This document shows positions 1 through 64,000 of a stretch of DNA of 64,000 bases, in pieces. A program made the position numbers and the translations under genes. Below the pieces are notes generated by a model, which saw nothing but the letters and a program-made list of their open reading frames with translations, did not search any database and had not been told where the DNA came from. The DNA is taken from positions 1 through 64,000 of IMG/VR virus record IMGVR_UViG_3300014911_000002. The stretch is one strand, 5' to 3'. Each line of letters starts with the position of its first letter. Position 1 is the first letter of the stretch. The DNA is from a virus.

Positions 1-2310
1 GAGTCTTATTCTCTAGATTCGTTAATCAAGGCTTTAGGCTTAGAAAAAACCTATGCCTTTGATGAGATACAAAGCAGAGAATTGGTAAAGAATTATCTAA
101 TAGATGCATTACAAAAGAAGGTAGCGCTCTCAAACTATAAGATGAATGCAATTCAAAGCATAATTAATGCTAGAAGCTATCTGATCGATGTATTCCAAGG
201 CAAATTCTTCACAAAGACATTCCCAATAAATTCTCTTGCTAAAAGACTAGGAGTCACCACATCACATGCATTCGATATTCTACTAACTCTTGCGGAAGAA
301 TATGGAATTATCAGCGCTAAATTCGATGAAGCTAGATTTGGCTACTCGTATTTCAATAGAATCTTTAGTGGTTATCCCATCAACACTGTAATCAGATTTA
401 TACCTAGAAAGCATTTATCCTTTGATGGTTTGTTAGCTAGTATAGGCGTTCATAGTGTGGATTTTGACACGGTAATTAGTCGCCTAAACGAAATCCTCAC
501 CTATAATATAGCTGGTTTGATTGAGAAATTAAACAAAGAGCTATATAAAATTGATGCTGTATTACAACAGAAAAAGGAACAAAAATATGATATCGATGCA
601 TTATTGAAAAAGAGGAGTGAAATTCAGCAGACAATTGATTCGTTGTTACAAATTCAGAAGAAAAATGATCACCTCATAGATGCTCTTCTACTTAGTGCAA
701 TAAAATCCGAATATGATTACGATGCCTTATTGTCAAAAACTAAGGAGATTGGCCTTGAGTCTGATACAATACTTGCATTTCTTGCAGCGATTGCGTCTAT
801 AAACTTAGATACGATAACTCTAAAACAAAATGAGCTTGCCCAACTTTTTGATTCTATCTTAAGCAGAAAGCTAACAGCTGCAGAATTCATAGATGCAGTT
901 ATCGAGAAGCTTGGGATAGACAGAGAATATATAATGAATGCAATCCTATCAACTATATTAGAACGCTCTCATTTCATAAATGCATTGGCTGAACGTTTGG
1001 AAATCGATAGGTCTATTCTAATAGATGCGATTTTGGGTCAGGCCAAGGCAAGAGACTTGTCTATTAATGCCATCGCGAAAAGACTCGATATAAGTACAGA
1101 CTATCTATTCGACGCCATAGCAGCAGCCTTGGTCAAGTTAGGATATAATATAAATGCGATGTTATCTGCCATCCAAGAAAGACACTTAAGCTTTGACGCG
1201 ACATTTCAAAAGATAGGTAGAAAGATACAATCAGCGCTTGATACAATACTACAGGCTTCAGAGACAGAAGATATGGCCCTCGATGTTGTATTGACCTTTC
1301 TCCGTGAAGGAAAAATACCATTTGATTTGTTCGTGTTAGGAACAATAACTACAGAATTAGCTTTAGAAACTCTAATTGAAAAGACAGATATCCAAACTCA
1401 GCATCTTGTTGATACCATCCTTAGTGCTTATACACTTAAAACTCATAAACTTAATGCTCTATTGAAATCAACTGAGTTACGGGGGATATTAATCGATATC
1501 CTTACCTCGTTGGTTGAATCCAAAAACATCTCCTTCGATTCAATAACTGAACAACTAGGCATAAGTAAAGAAATGATTCTCGACTCTGTATCAAAACGCA
1601 TCGGAATACCTACAGAATACACCGTAAATTTACTTTCCTTTAAGACTACGGACAGAAAACACGTCCTTGATACGATTCTTTCCATGTTTCGTGCGTTAAA
1701 TTACGGAATCGATAGTTTGCTTGAGATTGCAGCAAAGGAAGATTACACCCTTAAAGCAATACTTAATGCTTTTGGGCTCGAAGAGGAATTTATCTTCTCA
1801 ATCGTGTTAACTCGAGTTGGTGGGTTAAGGTTGGTTCTTTTCGATACATTACTTGGCATAACGACAATAAAATATTTTACAACAGATGTATTGTTCAAAA
1901 AAATTATGAGACGAGATGTAGTCTTAGATACTATGATGGAGCTCCTAATCTCCAAGCAGTTAAATACCGATATGATTCTCACAAAGAGTCTTGCAACATC
2001 TCTATTCTTTGATGCACTTCTGGCATTGCCACCTCAGGAAGTGCATCATACAATTGATATTATGTTGCAAGGGGTTGTAAAAAGAGTGCTTAGGACATCA
2101 GTAAATCTTGTTAGTTACCTGTTTATAGATGAAGCTGTAGTTCGCAAATCAAGAATCCTCGGCATATATCCTGATTCGAGTAAACTATATAGCATCACAC
2201 CCGCATACTCCTCGTTATATGACATAGTAGTTAGTAATTCTCCGCTATTCTCAATTAGCACATCAACTTCTCCTGTCATGAATGTGTATACATCTTATAT
2301 CTCTGCATAA
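1..2310 (+). CDS. Long repeat protein, probable virion fibre/tail protein (5' partial)
   Basis: Frame is open from base 1 (ESYSLDSLIKAL...). Dozens of 14-15 aa repeats with an h-[DN]-[AST]-h-h core (IDALL, INAIA, FDSIL). Located upstream of the tape measure gene. Confidence 0.65.
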   Translation, partial: ESYSLDSLIKALGLEKTYAFDEIQSRELVKNYLIDALQKKVALSNYKMNAIQSIINARSYLIDVFQGKFFTKTFPINSLAKRLGVTTSHAFDILLTLAEEYGIISAKFDEARFGYSYFNRIFSGYPINTVIRFIPRKHLSFDGLLASIGVHSVDFDTVISRLNEILTYNIAGLIEKLNKELYKIDAVLQQKKEQKYDIDALLKKRSEIQQTIDSLLQIQKKNDHLIDALLLSAIKSEYDYDALLSKTKEIGLESDTILAFLAAIASINLDTITLKQNELAQLFDSILSRKLTAAEFIDAVIEKLGIDREYIMNAILSTILERSHFINALAERLEIDRSILIDAILGQAKARDLSINAIAKRLDISTDYLFDAIAAALVKLGYNINAMLSAIQERHLSFDATFQKIGRKIQSALDTILQASETEDMALDVVLTFLREGKIPFDLFVLGTITTELALETLIEKTDIQTQHLVDTILSAYTLKTHKLNALLKSTELRGILIDILTSLVESKNISFDSITEQLGISKEMILDSVSKRIGIPTEYTVNLLSFKTTDRKHVLDTILSMFRALNYGIDSLLEIAAKEDYTLKAILNAFGLEEEFIFSIVLTRVGGLRLVLFDTLLGITTIKYFTTDVLFKKIMRRDVVLDTMMELLISKQLNTDMILTKSLATSLFFDALLALPPQEVHHTIDIMLQGVVKRVLRTSVNLVSYLFIDEAVVRKSRILGIYPDSSKLYSITPAYSSLYDIVVSNSPLFSISTSTSPVMNVYTSYISA

Positions 2311-2311
2311 T

Positions 2312-2620
2312 ATGGCAATAACTAAGTATGAAAGAGGGAATACAATCAAGGCTTCTGTAGAATTTAAGTCAAATGGGGTTTATGTTGACCCACTTTATCC
2401 AAAAATTAATGTTTATAAGCCAGATGGGACTCTACTGATAGATGGTGGGGATCCAGTTAAAGATAATACAGGACAATATCATTACTTTATCGAAACATCC
2501 TCAGATGATCCTTTAGGTATCTATATCATCGAATGGGTAGGCTGGCACAATCTGGGGGGCATTTGGGGATCTGGACAGTTAGTCGAGCGTGATGTCTTTG
2601 AGCTTGTTGAGGTCGATTGA
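2312..2620 (+). CDS. Small beta-rich (Ig/BppU_N-like) virion protein
   Basis: MAITKYERGNTI...VDP...INVYKPDGT...TGQYHY...GIYIIEW pattern; ATG lies 1 nt after the upstream stop. Confidence 0.55.
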   Translation: MAITKYERGNTIKASVEFKSNGVYVDPLYPKINVYKPDGTLLIDGGDPVKDNTGQYHYFIETSSDDPLGIYIIEWVGWHNLGGIWGSGQLVERDVFELVEVD

Positions 2621-2633
2621 AGTTTCAACTATG

Positions 2634-2768
2634 CTCAAATTATCGCGTCTAAGGCCCCTAGAATCAATTCTGAGACGACTTTCGAGCTTACGAATGGTAA
2701 GATACTTGGATGATAAAAACTCGTCTCTATGGCCATTTCTGAGCGTTTTAGAGGCAATCCAGAATTTG
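2634..2768. repeat. Dispersed ~130-bp palindromic element, copy 1
   Basis: GAGACGACTTT...AAAACTCGTCTC arms around core CGAATGGTAAGATACTTG (2691-2708); intergenic. Confidence 0.85.
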
Positions 2769-2790
2769 GATGTTGTAAATAGGATGGATT

Positions 2791-5700
2791 ATGCCTAGTC
2801 TTGGGGAAATTTCTGTAAGAATTGTCCTCGACTTCCGAGGAATTACTGCACAGCTTAAACAATTTCGTAAATTACTCCAGACTGGGTTACAGCAAATCTC
2901 TAAAGAAATCTCCACTGGTTTTAAACCTCTTGGAGTAGCTCCTAAAGAATTTCAAAAAGCCTTTCAGAATATTGCTAAGACGGCTGCGAAACAAAGTCAG
3001 AAGACAGCTGCTATTGTTGGGAAAGGCGGAAGGAGAATAGGCAAGGCATTTGAAGAGGCTGCTCAGCCTATTTATCTTGGCTTCCCACGTGCAATGGATA
3101 CTATGCATCGACAGGTTTCTCGCTCTCTCTTTTCGGTTTTAAGGGATATGCTATCGTTCAGAAACATGATTACGAAAATAGTTCACTATATTACATTCAC
3201 CATCGGTGTGCAGATGGTCATGGGAATAGTTCGTGGTATAGGTCAGGTTACTGAGTCAACAAAGGAATTTCAACGTGCCATAGTAAACGCAGCTACTATC
3301 TCAGGATATCTTGGCGGTGCATTCGAAAAGGTTACTGCACACCTAGAAAAACTTGCTTTAGAACTTTCTAAGGAAACTGTCTTTTCGGCAGTAGATGTGG
3401 CCAAAGCATTTTATCAAATTGCATCAGCTGGTTACGACGTTTCGAAATTAACCAAACGCGAGCTCATACCAATATTGAATTATGCTGCGGCTACTCAAAG
3501 CACGCTTGAAGATGCCACTTATGCAGTATTAACCGCACTAAAAGCATTCAGACTAGATATCTCTGAAACTTCACACGTAGTTGACGTCTTCACTGCAGCT
3601 ATAACTAAATCATTCCAGAATTTCGATAGGCTTAGAGAAGGGATGAAATACGTAGGCGCAACTGCTGGCTCTCTAAATCTTTCAATAGAGGAAACAGTCG
3701 CAGCGTTATCAGCCTTGGTTGATCGTGGATTGGAAGGCTCGCAGGCAGGACAAAGACTCAATATGATACTCACAAGATTATTGAAGCCAACGGACCAGGC
3801 TGCAGAGACCCTGGAGCAGCTAGGTTTGACAGCGGATGATGTGAATCCCAAATACTATGATTTGGTTGAAATCTTATATAAATTGAAGGCTGCTGGTTTT
3901 GGTGCAGCAGAAGCATCCGCAATGTTCAGAGCTAGAACCGCAGCATCTGCTGTAGTGTTAGTACAGTCTGCTGATGACATCGCTCGTTTTACCGCGATGC
4001 TAGAACGTTCACAAGGCATAACCGAAACCGTTGCGGAATATCAAGAACGAACTCTATGGGGTGCACTAACTAAGGTTTCAAATGCTCTTCAAGCAGCATC
4101 GATTACTCTCGGCAAATCCTTGATTCCTGTCTTCGAATGGGCTGCTGGTGTAATCAAAGCTAAAGTTGTTCCTATGATTGAATCGGTGGCAAATGCATTC
4201 AAGTACTGGAAAGGCACAATATTCCCTGCCATCAAACTTCTTATTTCAATGCTTATCGGCTATAAAGCTGCGATGTTTGCGGTTTCAATCATGAGCAAAT
4301 ATGTCACAGGATTACAAATACTACAAGCAACAGCAATGACGAAAAATGCTCAAATAACGCTTCAAGCTGCTTTAGCACAACGTCTGTATGCTGAAGCTCA
4401 ACGCGAATTGGCAATAATGACTGGTCAAGCTACAGCTGCACAACTTGCCTTAAATGCAGCAATGTTGGCCAATCCCATCACTCTTCTCCTCATAGCTATT
4501 GGCTCTCTCGTATCTTATATGGTATTATTCGGGAGTGAAACGAAAAAGGCAAAGGACCCGCTTGAGGATCTTAACACATCTATGCTTGATGCAATTAGGT
4601 TTACCGAAGATTGGCAAAATACCATTAAAGATTTTGCTAAGGCTAATTATTCTGACGTATTTAAGAAAGAGGAGGATGCTATATCAGGATTCCTCCAAAG
4701 AATAGGTTTAAAGCATAAAGGAACAGCAGAGTTGGCCAGAAGGCTCTGGCGTGATATGGCAAAAGATCCCGAAGCCTATGCGGATGTGATAGAAGAGATT
4801 GCAAAAAGAACTGGATATTCCGTTGAAGAGATAAGGCAAGCATTAGCGGGTAAGACGACATTGCCAACATCAGTTTGGGGAAAGGGCGCAATTGAACAGG
4901 CAAGGCAGTTTTCCAAAGAGGTGAAAATAGCTCAAGATAGCATAGGAGCATTAGAAGATATGTTTACGACTACCCTTAGAGGCGTTTCAACTTCTTTTGC
5001 CCAAATTTCAGGAGAACTTTTAGCATTTCAGAATTCTATCCAGGAAATAACAGATGCTACAGAAGAATTTAGAGAAGCTGAAAACGAGTTAAACAGGACT
5101 TTGGCAGAATCCCCAGATAATCTGCGTGCCATAAAAGACGCAACCGAACGGTATGTAAACGCTCAATCCAAATTAGATCTAGTCTCAAAGAGGTTTTTAT
5201 CATCGCTCAAGGATTTGGTTCAGTCAATTCGTGAACTTCCAGGTCCTTACGATGAGGTCGTAGGTATTATGGAAGATATGGCAGATGCTATGCATAGCGC
5301 ATTTATTGCCGAGAAAGACCTTGCAGCAGCCGCAAGAGAAGAAGAAGAAGCGTTATCAAATCTTGCCAATACTCTTGCTTTATACGGTGCACAATCTTCA
5401 GAAGCAAGAAATGCCGAATATAAGTTGTTTGCAGCTATGAAGCAAAGAATGCAACTCGAAGACGAATTGGCATCTGCAACAAAAGACTATGAGGCTGCAC
5501 AACGAAAGCTTAATTTCATTATGGAACACGGTATAGAAGTTCAAACAGAATCTGGAACAACGACCATAAAACTAACATCAGTTCAGAAAGATCTTTTGGA
5601 TATGACAGAAAAACTAATACGATTAAGGGAACAATATATTCGTGCAGAGGCCGAATATATTGAACTTCAGGCTAAACAAAACGCATACCAATATCTTCTT

Positions 5701-8112
5701 GAGAAAGGAAGTAGGATATTAGCTGAGAAGAGTAAGATTTTGTTCGAGGCAAGGAAAAAACTTTATGATATAGAATATAAGCTTTACAAATTAAGAGTCG
5801 ATGAGGATGAACAACTAGGAGACCTCTTTAAGAAACTGGCAAAAGAGGGTTTCATAAATCAAAGCGTGGTCGATACTTACAAGGACATGATGTTGGCTAA
5901 AGGCGAACTCCTTAAACTTCATCCAAAGCTTGCAGCTATTTATGGGCGATTGAATGAAGAACAGAAAGAGCTCGTTGAGAATTATATTAAAACAGGTAAG
6001 GGTTTAGAGAGGCTTACATTCCTCACTGATGATGAGATAAATACAGTTGTAGCATTCAGAAATGCACAGCTTAGATTTTCTTCTGCAACTGAAGATCTTC
6101 GAAATGTTCTCACTCCTTTGATTGGTGATCTCATAGACATAGGTGCTGTATCCTCCGATGTTGCAAAATCCTATTTCGATCTTATAGACAATACGGGTGA
6201 GATAATCACATATAATCTTGAGTTACTTAAAATCAATGATGATCTCTCCCAGAGCATTGGTGATATAATTGGTGTGGTTGCCAGATTAGCTAGAGCATTA
6301 CAGGATGAGGCTGATGAAACCGATAGTGTCGCAGATGTCTATGATGAATTAGTTAAACAGCTTGGTCTTTCCAAGGAATTCGGTGACGATTATGGTGGCA
6401 TCTTAAAGACCCTCAACAAACTATACGGTACATCATATCGCTCGATTTCAGACTTCTCTGATGCTCAGTTATTAGTTGCTGCCGCATTAGTTAAAGTGGC
6501 CAAGAATGCCGGAATATACGAACGTGGTATGACCGCTGCAGAGATTGCAACTAGATTGCATATCTCTTCCCTTAACGAACTCACAGATGCAGCGCAATAT
6601 GCGTATGACAGTGAAGATTCTATGTATTCCATCACCACTAAACTCCAAGAAGCAGCAAATACTCTTAGCGGGACCTTCTCTGAGATGAATAAAACACTCA
6701 ATGAATTGGTTAACACCTATTATCGGTCTAATAAAGATCTTTTGCAATTTGCTCTTACTTGGGATTTTGCAGACACGCTTATGAATCGATTTGGCGGAAA
6801 TTTCGAAGAATTGGTTGCCACCATGCGAGCACAGGATCTTTCATTCACCATAGATATGATGACAAAATGGGATGGTAAGGATTGGGACGCATTTATTACT
6901 TCATTAAGCGGTGATAGAAGAGATGCGTTTTTCAAAGCCGTTGCTATGATGTCTGGTACATCAGTAGATATAGTCTCTAAATGGGATGGCGATGACTGGA
7001 AGGACTTTATTTCAGGTCTATCCTCAGATAAGATGAAGGCCATTTCATCTATCTTAACCTCAGAAGACTTGAATTTCAATATCGAAGCATTGCTGCAGGG
7101 AGTGCCACTTGCAGAACGAGTTAGGACGCTTCCGGATGATTTGAAAAACGAATTAAAACAAAGATTATCAACTTTGACCGATATCCCAGCTATCAATATT
7201 GATGCTCTGCTTCAAGGCGAAGCTGATTGGGCTAAGGGCATAAAGCCAGAACAGGTTCAAAAAGTCCAGCGGTTTTTAGACTCTCTTCCTGTAGATGAGA
7301 GAAGCCTTAATATTAAACCTACTATAGATACCACTAAAAGCACCGAAAAATCTTTGTGGGACGCAATATGCGATCTATTTTCTGGTATAGGAGCAACCTT
7401 CAAAAGGGGCATAGGTTGGGTAATAGATGTTATTGTGAACACAGTTACAGGCGGAGGCGGCGGTAGAGGCGGAGGTGGTGGAAGAGGTGGACGAGGAGGT
7501 GGAGGAGGGGAAAAACCACCACCTCCACCGCCGCCAAAACCAGAGGATAAAGGGAAGGTCGCTGGCATCTGGATAGAATGGAAAGATACTGATAAGCGAA
7601 CTGCAACTGGTCAAAAAATTTATGAAGCGACTTTTATAGCAAAATCCACAACTGGTTTATCCCATATCATAGGCAAGGCTGTCGGCACTACCGACGAGGT
7701 ACATAAAATTCACCAGGAACTTATAGGAAAATATGTCAACAAACCGTGGCCATGGGCATTCGGTGGTATCGCCGGACTTGCAATGAAAGCAGCCTCATTT
7801 AAACGTAGTGCGATAGTCAAAGGACCAGTGAATGCTTTAATTGGTGAAGCTGGACCAGAAGCTGTTATACCACTTGCAGGAAGATATAGAAGATATGGTG
7901 AGAAACTTCTTAGAGCAATCATCCCACGATATTTCCCAGACTTGCGAATGCAATATGGAAGCGTAGTTGAACGGCCTTTACCCGAGCGCATCACCACGAA
8001 TAGAGAAGAATTTATCATCAGAGGACCAATAATTATTGAGCACGTTGCAAGTCTAGAAGATTTTGTAAGTCAGCTAAAGTTTAGAGCCAGAGCTGCCGCT
8101 CCCACATCATGA
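2791..8112 (+). CDS. Tail tape measure protein (TP901-like core)
   Basis: 1773 aa, Ala/Leu-rich and helical; FSAVDVAKAFYQIASAG, GMKYVGATA, EETVAALSALVDRGLEGSQAGQRL, ANPITLL and C-terminal GEAGPEAVIPL motifs. Confidence 0.95.
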   Translation: MPSLGEISVRIVLDFRGITAQLKQFRKLLQTGLQQISKEISTGFKPLGVAPKEFQKAFQNIAKTAAKQSQKTAAIVGKGGRRIGKAFEEAAQPIYLGFPRAMDTMHRQVSRSLFSVLRDMLSFRNMITKIVHYITFTIGVQMVMGIVRGIGQVTESTKEFQRAIVNAATISGYLGGAFEKVTAHLEKLALELSKETVFSAVDVAKAFYQIASAGYDVSKLTKRELIPILNYAAATQSTLEDATYAVLTALKAFRLDISETSHVVDVFTAAITKSFQNFDRLREGMKYVGATAGSLNLSIEETVAALSALVDRGLEGSQAGQRLNMILTRLLKPTDQAAETLEQLGLTADDVNPKYYDLVEILYKLKAAGFGAAEASAMFRARTAASAVVLVQSADDIARFTAMLERSQGITETVAEYQERTLWGALTKVSNALQAASITLGKSLIPVFEWAAGVIKAKVVPMIESVANAFKYWKGTIFPAIKLLISMLIGYKAAMFAVSIMSKYVTGLQILQATAMTKNAQITLQAALAQRLYAEAQRELAIMTGQATAAQLALNAAMLANPITLLLIAIGSLVSYMVLFGSETKKAKDPLEDLNTSMLDAIRFTEDWQNTIKDFAKANYSDVFKKEEDAISGFLQRIGLKHKGTAELARRLWRDMAKDPEAYADVIEEIAKRTGYSVEEIRQALAGKTTLPTSVWGKGAIEQARQFSKEVKIAQDSIGALEDMFTTTLRGVSTSFAQISGELLAFQNSIQEITDATEEFREAENELNRTLAESPDNLRAIKDATERYVNAQSKLDLVSKRFLSSLKDLVQSIRELPGPYDEVVGIMEDMADAMHSAFIAEKDLAAAAREEEEALSNLANTLALYGAQSSEARNAEYKLFAAMKQRMQLEDELASATKDYEAAQRKLNFIMEHGIEVQTESGTTTIKLTSVQKDLLDMTEKLIRLREQYIRAEAEYIELQAKQNAYQYLLEKGSRILAEKSKILFEARKKLYDIEYKLYKLRVDEDEQLGDLFKKLAKEGFINQSVVDTYKDMMLAKGELLKLHPKLAAIYGRLNEEQKELVENYIKTGKGLERLTFLTDDEINTVVAFRNAQLRFSSATEDLRNVLTPLIGDLIDIGAVSSDVAKSYFDLIDNTGEIITYNLELLKINDDLSQSIGDIIGVVARLARALQDEADETDSVADVYDELVKQLGLSKEFGDDYGGILKTLNKLYGTSYRSISDFSDAQLLVAAALVKVAKNAGIYERGMTAAEIATRLHISSLNELTDAAQYAYDSEDSMYSITTKLQEAANTLSGTFSEMNKTLNELVNTYYRSNKDLLQFALTWDFADTLMNRFGGNFEELVATMRAQDLSFTIDMMTKWDGKDWDAFITSLSGDRRDAFFKAVAMMSGTSVDIVSKWDGDDWKDFISGLSSDKMKAISSILTSEDLNFNIEALLQGVPLAERVRTLPDDLKNELKQRLSTLTDIPAINIDALLQGEADWAKGIKPEQVQKVQRFLDSLPVDERSLNIKPTIDTTKSTEKSLWDAICDLFSGIGATFKRGIGWVIDVIVNTVTGGGGGRGGGGGRGGRGGGGGEKPPPPPPPKPEDKGKVAGIWIEWKDTDKRTATGQKIYEATFIAKSTTGLSHIIGKAVGTTDEVHKIHQELIGKYVNKPWPWAFGGIAGLAMKAASFKRSAIVKGPVNALIGEAGPEAVIPLAGRYRRYGEKLLRAIIPRYFPDLRMQYGSVVERPLPERITTNREEFIIRGPIIIEHVASLEDFVSQLKFRARAAAPTS

Positions 8113-9566
8113 CGTCATTTTCAATTGTTTTCAATCCAGGTGAAGAAAACGAACTTACCATTTCCTCTGGAGATAATCTAGAATCTCTCACTATAAACCA
8201 TTCCAACGAGAGCTACTATAAAGATGCAGAAGTCGCGCTTTATAACATACCAGATTTTGAGGAGAAGGTATCTATAAATTCGCGAGTCAATATTTATATA
8301 GATGGGCATCTAGAATTCTCTGGATATGTTTCAAGAATACAGACAAGAATTAGCGGAGTAAAGATCTTCTATCTTCAATGTATTGGACGTACATACGATC
8401 TCTGGCGATTCATGATATCTGGCGACACTTATTTCGAAAAAAAATATTCAGCTTATATAGTTTCATCTCTTGTCGCCCAATATTGTTCCGGGCATGGAAT
8501 CTATATAACACCACCGGATGTCAGGGAAACGGATGGAAGCTATATTGAATACATTGATGTTTCCTTGATGGCCGTTGGGGATGCGATAGCACGCATAGCA
8601 AAATTCGATGGTCATCATTTCTTTGTTGATGAATATGGAAAACTTAGATATTATACCGTATCATCCTCTGTTCAATTTACCGTAACAACATCAGACATTC
8701 TTGAAATGGAACCCCTAGAGCATTCAGATGATTATATTAGAAATGACGTCTTAGTGGTTGGTTCTCAACAATACGAACAAATTATTCCTGATCAACTCCC
8801 ACCCTTTACATCTGGGAATTGGATTTGGATATCATCAGCAACAACATTCGTTGCACAGCAATTTGGAGTGCCCGCACTAGAAACCAATAGATTAACCTCA
8901 TTAAAACTCCGTGCTACGAGAAGCAAAGGCAAGAATACTCCACTGTATCTTGCGGGAGATATCCGAAATGATAATTCCGGAGAACCTGGATCCATAGTTG
9001 CATCCTCCAATACTATAACCTGGCATGGTGTCGATATTCAGGCTGACCCTTCTGGTACTTGGCTTCCATTCTATACATTTTCCAATCATCTATATCTTTC
9101 AGGAGGCGCAGCATATTGGGCAGTATTCCACTTCCCCGGTGCTAGCTCAAACATTTGGTGGAAACTTTCATATTCTCCTCTTCCGGACTATACAGATGTG
9201 CTTTCATCAGAACCAACATTATATGGAACTTGGGATTATGGAAGTATCGATTACGGTGATGTGGTCTATGATTCTGGGAATAATGAAGTAGATTTTGTTG
9301 CTAAACCAAGAGGATATGCATCAGCCAATACGTTCTTACAAGACATCACACCACGAACTCGTTATTTCTACCTTCCATCATCCTTATTTACTGATGAAAT
9401 TAATTTCCTTGCCAAAGTACGGATAGACAAATATGAAAGCGGGAATAAAGGCCTTGGGAATTACAGGCGCACCGATGATGGTAGATATAGACCAAGATTT
9501 ATGATCGGTTTATGTGATATGTCCCATCCAGCAAAACCAATGTTTGGATTTGAATTCGATCTATAG
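8109..9566 (+). CDS. Baseplate hub/tail protein, N-terminal half
   Basis: Directly after the TMP (ATGA overlap). FSGYVSRI, IARIAKFDGHHFFVDEYGKLRY and IRNDVLVVG hub motifs, followed by an incomplete beta-sandwich insert. Confidence 0.8.
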   Translation: MTSFSIVFNPGEENELTISSGDNLESLTINHSNESYYKDAEVALYNIPDFEEKVSINSRVNIYIDGHLEFSGYVSRIQTRISGVKIFYLQCIGRTYDLWRFMISGDTYFEKKYSAYIVSSLVAQYCSGHGIYITPPDVRETDGSYIEYIDVSLMAVGDAIARIAKFDGHHFFVDEYGKLRYYTVSSSVQFTVTTSDILEMEPLEHSDDYIRNDVLVVGSQQYEQIIPDQLPPFTSGNWIWISSATTFVAQQFGVPALETNRLTSLKLRATRSKGKNTPLYLAGDIRNDNSGEPGSIVASSNTITWHGVDIQADPSGTWLPFYTFSNHLYLSGGAAYWAVFHFPGASSNIWWKLSYSPLPDYTDVLSSEPTLYGTWDYGSIDYGDVVYDSGNNEVDFVAKPRGYASANTFLQDITPRTRYFYLPSSLFTDEINFLAKVRIDKYESGNKGLGNYRRTDDGRYRPRFMIGLCDMSHPAKPMFGFEFDL

Positions 9567-9574
9567 GTGAAATT

Positions 9575-9781
9575 ATGGCGAGAGGGATTGAGCATAGAGA
9601 TGTTGGAGATCAGCTTTCAAAGACTGAATGGCTTGAAGGTGCTCACTACTTTATGAGCGGTACATCTTTTCCCGCTTCTCCAGCTGAAGGTGATGTATTT
9701 TATAAAACGGATGAGCATGTGTTGTATATTTATGATGGAACTTCCTGGAAGCCACTTGGTCCCACTGCTGTATATGGCTAA
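9575..9781 (+). CDS. Small tail-fibre-motif protein
   Basis: GGTGA RBS; SGTSFPASPAEGDVFYKTDEHVLYIYDGTSW matches the common phage fibre motif P-x-x-P-x-x-GD-x-[WF]...Y-x-Y-x-G-x-x-W. Confidence 0.7.
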   Translation: MARGIEHRDVGDQLSKTEWLEGAHYFMSGTSFPASPAEGDVFYKTDEHVLYIYDGTSWKPLGPTAVYG

Positions 9782-9791
9782 TTGAGAGAAT

Positions 9792-10271
9792 ATGGGATAT
9801 TCTTGGACTCCTATAAATAAAGGGGATCTTATAAAAGCTGCACACTTCAACGAAATCAAAGATAATCTCGAAGACCTCTATGATGAATTGCAATTGGATT
9901 CTCCATCCTGGACGTACTTTCCAGTTAGTGTTGGTCAGATTATCAAGAAAGACCATATTCAGGAATTAAGAGATAAGACCGATTATGCCGATGATATGAA
10001 TTACTGTCGTGCTCACGATGGCACTTACAACAATAGTATCGATTCTGGCTATAAATACAGCGTTGATTCCGGCGACAACTACAGTTATAAGGGAAGCTAT
10101 AATAGCGGTGTTGATAGCTCCTACAACTCAGCTGTTCATACAAATAATAATGACACAGTCGATTTAGATGAGTATTCTACGGTATATAACGGAAATGAAG
10201 CCTACGTATTGCTTGTAAACAAAAATCCCTACGATTCCGATACGTGGTCACCCTATTATAATGGCAATTAG
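9792..10271 (+). CDS. Repeat protein A, putative radical SAM substrate
   Basis: Two WTxxxxGxxIKxxHxxEL/IxD motifs, then a Cys and a 4/8-periodic Y/S/D/N/G-rich tract. Confidence 0.75.
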   Translation: MGYSWTPINKGDLIKAAHFNEIKDNLEDLYDELQLDSPSWTYFPVSVGQIIKKDHIQELRDKTDYADDMNYCRAHDGTYNNSIDSGYKYSVDSGDNYSYKGSYNSGVDSSYNSAVHTNNNDTVDLDEYSTVYNGNEAYVLLVNKNPYDSDTWSPYYNGN

Positions 10272-10279
10272 GTGATAGT

Positions 10280-10648
10280 ATGGCTTTTACCTGGACGCCA
10301 ATAGATGTTGGCGATGTTATTAAGAAAGCTCATGTTATCGAACTTCGCGACAATATAGATTATATTTCTGATAATCTCGCATGCGTTACAGATAAGGATT
10401 CAGTCCATAGCTCTTATGACTCAAGCTATAAATCGGGATATAACACAACAGTTGATAATTACGATAAAGGAACCTATAAGAGTGATCACAAAACTGGTAA
10501 CTACTGGGGTCATGAAGCCACTATATATTCAAACAATGATATAAATGAATATGGAACCCATGATGAATCCGCACTGTCCGCACCTGATAAAGGAACCTAC
10601 AACGGAGGTTATTATGTCGACTGCTCGGGATATAATTCACCAGTTTAG
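10280..10648 (+). CDS. Repeat protein B, paralog of A, putative radical SAM substrate
   Basis: GGTGA RBS; WTPIDVGDVIKKAHVIELRDNID, then a Cys and a 4-periodic tract. Confidence 0.75.
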   Translation: MAFTWTPIDVGDVIKKAHVIELRDNIDYISDNLACVTDKDSVHSSYDSSYKSGYNTTVDNYDKGTYKSDHKTGNYWGHEATIYSNNDINEYGTHDESALSAPDKGTYNGGYYVDCSGYNSPV

Positions 10649-11942
10649 AGAAATTCAAGCACTTGAGTTGTTCACATCTGCATTATGTCCGCTCAATTGT
10701 AGGTACTGCTATATTCCTAAATGTTCTGCAATGGCGAACATACATAACGACATAATTCAGAATACCTTAACAAATGAACAAACTAGAATCGTAAAAGAAA
10801 AATTTCCAAATTTAAGAACGATATCGTTATGGGGTGCAGAACCTACAGTATCATTAGAGAATTTACTGCCAAAATTGAAAAAATTTGCAGAATCTATAAA
10901 TAAGCTAGATTCGATCACTTTTTCCACAAATTTTGTAAATATAAAACCTATTAAACACCTATTGAAGGTATTCGAAGATATAGATATAGAATTAAAAATT
11001 CAAATATCTCTTGATGGGCCAGACTTTATCACCGATTATAATCGTGCACCAGGTCTAACTAAGCGAATTCTTGAAAACATTGACGAGCTCATTGATTTTG
11101 CAAAACAATTGGAATTCAAGAGAAAACCATTAATTCATTTTAAATCAACAATCACTACTGAAAATATGCGATATATGTTAAATAGAAATCTAATAGAGGA
11201 ATATTTTTCATTTTGGGATGAGTTGTTTTCATCAATAAAAGAGAAAGAATCCAATATGGCATTTATTCTCAAATGCTATCCAACACTTGAGGTTCCTGGA
11301 CGATATACAAAATTAGACGGTGAGACGTTTGCTAATTTCCTCAAACAAGTACATAGTATTGGCCAACATTCCGACTACACCTTTAGACTAATTCGACTTG
11401 TTCAATTTAGTAAGAACCTATATGCAAGACACCATGAATTCACCTGTTCAGCAATGGATTCGAATTTAGGCCTAGATGGGCTTACAGTCCATCCATGCCA
11501 CAGGACATTTTTCCTAGATCGTCAAGAATACTTAGATGCAATACTTAGGATGGATGCATATCAAAATTGGGATGTCTCACTTCTTGATAAAGGACTTATT
11601 GACGCAGCCAACAAAAACTTTGTGGTCCCAATAAAAGATAACGATTTTTCACGGTTTGCCTACCTTGGTCGAGCCTATCATGATTTCTTTCGATTTCGTG
11701 TATCTATTACTTCAGCGATCATTCACGAAATGGCACTCGCTGGAGAAGTCGGCAAATACTATTTAAGATTACCTGAGCTAAGGGAACTATTGAGTATATT
11801 TCTTCATGCAGCAGTCGGATGCCCAGTCGAATCGATATTGAATTCAGGCTCTATCCATCTTCCAATCCTTTCTTTGATTAGACTATTTGGAAATGGAGCT
11901 TTTATCGAGGTGATTAAAGATGCGGTTAATACCCTTGGATGA
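10614..11942 (+). CDS. Radical SAM enzyme with partial SPASM/twitch domain
   Basis: CPLNCRYC, WGAEP, ISLDGP, TCSA...HPCHR; GGAGGT RBS precedes the ATG at 10614. Confidence 0.9.
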   Translation: MSTARDIIHQFREIQALELFTSALCPLNCRYCYIPKCSAMANIHNDIIQNTLTNEQTRIVKEKFPNLRTISLWGAEPTVSLENLLPKLKKFAESINKLDSITFSTNFVNIKPIKHLLKVFEDIDIELKIQISLDGPDFITDYNRAPGLTKRILENIDELIDFAKQLEFKRKPLIHFKSTITTENMRYMLNRNLIEEYFSFWDELFSSIKEKESNMAFILKCYPTLEVPGRYTKLDGETFANFLKQVHSIGQHSDYTFRLIRLVQFSKNLYARHHEFTCSAMDSNLGLDGLTVHPCHRTFFLDRQEYLDAILRMDAYQNWDVSLLDKGLIDAANKNFVVPIKDNDFSRFAYLGRAYHDFFRFRVSITSAIIHEMALAGEVGKYYLRLPELRELLSIFLHAAVGCPVESILNSGSIHLPILSLIRLFGNGAFIEVIKDAVNTLG

Positions 11943-13227
11943 TGATGCAAAAGTTCTTGTTAATTTTCTAAATCGCACATTTCTTTCAGGATTTAAACAT
12001 CCTGAAAAAATGCCAAATTATAGCACAATAGAGCTTATAATAGACCCCTATTGCAATTTGGCGTGCAAATATTGTTATCTCAACAAATATGGAAAAGAGC
12101 TGAATCCAAATATTTCGATTTCTTCAATCCAAGAAAACTCGAAGAAGATAATAGATTTCCTTAAGGATTCAGGTTTTAAGGGAAGAATTGAGATATTCGG
12201 AGGAGAACCTCTTATAAAAGACTATGTATTAGATATAATAGAACGGCTTTTAATAGAGACAGACGCTAAGGAAATAGTAGTCCCATCTAATATGACTTTC
12301 CTATTGAATATGCAGAAAGATAAGAGAGTTAGAGAATTAATTGAGTTAGGAAAGGATCTTGGAAGGCCCTTCCTCATATCCTCATCCTGGGACGGAAAAT
12401 TAATGCAGGCGATCAATCGACCATTCAAAGTGAAAAAATCTGTGGATTTTGATGCTTGGGCGGATAAAATTTTTGAATTTGCAACTCACTATAAAATTGG
12501 ATTTCACCCGATGATATATTCAAATAATATAGAACAATGGTTTGATAATTTTTTATGGTTTCAGAAAAAATTCCAAGAGTTCAACATACCATTTAGCAGC
12601 CTTTATCTTTTGGAAGTACGAAACCCTGAATGGACGGTTGAACAAATCAAAGCATTCATGACCTTTATTGATAATGTTGTTAAATGGACATTTCACACGC
12701 CTTGCAAATCGCAAAAGGAAAATTTTCTCGAGTTTTTATTCGAAAAAAGAGGGTATAATTTACTATCCGCACCATTTTCAACGATAGGAAGAGGTATTGG
12801 TTGCTCCATTCAATCTGCACTGCACATTCGAGTTAATGATCTTGCCATAGTGCCATGCCATAGAACGTCTTATGAGCATTTTGTTGCTGGATATCTCAAG
12901 TTTGACGGAAAAAATGTCTATGTCAAATCGAAAAACATAGTCCCATATTTAGCCATACATACGCTTTCTGCAAAAACACTTCCTATGTGCGAACACTGTC
13001 CTCTCAATTCTATGTGTTCATTTGGATGTTTAGGTGCACAGTATGAAACTACAGGCGATTTATTTACGCCTATCCCAACAGTATGTATGCTTGAGCACGG
13101 AAAAGTTTTTCAACTTATCAAGAGCTTTATGGATATTAATGTACTAAACGATATAAAGGCTAGGGTTTCTCCTGATAAAAAATCAGCCATAGATTTATTT
13201 GAGGGGTATTATGAACGAGGTGTTTGA
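11920..13227 (+). CDS. Radical SAM/SPASM peptide-maturase-like enzyme
   Basis: CNLACKYC, FGGEP, GCSI...VPCHR, CEHCPLNSMCSFGCLG...PTVC. Confidence 0.92.
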   Translation: MRLIPLDDDAKVLVNFLNRTFLSGFKHPEKMPNYSTIELIIDPYCNLACKYCYLNKYGKELNPNISISSIQENSKKIIDFLKDSGFKGRIEIFGGEPLIKDYVLDIIERLLIETDAKEIVVPSNMTFLLNMQKDKRVRELIELGKDLGRPFLISSSWDGKLMQAINRPFKVKKSVDFDAWADKIFEFATHYKIGFHPMIYSNNIEQWFDNFLWFQKKFQEFNIPFSSLYLLEVRNPEWTVEQIKAFMTFIDNVVKWTFHTPCKSQKENFLEFLFEKRGYNLLSAPFSTIGRGIGCSIQSALHIRVNDLAIVPCHRTSYEHFVAGYLKFDGKNVYVKSKNIVPYLAIHTLSAKTLPMCEHCPLNSMCSFGCLGAQYETTGDLFTPIPTVCMLEHGKVFQLIKSFMDINVLNDIKARVSPDKKSAIDLFEGYYERGV

Positions 13228-13699
13228 ACGAGTTAAAGGTGAATTAAAAGCTAGAAAATTTATTCCGTTGATACTCTCGAAGGATTTCATCAAAGAACTT
13301 TGGGGGACTGTATCGGATATTGAAAAAGAAATCAGAAAGGCGATTGAAGGAGAGAAGATCGAAAAAGACGATAAGATATATGAGTCAATCAAGAAATTTA
13401 GGGATATTTTTCGGGAGAGAATTGTGAGGGAACCGCTTTCTCCAAATCTTGCTAAATTTATACGAGATGTTCTCACTATATTTTACAATTATCTTTCAGC
13501 AGTCGATGATCAAGAGATGAAGGAAGAAATGTTAATACTAGTAAGATTATTAGATGGTTTTCTAACGTTGAATGAAGCTATAGCGATTTCTAGAGAACTA
13601 ATTGACTATCTCCGCAGGATGATGTACTATTCACCACCATATGTTGAACTTTCCAAGCATTATCTTGAAACGCTCCTTAACGAATGTGAAGAGCCATAG
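13211..13699 (+). CDS. Helical hypothetical protein, last gene of the rSAM cassette
   Basis: GAGGGG RBS; overlaps the rSAM2 stop; no recognised motif. Confidence 0.65.
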   Translation: MNEVFERVKGELKARKFIPLILSKDFIKELWGTVSDIEKEIRKAIEGEKIEKDDKIYESIKKFRDIFRERIVREPLSPNLAKFIRDVLTIFYNYLSAVDDQEMKEEMLILVRLLDGFLTLNEAIAISRELIDYLRRMMYYSPPYVELSKHYLETLLNECEEP

Positions 13700-13709
13700 C
13701 TATTAATTC

Positions 13710-14573
13710 ATGACTGATGGTGGATTTCCTTATACATTTCCATTCTTCTTCGAGGATTCTTTTCAGAAACAAGTGAGAGCATTCGTAATGGTAGATCTAA
13801 CAGAGCATGATACAGCAAAACCCCAGGTCAAATTTGGTGCATGGCAACCAACGGGCTCTAGCACATACAGATGTATGATATCGGGCCTCAAACTTTATTT
13901 TTACATCGATGAAACATTGAAAGACACAATTAACCTTTCAGACCTCACCCTAGATCAGAATATAAAATTTGGACGAGGGTCGCCGCATAATTTCAATACT
14001 CTCGTATTCCGCATGATTGATACAGCGTATTCCTCTCAAGGAGTTGTTGCCTCCTCTGGCGCGTTCCCTTGGATATCCGGTGCCCTATGGGAATATTCAG
14101 TCGAAGATCTTGCTCAGGGTTTGAAAGTTTCCTACGATAGTGGCTCTTCTTGGACTCTACATCCCGATAAAAAACTCGATCTCGTATTAGGTTGGAATTA
14201 TGATTACGTCACAGGACGATATAAGGATTCTGGTTCGATTCAAACTTATGGTCCTCACTTTTATAAAGTAAGTGAACCGCTTATAACCACAAGAGATGAT
14301 GCAAGAACCCTAGCAAGAAGATATGTCGAGACTTACAAAGATGGAATTAAAACAGGTTCGGTGACAATTAAAGGCAAAACAGATATTTCTCTTTCAAATA
14401 AATTCAGGCTTTATCTCCCAGAAGTTGGAATCAATGAGACATTAGTTATAGCATCATATCAGCAACGGATAGATAAGAATGGTTTCACTACAAGAATCAA
14501 TTATGGTACAGTTCCATATGATATTGCAGCTAAAGTTGCACGGCTTGAGCGTAAGATAGAGTCTCAAATATAA
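13710..14573 (+). CDS. Baseplate hub/tail protein, C-terminal half (alternative start 13788)
   Basis: DSGSIQTYG...ITTRDDARTLARRYVETYK...GSVTIKG...GFTTRINYG is a typical hub C-terminus; same reading frame as 8109..9566. Confidence 0.78.
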   Translation: MTDGGFPYTFPFFFEDSFQKQVRAFVMVDLTEHDTAKPQVKFGAWQPTGSSTYRCMISGLKLYFYIDETLKDTINLSDLTLDQNIKFGRGSPHNFNTLVFRMIDTAYSSQGVVASSGAFPWISGALWEYSVEDLAQGLKVSYDSGSSWTLHPDKKLDLVLGWNYDYVTGRYKDSGSIQTYGPHFYKVSEPLITTRDDARTLARRYVETYKDGIKTGSVTIKGKTDISLSNKFRLYLPEVGINETLVIASYQQRIDKNGFTTRINYGTVPYDIAAKVARLERKIESQI

Positions 14574-14675
14574 TGACGTATGAACTATAACGATGGAAAC
14601 GAAAAAAGCTGTATAGGATTAGAAAGTCCAAGAATTTAGGTACTTTGTGGAGGATGTCGGAAATAGGGATTAGAT

Positions 14676-15644
14676 ATGGCCTTGGAGCCTTCATCAGGAT
14701 GGTCTTACTATAAACAAATTGATATTTCTGATGCTGCTAATGTTAGTGCTAACTATCAGATGAGATTAACAGTTTATGCTGGAGAAGGTGAGGATGATAC
14801 CGCTGATGGAATAATTTATTGCGATAATCATTGTGAGAATTTTCCGAATGACATTCGTTTTGGCACTAGAAATGACCCATCCATCGCCACTCAACTTGCT
14901 CAATGGATTGAGGAGAGTGATGCTACGAGTGCAACTATCTGGGTGAAATGCCCAAGTGATGGAAGCGATACATTCTACATGTTCGTTGGGAATTCATCAG
15001 CAAGTCAGTATAGCGATGGTGAAAATACATTTATTTTCTTTGATGATTTTGAAAGCTATGATACAGATAAATGGCAAACAGATGCCGGCTCTCCAGAAAT
15101 ATCTGGCAACACCTGGTTGAGACTTAAGAACGGAGTCAAAGTGAAGACAGTTGATACTTTCGTTCGACCAAAGCGTTTTTTCATGAAAGTGAAGATTAAG
15201 CACATTGAGTCTAACGATGATGATTTCCATCTTATGCTTGCAAACCAATATAGAAATAACAGAGATGATGATATTGATTTTGACTTTGATACAAGCCCAA
15301 TAGCGTTATATCTGATGGTTCATAATGACAATAGTGGAGGTTATAGAAACATAAGTTACACATCAGATACAATATACAAATGCTTCGCAAAATGGAAGAG
15401 CGATGAAGTTAAAATGTATATAGATGGTAAATTAAAATACGCACAATCATCTCCCATTCCCGATGAGGCTTTAAATATTCGACTTGAAGATAGATATGGA
15501 AATGGTGACGAGGCTTATATTGACTATGTAGCAATTTTAAAATATGCATCAACAGAGCCTGCATGGTCATATTTCAGTCCGTGGATAGATATGTCGGAAG
15601 TTCAATCTAATCTACCATTTTTGAATATAGCCTTTAAAAAATGA
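14676..15644 (+). CDS. DUF2341-domain protein with lectin/LamG-like C-terminus (virion)
   Basis: WSYYKQIDI, NYQMRL, FPNDIRF, LAQWIE, ATIWVK, TFIFFDDFE motifs. Confidence 0.8.
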   Translation: MALEPSSGWSYYKQIDISDAANVSANYQMRLTVYAGEGEDDTADGIIYCDNHCENFPNDIRFGTRNDPSIATQLAQWIEESDATSATIWVKCPSDGSDTFYMFVGNSSASQYSDGENTFIFFDDFESYDTDKWQTDAGSPEISGNTWLRLKNGVKVKTVDTFVRPKRFFMKVKIKHIESNDDDFHLMLANQYRNNRDDDIDFDFDTSPIALYLMVHNDNSGGYRNISYTSDTIYKCFAKWKSDEVKMYIDGKLKYAQSSPIPDEALNIRLEDRYGNGDEAYIDYVAILKYASTEPAWSYFSPWIDMSEVQSNLPFLNIAFKK

Positions 15645-15970
15645 ATACTATAGCTTATGGAATGTGCCTGAGATGGGACGAAGAGAACTGGAATGTAATC
15701 CTAGAAGTAGTTATGCGTAGTTCTCATCGGGACGCTCTACTTCAGAACATAACTCCTGGCGCAGTAGCGGAGTTATATAACATCCTTGGAGAGCCTAAGT
15801 ATATCGATACAACTTATAACTCAGGAAATACTCTATGGGTGTATCCATTATCTGGCACAGGTTTATTCGATTTGAGAGAGCCTGTGAAAATAGCCGTTAA
15901 AAATTACTCTGAACACCTTCTTCGGGATGGAACATTTAGGATAAAAATTGAAGGAGTAAAATTAGAATGA
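15641..15970 (+). CDS. Hypothetical tail-region protein, paralog of the next gene
   Basis: ITPGAVAELYNILGEPKYIDTT...VKNYSE...FRIKIEG. Confidence 0.7.
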   Translation: MNTIAYGMCLRWDEENWNVILEVVMRSSHRDALLQNITPGAVAELYNILGEPKYIDTTYNSGNTLWVYPLSGTGLFDLREPVKIAVKNYSEHLLRDGTFRIKIEGVKLE

Positions 15971-16356
15971 CATTTGGACCAAAATTAATAAGAATTTATT
16001 ACTCATCCCTTTCCATTCCACATTATATCGATGCAACCTGCACCCGTTTAGAAATCTCCAACTATTCTGTTATATTCGAAACTATTTTAGATAAAAATCA
16101 AAGGGATAAATTATACAACCATATTACTCCAGGTGCTGTGTCGACTCTCTATCAAATACTCGGAAAACCAGTTTTCTACGATACAACCCTTAGAGGTCTT
16201 AATACTATAATGCTTGCACCTATTGCTGGTACAAGAATCAATGATGCCTACGATAATATCATCTTATATGTGAAAAACTATTCTGAGTTTATCGACCCAG
16301 CAAATAATTTCCATATAAAGATAGAAGGATACATTTCGGGTGAGTTTTATGGTTAA
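15967..16356 (+). CDS. Hypothetical tail-region protein, paralog of the previous gene
   Basis: ITPGAVSTLYQILGKPVFYDTT...VKNYSE...FHIKIEG. Confidence 0.7.
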   Translation: MTFGPKLIRIYYSSLSIPHYIDATCTRLEISNYSVIFETILDKNQRDKLYNHITPGAVSTLYQILGKPVFYDTTLRGLNTIMLAPIAGTRINDAYDNIILYVKNYSEFIDPANNFHIKIEGYISGEFYG

Positions 16357-16687
16357 ACTCTATCAATATAAAGCTAAAATTTTATCAGTTTATGATGGTG
16401 ATACCTGTACAGCCTTGGTTGATTTGGGATTTAATACTTTTAGGAAAATAAAGATTAGACTAGTGGGAATAAACACTCCAGAATTAAAATCCAAGGATCT
16501 CAGAGAACGGCTCAAAGCAAAAGCAGCTAGAAATAGGCTAAAGGAATTGGTTCTTGGGAAGGATGTCTATATCATCTCTCATGGTAAAGGGAAATATGGA
16601 AGATGGTTGTGTGATATGTATTTGCAAGATGGGACGCACATCAATAAATTGCTTTTAAAGGAGGGTTATGCTGTCAAATATCCGTAA
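16349..16687 (+). CDS. Thermonuclease (SNase-like)
   Basis: VYDGDT, IRLVGINTPE, GKYGRWL, INKLLLKEGYA. Confidence 0.92.
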   Translation: MVKLYQYKAKILSVYDGDTCTALVDLGFNTFRKIKIRLVGINTPELKSKDLRERLKAKAARNRLKELVLGKDVYIISHGKGKYGRWLCDMYLQDGTHINKLLLKEGYAVKYP

Positions 16688-17126
16688 AGTTCTTTGTAAC
16701 TTCCTCAAGTGTTATGATATTAACGCCTCTCCTTTCGAATATACAAGAACTTATGATGCTTCTGAAATCTTAACTCTTCTAAGGTCGGAATTTGATACTG
16801 GAAGAATCTATCTTTCGGATACAGTTTATAAGACAGTACCAAAGGAAACACTTAGAAAATTTCTCTCAAAAGATTCTACAAATTTCTTCCTCTACACTCC
16901 AGAATTCTATGACTGCGATGATTTTTCCTATCGCCTTATGGGTCAACTTTCTACTCCCGGTTATGGAGCTTTACCATTTGGAATCATTTGGGTAATGACT
17001 TCTCGTGGTGGTCATGCACTAAATGTCTTCATCGATGATCAAGAGGAGATTTGGTTAGTTGAGCCACAGAATGATAAGATTTTTAAAATGCCAAAAGACT
17101 GGAAGGCATATATCATTATGATGTAA
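16668..17126 (+). CDS. Papain/transglutaminase-like Cys-His protein
   Basis: YDCDDFS...GGHALN...VEPQND. Confidence 0.65.
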   Translation: MLSNIRKVLCNFLKCYDINASPFEYTRTYDASEILTLLRSEFDTGRIYLSDTVYKTVPKETLRKFLSKDSTNFFLYTPEFYDCDDFSYRLMGQLSTPGYGALPFGIIWVMTSRGGHALNVFIDDQEEIWLVEPQNDKIFKMPKDWKAYIIMM

Positions 17127-17131
17127 AAAAT

Positions 17132-17257
17132 AAATATCGCGTTAAACGCGTCTAACGTGGCCGTAGACGCGAGTTTTATCCCCGCAAGTATCATAATACT
17201 TATTTTGAAAAAACTCGTCTCTACGTGCGTGTTAGATGCCTTTAACGCGATAATTTT
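17132..17257. repeat. Dispersed palindromic element, copy 2, at the convergence of the + and - gene blocks
   Basis: ~46-bp imperfect inverted arms ATATCGCGTTAAA...GAGTTTT / AAAACTCGTCTCTACG...TTTAACGCGATA; core starts CAAGTAT. Confidence 0.88.
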
Positions 17258-17271
17258 AGACCCTTTACGAC

Positions 17272-18213
17272 CTATTTTCCGCAATTCCGCCCAATGAATG
17301 TTAAATTTGACGTCATCCCAAATTTTATCAAGAGCTCTTCATAATTCCTATTAAATTCCTTGAAAAGACGTTCCACTTCGTCTAGCATATAATTTTTCTC
17401 AAGTGGGTTTATATTCAACCAGCGCCTTATTGATATTTCCCAAAGCCCGATTTCACAAGACTCTTGTGGCTGTTTCTCAATAATCCAGTGAATATGGTTA
17501 AAGACATTATAATCTTGGGTGTAATAGATTCTTCCCTCTAGACCAACCCTTCTCAGGAGAAGGCGCAACGATTGCTTCGAAAAATAATTATAATGATATT
17601 TGTGAAAATAAAACGTCTCATATGATGGTATTTTATATAAATCCTTCAAAGCATCATGAAGATTAGGCACTTCAATTATTATGGTCCCATCAGGTTTTAG
17701 ATGCTGCTTAACCTTTATAAGATATGCAACAGGATCCTCTATGTGTTCTAAGGTCTGAAACATCGTAATAATATCAAATGCTTCTTCTTCCGGTACATCA
17801 TCAATAGTGCCATGAATTACTTTATAGCCAGTTTTCTCCTCTGCATATTCTGCCTCTCTCTTATTAGGTTCTACACCAATTGCAACACTAACTTTTCCTT
17901 TAATATTCCATAAAAATGCACCAACTCCGCAACCAACATCAAGAAGAGACTTGCTCCTGTCGAGATACCTTCTAAGAATTCTGAGTCTTCTCCATTGATT
18001 TCTACATTCTATATCAAAGAGTTTTTGAATATCTGTTTCTTTTCCAATAGTTGGGCCGTGTGTTTTCCTGTAGCTATTATAGGATATTTCATCTTTTGGT
18101 AATAATCTAGCAAAATCACAATGTCTGCAATAATATATCTCTCCCTTTTCTCCATTTCTTAGATTATCCGTTAAAAACTCCATTTCTTGATTGCATAAGA
18201 TGCATCTCATCAT
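17272..18213 (-). CDS. Class I SAM-dependent methyltransferase with N-terminal Zn finger
   Basis: CILC...CRHC, LLDVGCGVG, FQTLEHIEDP, LKPDG...EVPN. Confidence 0.9.
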   Translation of the reverse strand: MMRCILCNQEMEFLTDNLRNGEKGEIYYCRHCDFARLLPKDEISYNSYRKTHGPTIGKETDIQKLFDIECRNQWRRLRILRRYLDRSKSLLDVGCGVGAFLWNIKGKVSVAIGVEPNKREAEYAEEKTGYKVIHGTIDDVPEEEAFDIITMFQTLEHIEDPVAYLIKVKQHLKPDGTIIIEVPNLHDALKDLYKIPSYETFYFHKYHYNYFSKQSLRLLLRRVGLEGRIYYTQDYNVFNHIHWIIEKQPQESCEIGLWEISIRRWLNINPLEKNYMLDEVERLFKEFNRNYEELLIKFGMTSNLTFIGRNCGK

Positions 18214-18926
18214 AAAACCTCCTCATAGTCTTTATAGGGAAATATATCGAGTTTTCCGCCACGGGATAGATTGTAAATCTCTATACCACGTTCATCAAAC
18301 AATTTCTTTATAACCTTCCAAGATTTGTAAGCCGTATCTAAGTCACGGACATCGGTTATTCTTGGCCAGTATCGTTTTGGCATTTTCCTCCAATCATAGA
18401 AATATGCATTATTGAAAGTCTTATCGACTTCATAATAGTAGGTTGTATCGCAGCCCATTATGTATATTCGCTTGAAGCCCATATATTGGGCTAAAGCCAT
18501 AGAGCAGGTAATAACTGCACTACCGCCAAAAATAATTTCCTTTGAAATATCCCATTCATAATCGCCATCAAATATTCGCCTTTTATTTGTCCAATTGAAA
18601 TAGTAAATTCTATCTTCGGGGAATTGTTTTGTCCTATCGTTTATTGGTTTAAATTCGCTACGTAGAAAGTACAATGCATTTTTGTTTTTCAAGAGACGAC
18701 GCAGTTTCCAATCATCAAATCTTCCAAACAGCCACGAGATTCGGGAAGCCTCTGACCAAAATATGTGTTCGAATTCTGGCCAAAGTGGATGCATATGAAA
18801 GTCATTGACTACAAAGACGTATCTATCAGTTATCTTTGATAAATCATGTTGATTTAGAGATGGACCGTTTCCAAGAACGAAACATTCTTCGCCTTTATAC
18901 TTATCCTTTAACTCACTGATTTGCAT
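18210..18926 (-). CDS. DUF115/Maf-like protein, putative nonulosonate transferase
   Basis: CFVLGNGPSL, ALAQYMGFKRIYIMGCD, IYNLSRGG. Confidence 0.75.
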   Translation of the reverse strand: MQISELKDKYKGEECFVLGNGPSLNQHDLSKITDRYVFVVNDFHMHPLWPEFEHIFWSEASRISWLFGRFDDWKLRRLLKNKNALYFLRSEFKPINDRTKQFPEDRIYYFNWTNKRRIFDGDYEWDISKEIIFGGSAVITCSMALAQYMGFKRIYIMGCDTTYYYEVDKTFNNAYFYDWRKMPKRYWPRITDVRDLDTAYKSWKVIKKLFDERGIEIYNLSRGGKLDIFPYKDYEEVL

Positions 18927-19252
18927 ATTCTTTCCGAGCGTGTTTTCCTTATCACATCTTTATCGCTATGATGCGTTGAAAACTCTATAATTATTGCATC
19001 TGTGAGCCCCGTGAATCTATGCCAGGAACCAGGTCTTATACGAATGACATCTCCATCTCGGAGTATCATCCTTTTTCTATCTAGTTCGAATAAAACCTTA
19101 CCTCCAAGGATGTAAAATGTTTCATCTTTTTTCCTGTGCATATGCAATGAGCTTCTGTGGCCTTCCTTCAATTGTAATATCTTTCCACAGTATTTATCCG
19201 TATTCACAATCCATAATTCTTGACCCCAAACCTTCTTAACTCGCTTTACCAT
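18908..19252 (-). CDS. Cupin-domain sugar isomerase-like protein
   Basis: KVWGQE, YCGKIL, SLHMHRKKDETF, PGSWHRF, EFSTHH. Confidence 0.85.
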   Translation of the reverse strand: MVKRVKKVWGQELWIVNTDKYCGKILQLKEGHRSSLHMHRKKDETFYILGGKVLFELDRKRMILRDGDVIRIRPGSWHRFTGLTDAIIIEFSTHHSDKDVIRKTRSERICKSVS

Positions 19253-20037
19253 GATGTCTTTCCTCCATCTATAACAACGATAGAACCGGTCATATACGAG
19301 GATGCATCCGATGCAAGAAATACAATCGCTCCTTTGTATTCATCTCGTCTGGCCATCCTTCCAAGCGGTATAAGTTTCGATAATTTTTCAACAAATTCTT
19401 CTGGTTGGTTATTATAAACACCACCAAACACTAGGCAATTACAACGAACATTTTTATCAGCCCAGTAAGTGGCTGTATATTTCGTGAGACCTATTAAACC
19501 TGCTTTTACAATGTTATAAGATACAGGCTTTGGAGTCTCGTAAAGAAACTGAGTAGGACCCAAATGTGCTCCAAGATATGAACCTATATTTATAATAGAG
19601 CCCTTTCTTTGCTTAGCCATTACGCTTCCGAAGACTTGCGTACAGATTAATGCACCTATTAAGCCATCGCGAATGTCCTGTTCTAAGACATCCAATGGAA
19701 AGTTTTCCAATGCACCCCAATTTTTTGAATCGCCCTCTACTTTTGGATTATTTGCTGCATTATTTATAAGTATATCAATATGGCCAAACTGATTAAGTAA
19801 ATCATCTCTTATTGCCTCCATTTTATTCTTATCTGTGATATCAGCATGATATTTAATCCATCTATCAGGAAGTTTGTCAAGCTTCGATTTGTTTCTATCT
19901 ATGATAACTGGAACTCCACCAAACTCTTCGATTGCTTCTGCATGCATTGGTCCTAATAAACCGGCTCCACCAGTTATAATCGCGACACGTCCAGTTAAAT
20001 CAAAGATCCCATAACCCGCTTTAGCAGCCTTATCCAT
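19246..20037 (-). CDS. SDR oxidoreductase (PtmA-like)
   Basis: TGGAGLLG, NNAA, YxxxK (YNIVK), VRCNCLVFGG, PLGRMA. Confidence 0.9.
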   Translation of the reverse strand: MDKAAKAGYGIFDLTGRVAIITGGAGLLGPMHAEAIEEFGGVPVIIDRNKSKLDKLPDRWIKYHADITDKNKMEAIRDDLLNQFGHIDILINNAANNPKVEGDSKNWGALENFPLDVLEQDIRDGLIGALICTQVFGSVMAKQRKGSIINIGSYLGAHLGPTQFLYETPKPVSYNIVKAGLIGLTKYTATYWADKNVRCNCLVFGGVYNNQPEEFVEKLSKLIPLGRMARRDEYKGAIVFLASDASSYMTGSIVVIDGGKTSW

Positions 20038-20519
20038 TTTCTCACCGTATTTTTCTCTTCCACCAACTCTATAAAATTCCCTCCGGGATCTTTAACTACT
20101 GCTATCTTTACAGGCTTTAATTTCGCTTCACAAGATTCAGAAATGATTTCTCCTAATCCTGACTTCTTTATTCTTTTTATAGTTTCATCTAAATCATCCA
20201 CCGTAAATGAAATATGCGAAATTCCAGTGCAGAAATATCCATGGAGGATTTTCACCGTCCGTGGTTTTATGAATTTCATTATTTCAAGTTCTGCACCAGA
20301 CTTTGCCGCAAGCTTAATTGACCATACTGCACAGCCTTGATCTTTTATCTTCTTTCCATAGATTTCGACATCACCAAGCATACATTTCATCTGTTCATAA
20401 TCTTCTATTTCATTCCAAACTTCTTTCATCCCGAGGATCTCTTTATAAAATCTTATAAGTTTTGTAAATTCTTCTTCATCATCAGCTACAATTGCGGGAT
20501 GGCGAATATCGAGAATCAT
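19995..20519 (-). CDS. VOC/glyoxalase family protein
   Basis: IRHPAI, FYKEILGM, GISHISFTVDD, KDPGGNFIELVE. Confidence 0.85.
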   Translation of the reverse strand: MILDIRHPAIVADDEEEFTKLIRFYKEILGMKEVWNEIEDYEQMKCMLGDVEIYGKKIKDQGCAVWSIKLAAKSGAELEIMKFIKPRTVKILHGYFCTGISHISFTVDDLDETIKRIKKSGLGEIISESCEAKLKPVKIAVVKDPGGNFIELVEEKNTVRKWIRLLKRVMGSLI

Positions 20520-21697
20520 ATCATCTCCTCCAATGATGTTCTTATTATTTCAAAACCCTGCCTCAACATCGATTGAGACATAATGAGAGGCGGACCAATC
20601 TTAAAGGTCTTTTTATGTGTAAATATGGGCATCAAACCATTTTTCAGCACTTTCCACGACAATTCTTCTGAATCTTCTTTTCTTGGAAGGTGAAATGCGC
20701 CAACCATACCGATACATCTTATATCCTCTATTAAATTGGGAAATTTCTGCATTATTGAACACATTTCTTGGCGCATTACCTCCTCATTCCTTTTTACATT
20801 CTCCCAGATTTTTTTCTCTAGCATAAACTTTAATGCTCCATATGCTGCAGCACAAGCAATTGGATTTCCAGAATGGGTATTCGAAATATATGTCTTACCA
20901 TCTAGGCAGCTCATTATCCTCTCCCTTCCTGTAACACCGCTCAATGGGAGGGATGAAGAGACTCCTTTTCCCCATATCACCATATCTGGCTGAATATGCG
21001 CATCCCCACCTAAGTGATGATGTTGGTGACAGAATAATTTTCCAGTTCTCCAGAATCCGGCTTGTATTTCGTCTGCTATTAAGACAACTCCATTTTCATT
21101 AGCCCAAGATTCCATGCTTTCTTCATAATCATCTGGTATAGTGTATACAGACCATCCTTGATAAGGTTCAAAAATTATGGCTGCCACTTCTTCTGGCCGT
21201 TTAACTATTGAGACGTCTTCATAAAAGTCAGCATCCGGACTCTTTGGATATGGCAGAAGATAGTCAGCGTCTTCTGATAATATCCTCCGACATTCATGAG
21301 TATTGCCATGATAAGAGTCTTTAAACGCTACAATTTTCTTTCTACCGGTAAATTCCTTTGCTAATCGAAGCGCGGTATCTACAGCCATCGAGCCGTCAGA
21401 GAATAGCGCTGTTTTATAGTGTTTATATGGAAAGATCTCATGAAATAGGCCCAAGAACTTCTCACGCCACTCGTTTCGCCATGCAAACGAATGGAATACA
21501 CCGCTCTTTATCGCTCGTTTGATATATCTTTTAACATATTTATTATTGTGACCAACATTTGCGACAAATATACCAGATGAAAAATCTAAATATTTATCGC
21601 CATATTCATCCCAAATTATACACCCATCTGCTTTAACCCATTTAATATTCTGTGGTACATCATGCATAGAATCTGGTTCATATATCCCCATCTTCAT
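20516..21697 (-). CDS. Class III PLP aminotransferase
   Basis: YLDFSSG, SYHG, FEPYQG, DEIQAGFWRTG, PDMVIWGKG, THSGNP. Confidence 0.92.
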   Translation of the reverse strand: MKMGIYEPDSMHDVPQNIKWVKADGCIIWDEYGDKYLDFSSGIFVANVGHNNKYVKRYIKRAIKSGVFHSFAWRNEWREKFLGLFHEIFPYKHYKTALFSDGSMAVDTALRLAKEFTGRKKIVAFKDSYHGNTHECRRILSEDADYLLPYPKSPDADFYEDVSIVKRPEEVAAIIFEPYQGWSVYTIPDDYEESMESWANENGVVLIADEIQAGFWRTGKLFCHQHHHLGGDAHIQPDMVIWGKGVSSSLPLSGVTGRERIMSCLDGKTYISNTHSGNPIACAAAYGALKFMLEKKIWENVKRNEEVMRQEMCSIMQKFPNLIEDIRCIGMVGAFHLPRKEDSEELSWKVLKNGLMPIFTHKKTFKIGPPLIMSQSMLRQGFEIIRTSLEEMI

Positions 21698-22346
21698 CCC
21701 ATTTTAATAATCCTTCTTTGTCAAGATACCGCATTACAGCCTCAACCTTAATGAAATCCAGCCAAGTATCAATTTCATGATTATATATTTCAGGAACAAT
21801 AAATCTGATTCTTTTGTCTCCCCAATGTCTATTAGATAAAATTACGTCAGCCGAATGAATCTCTACACAACCATCATTATAAAACCAACCTTTCATTTCT
21901 TGCGATGGCATGTTGGGCATTTTTGTCCATTCATAACATTTGCATATGTATCCGGTAGCCAGAGAATCTGGTTCTAGATGCTTAAACGTTCTTATGCATT
22001 TGTCTATTATTCCATTAACCCGTATAGGAGAAGTTGGTTGTAGTAAGACCACATTCTTAGCTTCGATATGCTCCAATGCATGTTTTAGCACGGGAAAGAC
22101 AGATATGTCATCTCTTGCAAGCTCTACTGGTCTTTCTAAAACATTTGCACCATAATGTTTCGCTATTCGTGCTATCTCTATATCCTCTGTTGATACCACA
22201 AAATCATCTAAATATTTAGATTTCTTCGCAGCAAGAATAGACCAATAGATTAGTGGCTTACCATAGAGTTTTTTAATATTTTTTCCAGGAACGCGTTTAC
22301 TTCCTCCTCTTGCGGGTATGACACCTAGAAATTCAATGTTGGACAT
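21678..22346 (-). CDS. neuA: Acylneuraminate cytidylyltransferase
   Basis: IPARGGSKRVPGKN, VSTED, LLQPTSP, EIDT. Confidence 0.92.
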   Translation of the reverse strand: MSNIEFLGVIPARGGSKRVPGKNIKKLYGKPLIYWSILAAKKSKYLDDFVVSTEDIEIARIAKHYGANVLERPVELARDDISVFPVLKHALEHIEAKNVVLLQPTSPIRVNGIIDKCIRTFKHLEPDSLATGYICKCYEWTKMPNMPSQEMKGWFYNDGCVEIHSADVILSNRHWGDKRIRFIVPEIYNHEIDTWLDFIKVEAVMRYLDKEGLLKWDEDGDI

Positions 22347-22591
22347 TATTCAACCTCTTCCTTTATTGAGTGTTCAAGATTTGTCCATTTTAGTTTCTCC
22401 AATACATATTCGAAGTTTACATCTATTTCATAAATCGTTATTGACATTGGGAAATAGGCACCTTCAATTCCATTCTTCTCAAGCTCTTTATAGAACGTCT
22501 TTATTGCTTTTCTCAATGCACCAACAACTGATTTGAAAACTTCAGAATTCTCATCCTCTAACAAATGCCTCACCTCATCCCGATGAATCAT
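22346..22591 (-). CDS. Hypothetical protein
   Basis: Fills the gap and is coupled to neighbouring genes. Confidence 0.55.
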   Translation of the reverse strand: MIHRDEVRHLLEDENSEVFKSVVGALRKAIKTFYKELEKNGIEGAYFPMSITIYEIDVNFEYVLEKLKWTNLEHSIKEEVE

Positions 22592-22823
22592 AAATCCATC
22601 TCACGATGAAAAATTTGTATTCTCCCTTTCTGTCATATGCCGGTGGATATGCTGGAATTCCTGTATCATAGATGAAATCATCTAGAGGCTCATACGAACA
22701 TCGCTCCTTAATTTCTTCTTTGACTTCTTGCTTATTTTTTGCGATTAGCAATGCAACTGCCATATGCTCATGCGCATAGATATTCATAACTTTCTCAGCT
22801 ACTATCACTCTTTTACCTCCCAA
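22575..22823 (-). CDS. Hypothetical protein
   Basis: Operon-like packing. Confidence 0.5.
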   Translation of the reverse strand: MGGKRVIVAEKVMNIYAHEHMAVALLIAKNKQEVKEEIKERCSYEPLDDFIYDTGIPAYPPAYDRKGEYKFFIVRWIYDSSG

Positions 22824-23656
22824 TACCGAAGCTTCTTTGCAATTTCCCTTTCTTTCTCTAATATACGTTTCTTACCGTCGCCTATCATTTTCAGTGCAGC
22901 ATCACAATATTTTCGAACTAACTCCATACCATGAGGTTCTAGAGACGCCGCCTGATCGGAGCCCCACATAGTCCTATCAAGCGTTATGTGCTTTTCAATA
23001 TAGCGTGCACCATAGACTACAGCCAATGCTGCCGGAAGAACGCCTGGATTATGGCATGAATAACCCACTTCGCATTTGTATCTCTTCGCCAATTTGGGAA
23101 TTAAAGAAAGATTAAGCTCTTCATCTTTCGCTGGATAGGTTCCGACACAATGCATAAGAACGAATGGGCATTTTTCTCTTTTGAATATTTTCACGGCTTT
23201 ATCTATGTCCTTCCATGTTGCCATCCCTGTAGATATGAATGTCAATTTACCTTCTGATGCCACCATTTCGAGCAACGGTCTGTAAGTGATCATTGGAGAT
23301 GCTATTTTATTATATTTCAAATCGTATTGCCTCAGAAATTCTTGTGATTCTAGGTCCCAAGCTGAGGCAAACCAGTTTATCCCCTTGAGTTTACAATACT
23401 CATCAATGAAATCATATTCGTCTTTCCCAAATTCAAGTCGTTCCTTATATTCGATATATGGCATTTCGCCCCAGGGAGTTTCTTTAGGCTTATTCCACAT
23501 TGACTTTGGGATGACTTTTCTCACATTGCGCTTCTGTAATTTTACAGCATTCCATCCATATTTTATTGCTAAATCAATGAGATTTGTTGCTATATCTAGT
23601 GAACCGTTATGGTTTATGCCTATCTCTGCAATAAGGAATACTTCATCCTTCATCAT
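22805..23656 (-). CDS. neuB: N-acetylneuraminate/nonulosonate synthase
   Basis: IAEIGINHNG, AVKLQKR, KIAS, ISTGM, MHCVGTYP, IEKHITLDR...GSDQAASLEP. Confidence 0.93.
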   Translation of the reverse strand: MMKDEVFLIAEIGINHNGSLDIATNLIDLAIKYGWNAVKLQKRNVRKVIPKSMWNKPKETPWGEMPYIEYKERLEFGKDEYDFIDEYCKLKGINWFASAWDLESQEFLRQYDLKYNKIASPMITYRPLLEMVASEGKLTFISTGMATWKDIDKAVKIFKREKCPFVLMHCVGTYPAKDEELNLSLIPKLAKRYKCEVGYSCHNPGVLPAALAVVYGARYIEKHITLDRTMWGSDQAASLEPHGMELVRKYCDAALKMIGDGKKRILEKEREIAKKLRYWEVKE

Positions 23657-24350
23657 CTTTCCATCCTTCTATATATGGTATCTCGAACAACTTCACATGA
23701 AAATCAAGGTATGCATTCCTTGGGTCATGGCCCCACATCTCATTCCCATCTTCGTTGCGTTCACCCATCAATTCTCCATGATCTGACGTTATGACAATTT
23801 TTGTACCATCCGGAATGAATTTCCATAATTGACCGAATAAGCTATCAACATATTTAATGGCAGCAACTTGACCATTCCACTGTTCTTCCCGTGATTGCTT
23901 TTTGTAATGTCTTTTGCCATCAAACATTGGAGCATGAGTTTCCATTAGCAATGTGAATATTGCAAACTTTCTTTTCCGCTTCATAATTTTTCTCACATCC
24001 CGAAATATCTCTTTAGCACCAGCATGAAGCGGATATTCGGTCCCCTTTACCAGATCCCAATTGTGGAAAAAATTGGCATAATAAAGCATAAGAGGATTTG
24101 GGGTTAGAAATGCCCAAAAGACTTTCTCATCCCGTATGGAATCCCAGCCCCAGATGTACCGACGGATAACAGGTTCGGGATAGCCCAAAGGCGGCACACC
24201 ATGAACATATGTTGGTATTGTTGCTAATGTCCAGCATCCTGGCGAATAAACTTTGTGAAGCGTTCCAACCCTTAAGAAGTTCCCGGGGTTTGCCTCTTTG
24301 AATGTATCAAATCGGCATGAATCAAGAATCAGAAATAGTATATTCTCCAC
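23643..24350 (-). CDS. Alkaline phosphatase/sulfatase-superfamily protein
   Basis: LILDSCRFD, ETHAP, ITSDHGE, WGH. Confidence 0.8.
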   Translation of the reverse strand: MENILFLILDSCRFDTFKEANPGNFLRVGTLHKVYSPGCWTLATIPTYVHGVPPLGYPEPVIRRYIWGWDSIRDEKVFWAFLTPNPLMLYYANFFHNWDLVKGTEYPLHAGAKEIFRDVRKIMKRKRKFAIFTLLMETHAPMFDGKRHYKKQSREEQWNGQVAAIKYVDSLFGQLWKFIPDGTKIVITSDHGELMGERNEDGNEMWGHDPRNAYLDFHVKLFEIPYIEGWKDDEG

Positions 24351-24684
24351 GTTTTATCACCTTCGCAATACACATCTCTGGGTTCAATCGACTTAATATG
24401 GTCTTCATGGTCTTCAGCGCATCACCTTCTCCACACGCATAAATGTCTATGGACATATATTTATGTTCTGGATAGGTATGTACCGCAACATGGCTTTCCT
24501 TTAGTAATACAACCAACGAATAGCCATCTGTTTCGAATTTGTGATGCACATCTTCGAGAGGCGTCATTCCGCCCATAGATATCGCAAGCCGTACGAGAGA
24601 ACGCATTTGGTCAATATCTGTGAGGAATAGCTCATCTTCTGGTTTCCATAAATCTATTATTGCATGACTACCTTTCGTTTCCAT
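24322..24684 (-). CDS. speD: S-adenosylmethionine decarboxylase proenzyme
   Basis: LLKESHVAVHTYPE...IDIYACG (ES autocleavage site); GGAGG RBS before METKGSH. Confidence 0.9.
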   Translation of the reverse strand: METKGSHAIIDLWKPEDELFLTDIDQMRSLVRLAISMGGMTPLEDVHHKFETDGYSLVVLLKESHVAVHTYPEHKYMSIDIYACGEGDALKTMKTILSRLNPEMCIAKVIKRGEYTISDS

Positions 24685-24685
24685 A

Positions 24686-25651
24686 TTATCCTCCCGGCGA
24701 TAAACAGCGTTTACAAATAAAATCATCTGGAGTTTCTATTTCGCCTTTTACCATCTTTTTAACTTCTAACCAGCGTTCCGATTCAAACAACTCTTTAACT
24801 GACATCCTTTTTAGGTCTCCTATTACCACCTCTTTCTTATAATCCATACAACACAATACAACCTCGCCATTATACAACACATGAAGACAGCCATGGATTC
24901 GTAGACAATCAAATGGATGATCTTTATCTATTTTTCTGACTATCTTATCATAATTCCAGCCCTCAATGTTCACATTGCCAGCCCTATTGTGGAAAATCTT
25001 TGGGTCGATAATCAATTTATCGGGGTCTATTCCATTTTCTGTCAAGATCTTTACGAGGTATCGTTTAACCTGTCTTGGATGGTTTAAAACGTATCGCTTA
25101 TCAATTGAATAAGCCATATCTTGAATTGATATCTTCATCTTACCTTGAAATTTTTGCAAGAAATAAATTATGTTATTCAAGGCCTTTTCATAATTAATTC
25201 CCATTATCCGTTCGCATGTTTCCTTATTAATTCCATGGTGGCTTATTGTAAATTTACCCCAGAAACCATGTCGTTTAAACATGTCATAGAGATCATCGAT
25301 AATATCTTCATTCAATAGTTCCATGTTAGAAGAGAATTCTACATATGGATTGTGAAGAATATTGTAGGCCAATTCAGCTCGTTCAATTATCTTCTTATCT
25401 GCAAACGGTTCGTTCATTAAATATGGACAGAACTTGCCATCAAATTCGGGATCGTATTCTGCTATATCGTTGAGTATTTTCTCGTATAAATCATCTTGCA
25501 TATATCCTGGATGTTTGTAATGCCAGGATGAACGGTACGGGCACATTATGCATCGAGCATTGCAAACGGAAGTTGTCATAATTTGAACAAGATTGAGCCG
25601 TCTATGTGGTAACCATGGAATGAATCCATCATTATAAGGCATAAAGATCAC
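24686..25651 (-). CDS. Radical SAM protein with SPASM/twitch domain
   Basis: CNARCIMC, MNEP, NRAGN, C...VLCCMD...ICKRC. Confidence 0.88.
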   Translation of the reverse strand: MIFMPYNDGFIPWLPHRRLNLVQIMTTSVCNARCIMCPYRSSWHYKHPGYMQDDLYEKILNDIAEYDPEFDGKFCPYLMNEPFADKKIIERAELAYNILHNPYVEFSSNMELLNEDIIDDLYDMFKRHGFWGKFTISHHGINKETCERIMGINYEKALNNIIYFLQKFQGKMKISIQDMAYSIDKRYVLNHPRQVKRYLVKILTENGIDPDKLIIDPKIFHNRAGNVNIEGWNYDKIVRKIDKDHPFDCLRIHGCLHVLYNGEVVLCCMDYKKEVVIGDLKRMSVKELFESERWLEVKKMVKGEIETPDDFICKRCLSPGG

Positions 25652-26399
25652 CTATAAATTTCAGACATCGTTCCAAGTTTTCCTTATAGCCAGCAAGACC
25701 TCTTTTATCCGTGCCCACATGAAGAACATATGGAACGACATTAGGCTGCTCTGGTCTCCAGCCAAACCAGTGATGTTCTTCTGTCATTGGTTTGAATTTA
25801 TATCCAGCAAGGGCAATAGAGACTGCAAATTCATTATGATGCATGTCATCTACTGTATTCGGACTCTTCAATTTCTTTTGGTGGAACAATGTATAAGCTG
25901 CTAAAAAATCATCTTTTATCTTCTTTTGGATGCCATGCCTGATTATCAAGAAACCATCGTTTATTGGTATAGCATCTTGTGGCTTATTGAAGCGTTTTAA
26001 AGCATCCTTCCAAGCTTTGTTGTCCCAAGTTGGCTTAATCTTACCCTTATATCTAAAACACGGTTCTTCTCTTGCAGAGTAATCAAAATCACCAAGAAGC
26101 TCTCTTATATCTCGTAATACCAGAGTATCACAATCAAGGAAAATCAAATCATCTGCATCAATGTCACATATCTCTATTTTGTATTTAAAGTTCGGTAGCT
26201 CTAAGTTTCTATAAAACTCATCTCCAGGTCTTATTTCAGCATATCTCTTTAAGCTCCAGATCTTTGAGGTCTTTCTTGGCTTTGGATTTACAATAAGAAC
26301 AACCTCGTCACGATCAACAAATCTATGAAGTGTCTTCAGTGAATTTTTTGCTTGAAAATAAAAGTCAAATGAATCTGGAAGAGTATATACAACTTTCAT
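25632..26399 (-). CDS. Glycosyltransferase (GT-A fold, GT8-like)
   Basis: YKIEI, IFLDCDTLV, INDGF, late LH motif. Confidence 0.75.
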   Translation of the reverse strand: MKVVYTLPDSFDFYFQAKNSLKTLHRFVDRDEVVLIVNPKPRKTSKIWSLKRYAEIRPGDEFYRNLELPNFKYKIEICDIDADDLIFLDCDTLVLRDIRELLGDFDYSAREEPCFRYKGKIKPTWDNKAWKDALKRFNKPQDAIPINDGFLIIRHGIQKKIKDDFLAAYTLFHQKKLKSPNTVDDMHHNEFAVSIALAGYKFKPMTEEHHWFGWRPEQPNVVPYVLHVGTDKRGLAGYKENLERCLKFIGDLYAL

Positions 26400-27808
26400 T
26401 TAAACTCAAGCCCAAATTTATCAAGTCTTTGGGTATAACCTACTCTACGTCTGGCCATCTTTACATACTCTGGATTTAATTCTATGCCTATATAATGTCT
26501 TCCAAGTTTTTTCGCTACAAGACAAGTTGTTCCTGAGCCTGCGAATGGGTCTAATACTATTCCGCTGTCCCAACCTGCACCGCATCCGCAATCTGTCCAG
26601 CCTACAGTAATATGCTCTCTTGCTATCATCCTTACACATTTGCATTCCGCCCCTTGATATCTCTCCTTATTTTGTGCCATTTTTCCTTTATTACTCCCTC
26701 CTTTTGCGGTAATTCTTCCTAACTTAATTATCCTCTCTCTTGCCTTCCCACATTTCTTACAAATCCACTGAGGGCAGGCTGCTTTTATCATTGGTTCTAC
26801 AAGCCTTTGAGGGAAAGTGGCAAAGTGGGCATCAGGAAATGATTCTGTTGGTATGCTCCAGACATCACCAGGATTCTTTCCTAACTTTCTGCCTTCAGCC
26901 AATTCTTTATACCATTTATCTTGTCTCGAAGCCGTTATACCGCTGAAATATAAGCCGCTGTCGTCCTTTCTTCTTTCTGGATTATTGAACGCCTTCGCTC
27001 TTTTGAATGTAGAAGGGGCAAATGGCACTCTCACAGCGTCCAAATCAAACCAGTATTTATCAGATTTTGTGAGCATGAAAACTGGCTCATAGGAATTAGT
27101 GAATCTATCTTTTGCACTTGAAGGCATATGATTCGGTTTGAACCATATAATAATATTACGAAGTATCCAACCTTGTTCATCCACCATATGTAAGATGAGT
27201 CGGTAATTTTGCATGCACAGTGACTTTCTTGGAATACCTTGATTCTCAATCAGATCATTACTCCTCAAACCAGCACTTCCAATCCGCTCTTCATAACCTG
27301 GGGCAATATTTTCGTATATTTTCCCGCTGCCGCTCTTCGTCGCATAGTTATCACCATGATTCCAAAACATTACTCCGGTTGGTTTCAGGACCCTCTTAAG
27401 TTCAGCAGTGATTTGGAGGAGATGTTCTATGTACATATCAAGCGTTGGTTCAAGACCGAGTTGCCCGTGCCATGCTCCACATTTTTTACAAAAGGACGAC
27501 CTAGTGACCCTATTATGATAGCCAACGAATTCTCTAAAATTCTCTTTGCCCTTGATATTGAATTTTTCTTTGGCAAAATCAGTTTTTCCGCCGGACGCAT
27601 TGGGTCTTTCCGTTTCAACAATTTCCCATTCGTGTTCACAATCTGGGTTTCCACCCCACACCTTGCAAGTTGCCTCTCCATAATCCCGCAAACCCCAATA
27701 CGGCGGACTCGTAATAATGCAGTCTACTGAATCTGATGGCATCTGCTTGAGAACCTCGAGAGTGTCACCGCAGATGATTTTATCAATAAATTGTTCTATC
27801 TCTCTCAT
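26396..27808 (-). CDS. Site-specific DNA methyltransferase (N4/N6, beta class) with Zn-ribbon inserts
   Basis: ITSPPYWGLRDY, RVLKPTG, HFATFP, VLDPFAGSGTT, GIELN. Confidence 0.93.
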   Translation of the reverse strand: MREIEQFIDKIICGDTLEVLKQMPSDSVDCIITSPPYWGLRDYGEATCKVWGGNPDCEHEWEIVETERPNASGGKTDFAKEKFNIKGKENFREFVGYHNRVTRSSFCKKCGAWHGQLGLEPTLDMYIEHLLQITAELKRVLKPTGVMFWNHGDNYATKSGSGKIYENIAPGYEERIGSAGLRSNDLIENQGIPRKSLCMQNYRLILHMVDEQGWILRNIIIWFKPNHMPSSAKDRFTNSYEPVFMLTKSDKYWFDLDAVRVPFAPSTFKRAKAFNNPERRKDDSGLYFSGITASRQDKWYKELAEGRKLGKNPGDVWSIPTESFPDAHFATFPQRLVEPMIKAACPQWICKKCGKARERIIKLGRITAKGGSNKGKMAQNKERYQGAECKCVRMIAREHITVGWTDCGCGAGWDSGIVLDPFAGSGTTCLVAKKLGRHYIGIELNPEYVKMARRRVGYTQRLDKFGLEFK

Positions 27809-27809
27809 T

Positions 27810-28613
27810 TTATCTCGGCTTATCCTGATATTTATCCCATCCAACTATAGGCCATATTTTCCACTTATTCCAGAAATACTCTATGGCTTTACGACCGTCA
27901 AATTCATATGAGAGAGAACCATAAGGGAAAGGTCTTGGGTCGTGAATCACATATTGGCGTGTATACATATAGCATTTAATTTCTTTAAGCTTACATTGAA
28001 GAAAGAAATCCAGCCTATCTCCCTTCCATGAAAAGTTATTGTCCCACCTTACCTTTTCGTATACATCCATAGGCAAGACCATAGAATGCAAACACTCATC
28101 TGTCTCTACAAAATCCATCTTGAATGTCTTTGCAAACTCAAATGGGATTGGATATTTCTTCACACAAGGTCTTCCGTTTTGAATGCCAAATATATATTTC
28201 ATCGAAGCATGCCTAAATGATTTATAGTAGTTGTCATACCAAGCTACAGATGTAATTGTAAGTTCTCCTTGTCTTCTTCGTTCTTTCACAAACTTAAGAA
28301 GAGTTTCAATAATACCTGCTTCTTTGAAATAAATATCATCATCTAGATGCATTAAGAATTCTGTATCGCAAGCATCTGCTATTAGATTATTCGATTCACA
28401 ACATCCTATTTTTCTATCGGCTATGTCTAGATAGATATCTGCTTTCTTCTCAGCCCATGACATATCCACTTCATTCGTAAAGGCTTTGGTGTTGTCGAGA
28501 ATTATAAGCTTATATGGAATCTTTACAAATCTCTCAAGAGATGCCAAACACCGTTTTAGGACTCTTGGACGCCCGCATGTTGCTATACCAATAGAAAGTT
28601 CTGGAGATGCCAT
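27810..28613 (-). CDS. Glycosyltransferase family 2
   Basis: IGIATCGRP...LKRCLASL, ILDN, HLDDD. Confidence 0.85.
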   Translation of the reverse strand: MASPELSIGIATCGRPRVLKRCLASLERFVKIPYKLIILDNTKAFTNEVDMSWAEKKADIYLDIADRKIGCCESNNLIADACDTEFLMHLDDDIYFKEAGIIETLLKFVKERRRQGELTITSVAWYDNYYKSFRHASMKYIFGIQNGRPCVKKYPIPFEFAKTFKMDFVETDECLHSMVLPMDVYEKVRWDNNFSWKGDRLDFFLQCKLKEIKCYMYTRQYVIHDPRPFPYGSLSYEFDGRKAIEYFWNKWKIWPIVGWDKYQDKPR

Positions 28614-28630
28614 ATTACCTCTCAACCACC

Positions 28631-28759
28631 CTCAAATTTTGCGTTTAAACGTGTCTAGAATGGTCGTAGAGACGAGTTTTCGTCGAACGAATAGTAACAT
28701 ACTTGTGCGAGAAAAACTCGTCTCCTCGTCGATTTTAGACGCGTTTAACGCGATATTTT
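28631..28759. repeat. Dispersed palindromic element, copy 3
   Basis: GAGACGAGTTTT...AAAACTCGTCTC around core CGAATAGTAACATACTTG (28688-28705); its reverse complement shares AAATATCGCGTTAAACGCGTCTAA with copy 2. Confidence 0.9.
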
Positions 28760-28762
28760 ATT

Positions 28763-29449
28763 TCACCTGATAATGCATCTCTGAACGTAATATTCTGCAC
28801 GTTTTTTAATCATTTGTAACTCATCGTCTGTGAATTCTCTAATGTTCTTTGCACGTTTCGGATTCAATGCTTTCGTAAATTTAAACCGCTGGAGAGCATA
28901 TAATCTTGCTCCCTCGATATATTTCGCTATCTCCTCGATATCATCCATATCAAGAATTCCTCTGCCGATGGTCGTTCTAAATTCATAATCTAGATTGCTG
29001 TTCATCAACAGCCTTATGCTTTCCTTTATATCATTTATATTTACATCAGCACAAGCGATGTCTCGGTATTTCCCAAATGGACCTTTTATATCCATAGCTA
29101 TGTAATCGACTAAATCCTGTTCGATAAGTTCCTCCAGCATTCTAGGATTAGAACCATTTGTATCAAGTTTGATTAGAAAACCCATCTCCTTGATTTTCTT
29201 CAGGAAAGAAGGGAGATCTTCTTGCAATGTTGGCTCGCCACCTGTTATTACAACACCACTGATTTTCCTACGACGTCTGCCCAAGAAATCTAATATCTCT
29301 TTCTCGGAATAGACACCATCTTTTTGAGCTATAAGTTCTGGATTATGACAATAAAAACAACGGAAATTACATCCCTGAGTGAATATAACCGCTGCAATCT
29401 TCCCTGGATAGTCAATCAGGGAGGTCTTAAGAAGGCCGCCTATTCTCAT
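28763..29449 (-). CDS. nrdG: Anaerobic ribonucleotide reductase activating enzyme
   Basis: SLIDYPG, GCNFRCFYCHNP, TGGEPT, KLDTNG; adjacent to nrdD. Confidence 0.93.
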   Translation of the reverse strand: MRIGGLLKTSLIDYPGKIAAVIFTQGCNFRCFYCHNPELIAQKDGVYSEKEILDFLGRRRRKISGVVITGGEPTLQEDLPSFLKKIKEMGFLIKLDTNGSNPRMLEELIEQDLVDYIAMDIKGPFGKYRDIACADVNINDIKESIRLLMNSNLDYEFRTTIGRGILDMDDIEEIAKYIEGARLYALQRFKFTKALNPKRAKNIREFTDDELQMIKKRAEYYVQRCIIR

Positions 29450-31551
29450 GTTGATATCTTAAACGTCTTTCTCAGCTTAAATTCAGAACGCTTTCCTTTG
29501 TTCCATTGATCAACGGGTCTAAGGTATCCAACGATTCTTGAATAGACCTCACAATGGCTTCCACATTTTGGACACTGTTCATGCTCGCCAGAAATATAGC
29601 CATGATTTGGACAGACACTAAATGTCGGAGTGATCGTGAAATAAGGAAGCCTGTAGTTATAACAAATAGTCTTCACTAAATCCTTTACAACAGAATGATC
29701 AGGTATCTGCTCGCCTATGAAGAGATGAAGAACAGTTCCACCAGTGTATTTAGTCTGAAGTTCATCTTGCAAATCTAATGCCTCGAATATATCATCGGTA
29801 TAATTTACCGGAAGCTGAGTAGAATTAGTATAGAATGGCTCCGCTCCTTTCTGATATTCTTCCTCGTTTGCACAAATTATGTCATCGTAGCGTTTTTTAT
29901 CTAACAATGCAAGCCTATAAGATGTTCCCTCTGCTGGAGTAGCCTCAAGATTATAATTATTGCCAGTCTCTTTTTGATATTCCACTAACCGGTCACGCAT
30001 ATAATCTAGAACTTTAAGAGCAAATGAGCGTCCTTCCTCTGTTGCTATATTGCCTATTCCAAGATTCAAACAAGCTTCGTTCATTCCAATTAAACCGATA
30101 GTCGCAAAATGATTCTTCCAGTATTCATCAAATCTGCTTTTTATATTCCTGAGATAGAATTTAGCATATGGATATAAATTCTTATCTGTTAGACGCTCAA
30201 GAACTTTACGCTTGATTTCGAGGCTTTCCTTCGCCAAATCCATCATCTTTCCCAATTTCTCAAAGAATTCATCTTCATTCTTAGATAAATATCCTAGACG
30301 CGGCATATTTATGGTAACTACTCCGATGCTTCCAGTTAGTGGGTTCGCACCGAATAATCCGCCACCCTTTCGTCTTAGATGCCTAGTATCTAATCTCAAT
30401 CTACAGCACATACTTCGTGCGTCTTCTGGCTTCATATCCGAGTTTATAAAGTTGGCAAAATAAGGAATGCCGTATTTTGCAGTTGCTTTCCAAAGTGGTT
30501 CCAACACCTCATTATCCCAATCGAAATCTCTTGTTATATTATAGGTTGGTATTGGAAAAGTAAATACTCTTCCTTTTGCATCGCCTTCTAACATCACTTC
30601 CATGAATGCCCGATTGAGCATATCCATCTCGTCTTGAAAATCACTATAGACGTCTTTCTGAGGCTCACCGCCAATTATTACCGGAAAATCAGATAAATAA
30701 GATGGAGGCTGAAGATCGAGAGTCAGATTTGTGAAAGGAGATTGAAACCCTACTCGCGTTGGTATGTTAATATTGAACAGGAATTCCTGCATAGCTTGCT
30801 TTACGTCATTATAATTTAGCCCATCATATCTGATGAACGGCGCAAGAAGAGTATCAAAATTAGAGAATGCTTGAGCACCAGCAGCCTCGCCCTGGAGGGT
30901 ATAGAAGAAATTCACAACTTGGCCTATGGCGCTCCGAAAGTGTTTCGCGGGTTTGCTCTCTATTTTACCTTTTGCGCCTTTAAAGCCTACCTGCAGTAAA
31001 TCAAGCAAATCCCAACCAACACAATAAACAGATAGCATTCCCAAATCATGAATGTGGAAATCTCCGGATACGTGAGCATGCCTAATTTCTGATGGATAAA
31101 TTTTATTCAGCCAATAAGTCTTACTCACCTCTGATGATATATAATTGTGTAAGCCCTGCAAAGAATATGTCATATTAGCATTTTCTTGAACTTTCCAATC
31201 CCTGCCTTCAATGTATTCATCCATAATGTTTATGTTCATCTTTTCTGCGATTTCTCGCATCTGTCTGTGCTGATCTCTATAAAGTATGAAAGTTTTTGCA
31301 GTCTCTTTATATCTTGATGAGAGCAAAACTTCCTCTATTATTTCTTGAATCTCTTCAACAGTTGGGACTTTATGTTGAATGGTTTCCTCGGCCAATGACA
31401 AAACCTTTAGCATTAGGCGCCTTGCTATAGATTCCTTTTGGATTTCTCCGCAGCTTTGGCCAGCCTTTAGTATCGCCTCAGTTATCTTTTCGGGTTTAAA
31501 TCGCACTATCCTACCATCGCGCTTTCTTATACTCTTGAACATGGATATCAC
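29446..31551 (-). CDS. nrdD: Class III anaerobic ribonucleoside-triphosphate reductase with ATP cone
   Basis: IRKRDG ATP cone, HIHDL, SMCCRL, NLEATPAE, CPNHGY...CPKC, YSRIVGYLRP glycyl-radical motif. Confidence 0.97.
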   Translation of the reverse strand: MISMFKSIRKRDGRIVRFKPEKITEAILKAGQSCGEIQKESIARRLMLKVLSLAEETIQHKVPTVEEIQEIIEEVLLSSRYKETAKTFILYRDQHRQMREIAEKMNINIMDEYIEGRDWKVQENANMTYSLQGLHNYISSEVSKTYWLNKIYPSEIRHAHVSGDFHIHDLGMLSVYCVGWDLLDLLQVGFKGAKGKIESKPAKHFRSAIGQVVNFFYTLQGEAAGAQAFSNFDTLLAPFIRYDGLNYNDVKQAMQEFLFNINIPTRVGFQSPFTNLTLDLQPPSYLSDFPVIIGGEPQKDVYSDFQDEMDMLNRAFMEVMLEGDAKGRVFTFPIPTYNITRDFDWDNEVLEPLWKATAKYGIPYFANFINSDMKPEDARSMCCRLRLDTRHLRRKGGGLFGANPLTGSIGVVTINMPRLGYLSKNEDEFFEKLGKMMDLAKESLEIKRKVLERLTDKNLYPYAKFYLRNIKSRFDEYWKNHFATIGLIGMNEACLNLGIGNIATEEGRSFALKVLDYMRDRLVEYQKETGNNYNLEATPAEGTSYRLALLDKKRYDDIICANEEEYQKGAEPFYTNSTQLPVNYTDDIFEALDLQDELQTKYTGGTVLHLFIGEQIPDHSVVKDLVKTICYNYRLPYFTITPTFSVCPNHGYISGEHEQCPKCGSHCEVYSRIVGYLRPVDQWNKGKRSEFKLRKTFKIST

Positions 31552-31827
31552 CTAAGAACCTTGAATCCACGTACCACTTTCGTCATCCTTAACTAATGTA
31601 ATGGAGAATGACGCACTTGGTTTTTCTTCAAGCAATTGTTCCAACCTTGCAATATCATTTGCTTCTATAGCGCTAAGGATCTTCTCAAAGATATCCTTTT
31701 TGCGCGAATCGTAATTAATAGTTGGGTCTGGAGATTCCAATACACTTACAAACCTGATGAATGCGTGAGGGCACATATCGAACAGCATTGTACCTACCGC
31801 TGCTAATTTTACCTTTTCGTCGACCAA
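31552..31827 (-). CDS. Hypothetical protein
   Basis: GAGGTGA RBS; abuts nrdD. Confidence 0.6.
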   Translation of the reverse strand: MVDEKVKLAAVGTMLFDMCPHAFIRFVSVLESPDPTINYDSRKKDIFEKILSAIEANDIARLEQLLEEKPSASFSITLVKDDESGTWIQGS

Positions 31828-31957
31828 TTCATCACCTCAAAAATCTTTTTTCAATCTCAGCAATGTATCTAATGCTAAGTCACGCATATATCTTATGTTC
31901 TCCTTTTTATCACTAGACTCGATTTCAACTGCATAGTTGGGAAGTACAATTCTAAAG

Positions 31958-32140
31958 CTACGCTTCACTTCTTTTGTTTCCTTCTTTGGCATTCCTAAAC
32001 ACCTCCAACCACATATCTACATCTCCAACTCTATCTGTTATTTTGGCATCAGATCCTGCAATCAGCTTTATGAACTCGATGCGTTCTTTATCGTTCTTAA
32101 ACCTTACTACCGCCTTATCATATCTTATGGATATTTTCAT
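31958..32140 (-). CDS. Hypothetical protein
   Basis: GGAGGTG RBS upstream of the ATG. Confidence 0.55.
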   Translation of the reverse strand: MKISIRYDKAVVRFKNDKERIEFIKLIAGSDAKITDRVGDVDMWLEVFRNAKEGNKRSEA

Positions 32141-32305
32141 AATGCACCTCCTAATCAGATTTCAAGGAAAAAACTGAAATATCGTCTATATTGTACTCAA
32201 GCTCATTTCCATCAGCTGTTCTTATCTTTAGTATGTTGTTACAAAAATAAAAGTATAGGACATCAAGTGTTTCATTCTCTCCAGATTTTAGAACGAGGAC
32301 GCATT

Positions 32306-32731
32306 TCATTTCCATTCTTCATAGGAAGGGTGACTTCTCACATATATTATCTTTGCATGAGTACGTTTTCGAAGTTCCTTTACAATGGTTGGGTTATCTT
32401 CAAAGAAGACATCAATGTTTTTGCTGTTTATTACGCTGGCTTTCTTTATTGCTGCAAGCTCTGGGGATAGTTCTGTTCGCTTATTGCCTATGAAAATGAT
32501 ATCACACTCGATGTTGTGGAATTCAAGCCAAGCTTTAGTTACATCCGAGAAGATCGTTGGTCTGGCTGTTATTATAATAATTTTATCATCTGGTGATGCA
32601 AAATCCTTTGGATTTAATTGAAGAGGCGCTTCAAGGAAAAACAAGCGCTTTATCGATTCGGGAATAATTAGATTAGATGCCCAAGCTAGATATCCGCATA
32701 CTACGCCATCCAAATCAAATCCAATATTCAT
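32306..32731 (-). CDS. HAD-superfamily phosphatase (5'-nucleotidase-like)
   Basis: IGFDLDGVV, ITARP, K, FFEDN. Confidence 0.85.
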   Translation of the reverse strand: MNIGFDLDGVVCGYLAWASNLIIPESIKRLFFLEAPLQLNPKDFASPDDKIIIITARPTIFSDVTKAWLEFHNIECDIIFIGNKRTELSPELAAIKKASVINSKNIDVFFEDNPTIVKELRKRTHAKIIYVRSHPSYEEWK

Positions 32732-33501
32732 GGTTTGCACCTCATAAATAAATGTATGGGCTTCTTATTATAAACTAGAAGATTTGCTACTAATCTGCTA
32801 TCACGACTACTAGTTGTATATGATAAGAGGGTTTGACGTGACCCAATCTTCTTCTTTCGTACAGTTTTTATTTTCCACATTATATTTAATATATCATCAA
32901 AATCTAAATCCCCATAGCTGCTCAAATGATTGAGCAATGATAATGCGTCATTTCTATAATATGCCCAAATGGAGTTGTCGAATATTATTTCCATTGCTAC
33001 AAAACCTCTTTCACTCGATGCGATATAACCCATTTCATAATCATGTGGTGATTTAAAGCCGAAATATCTTGATTCTACCTCATCTATAAATTTTAATATT
33101 TGTAGTACACCGTCCAGTTCTCTGAACATCACTGAAACATCATCTAAGAAATGCATGGTCTTTTGCTTCCTTCTGTGAATGCCAATTGTGTGAGACGCCA
33201 TGGGTTCTAGAATGAAAGAATGGAGAGGCGAGCGGTGTTCTTTATCTCGAGATATTTCTGAAAGCATTCGGAAGAATATCGGCTGTCTTTCAAAAGAGAA
33301 TATCTCGATGAAATTATCTGACTCCGTATCAGCTATGGCATAGTCGAGGTCTTTGTTATCGTGAATTAAATTTGTCCGAAACTGTCCGATTATCGGATAA
33401 ATGACAATATCATTAATAACCCCAATTGGATGACCAAAGCGTATTTCATCACTCTCAAGAAGTGCTGCAATATACTTCATATTAGTCATAGAATAAAGCA
33501 A
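32728..33501 (-). CDS. Hypothetical protein
   Basis: 257-aa ORF packed in the operon; no firm motif. Confidence 0.6.
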   Translation of the reverse strand: MLYSMTNMKYIAALLESDEIRFGHPIGVINDIVIYPIIGQFRTNLIHDNKDLDYAIADTESDNFIEIFSFERQPIFFRMLSEISRDKEHRSPLHSFILEPMASHTIGIHRRKQKTMHFLDDVSVMFRELDGVLQILKFIDEVESRYFGFKSPHDYEMGYIASSERGFVAMEIIFDNSIWAYYRNDALSLLNHLSSYGDLDFDDILNIMWKIKTVRKKKIGSRQTLLSYTTSSRDSRLVANLLVYNKKPIHLFMRCKP

Positions 33502-33973
33502 GTGTACGCAACATTATTTCCTGCTTCAATAACTCATCCCATAAAAGCCCTTCACTTGCGGCTATACGTCTAAGACGTTCCAACGTTTTTTCATCCCTTA
33601 TCGGAATATCTACATCCTTGAATATCATATCTATATAGTCTTCTCGAAATGTTAATAAGTCAGAGAGCGCATAAATATTATATGCAATTTCTCTTGCAAT
33701 TTCTGATGCTGTTGATATCCGCTTTAGTGTTGATTCACTTCTATTTACACGTCTATTTTCAAAGGAATCAATAATTCGCTCTTCGATTAATGTGGACGCA
33801 ATATCTTCAATATCTTTATTATCACCGACTAGATACACTATAATAGATTTTTCTTTAGGTACCCATCCTAGATAAGACGCATCCGATATTTTCTCAAACG
33901 CATCCATAATATAACTGCATGTGATTATACTCGGTTTATAACCAAGATGGAGTACAACCTCATTAACTCGCAT
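33482..33973 (-). CDS. Hypothetical protein
   Basis: GGAGGT RBS. Confidence 0.6.
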   Translation of the reverse strand: MRVNEVVLHLGYKPSIITCSYIMDAFEKISDASYLGWVPKEKSIIVYLVGDNKDIEDIASTLIEERIIDSFENRRVNRSESTLKRISTASEIAREIAYNIYALSDLLTFREDYIDMIFKDVDIPIRDEKTLERLRRIAASEGLLWDELLKQEIMLRTLALFYD

Positions 33974-34122
33974 TTACCTCCCTCCGTTTCACTTGTATGA
34001 CATAACATCCCGGGCACATCCGATGAATTTCACGAATACAATGATCGACATCATCATTTTTTGACCAAAAGAGCACTCGATGTCGTTTCCCCATCCAACC
34101 GATTATACATTCATAGCAGATA

Positions 34123-34992
34123 TCACTCATTACCTTTCTCCATCATCTCTAACTTCTTGTTTTTATATTCCATATATCGTTCATCCTCAAGCTCAAACTG
34201 TTTATGGAGTTCGATACAGAGCTTTTTGATCTTTGTATGGTCAATGTCACTTAGGTCAACATCTGGCCTATTGACCCATATCGGCACTTTTCTTAGTTCC
34301 TCAAGCTCAGAGCCTCCATAATGGCCGACTCTGCCTCCTTCTCCATCTTGCAGATTCTCTCCATGATCTGCAAATACCACAACCGTCTCTATATTATTTG
34401 TTATGTTCTTGAATGCCATCAATCTTGTTTTAAAATCGTCAACTCCTATTTTATACCAATCAAGGAGTTTTCGCCTTGGCATCCTAGCCATAAGTCTATC
34501 GCAGTTAACCACGCATGGAAGTTCCTTTGGTCCGTAACAATCTATGCCCCATGGACCATGTGTTAACCATGAATGATAGAATATCAAATCCCACCACTCA
34601 TTTGTTGCCATAGACCATTTTCGTCCAACGTATTCAAGAACATCGTCATCATTATTTGTAACGGCATTCCATTTAATCGGTGGCAAAAATGTAAACTTAT
34701 CTCTTCTTGAAGGCGGAAGCCATTTGGGTCCATTTCCAATCAATCTCGAAATGGTAACCCAAGAGTCAAAATGATCAAAAATGGTATCTTTACAAGCCTC
34801 TGGTCTGACTGTGTCTAAAAAACCTCTAACGCCGGTTTCTTCTGGAGGTTTTCCTGTTGCCACAGTTGCTAGAACTGGTGCAGTAAAGGTTTCAATAGCT
34901 CTAAATGAACCCCATGATTCTTCTGGGAAGACGCCTTTTAGATATTTTGTCGCAAAATCATATCGCAAGCTATCAGCAAGTATTAATATCAT
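34123..34992 (-). CDS. Alkaline phosphatase/sulfatase-superfamily protein
   Basis: ILADSLRYD, TFTAPVLATVATG, THGPW, FADHGE, VGH. Confidence 0.8.
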   Translation of the reverse strand: MILILADSLRYDFATKYLKGVFPEESWGSFRAIETFTAPVLATVATGKPPEETGVRGFLDTVRPEACKDTIFDHFDSWVTISRLIGNGPKWLPPSRRDKFTFLPPIKWNAVTNNDDDVLEYVGRKWSMATNEWWDLIFYHSWLTHGPWGIDCYGPKELPCVVNCDRLMARMPRRKLLDWYKIGVDDFKTRLMAFKNITNNIETVVVFADHGENLQDGEGGRVGHYGGSELEELRKVPIWVNRPDVDLSDIDHTKIKKLCIELHKQFELEDERYMEYKNKKLEMMEKGNE

Positions 34993-35444
34993 TTTCTCTC
35001 ACCTTTTATATGAACTGGAATATAACATCTTGAAGTTTTCGTTGTGTCTACAGGTATAAACTCTTTGATGTATGTTCTTCGAATTAATATTGTATCTTCG
35101 CTTTCATCTAGAGGTTCTTCAAATCCCACGGCGTATCCTTTCTTCTCAACATCCTCAAATGTCTTCATAAACTTATCAACCACCTCTTTATCTTGAAGCT
35201 TCCTGTTAGATTTGAATCCAAATTTAAGAATGTCTAGCTTGACTCTATCTTCTTGAGGCGCAGAATATCTTTCTTCTCTTAATATTTCACCATCTTCTGT
35301 AATAACTTCCATCTTTGTGACAACAGCTGGTATTCTGATTGTGTAGATGTATTCGGTAACATTCATCATATAATCGTAATATTCTTCTTCTTTGAAATGA
35401 TTTTTTATGTAACCTGACAAATCTTTTTTCGAAAATTTCTTCAT
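34989..35444 (-). CDS. Hypothetical protein
   Basis: ORF with RBS, overlaps the next gene. Confidence 0.6.
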   Translation of the reverse strand: MKKFSKKDLSGYIKNHFKEEEYYDYMMNVTEYIYTIRIPAVVTKMEVITEDGEILREERYSAPQEDRVKLDILKFGFKSNRKLQDKEVVDKFMKTFEDVEKKGYAVGFEEPLDESEDTILIRRTYIKEFIPVDTTKTSRCYIPVHIKGERK

Positions 35445-35508
35445 AATCAGCTATTCCTCCACTTTTGGCATTTTCTGTTTATGTTTGTCAAATCGGCCAA
35501 TATTATAA

Positions 35509-35664
35509 CTAATCACTCTTCAGGTTGTTAAACAGCTTCTTTGCGCATATATCGCAAGTATAACCTATATCGCATTTACATCTTGGAATCTTGCCTCTCC
35601 TTAAGGCTAGATGAACTTCGGTAAGCCAATACAACTGCTCATAATCAGTGTCATAATCATCCAT
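35509..35664 (-). CDS. Small Cys-rich protein (not in ORF track)
   Basis: Translated by hand: MDDYDTDYEQLYW...RCKCDIGYTCDICAKK... Confidence 0.5.
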   Translation of the reverse strand: MDDYDTDYEQLYWLTEVHLALRRGKIPRCKCDIGYTCDICAKKLFNNLKSD

Positions 35665-35964
35665 AATATCACATGTTTATATTATTGTATAAGGAACTCT
35701 TAAGACTTGTACATCGCCTGTCGATGGATTACCAATCTCATATCCAAGAAAATAGTCTTTTCCATCTGTTGTTGATATTTTTGCATAATATACCACAGTC
35801 ACATCTATCCCTCTTTTATCCCTTCTTGTCTGTCTATAATCCGAGCCCCAGTTTCTCTTTCCATCCTGTCTCGATAGATATCGATGAAGCAATCAGAACA
35901 TAAGACAAGGTCACCATCCCAGATGATAAACCTACTTTTCACTTCCTCGCCGCAAAAATCGCAA

Positions 35965-36129
35965 TTAACCATATCTCAAAGAGTCTGGCAACCAAACTTC
36001 TCCACCATACTTCACTATCAGCTTTCCACAATAGGGACAGATAGGATCTCCTTTCATACTCTCGATTATAAACCTGCCGTTACAGTGTGGGCAGATGATC
36101 TCTTCGAGAATCTTAGACTTTCCTTTCAT
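35965..36129 (-). CDS. Zn-ribbon microprotein
   Basis: CPHC...CPYC. Confidence 0.6.
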   Translation of the reverse strand: MKGKSKILEEIICPHCNGRFIIESMKGDPICPYCGKLIVKYGGEVWLPDSLRYG

Positions 36130-36244
36130 TTTCAGTCTCCTCTGGGTCCGGACCAATTATAAAAGTTCCGCAACCACAGTAAGGGCATTTTAACATGTCT
36201 TCTGAAACTCGATTTCCACATTTGATGCAATACCATGAACTCAT
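36113..36244 (-). CDS. Zn-ribbon microprotein (not in ORF track)
   Basis: Translated by hand: MSSWYCIKCGNRVSEDMLKCPYCGCGTFII...; ATGA overlap with the upstream gene. Confidence 0.6.
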   Translation of the reverse strand: MSSWYCIKCGNRVSEDMLKCPYCGCGTFIIGPDPEETENERKV

Positions 36245-36528
36245 TCCTCTCCCTCCAAGCTATGTTTAACTATTTTCTTGTAGTGAGCTTCAAATAATAA
36301 TTCTAAATATCTTGGATCTCTGGATTTGTCGGTCATTTTGCATTGTCTTGCCCAATCTCCCACCACTTGAGTCACAAACTCTTCCTTACCTTCAGGACTG
36401 GTATAGCCTAAATAAGACGTGAAAGTGAGTAAGTCATCTTCGGTTGATTTTTTCCCGTAAGCCACTAACCTTTTGCCATCCCATATTTCTATCCTATCGT
36501 CAAATTCTATAATTCGTAGTTCTCTCAT
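36241..36528 (-). CDS. Hypothetical protein
   Basis: Operon packing. Confidence 0.55.
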   Translation of the reverse strand: MRELRIIEFDDRIEIWDGKRLVAYGKKSTEDDLLTFTSYLGYTSPEGKEEFVTQVVGDWARQCKMTDKSRDPRYLELLFEAHYKKIVKHSLEGEE

Positions 36529-36719
36529 TCTAACCCTTCAATATTTAATCTAATCTTCTATAGACGCTCTTATTTCCCATATTAAATCATTTAGACTATC
36601 CCAGAAATCTTCCTTAGTGTCTTCAACACTCATCCTATCCCATACTTCTCCATTCCATGTTATTATGCCTTCATCGTAATCAATTTCTATTATGTGCTTC
36701 ATTATTTCACCTCTGCTAA

Positions 36720-36926
36720 TCATATTAGCTTCTTTGCTTTCTTTACCATCTTTTCTGCATCCCTTAATAAATCTTTTATGATTTTTTCTTGATTCTCAGG
36801 CTCAATCTGCGGACCACCCACAAAGACATTGCCGGCTGTCCGCTCTTCCAATGCTTTCAATCTCTTTTCTATATTAGTTAGACGGCTTTCGATTCGTCTA
36901 ATGCGATCTTCTAAATCGGCGTTCAT
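36720..36926 (-). CDS. Coiled-coil hypothetical protein
   Basis: Heptad LEDRIRRIESRLTNIEKRLKALEER. Confidence 0.6.
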   Translation of the reverse strand: MNADLEDRIRRIESRLTNIEKRLKALEERTAGNVFVGGPQIEPENQEKIIKDLLRDAEKMVKKAKKLI

Positions 36927-37189
36927 TTTTTATCATCTTCTTTTCCGTGCAAATCTGACATTGCCACAGCTATATCAGCGAGCATATGGGCAGCAGAATC
37001 ATATACTGAATCCCTAATGCTTTTTATATCCTTCTCGATTGACCTTTCTATGATGGTTATACCTATTACACCCAAGGCTATTCCGCCAACAACGACGCCT
37101 AAATCATTTCCATAGAACCCTTTATAGAAAATACTTCCTGATAATGTTAGCAAAAGATATCCAATTGGACGAGCAAGGAGACTAATCAT
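36923..37189 (-). CDS. Two-TM membrane protein
   Basis: Two hydrophobic segments; GGTGA RBS. Confidence 0.6.
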   Translation of the reverse strand: MISLLARPIGYLLLTLSGSIFYKGFYGNDLGVVVGGIALGVIGITIIERSIEKDIKSIRDSVYDSAAHMLADIAVAMSDLHGKEDDKK

Positions 37190-37371
37190 CTAATCACCTA
37201 TGTTGGAAACATATCTATTTCGATACGGCTAAAACGTGATGTATTTAGTTCATCCAAAAGATACTCCAATGCTTCTTTTGTATTGTTAACTTCAAACTTA
37301 TGCGTCTCAACTTTGTGCAAACCATCAAAAATTTTTACAACCGCATAATATCGTTTTTTCATGCCCTTCAG

Positions 37372-37986
37372 TTATACCTCCAAATCTATTTCCTTGAAGG
37401 TCTTAACACAACATGAACAGGTATCACATATTTCTATACATTTATCAACATGATGATGGCCAAAGAAGTGATATTTCGGCTTTAATTTATATACAAGAGA
37501 GGTTATGAGAGGCGAACCTCTATCTCGCGCATCTCTCTCCTTTATTATGAAGGGTGATGGTGCTTCGTGAGTTAGCAGTATATCCAATTTTGGCATCTTT
37601 AGAGCTTTTGTATATTCATCTAGTGTGAAGTGGCTTCTTCGCTTCCCTTTTAGCTCCTGCTTAGATTTTTGGAAGGATATTGGGGAAAAATTTCCGCCAA
37701 AACCACCAATCCTCAGGCCGTGAATTTTAATATAAGTGCCATTTGGGATAAAAATAAGATTTTTCGCGATCTCTGAAGGCTCTCTTATTCCATGGATTTC
37801 ATCAAGAGCCTCGTGATTACCCATTACGAAAAACATACGTTTAGGCAAATCTGGATAATAGTCTTTATCACCAGCTAAATCTCCGACCTGAAGATATAAA
37901 TCAGCGGAAATTCTCGTAAGATAATTTTTAAGCGTTGAGTAATCACCATGAATGTCTCCAATAACTACAATCTTCATGGTTCGCAT
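37372..37986 (-). CDS. Calcineurin-like metallophosphoesterase
   Basis: GDIHG, VGD, GNHE, THE, GHHH. Confidence 0.92.
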   Translation of the reverse strand: MRTMKIVVIGDIHGDYSTLKNYLTRISADLYLQVGDLAGDKDYYPDLPKRMFFVMGNHEALDEIHGIREPSEIAKNLIFIPNGTYIKIHGLRIGGFGGNFSPISFQKSKQELKGKRRSHFTLDEYTKALKMPKLDILLTHEAPSPFIIKERDARDRGSPLITSLVYKLKPKYHFFGHHHVDKCIEICDTCSCCVKTFKEIDLEV

Positions 37987-38835
37987 TTACATATATCCTA
38001 ATGCTCTTAGCCTACGCATAATCTTTTCTTTGTCTTGCGCTCTTCCAGCTCTTTCTCCAACGCCCTTATAAGATTTTATTTCTTCTATGATTTTATCAAT
38101 AGTGTCAGCATCCGATTCTATTGGTGATGTACAAGGTGCACATCCGATGCTTCTGTATCGATAACCATTTACTGCAAAATATAATGGATTTACAGGTATG
38201 TTTTCCTGTTTAATATACTGCCAGACATCCAATTCTGTCCAGTGGAGCATCGGATGAATTCTGTAGTGATCAACCTCTTCATCACTCCAGTCAGCAATAT
38301 AGAGCGACCATCCAGCAAATTCAGCATCTTGTAGATATTCAAATGGGGAGTCGCCCTTTTCACTTGGCTTTTTGGGTCTTATAATTTCCCAATTTCCCCT
38401 CTTCCTCGGTGAAAAGTATCTTTCGATGCCCCTTTCAGGAAGTTCGTCTCGCCTTATGGCTAAAACTAAAGCATCGATACCATATTCTGCAATTGCTTTC
38501 TTCAGTGCATTTGTCTTCCTTTCCATACAACATTTAAACCTATCTGCATATGGTGAAGTCATCTTGAATGCCTTTGAATTTTTAACTGTTATAACTTCTA
38601 AATCCCACTTATCTATCAATTTCTGTTTGAATTCATAGATTTCTGGCAGCTTTAGTCCAGTATCTATATGCATCACGGGAAACTGAACCTTCAAACCTTC
38701 TGGATTCGCTTTCCTTGAAAGATGAAGAAGAGTGGTAGAATCCTTCCCGAATGAACAGAGTATGAATGGATTTTTAAACTGGCTTTTTACTTCTCGAAGT
38801 ATGAATATGCTCTGCTTCTCCAATTCTTCTAGCAT
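37987..38835 (-). CDS. cysD: Sulfate adenylyltransferase subunit 2 / PAPS-reductase family
   Basis: SFGKDST, HIDTG, AIRRDE...ERYFS, RIHPMLHWTE, YRSIGC, ERAGRAQD...LRALGYM. Confidence 0.88.
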   Translation of the reverse strand: MLEELEKQSIFILREVKSQFKNPFILCSFGKDSTTLLHLSRKANPEGLKVQFPVMHIDTGLKLPEIYEFKQKLIDKWDLEVITVKNSKAFKMTSPYADRFKCCMERKTNALKKAIAEYGIDALVLAIRRDELPERGIERYFSPRKRGNWEIIRPKKPSEKGDSPFEYLQDAEFAGWSLYIADWSDEEVDHYRIHPMLHWTELDVWQYIKQENIPVNPLYFAVNGYRYRSIGCAPCTSPIESDADTIDKIIEEIKSYKGVGERAGRAQDKEKIMRRLRALGYM

Positions 38836-38947
38836 TCATATCACCTTTTTCTAAAAGACTGGATATGTTCTGAGATGCCACATTAGGAAATCCATATTTT
38901 CAATATCAAATAGCATACACTGTCTTGATTTCTCTTCTTCCTGACGA

Positions 38948-39075
38948 GATATAGGCCTGAGAGGCCCAGAAATCGATGTAGAGACGAGTTTTTTCCACGC
39001 AAGTATCTCACTATTCGTCGTCTCAAAACTCGTCTCTACGGCCGCGTTAGACGCCTTTACGGGCTTAATTTGAGG
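38948..39075. repeat. Dispersed palindromic element, copy 4
   Basis: GTAGAGACGAGTTTT...AAAACTCGTCTCTAC around core CAAGTATCTCACTATTCG (39000-39017). Confidence 0.9.
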
Positions 39076-39097
39076 TGGGTTGGGACTATTTTTGGGA

Positions 39098-39253
39098 TTA
39101 TTCATCGCTACATGAATCGTCATTCCTTACAGAAAGGACAATATAGTCCTTAGACCTACAGAAAGGACATCTAAACTTCTGTGGGGAAAAATCAGATTCA
39201 GGGAGTGTGTATCGTTCCCCACAATTTTTACATTCTATTTCATAATATTTCAT
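39098..39253 (-). CDS. Zn-ribbon microprotein (not in ORF track)
   Basis: Translated by hand: MKYYEIECKNCGERYTLPESDFSPQKFRCPFCRSKDYIVL...; TAATG overlap with the upstream gene. Confidence 0.65.
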   Translation of the reverse strand: MKYYEIECKNCGERYTLPESDFSPQKFRCPFCRSKDYIVLSVRNDDSCSDE

Positions 39254-39456
39254 TATATCTTTCCCCATTCTATCTTGTTCCAGATTCGTTCATGGAAATA
39301 ATACACGATTGTCTTTATAATATGAATTAATGCAGAAGTCCTAACCGAGAATGAACCATCTCGAGTTACACCCCAGATTATACTAAAGGTTATAAGGAAC
39401 CCTAATATTCGCCAGCTTATAGACTTTGCAAGAGAGCGTATCTTCATATCAGTCAT
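39253..39456 (-). CDS. DUF2061 membrane protein
   Basis: RSLAKSISWR...YYFHERIWNKIEWG. Confidence 0.85.
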   Translation of the reverse strand: MTDMKIRSLAKSISWRILGFLITFSIIWGVTRDGSFSVRTSALIHIIKTIVYYFHERIWNKIEWGKI

Positions 39457-39618
39457 ATTTCGACCATTCTCGCTTAAGGACTTCAAAAACTTCACGAGAT
39501 ATTAACACCTTTAATTGCTTCTCTTGGTTTTCCCAACCAAGGAAGTATTTTCCGTTTCGCCTCTCAACAAAAAATCCTTCTTCGGTAATCTTTGAAACTG
39601 GACAACGCCATATTCGTT

Positions 39619-40893
39619 CTACGAATTCAGAACTTCTTTTACGACTGCTTTCCACTTGTGCTGAAGCTTTCTTAACGCGACGTTTTTTACGGCCCATTCT
39701 CTTGCATTCCTCCCATGTTCTTCCATAATGTCTCTATTCTGATAATAGAACTCTAGTGCTTCAACTAGTTTATCAATATCAATGAGTGCTCTTTGAACTG
39801 CTGCAACATTGAATCGTTCCCAAAAGAGGGTAACATACGGTACGAGTATGCCTCGTGGACTTGGTTCTCCATCCATTATAAGTTCTTGAGATGTTGTATA
39901 GTCAGTAATCACCGTTGGCTTCCCGCAGGCTGCGGCTTCAATAGTTGTAAGCCCGAAGCCTTCACCTGCAGTCGGATTTACTGAAATATCCCACATATTA
40001 TAAATCTGTGGAATTTGCTTTCTTGGCATGCCAACCTGGAACGGCTGAATTATTTTATCTCCGATGCCGTAAAGATTTACAAGATAGCCTATCGGATAAC
40101 CAAATACATCATTCCAATCCATTTGAAGATGAAGAAGCACATCGTCTTTATCCTTCGCAAATTTAGCAAAGGCCTCGATTAATCTTGCAGGCTGCTTTCT
40201 CGGTTGGTTTCTATTTAAATCGCCAACTACAAATTTATCCTGAAGGGATTCAGGCTTTTCCGCAGGTTTGAATATTGCAGAATCTACACCGTGCCAAATG
40301 TAGTCGACATCCATATTGAAGTATTGCTTGAAGACATATTGCCCATATTTTGACATTGCAATAACTTTATCAGCTGTCATATATATTTGTTTCCAGAAAG
40401 GCATTGGTGGTTCGCCATCTTGTGGTGCGTATTGAATCCATTTCACATCTCTTGGGTATTTTTCTCTGAATTTTAAAAGCTCGCCTTCCAAATGCATCTG
40501 TATGGTTGCATCATCGAGGATTTTCTTCGCTGGAAGGTCTGCAACCTTTAGAGTGATTGAATTTGGGCATAAAACTGAAGGAACATGCTCTACCATCTGG
40601 ATATCATTTACGGTTATCAAAATGTCTGGTTTAAGGTTATCCAGTAAAACGGGTAAAGAGCGCCTGCCAAAATCGTAGAGCTCTCTTTCACGTGGATAAT
40701 TTCTATGCTGAATCACTTCTCTCGGGTCACCTTCAATGTCAAGAATGATTTTTCTGTCCATTACTTCCTGTAGTCCCAGGATATGTACGTCGTATTCATC
40801 CGCGAGAGACCATGCAACACCCTGAGCATTAACACCAAATCCAGTTGGACCTTGAAGGTTATCTGAAACTATAAGAACTTTTTCTCCAGCCAT
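39619..40893 (-). CDS. Glycosyltransferase family 4
   Basis: PTGFG, WHGVD, NRNQPRK, GEGFGLTTIEAAACGKP. Confidence 0.92.
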   Translation of the reverse strand: MAGEKVLIVSDNLQGPTGFGVNAQGVAWSLADEYDVHILGLQEVMDRKIILDIEGDPREVIQHRNYPRERELYDFGRRSLPVLLDNLKPDILITVNDIQMVEHVPSVLCPNSITLKVADLPAKKILDDATIQMHLEGELLKFREKYPRDVKWIQYAPQDGEPPMPFWKQIYMTADKVIAMSKYGQYVFKQYFNMDVDYIWHGVDSAIFKPAEKPESLQDKFVVGDLNRNQPRKQPARLIEAFAKFAKDKDDVLLHLQMDWNDVFGYPIGYLVNLYGIGDKIIQPFQVGMPRKQIPQIYNMWDISVNPTAGEGFGLTTIEAAACGKPTVITDYTTSQELIMDGEPSPRGILVPYVTLFWERFNVAAVQRALIDIDKLVEALEFYYQNRDIMEEHGRNAREWAVKNVALRKLQHKWKAVVKEVLNS

Positions 40894-40895
40894 AG

Positions 40896-41864
40896 TTACA
40901 CCATAGCCAATTCTTCAAAATATTCTAAATAATTCTTCACTTGATTTTCCCATGACAGCCAGGTCGGGTCTGGAACATCATCTAAATCTTCATGTCGTAG
41001 TGCATGTACGACATCATCGGTAAATTTATCGGGGTCTGGTCTACCCTTTAAGACACCCTCTTGTGAACCGATGAAATCATAGTGTGGAACATCTTTCACG
41101 ATGAGTTTTGTATATGAACCGTACATATCTGCGGCTATTCCAGATTGAGAGCCATAGGAATTCCCGCCAGCATTCCAAGCAAAGAGTAAATCACACGCTT
41201 GCATTTTTTCATTCAGTATCTTTTCTGGCACAAATTCAGTATCTATTCTAAAATTCTCCTCTTTACCGAGACGTTTGACAACCGAGCGGATTTCTGCTTC
41301 CCTTCCTAAATCTCCGGCTTTCCAATATGAGGTGATCAAATAAAGAAACTCATCATCATTTAATTTTGGAAGGAGTTTCTCAACTATCAATGGCAAACGT
41401 TTTCCCGTACCGGTGATGAATCCGGCCGTCCCAACTATTTTCTTATCTACTGGAAGACCATATTTTTCTCGAAGTTTCATCTTATCTTGTTTTGGAAAGA
41501 CCAAAGCTGGGTGTGGTATAACTCTATAATTCCAAGGTTCCTCACGTAGACCTTTTATCTGAGATTCTGAATGTAATACAACACCTTCCAAAATAGGGAA
41601 GAACTGTTGAAGACCGTTTATGTGATGTGCCGTTACAACAATTACTGGATTTACGTATTGGTTTATGAAACGATTTAACAACTGAGGTGGTACTATTCCC
41701 GGTTCGTATTGTACCGAAATCACATCGACATCTTCGCGCAGATTTTCTGCAAACATGAGAGTTTTAACATTTGGAAGTTTGCTCAGATAATGCGATAGCC
41801 GTTTAGCATAAGTATAAATCCCACATCTCTGGCCGATAGATGAACACTGAATTGCTATTTTCAT
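40896..41864 (-). CDS. Glycosyltransferase (GT-B/GT4-like)
   Basis: CGIYTY, VIPHP, GFITGTGK, QACD, SQSG. Confidence 0.75.
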   Translation of the reverse strand: MKIAIQCSSIGQRCGIYTYAKRLSHYLSKLPNVKTLMFAENLREDVDVISVQYEPGIVPPQLLNRFINQYVNPVIVVTAHHINGLQQFFPILEGVVLHSESQIKGLREEPWNYRVIPHPALVFPKQDKMKLREKYGLPVDKKIVGTAGFITGTGKRLPLIVEKLLPKLNDDEFLYLITSYWKAGDLGREAEIRSVVKRLGKEENFRIDTEFVPEKILNEKMQACDLLFAWNAGGNSYGSQSGIAADMYGSYTKLIVKDVPHYDFIGSQEGVLKGRPDPDKFTDDVVHALRHEDLDDVPDPTWLSWENQVKNYLEYFEELAMV

Positions 41865-42184
41865 ATCGCATCCTCAATTTTTACTACATCCCATCTTCTT
41901 CGTAATTTTTCCACGGTTTGTTTAAATTGTTCGTATATATCATTCGTTAATTCGCGCTTGAATATATCGATTATTTCCTTTCTTTCTGACTTCTTAAGTT
42001 TATCACGCGGAATTATCGTGAAATGTTTTCGATAATTCCATTTCTTTCTGCTCTTGTCTTTGAGGAAAGGTATGTGGCGTTTCCGCTTTAAATAAAATCT
42101 AACAGATGCCCAACCTGTTACAAATATCGCATCATCATATTCATGAACGCGAATTTCGATATGAGGCTTAAAGCCTTTCTTCAT
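41861..42184 (-). CDS. Basic hypothetical protein
   Basis: ORF with RBS. Confidence 0.5.
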   Translation of the reverse strand: MKKGFKPHIEIRVHEYDDAIFVTGWASVRFYLKRKRHIPFLKDKSRKKWNYRKHFTIIPRDKLKKSERKEIIDIFKRELTNDIYEQFKQTVEKLRRRWDVVKIEDAI

Positions 42185-42356
42185 CACAAATCCTCCTATA
42201 GCATCGAAAGCATATAGGTACGCCAATATGTTTCACATAATTTCGCTCGCTTCTTGATTTTATTGAATTCATTAGCCGTTGAATCGGAAAGTATCTTGAA
42301 GTTGTCCACACGTAAAAGATGGTTTCAGTACCGCAGAGAAAGCATTGTTTGCCCAT
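42168..42356 (-). CDS. Zn-finger microprotein
   Basis: CFLC...CFRC. Confidence 0.55.
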   Translation of the reverse strand: MGKQCFLCGTETIFYVWTTSRYFPIQRLMNSIKSRSERNYVKHIGVPICFRCYRRICDEERL

Positions 42357-42877
42357 TACTTCTTCTCCTTTTGTTTTGCTTCGTTCTCCCGAAATACAAT
42401 AAATACATATGGAACCCCCATTCTTTCGAATTCTTTTATGGCGGACAAAATTCTATGTTCGTATGTTTTTTCGTGCGGCATCTTCCAGCGGATCTTATTA
42501 TGTTCTTTCCATCTCATTGTAACTAGTTTATTCGGGAGAACGTATATCTTCGGCATATATTCTTCGCAAATGATTTTTGCAAAGGCTTCTCGTTCTCTTT
42601 CGTGAACTAAGCAAATATAAGGTACCTCCGGTAAGATCTCTTGAAGCTTTACAGACCTATCTGGGAAGCACACTTTTCCATTTGGAAGATGCGTCATTAG
42701 CTTCTTTGACCCATCAGGTTGGTCAACCCAACCAAATACTAAGATTCTGAGGTCTGTAAATCGTTCATCTTGCATTTCTTCTATCTGTTTCATAAATTCC
42801 TCATCATCTTTCCCAAAATCACCCCGTCTTTCAATTGCCTCATCAATCGTTATTTTCTTCCCAACTTCAGTCTTCAT
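42356..42877 (-). CDS. Hypothetical protein
   Basis: GGTGA RBS; 173 aa. Confidence 0.6.
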   Translation of the reverse strand: MKTEVGKKITIDEAIERRGDFGKDDEEFMKQIEEMQDERFTDLRILVFGWVDQPDGSKKLMTHLPNGKVCFPDRSVKLQEILPEVPYICLVHEREREAFAKIICEEYMPKIYVLPNKLVTMRWKEHNKIRWKMPHEKTYEHRILSAIKEFERMGVPYVFIVFRENEAKQKEKK

Positions 42878-43221
42878 ACTTTCTCACCACCTTTATGCAT
42901 ACGACACATCATCTTCTTTTGCTTTCAATTTATTTGCGTAATCTTCAATTATCTCCCAACCAAATTTTACAACAAGATAATGAGTTGCTATCATTATGAG
43001 ATGTATCCATGTTAAAGTTCCTATTAGCGCGACTCCTCCCAAAAATATAAGAAAACCTATTAAATCCATGATATCAGCTCACCAAATCTTCTATCAAATA
43101 CATGCTTGCAATATCAAGATATGCGTCGCATGTGATTTCATCATCTGGGTTCGGAATGTTTTTGTTGTAATTAATTCCAAGAGGTTCGGTACAAGTCGTT
43201 CCATTATAGAATGCACAATTT

Positions 43222-44226
43222 CTACATTTCACCATGTCTCAAACACCTTATACTCTTTATTTCGTCAAAATCAACATAATACGGACATTCCTTACCTAGA
43301 CAGTAGCCTAATGCCTGTAAAGAGGCACAAGACAAAGGTTTGTAACTCCCCCTCTTACAGATATGGGTTATCTGCATTGCAGTTATTCTATCGTTCCAAT
43401 CAACCCATTTATGGGCATAACGCCGTTTTAATGTCATAAATATTTCCTGTGGTGAAACTCCATTAGCATAAAGCCATGCAACATATGAGTATCTTATGAT
43501 ATGATGTGGTTCTGGCTCATGCTCTAAATGATACTCGACACATGGATAATCGTGATGCTCGATTGGGCGTTCCCTTTCCTTCCCATTAATATCAAGTTCT
43601 ATTGGAGCTGTATAGAATGGTGCAATTTCATCCAAATCTAGGAGTTTTCCTTTTCTATACCTAATCAATGTTGATAAACCTCCATTATAGACCAATTGAT
43701 ATTGCCCATTTTTAGATTTATATTTACCAAGATGATAGGTGCCTGGAATTCTTATAAGCCGTCTTGGGTCCCGAATTCGTTCATCGATCGTTTTTAAATT
43801 TAATAATAATTTCAGCCATGATACAAATGCTGAGACCTGAGAAGACTGATAAGGTTTCGGTTTTAAGCCGACAAGAATGTGAAAGCCTCGCCCTCCAGTA
43901 TAAGAAAGAATCATATCAGCGTCTATGGCAGCAAGGAAATTGAAGGCCACCACTGCATCATTCAAAGATTCAGATATTTCACCATCAAAATCTATTGGGA
44001 TAAATAATCTATATGGAATTCCATCGAAGTATGTAGAAATTGATAACCCGCAATTTGCAACGCCATTGAATTTCTCAATAAGATCTATGACTTCTGATTT
44101 TGACCAGACTCGTTTTTGTCCAGCAATTCCGTATCCCCAGTATCCGAAGTATCTGTAACCTCCGAGAAATTCTCCGATGAATCGCTCAAGGCCATCTTTG
44201 GTTTGAACCTTCGTTTCAATTCCCAA
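43222..44226 (-). CDS. Archaeo-eukaryotic primase: PriS catalytic domain fused to a PriL-type Fe-S C-terminal domain
   Basis: IDFD, YTGGRGFH, RLIRIPGT; C-terminal YPC...HHIIR...SCASLQALGYCLGKECP. Confidence 0.85.
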   Translation of the reverse strand: MGIETKVQTKDGLERFIGEFLGGYRYFGYWGYGIAGQKRVWSKSEVIDLIEKFNGVANCGLSISTYFDGIPYRLFIPIDFDGEISESLNDAVVAFNFLAAIDADMILSYTGGRGFHILVGLKPKPYQSSQVSAFVSWLKLLLNLKTIDERIRDPRRLIRIPGTYHLGKYKSKNGQYQLVYNGGLSTLIRYRKGKLLDLDEIAPFYTAPIELDINGKERERPIEHHDYPCVEYHLEHEPEPHHIIRYSYVAWLYANGVSPQEIFMTLKRRYAHKWVDWNDRITAMQITHICKRGSYKPLSCASLQALGYCLGKECPYYVDFDEIKSIRCLRHGEM

Positions 44227-44546
44227 ATTTCAACCTCCATACCTTTGCGTACATAATCGACGGCTTTCTTTACAGCCTCTAATTCGGATTTGACATAAAC
44301 CGACGATTGGACTTTTAATTCTGGGTTGAACACCTCGCATAGGAAGCATTCATTGTTGAAGCTTTCTTCGGTGAAGCCATTATTTGGCTTTTTAATGGCA
44401 AAAATGCATTTGCACTCGGGGACATAATATATGGTTGCGTCTTTGGGAACTCGTTTCAAAAGAGATAATAAATCCTGATCATCATCGACTAGCTCTTTAT
44501 TGTATATCGCCACAAACTTCCATTTTAATTTATTCCGTTCTTTCAT
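44085..44546 (-). CDS. Hypothetical protein
   Basis: ATGA-coupled to the upstream gene; its tail overlaps the primase start. Confidence 0.5.
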   Translation of the reverse strand: MKERNKLKWKFVAIYNKELVDDDQDLLSLLKRVPKDATIYYVPECKCIFAIKKPNNGFTEESFNNECFLCEVFNPELKVQSSVYVKSELEAVKKAVDYVRKGMEVEIWELKRRFKPKMALSDSSENFSEVTDTSDTGDTELLDKNESGQNQKS

Positions 44547-45514
44547 TTTCCCACGTGCATATCGAATTTATGGGAGTATAATTTTATCTTTGGAGCTCCC
44601 ATCTTTTCGGGTTTATATCGCCCTCTTTCTGCATATCCACCATATTCTAGGAAGAACCCAGTACCAACAAGAAGCTGTTTGATATTTTCTACTTCACCAG
44701 TTACGAAATTTGGACGCCTTTTTATTTGATCTTCGCCTATTATCGAATGGATATGCCCGCATAATATTATATCAACATCATGAATCGCACCTAAATCCTC
44801 CAAAAGCTTTATCTTTGATGATTTTTTAACAGCAGCGCTATGTGGATGAATTGCATATATCGTATAGAACTGCTTACCAACTTTTACTCCAATGTATCCC
44901 GCTTCACCCATATATGGGACATTCAGAGATAGGGCTAGAGTTTTTATTATATCAAAACCTTTATCTCTGTAAACCCAAAGCTCATGATTTCCGCTCAGTA
45001 TTGCTATGATTTTTCCCGCATCAGCAAGTGGTCTCATCTTTTTATAAATCCATTCATATTGTTCTTGAGGCGTAATCTTAAGTGTAAACGTTGAACGTTC
45101 ATTTGCGGATTCAATTAAATCTCCCATCAAAATAGTGTATACGCCATCATTTTCGAGAATGTATTTTATATAACCATCTAAGAGCTCTTCACTTCTTTCT
45201 GTGAACTCTGGGTTGCCATAATGAATATCGCCAAGTGGAACTAATACAACTCTCCCTTTCGCATCTGGTTTCAAATCAACAACCACAAGATTTTTAGTTT
45301 CACGTTTAGGAACTGCAATGAGTTTTAAATATTTTCCGTTTTTGTCTATATCACCTGTTTCGTTAACTCGTCTGATTATATAGCCGAGCTTATTCAATTC
45401 GGAAATTCGTCCTCGTAAACCATCATAGGACATTTCTTTTGTGAACTCAGATATGGAATGGCTGTTGCCATCCATCAGGATATCTATAATCTTCTTGTGT
45501 GTCGGTTTTAACAT
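44543..45514 (-). CDS. HTH plus calcineurin-like metallophosphoesterase
   Basis: N-terminal wHTH (LRGRISELNKLGY); GDIHYG, GDLIE, GNHE, GHIH. Confidence 0.85.
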   Translation of the reverse strand: MLKPTHKKIIDILMDGNSHSISEFTKEMSYDGLRGRISELNKLGYIIRRVNETGDIDKNGKYLKLIAVPKRETKNLVVVDLKPDAKGRVVLVPLGDIHYGNPEFTERSEELLDGYIKYILENDGVYTILMGDLIESANERSTFTLKITPQEQYEWIYKKMRPLADAGKIIAILSGNHELWVYRDKGFDIIKTLALSLNVPYMGEAGYIGVKVGKQFYTIYAIHPHSAAVKKSSKIKLLEDLGAIHDVDIILCGHIHSIIGEDQIKRRPNFVTGEVENIKQLLVGTGFFLEYGGYAERGRYKPEKMGAPKIKLYSHKFDMHVGK

Positions 45515-45518
45515 TTTA

Positions 45519-45776
45519 TCAACTCATCCATTTCTTTGCCCATATCCAGCCTTTTCCATCACAAAATTCACATATTATTTTCTTCTTTTCATCTGTTTTC
45601 ATCCAACCCATTCCAAAGCATTCTGGACAGATGATTTTGACCATCGAATCATCGAGCTCATTCAATTTATCTATGGTGTTTTTAATTTCATGTTCGAGCT
45701 TCTTCAAATCGGATAACATTTCATTATGCTTCTCTTTTAGCGAATTTAATTTTGCTTCCAACTCTTCTTTATTCAT
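45519..45776 (-). CDS. Coiled coil plus DnaJ-type Zn finger protein
   Basis: CPECFGMG...CEFCDGKG. Confidence 0.7.
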   Translation of the reverse strand: MNKEELEAKLNSLKEKHNEMLSDLKKLEHEIKNTIDKLNELDDSMVKIICPECFGMGWMKTDEKKKIICEFCDGKGWIWAKKWMS

Positions 45777-46398
45777 TAAATATCCTCCAAATATTTTTCG
45801 CTAGCTTTTTACCAAAACCCTTAACTCGCATGATATCTTCAACACTAGCATTTGCAATAGATTTTAGCGTCCCAAACTCATCTAAAAGCATCTTTGCTCG
45901 TTTTATAGACATCCCTTCTATACAGGCAAGCATATTTTCTTTTCGTTCTTCTAATGTTACGGCCTTCCTCTGTACGAGCGTTGGTTTTGAAGAGGTTGCT
46001 TCAGCCGTTGATTTATTGTGAAGAAGGACAAGTACCTCAACAAATTCGTCTACACCTGATACAGTTATGACTGGAATACCAAATTTATATGCTATTGTGG
46101 CAAGAGCACCAAAATATGATTTGTGAGCATATTTAGAATCACTAAAATAAAGAGTCTTCCATTTGTTTGGTTCTTCTATTATTAAGATGGGGTGCTCATA
46201 CTGACTTAAATTAGATAGCTGATACCATATTCTTCCGTTTTGTATTGACTGAACGAAATCGCTTGACTTCCGTTCGACTGCAATTCCATCGGGAAGAAGA
46301 TAGTCGCCAACAGGCAATTGCCTACGCTGAACTTCTATTCCTCTAAGCATTAATAAATCTATTATTTCTTGTGGCTCTCTGGTGTCTGCAATTATCAT
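45769..46398 (-). CDS. ERCC4/XPF nuclease with HhH motifs
   Basis: IADTRE, VGDY, VERKSSDF, VKGFGKKLA. Confidence 0.93.
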   Translation of the reverse strand: MIIADTREPQEIIDLLMLRGIEVQRRQLPVGDYLLPDGIAVERKSSDFVQSIQNGRIWYQLSNLSQYEHPILIIEEPNKWKTLYFSDSKYAHKSYFGALATIAYKFGIPVITVSGVDEFVEVLVLLHNKSTAEATSSKPTLVQRKAVTLEERKENMLACIEGMSIKRAKMLLDEFGTLKSIANASVEDIMRVKGFGKKLAKNIWRIFNE

Positions 46399-46506
46399 AA
46401 GGCTTGAAATATAAATGCGAAAAATAAAAGCATACAAAGAAATACCGAACTTATTACATACGACGAAACTATGCAGAGACCGATAATTCCGAGAAGGAAT
46501 AAAATT

Positions 46507-47562
46507 TTATTCATCGACAAACCCCAAATCCAAAGCCAATCTAACTGGATATTTTGCCCAATCTGTTTTCACATCTGGTCTTCGTACAAGCTGAACTCGC
46601 CTTGCTTCATCACCGAATTTTTCTTTGGCTTTTTTATCTGGCGGAAGAATTTGCAAAATATATTTCGAATGATAGATTATGGCATCTCCACCGTATGGTC
46701 TCCCCAAGTCCCGCATGTTTGTTGGGTCTATCGACACATGATGAGTTATTACTGTGCATAGATTATATACCTTTGAGAGCTTTAGAAGTCTCCCATAAAT
46801 TCTGTTGACTATTGAAGACCTTGCTGGTAGATTGAAGGTTTCATGTCCTATGCTTTCTTTCAAAGGAGTGGTCAAAGAATCTATTGCGAGGAAAGTTGCA
46901 TTTTCCAATTGTTTCCTAATGGGCATATCCTTCATTGGAAAGAATCTTACGGAATATTTCCCAGCCTTTTCAGAAAGTTCAAGTTGAACGTTATATCCGA
47001 AGAGTTTACACAATGCTTCAAGGGATTCCATAACTGGGTCATCCATCGTAGATATAAATATAAAGTGCTTTTTTATATCTTCATCCGAAACCTCATAGCG
47101 TTTTGCCAATTTATATGCTATTGACATAATATCTTTTCGCCTATTGCCTTCGGTATCGATGTATATAGAGTCCATGCCAGTCTTTTTGATATTTGCAACT
47201 GCAAGCATAACTGATAACCAAGTCTTACCAACCGATGGTAGCCCAGTGATTGCCGTTGGTATGCCGTAAGGGAAGCCACCACCCATAAGCTCATCTATGG
47301 TAAGGCAACCTGTACGCAAATTTTCTAACTTATCACGCATATTTTTCAACCTCTCAAAATCAATATTGTTGAGAGCAAACATAATGTGCTTACATGCAGA
47401 CTTTTTAAATGTAAAGTATGGACATGAACACCAAGCATCTGCATATTCTCCATCAATGGAAACAACATACTCACGTCCAGAATCTGATTTTATAAGCAGG
47501 ACTGCTATACCATTCAGACCATAAACTTTTTCCAGAATTTTCATAATATCGAATATTATCAC
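46507..47562 (-). CDS. SWIM Zn finger fused to a RadA/RadB-like ATPase
   Basis: CSCPYF...CKH; TGCLTIDELMGGG, GLPSVGKT, YIDTEG, IDS, PYGGDAIIYHSKY. Confidence 0.85.
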   Translation of the reverse strand: MIIFDIMKILEKVYGLNGIAVLLIKSDSGREYVVSIDGEYADAWCSCPYFTFKKSACKHIMFALNNIDFERLKNMRDKLENLRTGCLTIDELMGGGFPYGIPTAITGLPSVGKTWLSVMLAVANIKKTGMDSIYIDTEGNRRKDIMSIAYKLAKRYEVSDEDIKKHFIFISTMDDPVMESLEALCKLFGYNVQLELSEKAGKYSVRFFPMKDMPIRKQLENATFLAIDSLTTPLKESIGHETFNLPARSSIVNRIYGRLLKLSKVYNLCTVITHHVSIDPTNMRDLGRPYGGDAIIYHSKYILQILPPDKKAKEKFGDEARRVQLVRRPDVKTDWAKYPVRLALDLGFVDE

Positions 47563-47583
47563 CTATTGGTATCTATTTCGAGA

Positions 47584-47814
47584 TTACCTAAGATATCGAT
47601 ATCTATATCTATGAAGGACATTTAGTGTCTTGTCTTCTTCTGCATCGCCTAGAACTTCGATTACTGAGATGTTATCTGTTAGATACCAACTTCCATTAAT
47701 CTTTACATATTTCTTACTTGGCGAAATTTCTTCGATTACACCTTCTTGTATCGTAGAATATGGAAACTCTCTATAGAGAAATCGTTTACCAACCAACTCA
47801 TCAGTTATCTCCAT
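47584..47814 (-). CDS. Hypothetical protein
   Basis: GGAGGT RBS; IEEISPSKKYVKING. Confidence 0.6.
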   Translation of the reverse strand: MEITDELVGKRFLYREFPYSTIQEGVIEEISPSKKYVKINGSWYLTDNISVIEVLGDAEEDKTLNVLHRYRYRYLR

Positions 47815-47995
47815 TTACCTCCCCTTCCAAATCACCTTTCCGCCTAAACTTTCAATAACGCTTATACAATCATGCAGCAGTGAAGATGCTATCTTCTTTG
47901 ATGCTTGCTTATCTTTTACACCCATCTTCTTCCTTAACATTTCGCTTGCTTTCTCCAATACTTTATCAGGTATCTCATTCATATTCTCACCGATT

Positions 47996-48895
47996 TCAGA
48001 GTATTGAAGAGATGGTGTTCAGAAAATCTTTTCCTAATTTTGTAGTTTTACCGCCCATATATCCAGCATGACCATCTATTTCCATGAACGGGAAGATATT
48101 CAGTAGTTCTTTATAATAGTCAGCAAGGTCGCCTCTTATTGAGAGTTTTCCGTTCTTTTGGTTTACTGCAAGTATTGTTTTACCAGATGCGGAATTAAGA
48201 ACACTAGCAATGTATCCAGTTAATCTAGCATCTGAAGTAAATAGAACAACAGTTATGTTTTCGAATTCGAGAACATCTGCATTTTTTAAAGCATTCTCAA
48301 ATTCAAAATGCAAATCTTCTTTCGCTTTTACAGCTTCATTCGACATATAAATATCAAATGGCGTTTTCGATTCTGTTATTAGTTTTAGAGCCTCATCATA
48401 TTTATGAAGTCTCAGCAGAGCATTGATATATGATGAAAGAACTTTATACATCGGGATAGTATTTACCGACCATTTACCATAAGACTGATATATCTTTGTA
48501 TTGACACGTTTTAAAAGAGAAGGAAAGTCTCTGAATATCTCTGGTGGTATTAATTCTGGCTGTCCATCACCAACTAACCCAATGACAAGCTTCCAGCGTT
48601 CATTTTTCGGTATTTCGTCCAAAAACTGTCTATAAGCTATAAGAGATGCTGGCACATTATCCCAAATTAGCATATATTTTCTATTTGTTGGATGGTTTGG
48701 ATGATGGTCTATCACCAATCCCTCAATAGACGGATTTAATGGTTTCATATCTGTCATTATGTCATCTTTTTGCCACTCTGGTGCATCGCCAAATTCTTCT
48801 GTTATCTTGATTCTTACGGCATCCTTTACATGAAAGGATGTGAAGTATGCTGAAGTTACTCCATCTGCATCGTGATGACACCAAATTGTCTTCAT
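47996..48895 (-). CDS. DHH phosphoesterase (RecJ/GAN-like nuclease)
   Basis: HHDADG, TDM, IDHH, SIRG, DGHAGYMG. Confidence 0.85.
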   Translation of the reverse strand: MKTIWCHHDADGVTSAYFTSFHVKDAVRIKITEEFGDAPEWQKDDIMTDMKPLNPSIEGLVIDHHPNHPTNRKYMLIWDNVPASLIAYRQFLDEIPKNERWKLVIGLVGDGQPELIPPEIFRDFPSLLKRVNTKIYQSYGKWSVNTIPMYKVLSSYINALLRLHKYDEALKLITESKTPFDIYMSNEAVKAKEDLHFEFENALKNADVLEFENITVVLFTSDARLTGYIASVLNSASGKTILAVNQKNGKLSIRGDLADYYKELLNIFPFMEIDGHAGYMGGKTTKLGKDFLNTISSIL

Positions 48896-49488
48896 AGTAT
48901 AAATACCTTACCGCCTTCTATTTTAATTATTCCTTTCTTTTCCAACTCTGGAAGTATGGCGTCAACCAAATCAGCTCTTATCGATGCCCTTATAGATATG
49001 ACTTTCTTCAGGTCATTCGGATTTATTCCATCATTAACCAGTTCTGGCGTAAGTTCTTTGAATTTCTTTAGAGCATCTATCACTTTATCCAAATCTATTT
49101 GAGGAGCAGATTCTCCGCTTGCTCCACCTAGATATTTTATATTGTATCGGAAGTTATCAAGGAATTCTATTTCCCATTTAGTGCCAGATATAGAATTTGG
49201 AGTTAAATTGTGTTGTTTTAGTGTTTTGAGGAATTCTCTCAAGAATGGATTTCTTCTTGAACCGAAAGAATATACCTTCGGTTCGCCATCAACTTTTGCT
49301 TTGGCTTCATATTTATCCCAGTCATTATTCCAGACATTCCCTAGAAAATCTACATCGCCTTTCTCAACCTTATAGATATTTGTTTCAAATTCTACTGTCT
49401 TTTTTCCGTCTGCTGGTGTTTGAATAAAATATTTTGTCTGGCTCTTTAATATTTCATTCACATCTTCTGGAGTTATTTCTCTACCCAT
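48892..49488 (-). CDS. Putative ssDNA-binding protein (beta domain plus C-terminal wHTH)
   Basis: Position in the replication module; C-terminal LPELEKKGIIKIEGGKV wHTH-like end. Confidence 0.45.
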   Translation of the reverse strand: MGREITPEDVNEILKSQTKYFIQTPADGKKTVEFETNIYKVEKGDVDFLGNVWNNDWDKYEAKAKVDGEPKVYSFGSRRNPFLREFLKTLKQHNLTPNSISGTKWEIEFLDNFRYNIKYLGGASGESAPQIDLDKVIDALKKFKELTPELVNDGINPNDLKKVISIRASIRADLVDAILPELEKKGIIKIEGGKVFIL

Positions 49489-49958
49489 ATCTTATCACCC
49501 CTCTTTTTAGGCATATCCTTCCAATGATATTCCTCACAGAAGGACTTTATATCTTTAAATAGAGTTTCCACACGCTTTTTATCACAATAGAAAGCGTCAA
49601 TCACACCACTAAAATCTACTTTTCTATTATCATGGTCTAATACCTCCATAACCACAGCAACGGCTAGTTCTTCGTTAGAATAATGTGAATGCTTATCTTT
49701 CCACTCACCTATATCGTAAAGTTTGTCAATAATTGCTAGAGCCTCACGCCTATAATATATGTGTTTTGAGTATCCCAGCTTTGACAAAACATCCTTTGCA
49801 AGCAACTTTACATCTGTAGAGTGAGACCATTCATCTATATCCTCATCACGCTTAACAGACAATCGTTTCTTAAGTTCACGCCTTAATTCTTTAAGAAACA
49901 ACTTATACCGTCTTATGAGGAATCTTATCTCTTCTTCAGTTAAATCTTCGAATGTCAT
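49473..49958 (-). CDS. Protein with a TFIIB/cyclin-like helical repeat
   Basis: LSKLGY...ALAIIDKL...SNEELAVAVV...VIDAF...RVETLFKDI resembles a TFB repeat. Confidence 0.45.
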   Translation of the reverse strand: MTFEDLTEEEIRFLIRRYKLFLKELRRELKKRLSVKRDEDIDEWSHSTDVKLLAKDVLSKLGYSKHIYYRREALAIIDKLYDIGEWKDKHSHYSNEELAVAVVMEVLDHDNRKVDFSGVIDAFYCDKKRVETLFKDIKSFCEEYHWKDMPKKRGDKIWVEK

Positions 49959-50314
49959 TTTGGCATCTCTTCAATCTCCTTATAGGAAACATCAGAATCA
50001 CTTACAAGAATGGCAAAGCGTTTTTTTCGACCTAGTGGATATTCGATAATTATGTCATCGTAAGAAGGTGTGAAATAGATGTCGGGCTCTATTAGATTTC
50101 CATGATGAAGTCTATGAAAATATTCTTCCTTTATCATGTTATATCGTTGTTTCATCTTTTGTATCTCAAGTTCGGATACATCTTTCTCCTTCTTTATCTC
50201 TTCCAAATCCTTCCTGTATTTCTGTATTAAGAATGCCAGAGATGATATACTCATATCAGCCAAGAGTGTATCAAACGAGTATTGACTTTTCCTTCCTTTA
50301 GTCACACACATCAC
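49955..50314 (-). CDS. Hypothetical protein
   Basis: Operon packing. Confidence 0.55.
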   Translation of the reverse strand: MMCVTKGRKSQYSFDTLLADMSISSLAFLIQKYRKDLEEIKKEKDVSELEIQKMKQRYNMIKEEYFHRLHHGNLIEPDIYFTPSYDDIIIEYPLGRKKRFAILVSDSDVSYKEIEEMPK

Positions 50315-50417
50315 CGCCTACCAAGACAACCGATTAGGTCGCCTTTGCCCAGTCTCTTCCTCCATTTAGTATATATAAAGGAAAGAAAACTATAAATAGT
50401 TTTTGGTTTGGTTTCGA

Positions 50418-50889
50418 CTACAAAACATTTCCTAAAAACAATATTGAATATCCATAATTTGAAATATATAAATCTGAAACCACAAATGGTTGGGTTACGA
50501 TTAGAAAAGGCTTCTTTTGAAGCCAAAACCCATCTTCTTCTCGCAATCTTGCGCTCCATAATATAGTCTCTAAAACTATTCCATCAGGAGTCATTACAAA
50601 GTAGCTTCCCAACCTATCCATCACTATATCTATGTTCAGTTTGTTCAATATAATCTGAAATATAGTAATAAGCGATTCTTTAATCTCCTCAAAATCTGAA
50701 TAAATGATAAGTGTATCATCCTTATCTATCGTTCCCACATCGATTTTCGGTTCGAGATAGATAGTCGCATATACATCGTTATAGCCTCGCCCAATAATTA
50801 ATCGTGACTCTAATATCAAACCACTCTCTTCCTTTGAAAGTTTTATATATTCGGGACAGCCAAATACTGAATAAATTGCTCTTTTCATG
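50418..50889 (-). CDS. Hypothetical protein
   Basis: Operon packing; start approximate. Confidence 0.5.
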
Positions 50890-50892
50890 ATA

Positions 50893-51348
50893 TCAACCCA
50901 AAAAGATAACATTTATATTTTCTGCTTTGTTGCCTCTTTGCTGTGCTATAAATTTAATTGGCATAGAATAATTACCGAAGTTTGAAAAAGCTACTCCAAG
51001 CACAAGTGGTAATGCAAGAACACCATTCTCTTGCGATGAGCTTAAAATATGAACATGTTCTCGTTTGAAAAGCTTTATATCCCTAACTATAACATCAAAC
51101 CTTAAGGCACATTTAATCCCAACAATCCGCATCAATTTTTTAATATCTATATCCCGCACCCAAACTATCTCAAGGGGCTTATCACCCTCCAACGAACGCT
51201 TTGCAAACTCTCTATCGTATAAATAAATCCATTCGCCTTTAGGTTGAGATATGAAAAGAATGTTATTCGAAAGACCCAACCGTGTCCTGATTTCTTTCCC
51301 AGCACAATAAACAGTTATATCCTTTTTCCAATATACATCCTCTGTCAT
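50893..51348 (-). CDS. Hypothetical protein
   Basis: ATGA coupling. Confidence 0.55.
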   Translation of the reverse strand: MTEDVYWKKDITVYCAGKEIRTRLGLSNNILFISQPKGEWIYLYDREFAKRSLEGDKPLEIVWVRDIDIKKLMRIVGIKCALRFDVIVRDIKLFKREHVHILSSSQENGVLALPLVLGVAFSNFGNYSMPIKFIAQQRGNKAENINVIFLG

Positions 51349-51953
51349 ACTATCTCCCTAAAATATTTTGAAGAATTCTCTTTTATTGGAAACGGGACGA
51401 ATGATTTCCGAAGTGGCAGACCGTAAGAGTATTCTATTTGATATAATCCGATACCTTCAAGAGCTAATCCATTTAAATTCGAGGAATGTTCATCTATGAC
51501 ATCTATGACAGCAAAGAAACGAAATATATAAGTCAATAAGAGATTTGTTACTATTCTCCGAAGACCATCCCTTTCTTCTACAAGGGAGATGCTACTCGAT
51601 TCTTTTGAATAAATTTCCCCATCTGGTATAACGAAATGAACTGGGATATTTATTGAAGCTTTTGGTTGCAAATAAAAATTAAAGAGTTTTAAAGAATCAG
51701 CTAAAACATCTTTCCTAGTTGGAGGTTTTATATTAGATAGGAAGGTTGAAGGAACAGACACGTAAGGTTCACCTAAACTATCTTGGAATCCTAAATCAAT
51801 TCGTGATAAATGAACCAAGCCTCCATTCTTCTTTCGTTCTATTACATCAAGGCGTCGTTCAAGGAAACCCGTAATGTCTCTTTTGTTTAAATTATATTTG
51901 AACTCTTTATCAAGAAGGATAATACGTTTGCTCCTAAATTGTCTCCAGAACAT
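51345..51953 (-). CDS. Hypothetical protein
   Basis: Operon packing. Confidence 0.55.
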   Translation of the reverse strand: MFWRQFRSKRIILLDKEFKYNLNKRDITGFLERRLDVIERKKNGGLVHLSRIDLGFQDSLGEPYVSVPSTFLSNIKPPTRKDVLADSLKLFNFYLQPKASINIPVHFVIPDGEIYSKESSSISLVEERDGLRRIVTNLLLTYIFRFFAVIDVIDEHSSNLNGLALEGIGLYQIEYSYGLPLRKSFVPFPIKENSSKYFREIV

Positions 51954-51954
51954 A

Positions 51955-52188
51955 CTATCCCCGAATCAACGATTCTATATATTCTTTTTTATGTTTAAGC
52001 TTTCCATAATCGATGATAAGAACATTTTCCTTTCCATATTTCTCAATAAAATCTTCAAGGAAACGAGGATGACCGTCAATTTCTTTTGATAAAATATTAT
52101 TTCCTTCTCGCAATCCAATATCATAATAGTATTTACCCTCTGGAATCACAAAAATCTTCAATCTCATCATCATGTCATCCCACCTCAA
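51955..52188 (-). CDS. Hypothetical protein
   Basis: Operon packing. Confidence 0.5.
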   Translation of the reverse strand: MRWDDMMMRLKIFVIPEGKYYYDIGLREGNNILSKEIDGHPRFLEDFIEKYGKENVLIIDYGKLKHKKEYIESLIRG

Positions 52189-52625
52189 GGTTCTGGAATT
52201 CCTATCATCCGTTTAACCTCTTCAATTTCTGTCTCATCCAAAAATAACTCTAAAATTTCTTGCAATATGCTATTTTCGTGTGTCTCTTCTTTTTCCGCTT
52301 TAATGCCTTCAAGTAGGCGTTTAACCTTCGCTGGGGTCAAATATTTTTCTCCGAACTTCTTTATGTGCTTTGGGGCAAATAGTTTAGACGAAAAATTGGG
52401 GCATCTTCTTCCATCGCAATAATAAACTATTAGCTTTTTCCCATTCTTCAAATCAAAGACATCATATAGTTTTGGGCAATTATGGATGCTCTTTGCTGTG
52501 CAAAACGGATTCATTCGTATCGGGAGAGAACAGTGTCTTGCTGAACAACCGAGTAAGCTTCCAACGCAATAATCTTTAAATGAACAATCATCTTTATCTA
52601 TAATAACCCCAAACTTATATCCCAT
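52185..52625 (-). CDS. Cys-rich hypothetical protein
   Basis: Eight Cys in the N-terminal half. Confidence 0.55.
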   Translation of the reverse strand: MGYKFGVIIDKDDCSFKDYCVGSLLGCSARHCSLPIRMNPFCTAKSIHNCPKLYDVFDLKNGKKLIVYYCDGRRCPNFSSKLFAPKHIKKFGEKYLTPAKVKRLLEGIKAEKEETHENSILQEILELFLDETEIEEVKRMIGIPEP

Positions 52626-52629
52626 TTCA

Positions 52630-53256
52630 TCATCTCCCTTCAGAATTGGCAACCCTGAATTCTTCCAATAGAGGCACGGAAATGGCATCTAATGTCAGAT
52701 TGTCATCTGTGAAGACATCTTCTGGTTTGCATTTATAAATTTTCTCGAAGGTTTTTCTTAAGAAGGATTCCAGCTTTTTAATATCTTTTACAGAAGCCAG
52801 AGCATCTATAATATAATAGCCATCATCAAGATTCCAATCTCTTAAAAATCTAATCACTAATGAAGACTCTGGATTTGCCCTAACATCCATTTTCTTATTA
52901 AGTCTTACTCGTCTCAGTAATTGAATATCCCGAGTTATAAAGGAATCTGCGATTGAAATATCAATTTGATTCTCTAAAAGGTAAATGAAGCCTAAAACAT
53001 CAAGAATTCTTCCAGTTACATAAACATAAAGCATGTTATTCTCAAACGACGTTTTAACCTTTAGATTGGTGAGAATCTCATAGTATCGTGTCAGTTTCAG
53101 CACTTGTTCATTATGACCTATAAATATTGTCATAACGGTGATTTCCTTCTGCAAATCAAAATTCAGATGATTCAAACGTTCTAATGTATGTTCGAGTGGG
53201 GTATTATCCAACCACACCTTTCTTTTATTTTGCAGAAATAACATTTCAATCACCAA
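52630..53256 (-). CDS. Hypothetical protein
   Basis: Operon packing. Confidence 0.55.
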   Translation of the reverse strand: MVIEMLFLQNKRKVWLDNTPLEHTLERLNHLNFDLQKEITVMTIFIGHNEQVLKLTRYYEILTNLKVKTSFENNMLYVYVTGRILDVLGFIYLLENQIDISIADSFITRDIQLLRRVRLNKKMDVRANPESSLVIRFLRDWNLDDGYYIIDALASVKDIKKLESFLRKTFEKIYKCKPEDVFTDDNLTLDAISVPLLEEFRVANSEGR

Positions 53257-54236
53257 TATGACGTTATTTTAGAGTTAGACGTAATCCTCTTCTTTCTAGG
53301 GTCTTTAAGACCGTGAATTATTGCACATTCGAAACACTTCTTCTTTGAATCGTCATCATCCCAAAGAGCAAATTTTTCTTTGCCACAAATACTACAGCGA
53401 GAATAATCATCGTATTCATCGGAAGAAAAGATTTTGTAAATTTCATACACTTCATTTGTATAATTTTCGCAGGGAATTGCTTCAGAAACCTTATGGATGC
53501 CTTCAGATACTAATCCAATGAACTTTGGCTTGAGTTTATCTATAACCGTCTTATTAAGTTCTGAAACGAGGAATTTACCGAGCTTCGATTCTATATACCA
53601 AAGCCGTCTCGATTCCGTTCTGAATATTCTAATTTGAGAACCGCATACTTCTAATATAACACCAAAATCTAGAGTCAGGAAGCGTTTTAATGAATCCTTT
53701 TTCTTTTCAAGTAACATAAGTGCATTTGCAAGAACTTCTGTATCCGTTTCAGACTTAAACTTTACACCAAAGTATTCAGACATAAACAGCCGAAGCGGAG
53801 CTATATCTTCTACTGTGCCATTATGAAAATAGAGTCGTTTGTTTAGTATTATTGGATGAATGTTTCTTATATCCACGCTTCCAACGGATGCTCCTCTATG
53901 ATGAAGAATTGCAAAATGATATTTCCTCTCCATTATTGGCTTTACAAATCGTTTGAATGTTTCGTTCTTCTCCTTATAAAGGCGTTCATCAAAACCTAAA
54001 TAAGAGACCGCACCAACTTTTATTCTTGAAATAGCTCGCTCTTTGAGAAGCTCTTTCTTTGCTAATTCTTCGAGTTTAAATGGAAGACGCCGAATTAGAG
54101 TTCTATTCATCTTTTCATCGAAATACACGAATCCTACTCCATCATCTCCCCTATGCTTATTAGATAATGCAATTTCAAATAAAGTCTCTCCCTGCACTCC
54201 AGCATTTGATTCCAATACCGCAACTATTCCGCACAT
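53250..54236 (-). CDS. Class II (Ntn) glutamine amidotransferase-like protein with C-terminal Zn finger
   Basis: MCGIV, HRGDDGVG, HHRGAS, NIHP, FHNGT, SETDTE. Confidence 0.88.
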   Translation of the reverse strand: MCGIVAVLESNAGVQGETLFEIALSNKHRGDDGVGFVYFDEKMNRTLIRRLPFKLEELAKKELLKERAISRIKVGAVSYLGFDERLYKEKNETFKRFVKPIMERKYHFAILHHRGASVGSVDIRNIHPIILNKRLYFHNGTVEDIAPLRLFMSEYFGVKFKSETDTEVLANALMLLEKKKDSLKRFLTLDFGVILEVCGSQIRIFRTESRRLWYIESKLGKFLVSELNKTVIDKLKPKFIGLVSEGIHKVSEAIPCENYTNEVYEIYKIFSSDEYDDYSRCSICGKEKFALWDDDDSKKKCFECAIIHGLKDPRKKRITSNSKITSYW

Positions 54237-54237
54237 T

Positions 54238-55218
54238 TTAATCCCATCCACCTTTTAATGCTAATGCAAGAAATCCATTTATGTTTGAAGATAAGCCCAA
54301 TCTTTCTCTATATTCAAATTGAGTTTCTTTCGGGAAGTTGATACCGAAATATTCTGCAATCATTTCGCAAATATCCGAATTTAATCTCGCATTGAGAATT
54401 TTGTTAACACCATATCGCTGGTGCTCAACCAATAATCTTGTGAGATTTACAGCATCATAAGCCTTCTTCTTATCTGTTTCTATCAATCTTACAAATGGGT
54501 TATCATCCTTAATGTGAGATGCCACATTATAGGTTGCCTCAACTATGAATCTGAAGTGAGAAAACAAAGATGGTGTATCAAATATCCTTATTTCTATAGT
54601 CGCTGGTCTTTTTAATCGTTCTCGTGTATCTTCTGCCTGTGGTCTTCTATAAGCTATGTCGGCATATTTATTTCCGCCTCTTATAAAATTCTGAAATTCC
54701 AGATAAGGCTTGCCTATATGGCGAGAATCCAGTAACCTTTTTGACCCATGAATCAAGTCTATTTCAAAATTCTTTGTATGGTCTGCTATTGATAATGCAA
54801 ATGGGTAAATGCCCATAGCTCTTCTCCAATATTCTTGTTCCGTTGCTTTTGGATATGAAACATGAATATGCAATCCGCAGAACACTTGCCCATCTCTCAA
54901 TATAGAAGTGGCAGGAATTACAGCTATGCCTTGCTTAATGAAAACAGACCTAGCCTGTTTATAAAGTTGCTTTACTTCTTCTATCGCATCTTCAGGATTA
55001 TCAAACGGTCTGCTCCTTATCTCAAGTTGATATGGATAATAGTCTTTCCAGACTTGTCTCGGGAGATATTCTTCAAGGATTGCCATTACCTTCTCGTTGC
55101 TATCCACAAGGTGTTTAGATTGCAAATCAAAAAGAGTTAATTCAAGCTCCACCCCGATAGTTGTTTTTCTCCCTTTCCGCTCAAACCAATCTGAAAAATT
55201 TATTTCACGCATTTTCAA
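54238..55218 (-). CDS. Glutamate-cysteine ligase (GCS2)-like COOH-NH2 ligase
   Basis: TIGVELEL, QLEIRS, CGLHIHVS, TIEIRIFD. Confidence 0.85.
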   Translation of the reverse strand: MKMREINFSDWFERKGRKTTIGVELELTLFDLQSKHLVDSNEKVMAILEEYLPRQVWKDYYPYQLEIRSRPFDNPEDAIEEVKQLYKQARSVFIKQGIAVIPATSILRDGQVFCGLHIHVSYPKATEQEYWRRAMGIYPFALSIADHTKNFEIDLIHGSKRLLDSRHIGKPYLEFQNFIRGGNKYADIAYRRPQAEDTRERLKRPATIEIRIFDTPSLFSHFRFIVEATYNVASHIKDDNPFVRLIETDKKKAYDAVNLTRLLVEHQRYGVNKILNARLNSDICEMIAEYFGINFPKETQFEYRERLGLSSNINGFLALALKGGWD

Positions 55219-56593
55219 CCCTCAATTTTAATGCAGTCATTATCTGTATTAATTTATAGAGAGCATCCGAAGAATCTGATAACTCTATTTCAATACTCCA
55301 ATCTTTTCGTAAGCTTAATCCATATTTCTCAAATAAGCGTTTTATAAATGGTTTTTGCCCAAAGATTAATCTAACATACTCTGAAGAACCACCTCTTCCA
55401 CTTCTTATGAAATATATGGCTGTGCCTTCGAGGAAACGAGTAAAGTTTTCGATATTCTCCTTTAGCACATCTCTTGAATCTCTCCTAAATACATAACGAA
55501 GGGATGGAAGAATACTCTTTAATTCAGACATTCTGATTTCCAGAAGAACCTCTGCGGTATTTGGTTCGAAATATACGCATTCTTGTGCAAGCTGTTCATG
55601 TTCTGCAATACGATTATAAAGTATTGGTGAAGAAATTATCAACTCAATTATTCCATCTTCCCAAATCATAGCCTCAATGATATCATCTGGGCGATACTTT
55701 TTCCAATCATCCAATATACTTTTCAATTGCTCTAAATCTTCATCTTTAGTGTCTATTCCATCTAGAGTATCTGAACTACTGTAAGAACTATATGAATTTG
55801 GAAGACCTCTATAAGTGGTTACATTTACACTATAGCTTGTTTCAAATTCGCCTACTTCTTTTATGCCTTCCTCATCTATCATATAGATTGTGTTTTCCTT
55901 AATGTCTGGAATATCGGAATATCTCAATTTTTTATCATACACGTTATCAATATGCCTCTGTTCCGAAGCAAATAATAAACATCTGTTTCGTTTATCTATA
56001 TAATAGCATATTGGATTGCTATGGCGGAAGAGATAAACTGTTTCAGATTTCTTATGATATAGCCAGCAGGCATAAGAGCCCGATAACAGCTTTGTTGTTT
56101 CCTGAATAGCTTTCACAACATCTTTATATTTATCATAGAAATGCTGAATCAGATGAATAATAACTGCGGAATCACATTCTGATTCATAATCTAGCTTAAA
56201 CATTTCTTTGAGTTCCTTATCATTTGATATTGTGCCATTATGTGCCAGAATGAAATCCTTTGTCATAAATGGATGGTTATTCTCATTATTATCTGTTGAG
56301 CCAGATGTTGGTGCACGAGTATGACCAAGAAAGATGGAGACACCATCAAGAGAAATTTCGCCTTGTAAATCTTTGAAAAACGAAGTTACCGAGCCTTTTA
56401 TTTTAAACAAATGCCCCTTTATATCCTTTCGTTTTTCGGTTACATAATAATTATATTCTGGATTGAGAACATAGAATCCGAATGCACTTCTTCCACGAGA
56501 TTCAATCTCTTCAAGCAGTTTTATCGCCCTAATCTTCATACATTTTGGAAATTCGGTTTTGTCTAATCGTATTACTCCACAAATTCCACACAT
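55205..56593 (-). CDS. Class II glutamine amidotransferase domain protein
   Basis: MCGICG, SRGRSAFG, GHTRAPT, NNHPF, AHNGTISN, CDSAVI, GSYA. Confidence 0.92.
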   Translation of the reverse strand: MCGICGVIRLDKTEFPKCMKIRAIKLLEEIESRGRSAFGFYVLNPEYNYYVTEKRKDIKGHLFKIKGSVTSFFKDLQGEISLDGVSIFLGHTRAPTSGSTDNNENNHPFMTKDFILAHNGTISNDKELKEMFKLDYESECDSAVIIHLIQHFYDKYKDVVKAIQETTKLLSGSYACWLYHKKSETVYLFRHSNPICYYIDKRNRCLLFASEQRHIDNVYDKKLRYSDIPDIKENTIYMIDEEGIKEVGEFETSYSVNVTTYRGLPNSYSSYSSSDTLDGIDTKDEDLEQLKSILDDWKKYRPDDIIEAMIWEDGIIELIISSPILYNRIAEHEQLAQECVYFEPNTAEVLLEIRMSELKSILPSLRYVFRRDSRDVLKENIENFTRFLEGTAIYFIRSGRGGSSEYVRLIFGQKPFIKRLFEKYGLSLRKDWSIEIELSDSSDALYKLIQIMTALKLRVENA

Positions 56594-56749
56594 GTTTACA
56601 CCTTCCTTTCATATTGAATGCCTTTATACTTTCCATATCTCCTAGAAGACTTTATAACTCTCCAAGCTTCTCGCAAAGAATCAACTCCTAAAACATAAAC
56701 ACTTGATTCTTTACCGCTTTCATTTGTAAATCTGAATTTATACATCCTC

Positions 56750-56962
56750 TCACCGATATAATTTTGGTTTTGGAACTTTTTCTAGTAAATTTTCAAGAAC
56801 CGTAAGCACAAAATAAGGATAATTTTCTTTGGCATTCGTAAATGGTTGCATAGGAACTCTTACTTTAGCCTTTCTTGCACCACCGTCTGAATAAATCTCC
56901 TCTACAACGCCATGAATCTCTTTCCTATGTTTGAGGGAAACTATATCACCGACTTCAACCAT
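56750..56962 (-). CDS. Small SH3/KOW-like protein
   Basis: VEVGDIVSLK...GVVEEI. Confidence 0.55.
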   Translation of the reverse strand: MVEVGDIVSLKHRKEIHGVVEEIYSDGGARKAKVRVPMQPFTNAKENYPYFVLTVLENLLEKVPKPKLYR

Positions 56963-56966
56963 TATA

Positions 56967-57266
56967 TCACTCCAGAATTTGCTTTCTAATAAACTGTTTT
57001 AGTTCATCAAGAGCGTCTTTCTTTAACCTCTTCATTTCGCCAAAAAACATTCTATGGATGACCATTTCCATTAAAATATCCTTTCGCTGGGATATAGCTA
57101 CAGCCTCTGGAATACTGGGAGAAAACCAACATCGCATTAAAAATATCGGGTCATTATGAGAGACCATAATCCGACCATTGTCTTTCTCTAAAATCATCTT
57201 ATCGCCTTTCTTAACCACTTTTGCTTGCTTGAATTCTCCCTCGTTAGTTATATAGTATAAATCCAT
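56967..57266 (-). CDS. Hypothetical protein
   Basis: GGAGG RBS. Confidence 0.55.
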   Translation of the reverse strand: MDLYYITNEGEFKQAKVVKKGDKMILEKDNGRIMVSHNDPIFLMRCWFSPSIPEAVAISQRKDILMEMVIHRMFFGEMKRLKKDALDELKQFIRKQILE

Positions 57267-58345
57267 TTGTCTTCGCCTCCGTCCAACATATATTGAATCT
57301 CTTTATCATCATATTTAATCATCAACTGGCTAAACTGATGAATGCCATTCCCAAGTATGCGGGTCTTGTAATAATTAGTTATATGTGCTGGGTTAAAGAA
57401 ATATCTATAGCCTCCCCTTTCATAAATGCGTTTGATAATATAAAAGATGCTCTTCCTACAAAGAGGGAAATAGTTCTTGAGTCTCTTCGGTATATGTTTA
57501 ATTAGAATTCTCCTATAAATAGAAAGATAATCAAAAGCAGATTTTCTATCGCAATTGTTTATTATCTTTACAATCTCCTCATCTGTTGGTTCAGAAAGAA
57601 TTTCATCTCCTATCTTTGATAATGCAAGTTTAACAGCATTTCTAACTGAAGCCGTCATAACAGACACTAAAGGGGGAGCAATAATCCAGAAAGATGATGG
57701 TGTTCTATATTCGATGCCATGATTATTCAATCTATAGCATCCAGCTTGCCCATAATATTTTCTCCGTTGTCGTTCATCTTCGTATGGAGACAAGACGACT
57801 GATAATAGACCACCAAGTCTATCCATAAGCTTAATGGAATTCCTTAAAAACTCTAGTTTATTATCTTTCAGAATCTCGAGGAACACTATCCTATCTTTCA
57901 GACCTACATGAATATGCCCGCCTGCATATCGATAGAAATGTTTCCTTCCGTCTGGATAGGAGCGTTCCTCCGATGAATATAATATAGCATCTGGAGAACA
58001 TCCGAACCGTAAACATTCTTCATCGACATCTATGAGGTGTTCTGGCTTTATTCTTATTGTGGCTACTGGAAATATTTTGAAATCTTTAATTCCTAATTTT
58101 CGCCCCTTATGTTCAATTTTAGAAGATGCTTCCCGAATTATACCGCCCAAATCTGCCGTGAAAAGCTCCCTGCATGTATTCGGCGGTAAATTTATTTCCG
58201 CTTGAAAACCATCGAAAAAGATTTGATGCGATACGTTTCGCCTCTTTTTACCGAAAAACTTATCCGCACTTATAGGTTCATCATTTGCCAATATGAAAAA
58301 TTCTGGGTCTGCTCCCAAAAGCGGATTTGGTAATATTCCGTTCAT
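57248..58345 (-). CDS. phiEco32-like COOH-NH2 ligase type 2
   Basis: LGADPEFF, DGFQAEIN, FGCSPD, AGGHIHVG, RRKYYGQAGCYR, GIEYRTPSSFW. Confidence 0.88.
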   Translation of the reverse strand: MNGILPNPLLGADPEFFILANDEPISADKFFGKKRRNVSHQIFFDGFQAEINLPPNTCRELFTADLGGIIREASSKIEHKGRKLGIKDFKIFPVATIRIKPEHLIDVDEECLRFGCSPDAILYSSEERSYPDGRKHFYRYAGGHIHVGLKDRIVFLEILKDNKLEFLRNSIKLMDRLGGLLSVVLSPYEDERQRRKYYGQAGCYRLNNHGIEYRTPSSFWIIAPPLVSVMTASVRNAVKLALSKIGDEILSEPTDEEIVKIINNCDRKSAFDYLSIYRRILIKHIPKRLKNYFPLCRKSIFYIIKRIYERGGYRYFFNPAHITNYYKTRILGNGIHQFSQLMIKYDDKEIQYMLDGGEDKWIYTI

Positions 58346-58382
58346 AACATCACCAATTAAAAGAGAAAAAGAGGAAGGAGAG

Positions 58383-58706
58383 TTAGTTCTCCCCTTCCTC
58401 TTCTAGAGTCTCAGTTTCTATTACTTCATATCCCTGTTCTGTTAAATATTCTATAGCAGAAGATAAAGAGATTCCCTTCTTCTTCTTTATCTTGAGATTA
58501 ACTATCTCATCTTCTGGTGCTTTCTCCTTCAAGATATAATAAGTCTTTTTCTTTCCTTCGACCTTTTCAAACATATCGCTGTTCTCAAGAATATACCTAA
58601 CTATATCCACATCCTCTTCTAATGCTTCTGCTATTCCTTCGGCACTTCTCTTTTTATATTCCTTGTTGTTGAATTCCTCTATTATTTTATCTATCAGTTT
58701 TCCCAT
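58383..58706 (-). CDS. Putative wHTH DNA-binding protein
   Basis: RSAEGIAEALEED...VRYILE...FEKV. Confidence 0.5.
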   Translation of the reverse strand: MGKLIDKIIEEFNNKEYKKRSAEGIAEALEEDVDIVRYILENSDMFEKVEGKKKTYYILKEKAPEDEIVNLKIKKKKGISLSSAIEYLTEQGYEVIETETLEEEGEN

Positions 58707-58731
58707 ATTCCCACCCAAACCATCCTTTTAT

Positions 58732-59556
58732 TCAAGGATGGAGCGTCAAAGCTGGAAAAATAACATCTCTCCATCTAGGCAAACGTTTAATTGGTTCGCC
58801 CATCGGAAGAGAAGCATAAGCATCCCAATATTCATTAATGAAATCCAAACAGCGGGCAAAGACTTTAAGCCTATAATCCGAATCCATAGCTGGGGCTTTA
58901 TTGGCTTCTAAAACATAATACCTGTTATTCCATTTCATTATATCAATCGCTGTAAAATCTAATCCCAAAGCATCTGCGGTTTCTAATGCAAGAAGCACTA
59001 ATCTTCTATCCCAAGCAGAAAATCGCACATTCTTAAACACTGCACCATGCCTATGATTCCATCTTATCATATCTTCTCCTCTTTCTTTTTCTGCCACACC
59101 AATCACATAACGAAGTAGCACAAAGACTCGATATTCTTTATCTTTTGGAATGAATACGGAATAATAATCACATTTTGAGTTATACCGCAATAAATCTCGT
59201 ATGGTGCGTATAACATAGAAGTGTTTCCCTCCAAAATGATTTTTTGGTCTCCCTATAAGTGTTTTTCCCAATTTCAGCAGAGCTTTTGCTTCCTTTAGCG
59301 AATAAACTGTTATGGGAATTGAAATCCTTCTTTGTTGCAAAATCCTTCTTGCAGTCGCCTTATCTATCGAAATGGCTCTATTTGAATTAATGTAGGCATC
59401 TGCATTCGATGAAACATATACGCCATACCTAAATAGAATTCCATCTAATTTTTTCGGCACATCTCTAGCTTCATAAATTTTTACATCTGTATTCATTAAA
59501 TCGAAGAGTCTTGACAAATGCTTACTCCATTTCTGCCTCCTTGCAATAGTAATCAT
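58732..59556 (-). CDS. ATP-grasp ligase (RimK-like)
   Basis: IDK, EYRVFV, WNHRHG, LGLDFTAIDI, VLEANKAP. Confidence 0.85.
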   Translation of the reverse strand: MITIARRQKWSKHLSRLFDLMNTDVKIYEARDVPKKLDGILFRYGVYVSSNADAYINSNRAISIDKATARRILQQRRISIPITVYSLKEAKALLKLGKTLIGRPKNHFGGKHFYVIRTIRDLLRYNSKCDYYSVFIPKDKEYRVFVLLRYVIGVAEKERGEDMIRWNHRHGAVFKNVRFSAWDRRLVLLALETADALGLDFTAIDIMKWNNRYYVLEANKAPAMDSDYRLKVFARCLDFINEYWDAYASLPMGEPIKRLPRWRDVIFPALTLHP

Positions 59557-60362
59557 TCTTCAACCTCTTTATATTCGGGAATAAATTTACGAACATAATC
59601 GTAATTATCTCGCATGAATGCGACGATTCCTCTAAACAGAATGTGTTGCCAATCATCCTGTTTCAAAATCTTAAAGAGGTTACCTTTTTCAGCGGTGTTA
59701 TAAACAAAATCAAAGACCTTTAGATAATGCAAGTCCTTATCTGGTTGAGAGTTATATACTCTATCAGAGAGAAAATCCATAAATTCGGGGTCGATACTTT
59801 CCTTCAGTCTCCGCATAATATGTGTGAATATAAAGCGTAATGTTTCGATATCCTTCTCGGTGAATGCATCTCTTACATCATTCCCATCAATAAACTTAAA
59901 CACTTCCCTAAATGCTTTTCTATTATCTGGATGGCATGAGATTATAAGAGCCAATCGCAGTAAGCCAGCAACTATTGATATTACAGCTGAATGTCTAGCC
60001 AAAACTCTCCATGGAATTTTAATTTTAGCACCGTAATCGAATATGGAGAAATCAATATCAGTTTCTCCAATAGCAGAAGCTATATAAGCTATTGGTAAAG
60101 ATATAATTGCGATTTCAAAATCGTTTTTATTCTTCAAACGGTCTGGTAAACTAATAGACCAAGAACACTGCCTCGTAATTATTAAATGACCGTAACCATT
60201 AAGTCTATTCTGTTTCAATCTTCTTCTTATAAATCGTATAGCACTTTGTTGTATTAGAACCTCTCTGCATCCAAAAGTTGCCACAAACTCCTCAAGGTTT
60301 TTAGGCACGGTTCTGTCTGATTCTATGGTAAAGCCAATTCCATCCCATCTCTTTAATCTCAT
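59553..60362 (-). CDS. Hypothetical protein, possibly a degenerate ligase paralog
   Basis: C-terminal half loosely resembles the C-terminal half of 57248..58345. Confidence 0.55.
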   Translation of the reverse strand: MRLKRWDGIGFTIESDRTVPKNLEEFVATFGCREVLIQQSAIRFIRRRLKQNRLNGYGHLIITRQCSWSISLPDRLKNKNDFEIAIISLPIAYIASAIGETDIDFSIFDYGAKIKIPWRVLARHSAVISIVAGLLRLALIISCHPDNRKAFREVFKFIDGNDVRDAFTEKDIETLRFIFTHIMRRLKESIDPEFMDFLSDRVYNSQPDKDLHYLKVFDFVYNTAEKGNLFKILKQDDWQHILFRGIVAFMRDNYDYVRKFIPEYKEVEE

Positions 60363-60383
60363 ATTTGCACCTCTTTCTTATGA

Positions 60384-60869
60384 TTAAATCAATACAAAAT
60401 ATGCAGAACCTCCAGAGATATGGATATCTAGTTGTGGTTCTATAAAATGGATTTTATAGTCTTCTCCAATATAAAAATTAACTGCATGGCTTCTTCCGTC
60501 TAATGTTTTTACAAATGCTACTCCCAAAGCTATATGATAATGCCGAGTAACATTTCTCCAGAAGTCAAATGCAAAATCATCGCAATCATATACCTCTTTA
60601 ACATATTTATGTTCATTTGTCTTGTCGTATTCCATCAAAGCATTTATATCGTCTTTATTCACCAGATAATACCAATTATCTATTATGACTATCATCGCCT
60701 GCGGAAAACCGTCTTCAAGAACATCCATTAGTTCCGTGAGGTATATTCGTTCCTTTAAATCTAATTTGGGTTTTTCTTCCAATTTCAGTGAAACTATACC
60801 TCTCCACCCGATTATCAATACCAAACCAAACAGAAACACCAAAACTTTTTTCCTTTTATTCATGGTCAT
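60384..60869 (-). CDS. Membrane-anchored papain/transglutaminase-like Cys-His protein
   Basis: N-terminal TM; YDCDDFA...SHAVN...IEPQ; paralog of 16668..17126. Confidence 0.7.
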   Translation of the reverse strand: MTMNKRKKVLVFLFGLVLIIGWRGIVSLKLEEKPKLDLKERIYLTELMDVLEDGFPQAMIVIIDNWYYLVNKDDINALMEYDKTNEHKYVKEVYDCDDFAFDFWRNVTRHYHIALGVAFVKTLDGRSHAVNFYIGEDYKIHFIEPQLDIHISGGSAYFVLI

Positions 60870-61254
60870 ATCTCCTTCTTATTAATCAGAAGCAAAATCT
60901 TCAAGGTAGTCTTCTTCTTTTATCTCTTTCCAATCATATACATAATTTACTTTTGGGAGCATATTTCACCACCAATATCTCTACTTAATGTGGTCTAGTT
61001 AGAACCATCAAACCAATACCAACAAGCATTTCAGAAATATTATTGGTAAACACACCTATCAGCCAAACTATAGCTCCGAATGTGCATAATGCATAATCCA
61101 TAATTTTTTCTAATGAATTGTCGTCTGAATTCATACTTCCACAATCACCTTTTTCCTATCTCCATCTATATACCCATTCTTTTCTTCAAGAATCTGGCAC
61201 ATCTCTTTCAAGCTTAAGATTCCCCAATCGATTTCTAAAATCAAGATTCCACCC

Positions 61255-61391
61255 AATACATGCCTTTAAAACGCACAGAAATCAATTCTGGGACGAGTTT
61301 TTTCTTCACAAGTATATTACCATTCGGAAGCGAAAAAAATCGATTCTGGGGCGTTTTAGACACGTTTAAAGCGAAATTTTGAGGGTAGTTG
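61255..61391. repeat. Dispersed palindromic element, copy 5
   Basis: GGACGAGTTTTTT, core CAAGTATATTACCATTCG (61309-61326), then TAGACACGTTTAAAGCGAAATTTTGAGGGTAGTTG as in the reverse complement of copy 3. Confidence 0.85.
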
Positions 61392-61446
61392 AACCTGCTT
61401 TTCTCTCCATCTCGATTTCTATTGCTATCCAGATGTATTTATTCCC

Positions 61447-61677
61447 CTATTTCCCCCTAATCACATAGATAAGCTCTTTCCCATCCTTGCATATCGCAAT
61501 CAAATGAATATTTAAGTTAGAAATTGCCAACGCTATAACATTCTCTTCTTGAATTTTCCTTCTAAATTCCTCATCATCTTCACATTCAATTATCCGTTTT
61601 GGCTTTTTAAACCTGTAATAAGACTTCCAATCATTTGTTTTTGCCAAAATCTTCCCAATTCTTACCATTATCATCAC
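61447..61677 (-). CDS. Hypothetical protein
   Basis: ORF on the coding strand. Confidence 0.5.
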   Translation of the reverse strand: MMIMVRIGKILAKTNDWKSYYRFKKPKRIIECEDDEEFRRKIQEENVIALAISNLNIHLIAICKDGKELIYVIRGK

Positions 61678-61703
61678 TACTTTTGACTATTTCCCTTTCT
61701 CCA

Positions 61704-62015
61704 TCAATCGCCAAAAAATCTCATTTCGCTTAACAGGTAATTATGAAGGCGTTTTAACGAAACTTCGGTATGAATTTTCTTATGGTCTTTTCTTTCAAGA
61801 GGAATAAGATTACCAACGTTATTATTAAATGGATTCAAATCCCTATGGTGAACTTCGTAATTCTCTGGAAGTTTTGAAAAGAGGCGTTCATAAACGAATC
61901 TTGCAAGGCTTTTAGTGATATAATGAGAGAAGCGGGTTTTTCTTACATAAATTCTACCATTACTTGGCTTGATTAAAAGTTCAACCTCACCGAGAGAAAT
62001 GAATTCATCATCCAT
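61704..62015 (-). CDS. HNH endonuclease-like protein
   Basis: EVHHRDLNPFNNNVGNL...DHKKIH. Confidence 0.8.
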   Translation of the reverse strand: MDDEFISLGEVELLIKPSNGRIYVRKTRFSHYITKSLARFVYERLFSKLPENYEVHHRDLNPFNNNVGNLIPLERKDHKKIHTEVSLKRLHNYLLSEMRFFGD

Positions 62016-62030
62016 CTTTCCCCTCTTTTC

Positions 62031-62375
62031 CTATGGAATTACGAATGTAGAAGCCAAGAGGCGTATAAATCCTATTGAAAATAAAAGCCAAGCCCAGATT
62101 TTGTCTTCCCTATACGCAATCATACTAAAGATGAGATAAAGGAATGAACCGATGATATAGACAATTGGAAATTTAATCAATAGGAAATAGGAAAGTGGAA
62201 TTAAGGTCATGACCGTCAGGGTGAATAATATCACATGGAATAATTTGATTTTTTCTTTACCATGAATAATGCGAGATAATTCCAAACCAGAGAAGGAAAC
62301 CTGAAGAATCATCACGGTAATATCGCAAATAAGCATCCCAAATCCATAAACTAGATATGTGGCTAAATCCAGCAT
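62031..62375 (-). CDS. Multi-TM membrane protein
   Basis: About four hydrophobic segments; GGTGA RBS. Confidence 0.65.
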   Translation of the reverse strand: MLDLATYLVYGFGMLICDITVMILQVSFSGLELSRIIHGKEKIKLFHVILFTLTVMTLIPLSYFLLIKFPIVYIIGSFLYLIFSMIAYREDKIWAWLLFSIGFIRLLASTFVIP

Positions 62376-62394
62376 TTTTTCACCATTTAACTAA

Positions 62395-62526
62395 TTAAGT
62401 TGCCTCATCATAGACTAATTCTTCACCACATTCTGGGCAAACTCTATCTTTTAATTGATTTGGAAAGTATTCTTTGCCACACCGCCTACAATACCAAATT
62501 CCAATTATGGGCTCGCCTTCTATCAT
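62395..62526 (-). CDS. Zn-ribbon microprotein (not in ORF track)
   Basis: Translated by hand: MIEGEPIIGIWYCRRCGKEYFPNQLKDRVCPECGEELVYDEAT. Confidence 0.6.
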   Translation of the reverse strand: MIEGEPIIGIWYCRRCGKEYFPNQLKDRVCPECGEELVYDEAT

Positions 62527-62553
62527 CTCATCATGTATTCAGAGAAGTTAATT

Positions 62554-62763
62554 CTATTCTTTCTTTAATTGCCGTTTTGCTTCTTTTAGGAATTTAATTA
62601 CTTCTTTTAGCTTTGTCTTATCCGAGAAATAACAAGCAGGGCAGAACAGACAAACCTTTGTGATTTTTGGGATTCTGGATTCCAGACTCGGATTCATCTC
62701 ACAGATTTTAGGGCTAATTTCCTTCTTTAACAGACAAAATTCTTCTTCTATTGTATCTACCAT
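62554..62763 (-). CDS. Small Cys-containing protein
   Basis: C...C...CLFCPAC. Confidence 0.5.
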   Translation of the reverse strand: MVDTIEEEFCLLKKEISPKICEMNPSLESRIPKITKVCLFCPACYFSDKTKLKEVIKFLKEAKRQLKKE

Positions 62764-62840
62764 CTTATCACAAAATCCAATTACGAATTTTATGCCCGTT
62801 TTAACTTTTTCCTAAATTAAAAAAAATAAGAGCGGTGGGA

Positions 62841-63146
62841 TTATAGCTTAAATAATTGCTTTGCTATCTGCTCTGTCAAACCAATTGCAGATTTTACTAT
62901 TCTTCCTCTCTCGGGGTGCTCGATAATTTTTCTTAATGTGTAAACTGTTCTCCTGCCATTCGGTGATATTGATTTCGATTTCACCAATTCTATAATTGTG
63001 TTGTCGCCTGTCTTAAATTCCTTCAGCACCTTTTCATCGAAATATATTGTCTTCCTACCGACGCTTATTGGCAATTTCCCCATCTCTGTTACCACGAACA
63101 TTCTTCCGCCCTCTATTACTATTTCTCCCAATTTTCCATTTCCCAT
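62841..63146 (-). CDS. Hypothetical protein
   Basis: GGAGGTG RBS before MGNGKLG; T-tract follows the stop. Confidence 0.65.
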   Translation of the reverse strand: MGNGKLGEIVIEGGRMFVVTEMGKLPISVGRKTIYFDEKVLKEFKTGDNTIIELVKSKSISPNGRRTVYTLRKIIEHPERGRIVKSAIGLTEQIAKQLFKL

Positions 63147-63189
63147 ACATACACCTCCTTCTGCCCCACTCTTCAGGTGGAGCAGATAA

Positions 63190-63221
63190 GGAATGGTGGG
63201 ATTCGAACCCAATTCCATTCC
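63190..63221 (-). ncRNA. tRNA minihelix-like element (acceptor stem plus T-arm only)
   Basis: GGAAUGG-AAU-UGGG-UUCGAAU-CCCA-CCAUUCC. Confidence 0.4.
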
Positions 63222-63239
63222 CTGATTGAATTTTAATCC

Positions 63240-63276
63240 TAAAAAAATAAAAAATGGGAGAGGAGAAACCTCTCCC
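63240..63276 (-). terminator. Hairpin plus long U-tract terminator
   Basis: GGGAGAGG-tttct-CCTCTCCC followed by ATTTTTTATTTTTT on the minus strand. Confidence 0.7.
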
Positions 63277-63572
63277 TAAAGCTATCGGGTTCATTTGAAT
63301 TACTAATTACGATTGCCTTTTGAATTTATGTATATTGTTTACTGATACTATTCCCTACCACCAATTAGGCAATAGGGAATAGAGAGGATTTCGTGTTCTA
63401 TGCTGGGCAACCCCAAACCCAGCAGGGGAATTAGAAATCCTCTAAAAGATTCCCCATCGTATTTTATCTCAATCCCAAATCAAAAAATTGACTTGGGATT
63501 TCATCGAAGGGATTTAATTCAATAATTTAAATCGTGAGGAAAGGCAATAAATTTTTGTTTTGCCCCTCCTCA
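63240..63572 (-). ncRNA. Candidate structured ncRNA (~330 nt)
   Basis: No credible ORF; about six stem-loops between a BRE-TATA motif and a terminator. Confidence 0.45.
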
Positions 63573-63590
63573 ACCAAAACGCAACCACAA

Positions 63591-63614
63591 CCGAAACCTT
63601 TAAAAACCTTTTGG
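63591..63614. promoter_or_regulatory. Archaeal BRE-TATA promoter, readable in both directions
   Basis: Plus strand CCGAAACC-TTTAAAAA; minus strand CCAAAAGG-TTTTTAAA. Confidence 0.55.
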
Positions 63615-63702
63615 TGGGTTTTCTCCTGTTGGACACCCAAAAATGTCGGGCAAAAAGCCGAATTTAAAATTAAAAATCAAAAAATAGAGGGGAAAGGAGG
63701 AA

Positions 63703-63993
63703 TTAATATCCTTCAAGTTTCACTTGATTATTTAGGAATTCATAGAATTTCTTTCTGTCGATTTCTGTTTTATCCATTACTTTGAATGGAAGCTTCACCA
63801 TAGAACCATCGGGAAGCCTAATTCTAAATCTCTCCACGAGAGGAATATCCATATTTAAGGCATATCTTCCAGAGGTCAATTCCTTTATTAATTCCTCGAG
63901 GTATTCAATTGGGTATTTCGGAAATCCAAAGTAATCAAGTAATTTAGGATTGCCAGCTTCTTCTTCCGCTTTTATCCATCGCAACATAGCCAC
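63703..63993 (-). CDS. Hypothetical protein (possibly 5' partial)
   Basis: ORF at the window edge followed by a pyrimidine/T-rich tract. Confidence 0.55.
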   Translation of the reverse strand: MAMLRWIKAEEEAGNPKLLDYFGFPKYPIEYLEELIKELTSGRYALNMDIPLVERFRIRLPDGSMVKLPFKVMDKTEIDRKKFYEFLNNQVKLEGY

Positions 63994-64000
63994 AATTGTT

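Follow-up and report, generated by a model that had tools for sequence, protein, structure and literature searches.

The tail-tip hub of this uncultured sediment virus, a gp27-like protein of the YqbQ/XkdQ type, is probably made from two polypeptides which descend from a single old fission of one gene and are predicted to reassemble non-covalently. The list of open reading frames for the window, by which we mean the whole 64,000-nucleotide stretch of viral DNA analyzed here, contains an N-half at 8109..9566 (plus strand, 485 aa, C-terminal end FGFEFDL followed by TAG) and a C-half at 13710..14573 (plus strand, 287 aa). Since 8109 and 13710 are both divisible by 3, the two halves are in the same frame. 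A first-pass annotation of this DNA had read them as halves of one hub gene interrupted by a radical SAM module, and this reading holds, whereas about half of the interpretation attached to it is not supported.

Homologous proteins support reading 8109-9566 as the N-terminal and 13710-14573 as the C-terminal portion of a single tail hub of the YqbQ/XkdQ type. Alignment to uninterrupted homologs, the check proposed in the first-pass annotation, places the halves in order on single proteins. On the 930-aa homolog P0018, N-half residues 4-485 align to 6-491 and C-half residues 10-283 align to 653-927; P0014, P0010 and P0013 tile both halves in the same way, and in all four the alignment extends to the final residue of the N-half and picks up the C-half at residues 10-22. 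Other family members are minimal hubs, in which the hub N part runs straight into the hub C part. One of these, P0008, aligns at 61-205 to N-half residues 70-218 and at 202-322 to C-half residues 158-281, with 39.5% identity between its residues 202-322 and the core hub C part.

The link to the Pfam hub family PF24032 (YQBQ, gathering cut-off 27 bits) is by way of these homologs. P0008, P0072 and P0066 score 28.5, 31.9 and 34.1 bits over profile positions 7-291, residues 27-304 of P0008 spanning positions 7-291 of 294, and 7 of 10 minimal hubs scanned match at E<=0.01. The C-half reaches 12.7 bits, below the cut-off (residues 172-261 to profile positions 200-289/294), and the profile search gave no PF24032 match for the N-half. 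Because neither half reaches the cut-off, hub identity rests on homologs, and membership of the window hub in PF24032 is assigned only by transitive homology. Through these homologs the profile N and C parts are both present and collinear in the window, on two genes. Neighbors of the C-half in the Atlas are Prophage_tail, GpP_4th and YQBQ, which we treat as leads only (the Atlas model has a pLDDT of 0.46). We take the YqbQ/XkdQ-like hubs of PF24032 to be of the gp27 / Mu GpP / P2 gpD kind, a relation backed only by these leads.

Gene order is consistent with this identity. The tape measure gene is immediately followed by the hub gene in the window and in L001, L002, L004, L007-L009, L021 and L027, and long homologous proteins are encoded directly upstream of the hub gene in L001, L002, L004 and L007-L009. 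The name tape measure was given from size, position and homologs and not from a family match. The 89-kb genome record, which has terminal repeats, contains a single hub C copy, and no second one was found in it. Coordinates of all features are collected in Table 1.

Table 1. Features of the split hub locus, in window coordinates.
Feature	Position	Strand	Remarks
Tape measure protein	2791..8112	+	1773 aa; stop overlaps hub start (ATGA)
hubN (core hub N part), N-half residues 1-219	8109..8765	+	Aligns to residues 4-213 of minimal hubs
A1 (inserted domain A, first part), N-half residues 220-390	8766..9278	+	jackhmmer domain map
B1 (inner insert B, first segment), N-half residues 391-485	9279..9566	+	TAG stop 9564-9566
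Cassette gene 1, s68	9575..9781	+	68-aa fibre-motif protein; weak tail-fibre PHROG and DUF2793 matches
Cassette gene 2	9792..10271	+	159 aa; conserved N-terminal motif, Tyr/Ser/Asp/Asn-rich tail; candidate radical SAM substrate
Cassette gene 3	10280..10648	+	122 aa; paralog of cassette gene 2
Cassette gene 4	10545..11942	+	Radical SAM peptide-maturase-like enzyme, 465-aa ORF; PF04055 28.5 bits, phrog_1802
Cassette gene 5	11920..13227	+	Radical SAM/SPASM-type peptide-maturase-like enzyme, 435 aa; PF04055 37.2 bits, Fer4_12
Cassette gene 6	13199..13699	+	166 aa; conserved as last cassette gene
Conserved leader, C-half residues 1-21	13710..13772	+	True start ATG 13710, not 13788
B2 (inner insert B, second segment), C-half residues 22-128	13773..14093	+	Aligned to unsplit homologs
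A2 (end of domain A), C-half residues 129-166	14094..14207	+	jackhmmer map; Asp-box-like SxDxGxxW motif
hubC (core hub C part), C-half residues 167-287 and stop	14208..14573	+	Weak PF24032 match

The hub is built of nested insertions in the order hubN, A1, B1, break, B2, A2 and hubC, with the break at the center of the nest, where it separates B1 from B2. Homologs show the nesting at several levels. In P0024 the A1 part (query 241-370) is followed at once by a region matching C-half residues 129-285. P0004-6 (387-388 aa) have their C-terminal ends at the A1 boundary and, together with P0011/12, constitute a second split form in the family; P0011 has a weak BNR match on the motif equivalent to the SxDxGxxW of A2. 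All eight single-chain proteins with both B1 and B2 carry a variable domain of 94-296 aa (X) between them. In the four homologs that tile both halves, the last N-half residue corresponds to 491 in P0018, 488 in P0014, 845 in P0010 and 679 in P0013, and B2 begins at 653, 664, 1132 and 778, respectively. A PDB sequence search gave no significant matches and hhalign gave no link to a LamG protein; the break may fall within one domain or between two.

These alignments put the true ends at the break at L485 and roughly V22, and the chain ends there are among the best conserved parts of the protein. The four C-halves of the split clade, 52-60% identical overall, share 14 invariant positions among residues 1-30 (F6-F12, F14, F18, V22-V26); within the leader these are F6 P7 Y8 T9 F10 P11 F12 F14 F18, and the V-R-x-F core is also retained in unsplit homologs. 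The stop after B1 is TAG in the window, TGA in L001 and TAA in L002 and in relatives from runs X1 and X3, in which the N-half ends with TTTGACTTGTAA and TTTGATTTGTAA.

Hubs encoded in one chain are the usual form in the family. Among 101 family representatives matching the C-half, 63 have the full hub N and hub C parts in one chain (hub N part of at least 170 aa plus hub C part required) and 22 have hubC without hubN, a share of unsplit hubs which is approximate because some of these 22 may be fragmentary gene calls. The one-chain hubs comprise 11 with a direct junction and 52 with inserts of 310-1070 aa. After the tape measure gene, L004, L007, L008, L009 and L027 encode unsplit hubs without a cassette. 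The order N-half, six genes, C-half is found in the window, L001 (=L020), L002 (=L022) and L021, and L024 and L025 contain the N-half and the cassette up to the contig ends. Thus the cassette follows in 6/6 contigs with an N-half of the 485-residue type and downstream DNA, and N-half identity among these six goes down to 41%. As related viruses keep the split layout, we conclude that the gene was split long ago, rather than by an insertion that is recent or can be removed.

Phylogenetic trees, rooted at the midpoint or on one long outgroup branch, indicate that the fission had a single origin, in the ancestor of the clade, and has been kept since. In the hub tree of 74 rows the split hubs group on a single branch (SH-aLRT 91) within a 17-row group of B-containing hubs (89). 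Hub-linked copies of cassette gene 5 likewise form one clade in the rSAM2 tree (93/94), nested among cassettes of other contexts, and the rSAM1 tree has a weakly supported single cassette clade (75/71). Both halves are under strong purifying selection: between L001 and L002, dN/dS of the N-half is 0.04, and dN of the C-half is 0.093 with saturated dS.

Six cassette genes, themselves under purifying selection, fill the 4.1 kb between the halves. The small protein s68 is 81-85% identical in L001, L002, L021, L024 and L025, and its motif is also found in C-terminal extensions of the minimal hubs P0066, P0095, P0033 and P0037. Cassette genes 2 and 3, whose products are both rich in Tyr, Ser, Asp and Asn, are paralogous (34% over 96 aa), and cassette gene 2 has no Pfam or NCBIfam match. 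Cassette gene 4 scores under the PF04055 cut-off of 29.5 bits, and its NCBIfam twitch/SPASM and PapB-type maturase matches are all under their cut-offs; its true start is probably further downstream than the ORF start, and homologs align from residue ~35. Cassette gene 5 matches the PapB family NF047865 over 2-328/330, far under the cut-off. L001, L002, L021 and L025 encode homologs of cassette gene 6, and L010 and L014 have them downstream of their radical SAM pair; the stop codon of this gene and the start of the C-half share an ATGA in L001 and L002. In other viruses the six-gene module lies at the end of the tail genes with no hub pieces nearby, and it is therefore modular. Profile searches gave no integrase, transposase, recombinase or homing endonuclease family match for any of the six genes, in agreement with the first-pass annotation, which had described a module without integrase or transposase.

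A modular cassette could also be read as a recent mobile element of 4.2 kb, inserted with duplication of a GATCTA target site, whose excision restores a 742-aa hub and acts as a host-range switch. The sequence facts behind this proposal of the first-pass annotation are all in the window: the ORFs and the TAG, GATCTA at 9558-9563 and 13794-13799, an ATG at 13788, the 10-mer CAGCAAAACC at 9529 and 13813, and a GATCTA join of 485 + 257 = 742 aa. Repeats near both ends, the common frame of the halves in the window and the occurrence of the module in other genomic contexts all fit such an element. However, the repeats, which lie 3-38 nt upstream of the stop and 84-103 nt downstream of the true start, are at chance level. 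In about 3000 trials, random equal-sized zone pairs of the window share a word of at least 10 nucleotides in 4% (120 x 210 nt) to 9% (200 x 290 nt) of cases, and nearly all share one of at least 6. GATCTA and CAGCAAAACC swap order between the two ends and thus are not collinear; GATCTA at both ends is found in neither L001 nor L002, where the longest shared words are unrelated 9-mers, and the repeats are also missing in the X1 and X3 relatives. The target-site duplication is thus not supported. The proposed restart at ATG 13788 ignores the conserved leader upstream, and the proposed junction FEFDL-TEHDTAKP would drop C-half residues 1-30 with their invariant positions. The common frame stands for the window and L001 but differs in L002 and L021 and so is not conserved. 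The cassette lacks recombinase matches, no contig skips it (contigs cannot reveal rare forms), and the layout has become fixed across a clade of 41-48% identity. A recent, excisable element is thus very improbable.

It is just as improbable that the products are rejoined, be it through protein trans-splicing with a split intein or through an intron or ribosomal bypass acting on the RNA. Apart from the split itself, only the strong conservation of the C-half leader speaks for rejoining, and this leader provides only about 21 residues before homology resumes. The N-half is aligned to its very last residue in unsplit homologs, so there is no N-intein-sized extension, and by eye the C-half leader has no apparent intein junction motif, which consists of His-Asn plus Cys/Ser/Thr. 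No Rfam family, introns included, scored in 8000-15000, and the intervening DNA consists of protein genes under selection. Assembly error, which the first-pass annotation wished to exclude, would place the cassette in the hub gene artificially. The window does come from a metagenome assembly, but an independent 8686-nt Logan contig from run X1 (the probable source sample) spans both junctions (8800-13977) and is identical to the window there, a contig from another study, at ~89% identity, extends across the cassette-to-C-half junction (10313-14540), and five further contigs under five contig names (L001, L002, L021, L024 and L025) have the same layout. A chimera is hence almost inconceivable. 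Somewhat less remote, yet still improbable, is that the halves have ceased to cooperate, with one of them in a new role or dispensable and hub function supplied in another way. The hubC-only proteins in 22/101 family members mean that free-standing pieces may exist. Against separate roles, the PF24032 profile needs both parts (coverage 7-291 in single-chain homologs), the genome has no other hub C copy, both halves are under purifying selection and are found together in each contig of the clade that is long enough to show it, and the chain ends flanking the break are highly conserved. A hub of two chains, which the first-pass annotation had offered as one option, therefore is the best reading.

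The two-chain hub would have a core formed by N-half residues 1-219 and C-half residues 167-287. In the split clade, X is replaced by a stop codon, the six-gene module and a restart with the conserved 21-residue leader. This fission occurred once, in the ancestor of a clade now at about 41-48% N-half identity. The two chains would be translated separately from one tightly packed operon and may come together again without a covalent bond, by way of the hub core and the conserved ends of the chains on either side of the break, with neither excision nor splicing. Such reassembly has indirect support from purifying selection, the single hub copy and the conservation of these ends. Arrival of the cassette may have caused the fission; fission could have come first, the cassette could have come first, or both could have arisen in one event. 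We also see some possibility, on the unlikely side, that the fission was adaptive and exchanged X, in single-chain relatives a covalently attached and probably receptor-binding domain at the tip of the nested insert, for separately encoded fibre-like proteins. These would be cross-linked or otherwise modified by the radical SAM enzymes and dock on the conserved chain ends, so that the split hub would serve as a socket into which an exchangeable receptor-binding module fits after maturation by enzymes.

The split genes known from phages are chiefly those of enzymes, interrupted by homing endonuclease genes. Compared with typical YqbQ/XkdQ hubs of PF24032, the window hub has the same position directly after the tape measure gene, and single-chain homologs link its two halves to the N and C parts of the profile. 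It differs in being encoded by two genes, in the ~430 residues of nested insertions that separate its N and C parts, and in that neither half reaches the family cut-off alone. PMC2988022, which cites Friedrich et al. 2007, describes genes in pieces in T4-like phages, including mobE in nrdA of Aeromonas phage Aeh1, mobA in the T4 topoisomerase gene, and a split gene 43 in phages 25 and 44RR; for Aeh1 NrdA and gene 43, the reassembled polypeptides were shown to work. As in the cases described there, a gene contiguous in relatives is here cut in two by DNA that supplies a stop and a restart, and the two polypeptides would have to reassemble. Unlike those cases, the insert is a six-gene, 4.1-kb cargo module rather than a single homing endonuclease gene, the split gene encodes a virion structural protein rather than an enzyme, and the break lies at a domain insertion site.

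In this clade two stable gene pieces on either side of a six-gene cargo module encode a core virion protein, an arrangement that has outlasted divergence to about 41% identity. That the hub tolerates a break at the tip of its inserted domains marks this spot as a hot spot for domain exchange. Viruses of this kind would seem hub-less in annotation because neither half reaches the hub family cut-off alone. A radical SAM fibre cassette is physically and evolutionarily tied to the hub, which gives a concrete place in the virion to look for the substrates of the cassette. If it is true that cassette proteins dock at the break, this would represent a new architecture for receptor-binding modules and a new mode of building a tail tip.

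A baseplate hub protein that is encoded by one gene in relatives is encoded by two in this virus, with a real stop, a conserved restart and both pieces kept by selection. The two open reading frames, termed N-half and C-half, flank a cassette of six genes within a tightly packed operon. Searching with the N-half returned relatives of 480-485 aa with the same ...F-G-x-E-F-D-L end (P0002 at 74% and P0003 at 48% identity), shorter forms of 387-388 aa (P0004-P0006) and two long proteins. P0008 (770 aa), one of the long proteins, scores above the Pfam threshold of the YQBQ-like hub family PF24032 across profile positions 7-291 of 294; it aligns with N-half residues 70-218 and then immediately with C-half residues 158-281. 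A full HMMER search with the C-half gave 101 representatives, which were classed by iterated profiles of six segments. In agreement with the first-pass annotation, which took the two ORFs for halves of one hub gene, 63 of the 101 hold both parts in one chain (hub N part of at least 170 aa); the parts are joined directly (≤20 aa) in 11 of these and separated by inserts of 310-1070 aa in the other 52. A partial N part was found in 15 representatives and the hub C part only in 22, some of which are surely gene fragments (e.g. P0015), while one had no hub C part by the segment profile test. PF24032 was matched at E≤0.01 by seven of ten minimal hubs, two of them above the cut-off. On the basis of the segment classes and these matches, the core hub corresponds to N-half 1-219 plus C-half 167-287, with inserts totalling about 430 residues separating the core parts.

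Neither half had a significant match in Pfam, PHROGs or NCBIfam, the sole lead being a weak YQBQ match on the C-half. Profiles of both halves found nothing significant among PDB sequences (best relevant row a pyocin R2 protein, E = 0.97), the C-half had no tblastn match in 50,697 phage records, and an Atlas search returned only leads under 0.9 with TM <0.5 by query. The virus record to which the window belongs (89,379 bp, with direct terminal repeats) has a single copy of the C-half and no second hub.

Coordinates of the hub halves, their segments, neighboring genes and cassettes in other contigs
Feature	Location	Strand	Basis or further loci
1773-aa protein, tape measure position	window 2791-8112	+	ORF list
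N-half, 485 aa	window 8109-9566	+	ORF list
68-aa cassette protein (s68)	window 9575-9781	+	ORF list
159-aa cassette protein	window 9792-10271	+	ORF list
122-aa cassette protein	window 10280-10648	+	ORF list
465-aa radical SAM ORF	window 10545-11942	+	ORF list
435-aa radical SAM protein	window 11920-13227	+	ORF list
166-aa cassette protein	window 13199-13699	+	ORF list
C-half, 287 aa	window 13710-14573	+	ORF list
DUF2341 protein	window 14676-15644	+	ORF list
~110-130-aa paralogous proteins	window 15641-16356; L004 13384-14141		also L007, L008, L009, L027
hubN (hub core)	N-half 1-219		segment map
A1 (insert)	N-half 220-390		segment map
B1 (nested insert), then break	N-half 391-485		segment map
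Leader	C-half 1-21		segment map
B2 (nested insert)	C-half 22-128		segment map
A2 (insert)	C-half 129-166		segment map
hubC (hub core)	C-half 167-287		segment map
Cassette outside hub gene	L010 7391-12716; L011 7911-11856; L013 6700-11890; L014 7771-11878		also L015, L018; distant L016, L017, L019

The inserted material is nested. In P0024 an A1-like sequence runs directly into a region matching C-half 129-285, which identifies B as an insert after A1. Eight proteins carry B1 and B2 in one chain (P0010-P0014 and P0016-P0018), and in all eight the two segments are spaced by 94-296 extra residues, the variable domain X. In pairwise alignments these proteins match the N-half to its very last residue and pick up the C-half at residues 10-22, with a conserved V-R-x-F motif in the matched part. 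The site of the break is a domain-insertion hot spot. The variable domain at this site in P0014 (504-647) is a second A1-type copy, so the hub inserts arise through repeated, nested use of a single domain type. B1 and B2 may form a ConA/LamG-like sandwich, a guess from sequence patterns; hhalign of the C-half and N-half profiles found no relation to the LamG protein preceding the cassette in L013.

The motifs and coordinates in the first-pass annotation were all correct, and its interpretation is partly supported: the hub is truly split and the cassette between the halves is a module, but the proposed target-site duplication and junction do not hold. The GATCTA repeat had been offered as a possible target-site duplication, alongside a second in-frame direct repeat. 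When zone pairs of the window are drawn at random, 4-9% have a 10-mer or longer in common and nearly all a 6-mer or longer, placing the repeats at chance level; they occur in opposite order at the two ends and are lacking in L001 and L002, two relatives with the same split. Joining the halves at GATCTA (FEFDL-TEHDTAKP) would remove C-half residues 1-30, including F6-F12, F14, F18 and V22-V26, which are invariant in all four split-clade C-halves. Judged by this conservation, the true start of the C-half is the ATG at 13710, not that at 13788. Readthrough by recoding is also not supported, since the N-half stop codon varies among relatives, being TAG in the window, TGA in L001 and TAA in L002, and must be a real stop. 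N-halves of relatives in sequencing runs X1 and X3 end with other codons followed by TAA. The halves share a reading frame in the window and L001 and not in L002 and L021.

Misassembly can be set aside, as independent contigs bridge both junctions. There was no sign of the suggested excision, and none of the assembled contigs examined skips the cassette, a comparison that rare excised forms could escape. Run X1, likely the source sample of the window, also contains a second relative (record 2, window 9574-9860; depth 9 versus 51) in which the N-half has the same end and the 68-aa gene comes next. Instead of being recent, the event is ancient. The full order of N-half, s68, two repeat-rich proteins, two radical SAM enzymes, 166-aa homolog and C-half was found in L001 (=L020), L002 (=L022) and L021, and L024 and L025 show the same order as far as their contigs extend; N-half identities to the window are 41-48% across these five. 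The cassette follows a 485-type N-half in all six contigs with downstream DNA, the window included (L003/L026, L023 and L029 end too early to be counted). It is absent from L004, L007, L008 and L009, whose single-chain hubs measure 801-1236 aa, and from L027, which has a minimal hub. Whether split or unsplit, every relative has two or three paralogs of about 110-130 aa after the hub or the DUF2341 genes. In a hub N tree of 74 parts (quick search, midpoint root) the split clade forms a single branch (SH-aLRT 91) nested in a 17-row group holding all B-containing hubs (89). The N-half had a dN/dS of 0.04 between L001 and L002; three cassette genes were compared as well (s68 and both radical SAM enzymes), with values of 0.02-0.04; for the C-half dN was 0.093 with dS saturated.

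The two large middle proteins of the cassette are radical SAM enzymes of the peptide-maturase kind, matching PF04055, Fer4_12 and phrog_1802; NCBIfam matches to PapB and twitch/SPASM maturases were all below family cut-offs. The first ~100 nt of the 465-aa ORF (10545-10648) also belong to the preceding gene; since homologs match only from residue ~35, the real start is probably an internal Met. Scanning with the second enzyme located the enzyme pair in six other viral contigs and a distant pair in three more, with no hub halves within 10 kb, consistent with the earlier view of the cassette as a module. The repeat-rich proteins have homologs in L010, L011, L014, L015 and L018, and the 166-aa protein has them in L010 and L014 (tblastn). 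The recurring make-up is two proteins bearing the same N-terminal motif, a pair of radical SAM enzymes and often a 166-aa homolog. In the four contigs with ORFs listed (L010, L011, L013, L014) the cassette lies at the tail-gene end, preceded by proteins with fn3, BppA-CBM-like or LamG domains. In the second-enzyme tree, copies linked to a hub make up a single clade (93/94) nested within those from other contexts, and the first-enzyme tree agrees only weakly (75/71); this topology is compatible with the module having been captured once by the hub gene. The s68 fibre motif was also found in long C-terminal extensions of minimal single-chain hubs (P0066 803-835, P0095 501-523, P0033 428-465, P0037 493-523), so s68-type fibre pieces are covalently joined to hubs in relatives. 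By a fusion-type argument, this hints that the structural proteins of the cassette belong at the hub.

P0004-P0006 and P0011/P0012 (698/719 aa) show this hub family split in a second way: the N pieces stop exactly where A1 meets B1, and the C pieces begin exactly at B1. The 387-aa forms cluster with unsplit P0010 (94), apart from the window's clade, in the midpoint-rooted hub N tree, a position that points to a second, separate fission. A viral contig scan with P0011 found nothing.

Other genes in the window include a third radical SAM/SPASM protein outside the cassette (24686-25651, minus strand; PF04055 and PF13186), an anaerobic ribonucleotide reductase (NrdD with ATP-cone; 29446-31551, minus strand) and a Rad51-like recombinase with a SWIM finger (46507-47562, minus strand). 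The latter two suggest an anaerobic, possibly archaeal host, and the window likely originates from a sediment metagenome. A scan of genome contigs with a C-half alignment revealed no provirus.

No recombinase, intron RNA or intein-sized extension was found at the split. Literature searches covering radical SAM proteins with tail fibers and archaeal viruses, split baseplate hubs, and YqbQ/XkdQ turned up no paper on a hub divided by a cassette. The closest parallel is found among T4-like phages in the "genes-in-pieces" class, where nrdA, the topoisomerase gene or gene 43 is split by inserted homing endonuclease genes and the resulting pieces reassemble (PMC2988022). Unlike in those cases, the cargo here is six genes without an endonuclease, the target is a virion protein and the break falls at a domain-insertion hot spot. 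The two hub chains would be made separately and may reassemble by contacts in the hub core and between the conserved chain ends that flank the break; cassette products may functionally replace the lost variable domain X.

Follow-up and report, generated by a model that had tools for sequence, protein, structure and literature searches.

What two radical-SAM (rSAM) enzymes are doing among the tail genes of a virus is the question raised by positions 9575-13699 of the DNA analysed here, a window of 64,000 nucleotides (positions 1 to 64,000 of IMG/VR record IMGVR_UViG_3300014911_000002). The first-pass annotation had described six coupled genes in this region, and read them as a system producing crosslinked virion appendages of an archaeal virus. 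Six co-oriented ORFs do lie at exactly these positions, all on the + strand and tightly packed, with gaps of 8-10 nt or overlaps in the ORF list. The gene of a 1773-aa tape measure protein lies upstream (2791..8112, + strand; phrog_1533, tail length tape measure, E 8.4e-63, and 17 further tape-measure PHROGs), which places the cassette inside the tail operon. The immediate upstream neighbour, p485 (485 aa, 8109..9566, + strand), gave no match in Pfam and PHROG searches; relatives of it were found in L004 and L005 alone, the viral contigs closest to this one (47-48% identity). On the other side follow p287, a tail-module protein of 287 aa (13710..14573, + strand) with a faint YQBQ-like match (E 0.085) and 59-60% identity to its L004/L005 counterparts, and then a DUF2341 protein (14676-15644, E 1.7e-18). 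Capsid and terminase genes are found elsewhere in the 89-kb virus genome, on the same strand as the cassette. The HK97-type capsid protein is nearest to those of haloarchaeal tailed viruses (archaeal viruses make up 10 of the 14 matching records, with a best E of 5e-25), so the proposed archaeal virus is plausible. The genome also has many genes for sugar and other modifications, and a weak third rSAM match is located at 28763-29449.

The first cassette gene encodes a 68-aa protein, p68 (9575..9781, + strand), directly 5' of the gene for protein A. It carries the tail-fibre-type motif GD-x-F/Y...Y-x-Y-DG-x-x-W, and the tail-fibre label given to it earlier does have matches behind it, all of them weak (DUF2793, E 0.043; tail-fibre and related PHROGs, E 1.6e-4 to 6.5e-3). 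The p68 sequence is 81-84% identical to those of L004 and L005, whereas the enzymes are far less conserved (39-44%).

The next two genes encode protein A (159 aa, 9792..10271, + strand) and its paralogue B (122 aa, 10280..10648, + strand), which we presume to be the enzyme substrates. Both start with W-T-x4-G-x2-I-K-x2-H (WTxxxxGxxIKxxH), as had been noticed before, and the A/B N-terminal profile matches B at E 7.7e-20. In A, a 72-aa N-terminal domain with two W...G..I...H..E.R motifs ends at the invariant Cys72 and is followed by an 87-aa tail; B has a single N-terminal motif, a boundary Cys35 and then an 87-aa tail of tetrad repeats. Residues W5, W40, P44, R60, D64 and C72 are invariant across 16 A-type proteins, and the domain profile retrieves 409 representative proteins (E<=1e-3), nearly all of them 85-250 aa long, with residues 1-72 forming the domain. 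The domain is 90-92% identical to L004/L005 whereas the tails diverge, giving a leader-and-core shape. In the large lectin-like proteins P0256 and P0249 it occupies a C-terminal or central position, where it cannot serve as a removable leader. The partners fused to it are adhesin-like, including LamG-like (L016, P0249) and discoidin/DUF5000 (P0256, E 4e-20) regions and a glycosidase-like C-terminus (P0268).

Tails across the family strictly follow a register of four residues, [Asp/Asn]-[Ser/Thr/Ala]-[Thr/Ser/Gly]-[Tyr/His/Val/Asp], anchored at the invariant Cys and sharp for at least 48 residues past it (69 tails), with a Ser/Thr autocorrelation of 0.26-0.32 at lags 4, 8, 12 and 16 (8956 residues). 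The periodicity previously ascribed to both tails holds for this family-wide period of four and for B, whose lag-4 Ser/Thr autocorrelation was reached by 15 of 5000 shuffles, but it is not significant for the A of the window taken alone (413 of 5000). Tyr or His occupies only ~38% of the phase-3 positions in family tails, too few for a cyclophane in every tetrad. Cys occurs in the first tetrad only, its position being taken afterwards by Asp/Asn; at +4 from the boundary Cys the residue is N in 28% and D in 20%, and the boundary reads Cys-x-x-x-Asp/Asn. Given this placement and the low Cys content of the tails (median 1.7%, 143 representatives), thioether chemistry along the tail is impossible here.

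Both enzymes carry CxxxCxxC, and they share 22% identity (E 5e-7). The rSAM1 gene (465 aa, 10545..11942, + strand) has an alternative internal ATG at 10614, which may be the true start and would give 442 aa. Its product has the radical-SAM cysteines C48, C52 and C55, and only three conserved further ones, C301, C318 and C426, in a truncated, twitch-like auxiliary region (Cys conservation 0.98-1.0, 50 members). In rSAM2 (435 aa, 11920..13227, + strand), C45, C49 and C52 are accompanied by seven further cysteines (295, 313, 357, 360, 366, 370 and 389, alignment A1), and all ten are invariant in 53 family members, which bears out the earlier distinction between one full and one partial SPASM enzyme. 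Against PF04055 (Pfam, cut-off 29.5 bits) rSAM2 scores 37.2 bits and rSAM1, just below the cut-off, 28.5 bits. The best NCBIfam match of rSAM1 is N_Twi_rSAM (48 bits vs a cut-off of 170). For rSAM2 there are 654 relatives at E<=1e-5, and among solved structures CteB is the closest in sequence (5wgg, E 1.6e-10). All of the best named relatives of the two enzymes, namely PapB, HxsB, cyclophane formers and CteB, are maturases of peptides or proteins.

The last gene encodes p166 (166 aa, 13199..13699, + strand; its Atlas record begins at residue 5, i.e. 13211), a presumed enzyme helper with the conserved C-terminal motif PP-x-F-E-L-S-x-H-Y-L. Searches assigned it to no Pfam, NCBIfam or PADLOC family, and the Atlas offered no usable match. 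It lies 3' of rSAM2 in 62 of 71 loci, and in five of them (L018, L020, L025, L027 and L029) every rSAM gene has its own p166 paralogue directly after it.

These 71 loci were fetched from the rSAM2 side (45 from IMG/VR and 26 from GTDB, at least 10 of them duplicates or near-duplicates of others), and local profiles under code 11 detected rSAM2 in 70, rSAM1 in 63, p166 in 62 and the A/B domain in 49. Low-complexity ORFs occupy the same slot in loci without the A/B label (L010, L066, L069), and three more loci gain A/B once a stop codon is read as recoded. The usual gene order is A-B-rSAM1-rSAM2-p166. Since this gene set and order recur in dozens of loci, and the reciprocal search from the A domain found the enzyme pair in 10/10 viral loci, the enzymes and A/B form one unit, as initially claimed, and the five genes are a conserved, self-contained cassette. 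The flanks do not travel with it: p485, p287 and p322 occur only in L004/L005, and no family could be assigned to most of the ORFs that flank the cassette at the 71 loci. Tape-measure matches were found in only 3-4 of 31 large upstream ORFs, and the genes downstream are a varied set (glycosyltransferases, further rSAMs, terminase, portal, protease).

The cassette occurs in two kinds of context, viral contigs and MAGs labelled CPR/DPANN. In viruses, the ORF directly 5' of A is tail-fibre-, spike- or baseplate-like at seven distinct other loci, with PHROG matches of these kinds in 6 of 10 tested ORFs; other ORFs in this position show a weak likeness to the phi29 gp12 appendage autochaperone (E 0.008). 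In five CPR-bacterial MAG loci, the cassette is preceded by tatC, tatA, a twin-arginine protein and a small zinc-ribbon-like protein. The zinc-ribbon-like module of these operons reappears as the C-terminus of the ORF 5' of A in L001, L007, L016, L044, L060, L061 and L062, and the ORFs ending in it match tail-fibre, tail-spike or baseplate PHROGs; a search of the window itself found no such module. TatC adjoins the cassette in 6 of 26 GTDB loci, five of them strong and mutually 41-80% identical, accompanied by TatA and a small protein with an RRxFLK signal, whereas Tat genes were found in 0/45 IMG/VR loci. The absence of protease, transporter and immunity genes noted at first is therefore true of the window, but not of all its relatives. 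Tat export fits folded proteins, not short peptides.

One of these loci, on a 238-kb Parcubacteria MAG contig, has the cassette amid housekeeping genes (aminotransferase, TatC, pyruvate:ferredoxin oxidoreductase, RecG, CCA-adding enzyme), and capsid and terminase searches of this genome gave no match. In this virus-free chromosomal setting the cassette does not need a virion, and together with the CPR Tat loci it indicates that this is not a tail-only system. The expected linkage of homologues to tail genes is often seen among the viruses, but the chromosomal copy is a case that the first-pass annotation had itself named as refuting its reading. The original idea of a virion appendage keeps its support from the viral tail-fibre link, but has to be narrowed: the module is autonomous, and its product is in general probably extracytoplasmic rather than a virion part by nature. 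The family is patchy, with the cassette in 2 of 151 sampled genomes of the order of this Parcubacteria/CPR genome, a distribution that would also suit a mobile defence or accessory island.

From sequence comparison, we infer that A and B are the substrates of a self-contained protein-maturation module. Their N-terminal domain would probably be both the enzyme recognition handle and a docking part, while rSAM1, with one auxiliary cluster site, and rSAM2, with its full SPASM, would install repeated covalent modifications along the tails, p166 probably helping both. The preferred chemistry would be side-chain crosslinks at Tyr/His-Asp/Asn-Ser/Thr steps, with a possible boundary thioether from Cys to Asp/Asn (i, i+4) in addition. 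The product would act outside the cytoplasm: in CPR bacteria it would leave via the dedicated TatA/TatC translocase, a carrier of folded proteins; in many viral relatives a small zinc-ribbon-like domain, placed distally on a tail-fibre protein, would mount it on the tail; and in this virus p68, as a possible adaptor for A, might take that role. Its likely job would be that of a stapled, oxygen-independent adhesive or receptor-contact 'bristle'. To this whole reading, of enzyme-stapled, extracytoplasmic repeat proteins that are tail-mounted in this virus, we give even chances.

The cassette is built like the CXXX-repeat, PapB, triceptide and HXS systems, and misses the membership thresholds of all these families. 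The CXXX-repeat system (reference families: TIGR04115 maturase, TIGR04116 associated protein, TIGR04119 second maturase, TIGR04114-type targets, and PF27846, tSAM_targ_Cxxx_rpt) likewise has a target with a conserved head and a special residue at every fourth tail position, and two maturases with a small helper, but the cassette tails differ in restricting Cys to the first tetrad. In the proposed search of its maturase families, TIGR04115 matches the generic rSAM core only, with 20.3 bits vs a cut-off of 350 and the same level in 12 of 14 control genomes, and TIGR04119 and TIGR04116 searches gave no match. In the Atlas, protein A lies near mostly viral clusters with PF27846 in 23-25% of their members (feature score 0.86; TM 0.54), which serves as a lead only. 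Among the protein-level thioether maturases compared (PapB-type ranthipeptide enzymes, CrpC/CrpA of Methanococcus, and QhpD), rSAM2 has its best NCBIfam match in PapB, with 57.3 bits over model positions 2-328 of 330 (cut-off 340). Cys-X3-Asp is the PapB-type motif, and the cassette boundary has that spacing; however, each substrate has only one Cys and could carry one such link at most, and the rest of the tail needs other chemistry. CrpC is an example of a SPASM enzyme able to staple whole proteins (PMC13692751). Triceptide enzymes (three-residue cyclophane-forming rSAM-SPASM proteins; comparison set GrrM/OscB, YhhB, FxsB, AmcB, and ChlB, PDB 9gm3) act on repeated aromatic-X-X motifs, and enzymes of this type are reported to form C-C, C-N and C-O crosslinks, His included (PMC11499958). 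Their families match rSAM1 weakly (E 6e-6 to 7e-4; 19-26 bits vs cut-offs of 310-445), as ChlB does the rSAM2 profile (E 2e-4). In contrast, the cassette has 100-400-aa protein substrates without a protease, two enzymes and a helper, and an aromatic residue in only the ~38% of tetrads noted above.

The HXS antiphage system raises the possibility that the modified repeat protein is instead an envelope effector that blocks competing viruses, in defence or superinfection exclusion, carried as a moron in the tail operon. According to PMC13128918, HXS comprises HxsA, HxsB, HxsC and HxsD, with two rSAM enzymes, a small partner binding one of them, and a repeat-bearing effector whose short aromatic-X-Ser repeats are matured in the cytoplasm before export. 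The adjoining rSAM pair, the small partner and the Tyr/His-Asp/Asn-Ser/Thr steps of our tails parallel this architecture, both enzymes match HxsB weakly (E 7e-7 and 1e-8), and the patchy distribution and Tat-linked CPR versions would also fit. However, the HxsB scores are 28-34 bits vs a cut-off of 370, neither HxsA nor HxsD is matched by A, B or p166 at E<=0.1, PADLOC gives nothing beyond weak viperin-like rSAM matches, and the gene order is D-B-C-A in HXS. By the same account, HxsA acts through five basic HxS repeats and a peptidoglycan-binding domain, and 99.7% of the systems belong to Pseudomonadota (PMC13128918), whereas the cassette, from viral contigs and CPR/DPANN-labelled MAGs, has acidic tails (D 14%, K+R 3.3%) of tens of repeats, and Pfam and NCBIfam searches found no such domain. 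Zinc-ribbon-to-tail-fibre and lectin-like A-domain fusions are unexpected for a defence effector, and the viral loci lack Tat genes, so we consider this explanation unlikely.

A secreted RiPP-like product (antimicrobial, signal or metal binder), with the N-domain as a removed leader and the viral copies as auxiliary cargo, would suit the leader-and-core shape, the SPASM maturase relatives and the export genes of the CPR operons. We find it very unlikely, given the 100-400-aa length of the products, the internal and C-terminal N-domains of P0249 and P0256, the preference of Tat for folded proteins, and the lack of a protease or ABC exporter in the window cassette and among the commonest neighbour families. 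A reading of A and B as ordinary fibre or decoration proteins that carry no modification, with the rSAMs acting elsewhere, e.g. on a neighbouring tail fibre, a glycan or a nucleotide, is likewise improbable, even though the sugar and modification genes and third rSAM match of this virus, and the glycosyltransferases and further rSAMs downstream at other loci, are in its favour. Against it, A/B and the enzyme pair travel together across viral tail modules, a CPR chromosome and recoded-stop loci while the flanks stay behind, A and B, with their conserved N-domain and hypervariable periodic tail, have the form usual for rSAM-SPASM substrates, and peptides or proteins are what all of the closest named enzyme families modify.

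ORF calling in the window identified six co-oriented genes at 9575-13699 (+ strand), 8-10 nt apart or overlapping, which bears out the tight packing described in the first-pass annotation. They encode, in this order, a 68-aa protein (p68), the two paralogous presumed substrates A (159 aa) and B (122 aa), each with a conserved N-terminal head, a boundary Cys and a tetrad-repeat tail, the two radical SAM enzymes rSAM1 and rSAM2, and a 166-aa partner (p166). The cassette is preceded by the gene for a 1773-aa tape measure protein (2791-8112; phrog_1533, E 8e-63) and, between this and p68, that for a 485-aa protein (p485), and it is followed by a gene for a 287-aa protein (p287) and then by one for a protein matching DUF2341 (E 1.7e-18). 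The window is part of a viral record of 89,379 bp with direct terminal repeats, in which terminase-like and HK97-type capsid genes are found at 69-80 kb on the same strand as the cassette. Of the 14 records that match the capsid protein, 10 are archaeal tailed viruses, which are its nearest isolates (best E 5e-25, 27-29% identity). The earlier view that the cassette sits in a tail module, and that the virus is probably archaeal, is therefore reasonable.

The most conserved protein of this region, together with the head of A, is p68: it is 81-84% identical to its counterparts in the closest viral relatives (L004 and L005), and the A head 90-92%, compared with 39-44% for the enzymes, 47-48% for p485 and 29-41% for the tape measure protein. 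Such conservation of p68 and the A head (window 9575-10007), far above that of their neighbours, suggests that the two were exchanged recently or else are under tight constraint as a pair. Single-protein searches of IMG/VR with rSAM2, p287 and p485 gave no close relatives, and a search with a three-sequence p287 alignment returned L004 and L005 only, plus one faint partial match without a cassette (L078). As to a hub gene possibly split by the cassette, with a GATCTA duplication, GATCTA was seen before the p485 stop but not at the far junction, and no relative with a fused gene was found. The tape measure protein contains a Gly/Arg run (GGGGRGGGGGRGGRGGGGG) followed by a Pro run, encoded at ~7260-7400. 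Immediately downstream of the DUF2341 protein, where the tail operon ends, lies a pair of adjacent small paralogues of 109 and 129 aa (15641-16356) with an ITPGAV...LY.ILG.P motif in common.

The rSAM2 profile (A1) fetched 45 loci from IMG/VR and 26 from GTDB species genomes, which were annotated with ORFs called here and with local profiles run iteratively; at least 10 of these 71 loci duplicate others fully or nearly so, and contig ends truncate several. rSAM2 was found in 70 of them, rSAM1 in 63 and p166 in 62, and 49 contain the A/B N-domain; the commonest order is A-B-rSAM1-rSAM2-p166. In some loci A-B is placed after p166 (L011-L014, L071), in others each enzyme has a separate p166 paralogue (L018, L020, L025, L027, L029), and low-complexity ORFs fill the A/B slot in loci lacking an A/B label (L010, L066, L069). 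The flanking proteins p485, p287, p322 and p68 were found in L004 and L005 only among the 71 loci, and a DUF2793-like motif lies near the cassette in only five. A chance grouping of the cassette genes is ruled out by the recurrence of the set in dozens of loci, and a reverse search with the A-domain profile returned 10 IMG/VR loci, all on contigs already reached via rSAM2, so that the view of enzymes and repeat proteins as one unit is supported from both sides.

The CxxxCxxC motif is present in both enzymes. In rSAM2 (C45/C49/C52) the PF04055 score passes the gathering threshold (37.2 vs. 29.5 bits), and in rSAM1, where the motif (C48/C52/C55) is conserved in 98% of 50 members, it is 1 bit below (28.5 bits). 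The SPASM domain is characterized by a seven-Cys pattern, C-x(n)-G-x4-C ... C-x2-C-x5-C-x3-C ... C, with two auxiliary clusters. This pattern is found in rSAM2, with a first Cys spacing of 17 residues and with C295, C313, C357, C360, C366, C370 and C389 invariant in 30 and in 53 sequences, whereas rSAM1 does not follow it, having only C301, C318 and C426 conserved among 50 relatives. The initial description of one full and one partial SPASM thus corresponds to seven invariant Cys in rSAM2 and three further Cys in rSAM1, for which the best NCBIfam match is the twitch-type N_Twi_rSAM (48 bits vs. a cut-off of 170). The two enzymes are distant paralogues (22% identity, E 5e-7), and their named relatives among the NCBIfam matches listed are all peptide or protein maturases, all far below the cut-offs. 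By sequence, the solved structures nearest to rSAM2 are CteB (E 1.6e-10), then 8vpo and then ChlB (E 2e-4); its own family is large and unnamed: 654 proteins fall within E ≤ 1e-5, many at 40-50% identity. A and B had no NCBIfam match at E ≤ 0.1; for p166, the sole one was a chance-level acyl-CoA synthetase, and the Atlas gave no usable match. A third short radical-SAM-like ORF (228 aa; 28763-29449, - strand) matches the cassette enzyme profiles weakly (E ~1e-3).

The A-type head comprises 72 aa with invariant W5, W40, P44, R60, D64 and C72, and B-type proteins contain a single copy of the motif with the same boundary Cys. Its profile retrieved 409 representative proteins at E ≤ 1e-3 among 1.84 billion, nearly all of 85-250 aa and carrying the domain over residues 1-72, and the A-domain had no match among PDB sequences (best E 0.14). 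Both the length and the sequence of the tails are hypervariable; they differ even between the window and L004/L005, in spite of 90-92% identity in the heads. Their composition is D 14, S 13, N 11, T 10, Y 10, G 8 and H 4.5%, Tyr or His is present in only ~38% of tetrads, and Cys is rare (median 1.7%, maximum 9.3%, 143 representatives). In a register that starts at the boundary Cys, the four successive phases are occupied by C and then N/D, by S/T/A, by T/S/G and by H/Y/V/D, a pattern that remains sharp for 48 residues or more across 69 distinct tails, and the S/T autocorrelation is 0.26-0.32 at lags 4, 8, 12 and 16 and negative at lags 2 and 6. The periodicity noticed at the outset therefore holds across the family, and in the window taken alone it is significant for B (15/5000 shuffles) but not for A (413/5000).

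Rare long members of the A-domain family have a LamG-like part (in L016 and in the protein P0249), DUF5000/discoidin (protein P0256) or a glycosidase-like C-terminus (protein P0268). These lectin-like or enzymatic fusions are of the kind that adhesins and receptor-binding proteins show. An SDxRLK C-terminal tag, which we take to be the start of an endosialidase-type chaperone, was found in one of 92 A/B ORFs and in P0249, and is not general. In a strict RiPP system, a protease removes the leader of a short precursor. The A/B proteins have the leader-and-core shape, with products of 100-400 aa and with the N-domain internal or C-terminal in some large proteins; no protease gene was seen in the window's cassette. 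That the Ser/Thr-rich tails might be candidates for O-glycosylation is pure speculation.

We found no paper on the present cassette in the literature. The closest published architecture is the HXS defence system, in which two radical SAM enzymes and a partner binding HxsC go together with export and with an effector that has HxS repeats and undergoes a +8 Da change (PMC13128918). That effector is basic and DNA-binding, in contrast to the acidic tails of A and B. Membership in HXS was rejected, with HxsB (TIGR03978) at 28.3 and 34.2 bits vs. a cut-off of 370; HxsC is absent among the matches listed (the best 25 of 26 families for rSAM1 and the best 25 of 59 for rSAM2), and A, B and p166 have no HxsA or HxsD match in NCBIfam at E ≤ 0.1. 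The defence library yielded weak viperin-like radical SAM matches only. Radical SAM matches in Campylobacter phages (~25% identity, E ~1e-3) were rejected, as the CPt10 neighbourhood shows no matching module.

In repeat logic, the cassette is closest to the CXXX-repeat system, whose maturase families the first-pass annotation had singled out for searching. The cut-offs were not reached: TIGR04115 scored 20.3 bits vs. 350, over model positions 3-73 only, a level that 12 of 14 control genomes also reach, and neither the second maturase (TIGR04119) nor the helper (TIGR04116) had a match at E ≤ 1 across the 89-kb genome. Furthermore, CXXX targets have a Cys at every fourth residue, whereas A and B have one boundary Cys and then Asp/Asn in that phase. 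In the Atlas, protein A gave a sub-threshold lead to viral clusters bearing PF27846. The PapB-type ranthipeptide maturase (NF047865; 57.3 bits for rSAM2 and 40.9 for rSAM1 vs. a cut-off of 340) and the cyclophane-forming (triceptide) maturases TIGR04261, NF041707, TIGR04269 and NF041718 (18.8-26.4 bits vs. 310-445) were rejected as well. SPASM stapling at protein scale is shown by CrpC/CrpA (PMC13692751).

In the viral context, the ORF directly upstream of A matches tail-fibre, tail-spike, central-fibre-J or baseplate PHROGs in 6 of 10 cases tested (L001, L007, L016, L044, L060, L061); L009 matches a PHROG family of unknown function only, and L003, L008 and L038 have no PHROG match. A second class of upstream ORFs (L003, L006, L009, L015, L022) shows a weak match to the phi29 gp12 appendage autochaperone (E 0.008). 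A tally of 118 upstream neighbours includes tail-spike, tail-fibre, collagen-like and LamG families, most ORFs being without a family, and downstream neighbours are mixed. The commonest Pfam family upstream is TatC (5/118), which adjoins the cassette in 6 of the 26 GTDB loci and in none of the 45 from IMG/VR.

The cellular context is best seen in a Parcubacteria MAG (from the CPR, tiny bacteria), on the 238-kb contig L056, in which the cassette is flanked on one side by genes for a class-V aminotransferase, a GT2 glycosyltransferase, a cupredoxin-like protein and TatC, and on the other by pyruvate:ferredoxin oxidoreductase subunits, RecG and the CCA-adding enzyme. This genome gave no capsid match and a terminase match at chance level only, and the enzyme is present in only 2 of 151 sampled genomes of its order. 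The stretch from tatC to A encodes a TatA-like protein, a protein of 75-90 aa bearing an RRxFLK (twin-arginine) signal, and a zinc-ribbon-like small protein; this conserved run precedes the cassette in L056 (3900-7100) and likewise in the CPR loci L050, L051, L052 and L055. The set of Tat-linked loci also comprises L057 (4188-5272), and in an Iainarchaeum MAG tatC/tatA are instead downstream of the cassette. L056 and L050 additionally contain a third gene of A/B type, which is very short (90-110 aa). In the same two loci, a secreted 243-aa protein is encoded just before tatC (L056 4462-5193, L050 4135-4863), with an IGIGT...FPDG(S/T)TQ(S/T)TA motif that is typical of fibre-like proteins. In a quick tree, cellular Tat-linked and viral cassettes interleave, the deep forks being weak. 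The CPR chromosomal context of L056 rules out a system restricted to tails, so the proposed linkage to tail modules gains support for the viral fibre-associated loci but fails as a general rule: the cassette is an autonomous module, which is also cellular and has its own translocase there.

A bridge between the two contexts is provided by the ~58 C-terminal residues of the small CPR protein, which in seven distinct loci also make up the extreme C-terminus of a fibre-like ORF that lies upstream of A (E 1e-17 to 3e-9), with the pattern ...YG-x-V-H-Y-x-D-x-x-F-x-E-x-x-C-x-x-C ... P-x-H-x-x-C. Since this zinc-ribbon-like module stands alone in cells, is joined to the distal end of tail fibres in viruses and always lies beside A, we infer that it is an adaptor for A/B. 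The window lacks the module, and p68 occupies its slot. In longer proteins of a large database, only eight close relatives of the domain were found.

In the mechanism that we propose from sequence comparison, rSAM1 and rSAM2 would act on the A and B tails in the reducing cytoplasm, p166 serving as an enzyme helper and the A/B head as a handle, and the stapled protein would work outside the cell, reaching it by the Tat route in CPR cells and mounted on the tail in viruses. Cyclophane formers and HXS act on aromatic-X-Ser motifs, to which the Tyr/His-Asp/Asn-Ser/Thr steps of the tails are similar, and the Cys-x3-Asp/Asn at the boundary is similar to the ranthionine motif. As the tails are almost without cysteine, stapling, if it occurs, needs a different type of bond. 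We tentatively consider, as a rather unlikely possibility, a previously undescribed, oxygen-independent and thioether-free stapling in which the twin enzymes turn Asp/Asn-Ser/Thr-Tyr/His tetrads into chains of side-chain macrocycles on a whole protein, a chemistry that would be new for twin radical SAM enzymes, and in which the product would be a host-contact "bristle" for CPR/DPANN cells (after Tat export) and for their viruses (at tail-fibre tips, through the common zinc-ribbon adaptor). A and B are candidate components of the virion tail, given the tape measure gene upstream and the fibre-like ORFs of relatives that carry the cassette domain. The original observation is confirmed and its interpretation is supported in part, with the putative enzyme-substrate unit and the viral fibre link gaining support.

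If A and B are stapled, RiPP-type radical chemistry would extend beyond short secreted peptides and take in entire structural or surface proteins, and it would reach beyond cysteine-based links to nearly Cys-free tails. Anaerobic viruses and tiny surface-attached CPR/DPANN cells would then gain an enzyme-made replacement for disulfides and oxidative crosslinks in the parts that touch the host. The conserved head with its hypervariable periodic tail is a natural engineering scaffold, and the tatC-tatA-RR-protein-adaptor operon offers a testable case for the export of an already crosslinked protein. In addition, the cassette connects the CXXX-repeat systems, present only in databases, with the HXS defence system, so far handled separately.

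Six loci seemed broken, the in-frame stops of their rSAM2 genes being solely TGA or solely TAG, and reading through these stops restores the full cassette in L028, L036 and L042. TAG is the sole in-frame stop in L031, L039 and L042. In L028 and L036 (~7450-11830), the sole in-frame stop in the cassette genes is TGA, and two TGA codons coincide precisely with the positions of invariant Trp5 and Trp40 in the A/B head, an argument that TGA is read as Trp.

What the first reader, a model, noticed from the sequence alone, without database searches (positions are those of the whole stretch)
9792..10648. Putative substrates: conserved leader-like motif, one Cys, then a 4-residue register of D/N/K/H/Y instead of Cys
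Seen: the motif WT(x4-6)G(D/Q)xIKxxHxxE(L/I)(R/K)D occurs twice in A and once in B. After a Cys, A reads C-RAHD-GTYN-NSID-SGYK-YSVD-SGDN-YSYK-GSYN-SGVD-SSYN-SAVH... and B reads C-VTDK-DSVH-SSYD-SSYK-SGYN-TTVD-NYDK-GTYK-SDHK-TGNY-WGHE... Every fourth residue is mostly D/N/K/H/Y, often preceded by Tyr, His or Val. Inference: this resembles a Cys-free version of CXXX-repeat rSAM targets, implying different chemistry (e.g. aromatic-to-Asp/Asn/Lys crosslinks or epimerisation) installed up to about 20 times. The N-terminal motif could be an enzyme-recognition leader, a virion-anchoring motif, or both.
Basis: partly seen in the sequence, partly recalled or inferred. Interest (0 to 1): 0.8.

Follow-up and report, generated by a model that had tools for sequence, protein, structure and literature searches.

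The report
Viral tetrad-repeat proteins with radical-SAM maturases
Two small tail-module proteins of an uncultured virus have a very conserved head domain and a hypervariable tail built of strict four-residue units, and such proteins always sit beside two radical-SAM enzymes that probably modify them, a chemistry on virus parts that nobody has tested.

Summary
ORF A (9792-10271) holds the W-T...G-x-x-I-K-x-x-H-x-x-E-L-R-D motif twice and ORF B (10280-10648) once. After a near-invariant Cys, both run in a four-residue register: small, small, Tyr/Val/His, Asp/Asn/Lys/Tyr. The register exceeds shuffles in 26 of 26 relatives, with no DNA tandem repeat under it.

A leader profile finds 263 clusters among 1.84 billion proteins. 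Of 124 tails tested, 116 are 4-periodic. Cys in tails sits at tetrad position 4 in 116 of 139 cases, which supports the "Cys replaced" reading.

Synteny is strict. All 18 leader-found loci with enough flank carry the paired radical-SAM genes. In the reverse search, 33 of 44 distinct viral loci with the SPASM enzyme have a leader protein within 6 kb.

The cassette is A, B, a twitch-like rSAM, a SPASM rSAM and a helical-bundle protein. It lies inside the tail operon here, and beside tail-fibre genes elsewhere.

My reading: these are protein-sized rSAM substrates that stay on the virion. The chemistry is unknown.

No Pfam or NCBIfam model, GenBank phage or paper found covers it. This scan has met kindred phage rSAM/repeat cassettes on other DNA, but not this family. 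I class it as a new variant of a known kind.

The parts
9575..9781 (+). p68, a small protein directly upstream of A. Its C-terminal GD.FY...YIYDG..W motif is of the kind found at the N-termini of tail fibres.
   Evidence: Weak matches to Pfam DUF2793 (E 0.043) and to PHROG tail-fibre and unknown families (E 1.6e-4 to 6.5e-3). It is 60-87% identical in the near relatives, where neighbouring proteins are 39-61%.
9792..10007 (+). A, leader domain (aa 1-72). It holds two copies of the W-T...G-x-x-I-K-x-x-H-x-x-E-L-R-D motif (nt 9804-9863 and 9909-9974) and ends in D-Y-A-D-D-M-N-Y-C.
   Evidence: AlphaFold2 with 110 sequences gives pLDDT 91-98 for residues 1-70, with helices at 16-32 and 53-68. It is 81-92% identical in the ten near relatives. 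A profile of this part finds 263 clusters at E <= 1e-3.
10008..10271 (+). A, tetrad tail (aa 73-159, about 21 four-residue units) plus the stop codon.
   Evidence: It is only 21-38% identical among relatives whose leader is 81-92% identical. AlphaFold2 pLDDT is 45-63.
10280..10384 (+). B, short leader (aa 1-35). It holds one copy of the motif (nt 10292-10351) and ends in D-N-L-A-C.
   Evidence: It aligns to the second half of A's leader (hmm positions 39-143).
10385..10648 (+). B, tetrad tail (aa 36-122) plus the stop codon.
10545..11942 (+). rSAM1, a radical-SAM enzyme with CX3CX2C (C48, C52, C55) and only three further conserved Cys (C301, C318, C426), which is twitch-like. Its real start is probably the ATG at 10614, overlapping the end of B.
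   Evidence: Pfam Radical_SAM at E 2e-6, 28.5 bits, just under the 29.5 cut-off. NCBIfam N_Twi_rSAM scores 48 bits against a cut-off of 170. Cys conservation was read in 37 sequences.
11920..13227 (+). rSAM2, a radical-SAM/SPASM enzyme with CX3CX2C (C45, C49, C52) and seven invariant SPASM Cys (C295, C313, C357, C360, C366, C370, C389).
   Evidence: Pfam Radical_SAM 37.2 bits and Fer4_12 29.6 bits. NCBIfam PapB model at E 1.5e-15, 57 bits against a cut-off of 340, matching 34-382 to 2-328 of 330. Alignments. There are 654 relatives at E <= 1e-5.
13199..13699 (+). p166, a conserved accessory protein predicted as a six-helix bundle. Its role is unknown.
   Evidence: An ORF of 100 aa or more lies directly after rSAM2 in 40 of 43 rSAM2 ORFs (34 distinct sequences). 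phmmer recognises 19 of these 34 as p166-like. AlphaFold2 pLDDT is 89.6. No informative fold match.
2791..8112 (+). Context: the tape-measure protein, which opens the same tightly packed operon.
   Evidence: Pfam PhageMin_Tail at E 5e-38. Gene overlaps or gaps of 10 nt or fewer link 2791 through 14573.
8109..9566 (+). Context: a 485-aa tail or baseplate protein of no named family.
   Evidence: No Pfam or PHROG hit. It is 41-50% identical and syntenic in relatives.
13710..14573 (+). Context: a 287-aa protein after the cassette, followed by a DUF2341 protein (14676-15644) and a lectin-like protein (16668-17126).
   Evidence: Weak YQBQ-like hit (E 0.085). DUF2341 at E 1.7e-18 and Agglutinin_C at E 7.5e-9.

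Best explanation
A and B are protein-sized substrates of a five-gene viral cassette. The cassette is A, B, a twitch-like radical-SAM enzyme (rSAM1), a SPASM radical-SAM enzyme (rSAM2) and a helical-bundle partner (p166), embedded in the tail operon.

Each substrate has two parts. The first is a small folded N-terminal domain: two loop-helix repeats in A and one in B. It is the most conserved part of the whole module. I take it to be the handle that the enzymes hold (inferred), and probably also the part that docks the finished protein on the tail tip or baseplate (inferred).

The second part is a hypervariable tail of 20-45 strict tetrads: small, small, Tyr/His/Val, then Asp/Asn/Lys/Tyr/Cys. 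A near-invariant Cys at the junction sets the register (shown).

The two enzymes are proposed to work along the tail in steps of four residues, installing one modification per tetrad at the position 3/4 pair (inferred). Position 4 takes residues with an unbranched beta-carbon and is the place where Cys is tolerated. So I think hydrogen abstraction at position 4 is the most likely chemistry, followed by a C-C, C-O or (for Cys) C-S link to a neighbouring side chain. A second activity, such as epimerisation or valine cyclopropanation, may act on the Val-Asp tetrads. This step is a guess.

No leader protease or exporter is present. The modified protein would therefore stay whole, as a stiff, protease-resistant and fast-evolving host-contact filament of the virion (inferred).

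My odds for the separate steps: substrate relation about 0.8; virion component about 0.6; modification at every tetrad about 0.5; any named chemistry 0.3 or less.
For: Synteny:
- Of 25 distinct loci found through the leader, 15 carry both rSAM genes. Three more carry the start of rSAM1 before the contig ends. The other 7 end 4-808 bp after A. That is 18 of 18 informative loci.
- In reverse, I examined 44 distinct viral loci found through rSAM2. Of these, 35 have a full rSAM1-like ORF, 33 have a leader-profile hit within 6 kb, and 24 have two.
- The parts stay together in three different gene orders.

Leader and core:
- The leader is 81-92% identical in the ten near relatives, where the tail is 21-38% and the neighbouring proteins 39-61%.
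- Across the family the tails are 4-periodic in 116 of 124 cases. They start in phase directly after the Cys in 105 of 124.
- Cys is at position 4 in 116 of 139 cases and Val at position 3 in 402 of 648.
- There is no DNA tandem repeat.

Enzymes:
- Both have an invariant CX3CX2C. rSAM2 has seven invariant SPASM Cys and rSAM1 has three more conserved Cys.
- All their best named matches are peptide maturases (PapB, GggB, CefB, HxsB, SCIFF), every one far below its cut-off.

Tail context:
- The cassette sits in one packed operon after the tape-measure protein.
- I tested 10 large neighbouring ORFs of divergent loci. The ORFs directly upstream of the A-like gene match tail-fibre, tail-spike or virion-structural PHROGs in 4 loci. 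Portal or adaptor genes lie a few kb away in 2 more.
- Family members exist with DUF5000/F5_F8-type-C modules (P0133), or with a long insert between the two leader repeats (P0110), fused to the leader and tail.

The virus also encodes an anaerobic ribonucleotide reductase, which fits oxygen-sensitive enzymes.
Against: - No chemical or proteomic evidence exists for any modification, or for presence in virions.
- No RiPP-recognition (PqqD-like) domain was detected. Both enzymes have only about 35-45 residues before the cluster motif.
- 11 of 44 rSAM2 loci had no leader-profile hit. Several of these hold 4-periodic ORFs without a recognisable leader, or ORFs broken under table 11.
- Folds like the leader appear, at weak scores, in other viral proteins with Ig, fn3 or lectin domains and in rudivirus proteins. 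The domain may therefore be a general structural module and not an enzyme handle.
- The best-kept property of the tetrad is smallness at positions 1-2, not a fixed reactive residue. Positions 3 and 4 tolerate many residues, which is unusual for side-chain cross-links.
- Ser/Thr-rich tails could instead be glycosylated or simply disordered.
Confidence: 0.55

Rival explanations
1. Only Cys is modified. That means the junction Cys, plus any Cys that happens to sit at position 4, for instance as a PapB-type Cys-to-Asp/Asn thioether across C-x-x-x-D/N. The Cys-free tetrads are then an unmodified structural or metal-binding repeat whose D/N/H/Y ligands recur every four residues.
For: The junction Cys is kept in at least 90% of 110 aligned family members, with Asn at -2 in 93% of 124. 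The residue at +4 is Asn or Asp in 55%. rSAM2's best full-length named match is the ranthipeptide maturase PapB, 34-382 to 2-328 of 330. Position 4 is filled by residues that can bind metals.
Against: Two different rSAM enzymes and a partner protein for one or a few thioethers seems excessive. The +4 Asp/Asn frequency after the junction Cys (55%) is no higher than at later position-4 sites (46-54%). B-type leaders end in A-C followed by V-T-D-K, which is not C-x-x-x-D. A register kept over 20-45 units with no DNA repeat argues for selection on every unit, although structure alone could impose that.
Confidence: 0.15
2. A and B are true RiPP precursors. The leader is cut off and the modified tail, or pieces of it, is released as a diffusible product such as a toxin, a signal or a host-surface blocker. 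It is not built into the virion.
For: A conserved leader with a hypervariable core is the classic RiPP layout. TvgA/TvgB is a precedent for a SPASM enzyme working on a four-residue repeat that may be cut into small products (PMC9062424, abstract and passages read).
Against: No protease or exporter was recognised in 9575-14573, nor among the few cassette neighbours of other loci that I scanned. The cassette lies inside the tail operon. Family members carry the same leader and tail at the end of a 753-aa and a 960-aa protein; P0133 has lectin-like DUF5000/F5_F8-type-C repeats. The leader is a folded 70-residue domain.
Confidence: 0.12
3. The tails are unmodified and are simply disordered or glycosylated fibre segments. 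The two rSAM enzymes act on something else: another virion protein, a cofactor or a nucleic acid. They travel with A and B only because both belong to the tail-fibre module.
For: There is no direct evidence of modification. Ser/Thr fill about 44% of positions 1 and 2. Viral rSAM genes are often filed as metabolic genes, for example ahbD and bchE in PMC13452462 (passages read).
Against: Linkage survives three different gene orders and sequence divergence down to about 25-30% identity. The enzymes' named relatives are peptide maturases. The Cys bias to position 4 and the fixed phase after the junction Cys are hard to explain for a disordered linker.
Confidence: 0.12

Closest known systems
HXS antiphage system (HxsA effector with His-x-Ser repeats, rSAM enzymes HxsB and HxsC, small protein HxsD). 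Source: PMC13128918, abstract and section 9 read.
   Same: It has the same parts list: a protein-sized repeat substrate, two different radical-SAM enzymes and a small partner protein that binds one of them. The substrate is matured as a protein, not as a short peptide. Both window enzymes weakly match the HxsB model (E 7e-7 and 1e-8).
   Different: HXS is bacterial, defensive and periplasmic. It has a 3-residue period, five repeats and one mapped +8 Da site, and its N-terminus is cleaved. Here the system is viral and in the tail module, with a 4-residue period, 20-45 units, a different leader and no cleavage evidence. HxsB model scores are 28-34 bits against a cut-off of 370, so these enzymes are not members.
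Ranthipeptide system PapA/PapB (freyrasin; NCBIfam NF047865). The C-x-x-x-D substrate motif is recalled, not from a call.
   Same: It uses a SPASM maturase. It is the best full-length named match of rSAM2. Reactive residues recur in a register of four, and Asp is a partner residue.
   Different: rSAM2 scores 57 bits against a cut-off of 340. A and B have a single Cys before the repeats, so repeated thioethers are impossible. The substrates here are proteins of 120-960 aa in viruses.
Pfam PF27846 tSAM_targ_Cxxx_rpt together with NCBIfam NF033640 N_Twi_rSAM. These are database-defined families for which I found no paper.
   Same: The ESM Atlas lists, near A, viral clusters in which 23-25% of members carry PF27846 (feature score 0.86; TM 0.54 over 133 residues, a lead only). 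rSAM1's best NCBIfam match is N_Twi_rSAM. In the present family Cys sits at the same tetrad position as Asp/Asn.
   Different: No run of five or more Cys at four-residue spacing occurs in any of the 83 loci, and no run of three or more in any of the 152 family proteins held. rSAM1 scores 48 bits against a cut-off of 170. PF27846 is not in the Pfam copy at hand, so membership could not be scored.
TvgA/TvgB poly-cyclopropylglycine system. Source: PMC9062424, abstract and passages read.
   Same: A SPASM-family rSAM acts many times on a Cys-free four-residue repeat (TVGG), changing one residue per repeat by -2 Da. Val is the second commonest residue at tetrad position 3 here.
   Different: Tvg is bacterial, and its cluster has an oxygenase and peptidase/transporter genes. 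Its repeat is invariant, whereas here it is hypervariable. No TvgB-type model appeared in the shown rows of the NCBIfam lists for either enzyme.
CrpA/CrpC of Methanococcus voltae. Source: PMC13692751, abstract read.
   Same: It is a precedent that a SPASM rSAM cross-links a full-size protein substrate encoded next to it.
   Different: Its substrate is Cys-rich, its links are ranthionine, and it is cellular. I did not compare the sequences.

Membership tests
rSAM/SPASM RiPP-type maturation system (general) | Radical-SAM CX3CX2C cluster motif in the enzyme(s) | tested here: met
   Invariant in 37 rSAM1 and 39 rSAM2 sequences. Pfam Radical_SAM scores 37.2 bits for rSAM2 (above cut-off) and 28.5 bits for rSAM1 (just under 29.5).
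rSAM/SPASM RiPP-type maturation system (general) | SPASM domain with seven Cys for two auxiliary clusters | tested here: met
   Met for rSAM2: C295, C313, C357, C360, C366, C370 and C389 are invariant in 39 of 39. rSAM1 keeps only three extra Cys, which is twitch-like.
rSAM/SPASM RiPP-type maturation system (general) | Precursor with conserved leader and variable core, encoded beside the enzyme | tested here: met
   Leader 81-92% against tail 21-38% identity in the ten near relatives. Adjacency holds in 18 of 18 informative loci.
rSAM/SPASM RiPP-type maturation system (general) | RiPP recognition element (PqqD-like) on the enzyme or a partner | tested here: inconclusive
   No such Pfam or NCBIfam hit for rSAM1, rSAM2 or p166. 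p166 is an all-helical bundle with no informative fold match.
rSAM/SPASM RiPP-type maturation system (general) | Leader protease and/or exporter in the cluster | tested here: not met
   None was recognised in 9575-14573. This fits a product that stays a whole protein.
rSAM/SPASM RiPP-type maturation system (general) | Demonstrated post-translational modification of the core | not testable with these tools
   This needs mass spectrometry of co-expressed protein.
Ranthipeptide PapA/PapB (NF047865) | Enzyme reaches the model's cut-off | tested here: not met
   rSAM2 scores 57.3 bits and rSAM1 40.9 bits, against a cut-off of 340.
Ranthipeptide PapA/PapB (NF047865) | Repeated Cys donors in the core (recalled feature) | tested here: not met
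   A has no Cys in its tail after the junction Cys. B's tail has one, near its C-terminus.
PF27846 tSAM_targ_Cxxx_rpt / NF033640 N_Twi_rSAM | Cys at every fourth residue in the target | tested here: not met
   No run of five or more Cys at four-residue spacing in 83 loci, and no run of three or more in 152 proteins. Cys shares position 4 with Asp/Asn.
PF27846 tSAM_targ_Cxxx_rpt / NF033640 N_Twi_rSAM | Score against the family models | tested here: inconclusive
   PF27846 is absent from the local Pfam, so it could not be scored. For NF033640, rSAM1 scores 48 bits and rSAM2 28.1 bits against a cut-off of 170.
HXS system (HxsA-D) | HxsB model TIGR03978 reached; His-x-Ser repeats in the substrate | tested here: not met
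   28.3 and 34.2 bits against a cut-off of 370. The tails have period 4, not 3.
Triceptides (three-residue cyclophanes, aromatic-X-acceptor; definition recalled, and quoted in PMC9062424 as Aro-Xaa-Asn) | Aromatic residue two positions before the Asn/Asp/Lys acceptor | tested here: not met
   Aromatics peak at position 3 and D/N/K at position 4, so they are adjacent. Two positions after position 3 is position 1, which is S/T/A/G in 69%. Cyclophane-maturase models score 19-26 bits against cut-offs of 310-445.
Phage tail fibres with a C-terminal intramolecular chaperone (Peptidase_S74; motif recalled) | S-D-x-R-x-K motif at the C-terminal processing site | tested here: not met
   It is absent from A and B. 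It is present as the last 12 residues in 7 of 152 family members, with no Pfam hit for the two scanned.

The most novel reading that the evidence does not exclude
A large, unnamed family of virus proteins is enzymatically 'stapled' once every four residues, along 20-45 units, by a twitch/SPASM radical-SAM pair that does not need cysteine. That would be a new RiPP-like chemical class (C-C, C-O or stereochemical changes at an Asp/Asn/Lys/Tyr position) acting on a structural protein. Tailed viruses of anaerobic bacteria and archaea would use it to build hypervariable yet chemically hardened host-contact filaments.
Probability: 0.35. Interest if true: 0.85.

Novelty: new variant of a known kind. 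Interest (0 to 1): 0.72.

Why it matters
Radical-SAM peptide chemistry is known almost entirely from small secreted natural products of cells. If confirmed, this would be the same enzyme class acting on a virus's own structural proteins, in a repeat that lacks the usual cysteine, across hundreds of uncultured viruses.

It would give a new modification to characterise. It offers a new explanation for some of the "auxiliary metabolic" radical-SAM genes reported in viromes. It would also supply a natural scaffold whose sequence is free to vary while the enzyme keeps its register.

The test is ordinary: co-expression followed by mass spectrometry.

Tried and rejected
Family and literature look-ups that found nothing:
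- Pfam, NCBIfam and PHROGs gave no family for A or B.
- No NCBIfam family is shared by the 110 aligned members. The only hits were scattered FliH, HPr and ZrgA matches in 1-3 members.
- tblastn against 50,697 GenBank phage records found nothing for rSAM2 (E 1e-10) or for the leader (E 0.01).
- The one genome-contig scan found a single record, a Guaymas MAG contig identical in length to the IMG/VR contig of L005.
- Paper searches found no description of this cassette.
- The 'rSAM module' of Thermus phages Cumys and phiMa is a different trio, rSAM plus DUF483 (bioRxiv 10.1101/2024.08.14.607894, one passage read).
- The ANME-1 virome preprint mentions one unrelated rSAM gene (passages read).

Structure searches that were uninformative:
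- Foldseek against PDB gave no match at E <= 0.001 for the A model or for p166.
- VIA-align wide gave a best Z of 5.6 for A and 8.8 for p166. That is within the range the tool calls uninformative for helical models.
- BFVD gave only weak rows for the leader. The best was a rudivirus protein at E 0.14, prob 0.99, 67 columns, rmsd 2.7. I treat it as a lead.

Trimer test: three copies of A with its alignment scored 0.00 against a mark of 0.42. The verdict was 'no answer', and it is not used for or against.

Attempt to find cassette-free relatives: I searched with the protein downstream of the cassette. The single-protein scan found nothing. The alignment scan found only the same two contigs, plus one distant partial hit (L083) with no cassette gene within 8 kb upstream.

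Considered and dropped:
- Recent DNA slippage as the source of the period: no tandem repeat.
- The overlapping minus-strand and off-frame ORFs in 9617-10658: they have no relatives and lie inside the conserved frames.
Full report
**What is there.** The window is the first 64 kb of an 89,379-bp single-contig viral genome. On the plus strand a tightly packed operon runs in this order:
- the tape-measure protein (2791-8112; Pfam PhageMin_Tail, E 5e-38);
- a 485-aa tail protein (8109-9566);
- a 68-aa protein with a tail-fibre-type N-terminal motif (9575-9781);
- ORF A (9792-10271, 159 aa) and ORF B (10280-10648, 122 aa);
- two radical-SAM genes (10545-11942 and 11920-13227);
- a 166-aa protein (13199-13699);
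- further tail-module proteins (13710-14573; a DUF2341 protein; a lectin-like protein).

Gaps between these genes are 10 nt or fewer, or the genes overlap. The virus also encodes an anaerobic ribonucleotide reductase, which points to an anaerobic host.

Period-4 power beats 1000 shuffles in 26 of 26 proteins tested. A register defined only by small residues runs from the Cys to the C-terminus almost without slips. There is no DNA tandem repeat, so selection on the protein keeps the period.

**The family.**
- A word-indexed search found only six relatives.
- A profile of the 76-residue leader, searched against 1.84 billion representative proteins, found 263 clusters at E <= 1e-3 and 95 at E <= 1e-10. 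Most are 100-260 aa with the leader at the N-terminus.
- A pattern for the leader's end found 125 of the 152 sequences held. Of these, 124 had a tail long enough to test, and 116 of the 124 tails are 4-periodic at z >= 3.
- The tails begin in phase directly after the Cys in 105 of 124.
- Consensus tetrad: position 1 is S/T/A/G, position 2 is T/S/G/A, position 3 is Y/V/H/D/N/E, and position 4 is N/D/Y, then L, H, K and C.
- With the register fixed by small residues alone, Cys falls at position 4 in 116 of 139 cases, Val at position 3 in 402 of 648, and His at position 3 in 391 of 596.
- The junction Cys is itself position 4 of an x-N-Y-C tetrad, with Asn at -2 in 93%.

As a lead only, the ESM Atlas lists nearby viral clusters in which a quarter of members carry PF27846 'tSAM_targ_Cxxx_rpt'. 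That model is not in the local Pfam. No Cxxx array occurs in my loci or hits.

**Link to the enzymes.** Of 25 distinct loci found through the leader, 15 have both radical-SAM genes. Three break off inside the first one. The seven without end within 808 bp of A.

Going the other way, an alignment of rSAM2 relatives pulled 50 viral loci, 44 of them distinct:
- 35 have a full-length rSAM1-like gene;
- 33 have a leader-profile hit within 6 kb, and 24 have two.

Among the 11 without a hit, some hold 4-periodic ORFs lacking a recognisable leader. In others the genes are broken into pieces under table 11.

The five parts occur in three orders: A-B-rSAM1-rSAM2-partner, rSAM1-rSAM2-partner-A-B, and rSAM1-small ORF-A-B-rSAM2-partner. 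Linkage that survives rearrangement, and divergence to 25-30% identity, argues for function and not chance.

rSAM2 has 654 relatives at E <= 1e-5. Some lie on contigs up to 539 kb named after Parcubacteria, Paceibacterota, Aenigmatarchaeota or Deltaproteobacteria MAGs.

**The enzymes.**
- rSAM2 has CX3CX2C and seven invariant SPASM cysteines.
- rSAM1 has CX3CX2C and only three more conserved cysteines, which is twitch-like.
- Their named matches are all peptide maturases (PapB, GggB, CefB, HxsB, SCIFF, cyclophane formers), and every score is far below the curated cut-off.
- The only PDB sequence matches are CteB (E 3e-7) and ChlB (E 0.0087), each over the cluster-binding segment alone.

They therefore form families of their own.

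**The substrates.** AlphaFold2 with 110 sequences gives pLDDT 91-98 for residues 1-70 of A, two loop-helix repeats. The tail scores 45-63, which is not interpretable. B has one such repeat.

Among the ten near relatives the leader is 81-92% identical and p68 60-87%. The tail is 21-38% identical, and the tape measure, hub and both enzymes are 23-50%. The leader is thus the most constrained element of the module, and the tail the least.

That pattern fits a RiPP precursor. It fits a phage receptor-binding protein equally well. I think both apply, for four reasons:
- There is no protease or exporter in the cassette.
- The leader plus tail also stands at the end of a 960-aa protein with DUF5000/F5_F8-type-C repeats (P0133). 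It also flanks a long insert in a 753-aa protein (P0110).
- Genes directly upstream in divergent loci match tail-fibre, tail-spike or virion-structural PHROGs in 4 of the 10 neighbours I tested, and portal or adaptor genes lie close in 2 more.
- Seven of 152 members end in S-D-x-R-L-K-x-x-I-x-Y-L. From recall, this resembles the start of the self-cleaving chaperone domain of tail spikes.

**Mechanism.**
- Shown: the parts, their linkage, the register, and the position bias of Cys, Val, His and Asp/Asn.
- Inferred: the enzymes bind the leader, with or without p166, and work along the tail one tetrad at a time.
- Guessed: the chemistry.

Position 4 avoids beta-branched and small residues and accepts Cys. 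That suits hydrogen abstraction at an unbranched beta-carbon, followed by a link to a neighbour. The spacing rules out the standard three-residue cyclophane. Val-Asp tetrads could be handled like the TVGG repeat of TvgA, where a SPASM enzyme makes cyclopropylglycine (PMC9062424). Epimerisation is also possible.

The nearest system by architecture is HXS: two rSAM enzymes, a small partner that binds one of them, and a repeat protein matured whole (PMC13128918). None of the membership tests for named families was met.

**Standing.** This scan has already reported phage rSAM cassettes with Cys-repeat or His-x-Asp-repeat fibre proteins on other DNA. A look-up by sequence found this family only in this genome.

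I found no paper, no Pfam or NCBIfam model and no GenBank phage that covers it. I rate it a new variant of a known kind. The substrate relation is well supported and the virion role plausible, but the chemistry is unknown.

Noticed in passing
L069:1680-12039 (IMG/VR contig of 158,768 bp): One viral locus has six ORFs with a CX3CX2C motif, including rSAM1- and rSAM2-like ones. It also has a 246-aa protein starting with a His-x-Ser-like run (S-H-D-S-H-S-S-H-S-S-H-S-D-H...), which recalls HxsA of the HXS defence system.
   Followed up: no
L062, L065, L078, L080: In these viral loci the rSAM1- and rSAM2-like genes are split into several short ORFs under table 11. This could mean stop-codon recoding or decay. 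I tested no alternative code.
   Followed up: no
P0049, P0079, P0109, P0110, P0116, P0121, P0151: Seven of 152 family members end with S-D-x-R-L-K-x-x-I-x-Y-(L/F/I) as their last 12 residues. From recall, this looks like the first residues of the Peptidase_S74 intramolecular chaperone of tail spikes, without the rest of that domain.
   Followed up: partly
window 9575-10007 compared with 2791-9566 and 10545-14573: p68 and the A leader are 60-92% identical to their counterparts in the near relatives. The tape measure, hub, both rSAM enzymes and p166 are only 23-50%. These two short pieces are under unusually strong constraint, or were exchanged recently.
   Followed up: partly
window 7390-7500 (within the tape-measure gene): The tape-measure protein has a run of about 20 Gly/Arg residues followed by eight Pro near its C-terminal end. 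On the other strand this produces spurious Pro- and Gly-rich ORFs.
   Followed up: no
window 16340-17126 and 14676-15644: A staphylococcal-nuclease-like protein (E 1.4e-14), an Agglutinin_C lectin-like protein (E 7.5e-9) and a DUF2341 protein (E 1.7e-18) close the tail module. L001 holds three consecutive segments similar to the DUF2341 protein.
   Followed up: no
window 29446-31551 (- strand): A full-length anaerobic ribonucleotide reductase, NrdD with an ATP-cone (E 1.6e-209). This marks the host as an anaerobe.
   Followed up: no
L029, L051, L059, L061, L063: In one gene-order variant each of the two rSAM genes is followed by its own ORF of about 143-188 aa (177-211 aa after rSAM2 in L029 and L059). 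This hints that each enzyme has a dedicated small partner.
   Followed up: no
L009 = QNCD01000002.1: A 56,298-bp contig carrying the cassette, the same length as IMG/VR contig 3300014911_000533, is filed in a 'Candidatus Omnitrophota' MAG from Guaymas Basin. It is probably a viral contig binned with a cell genome.
   Followed up: no
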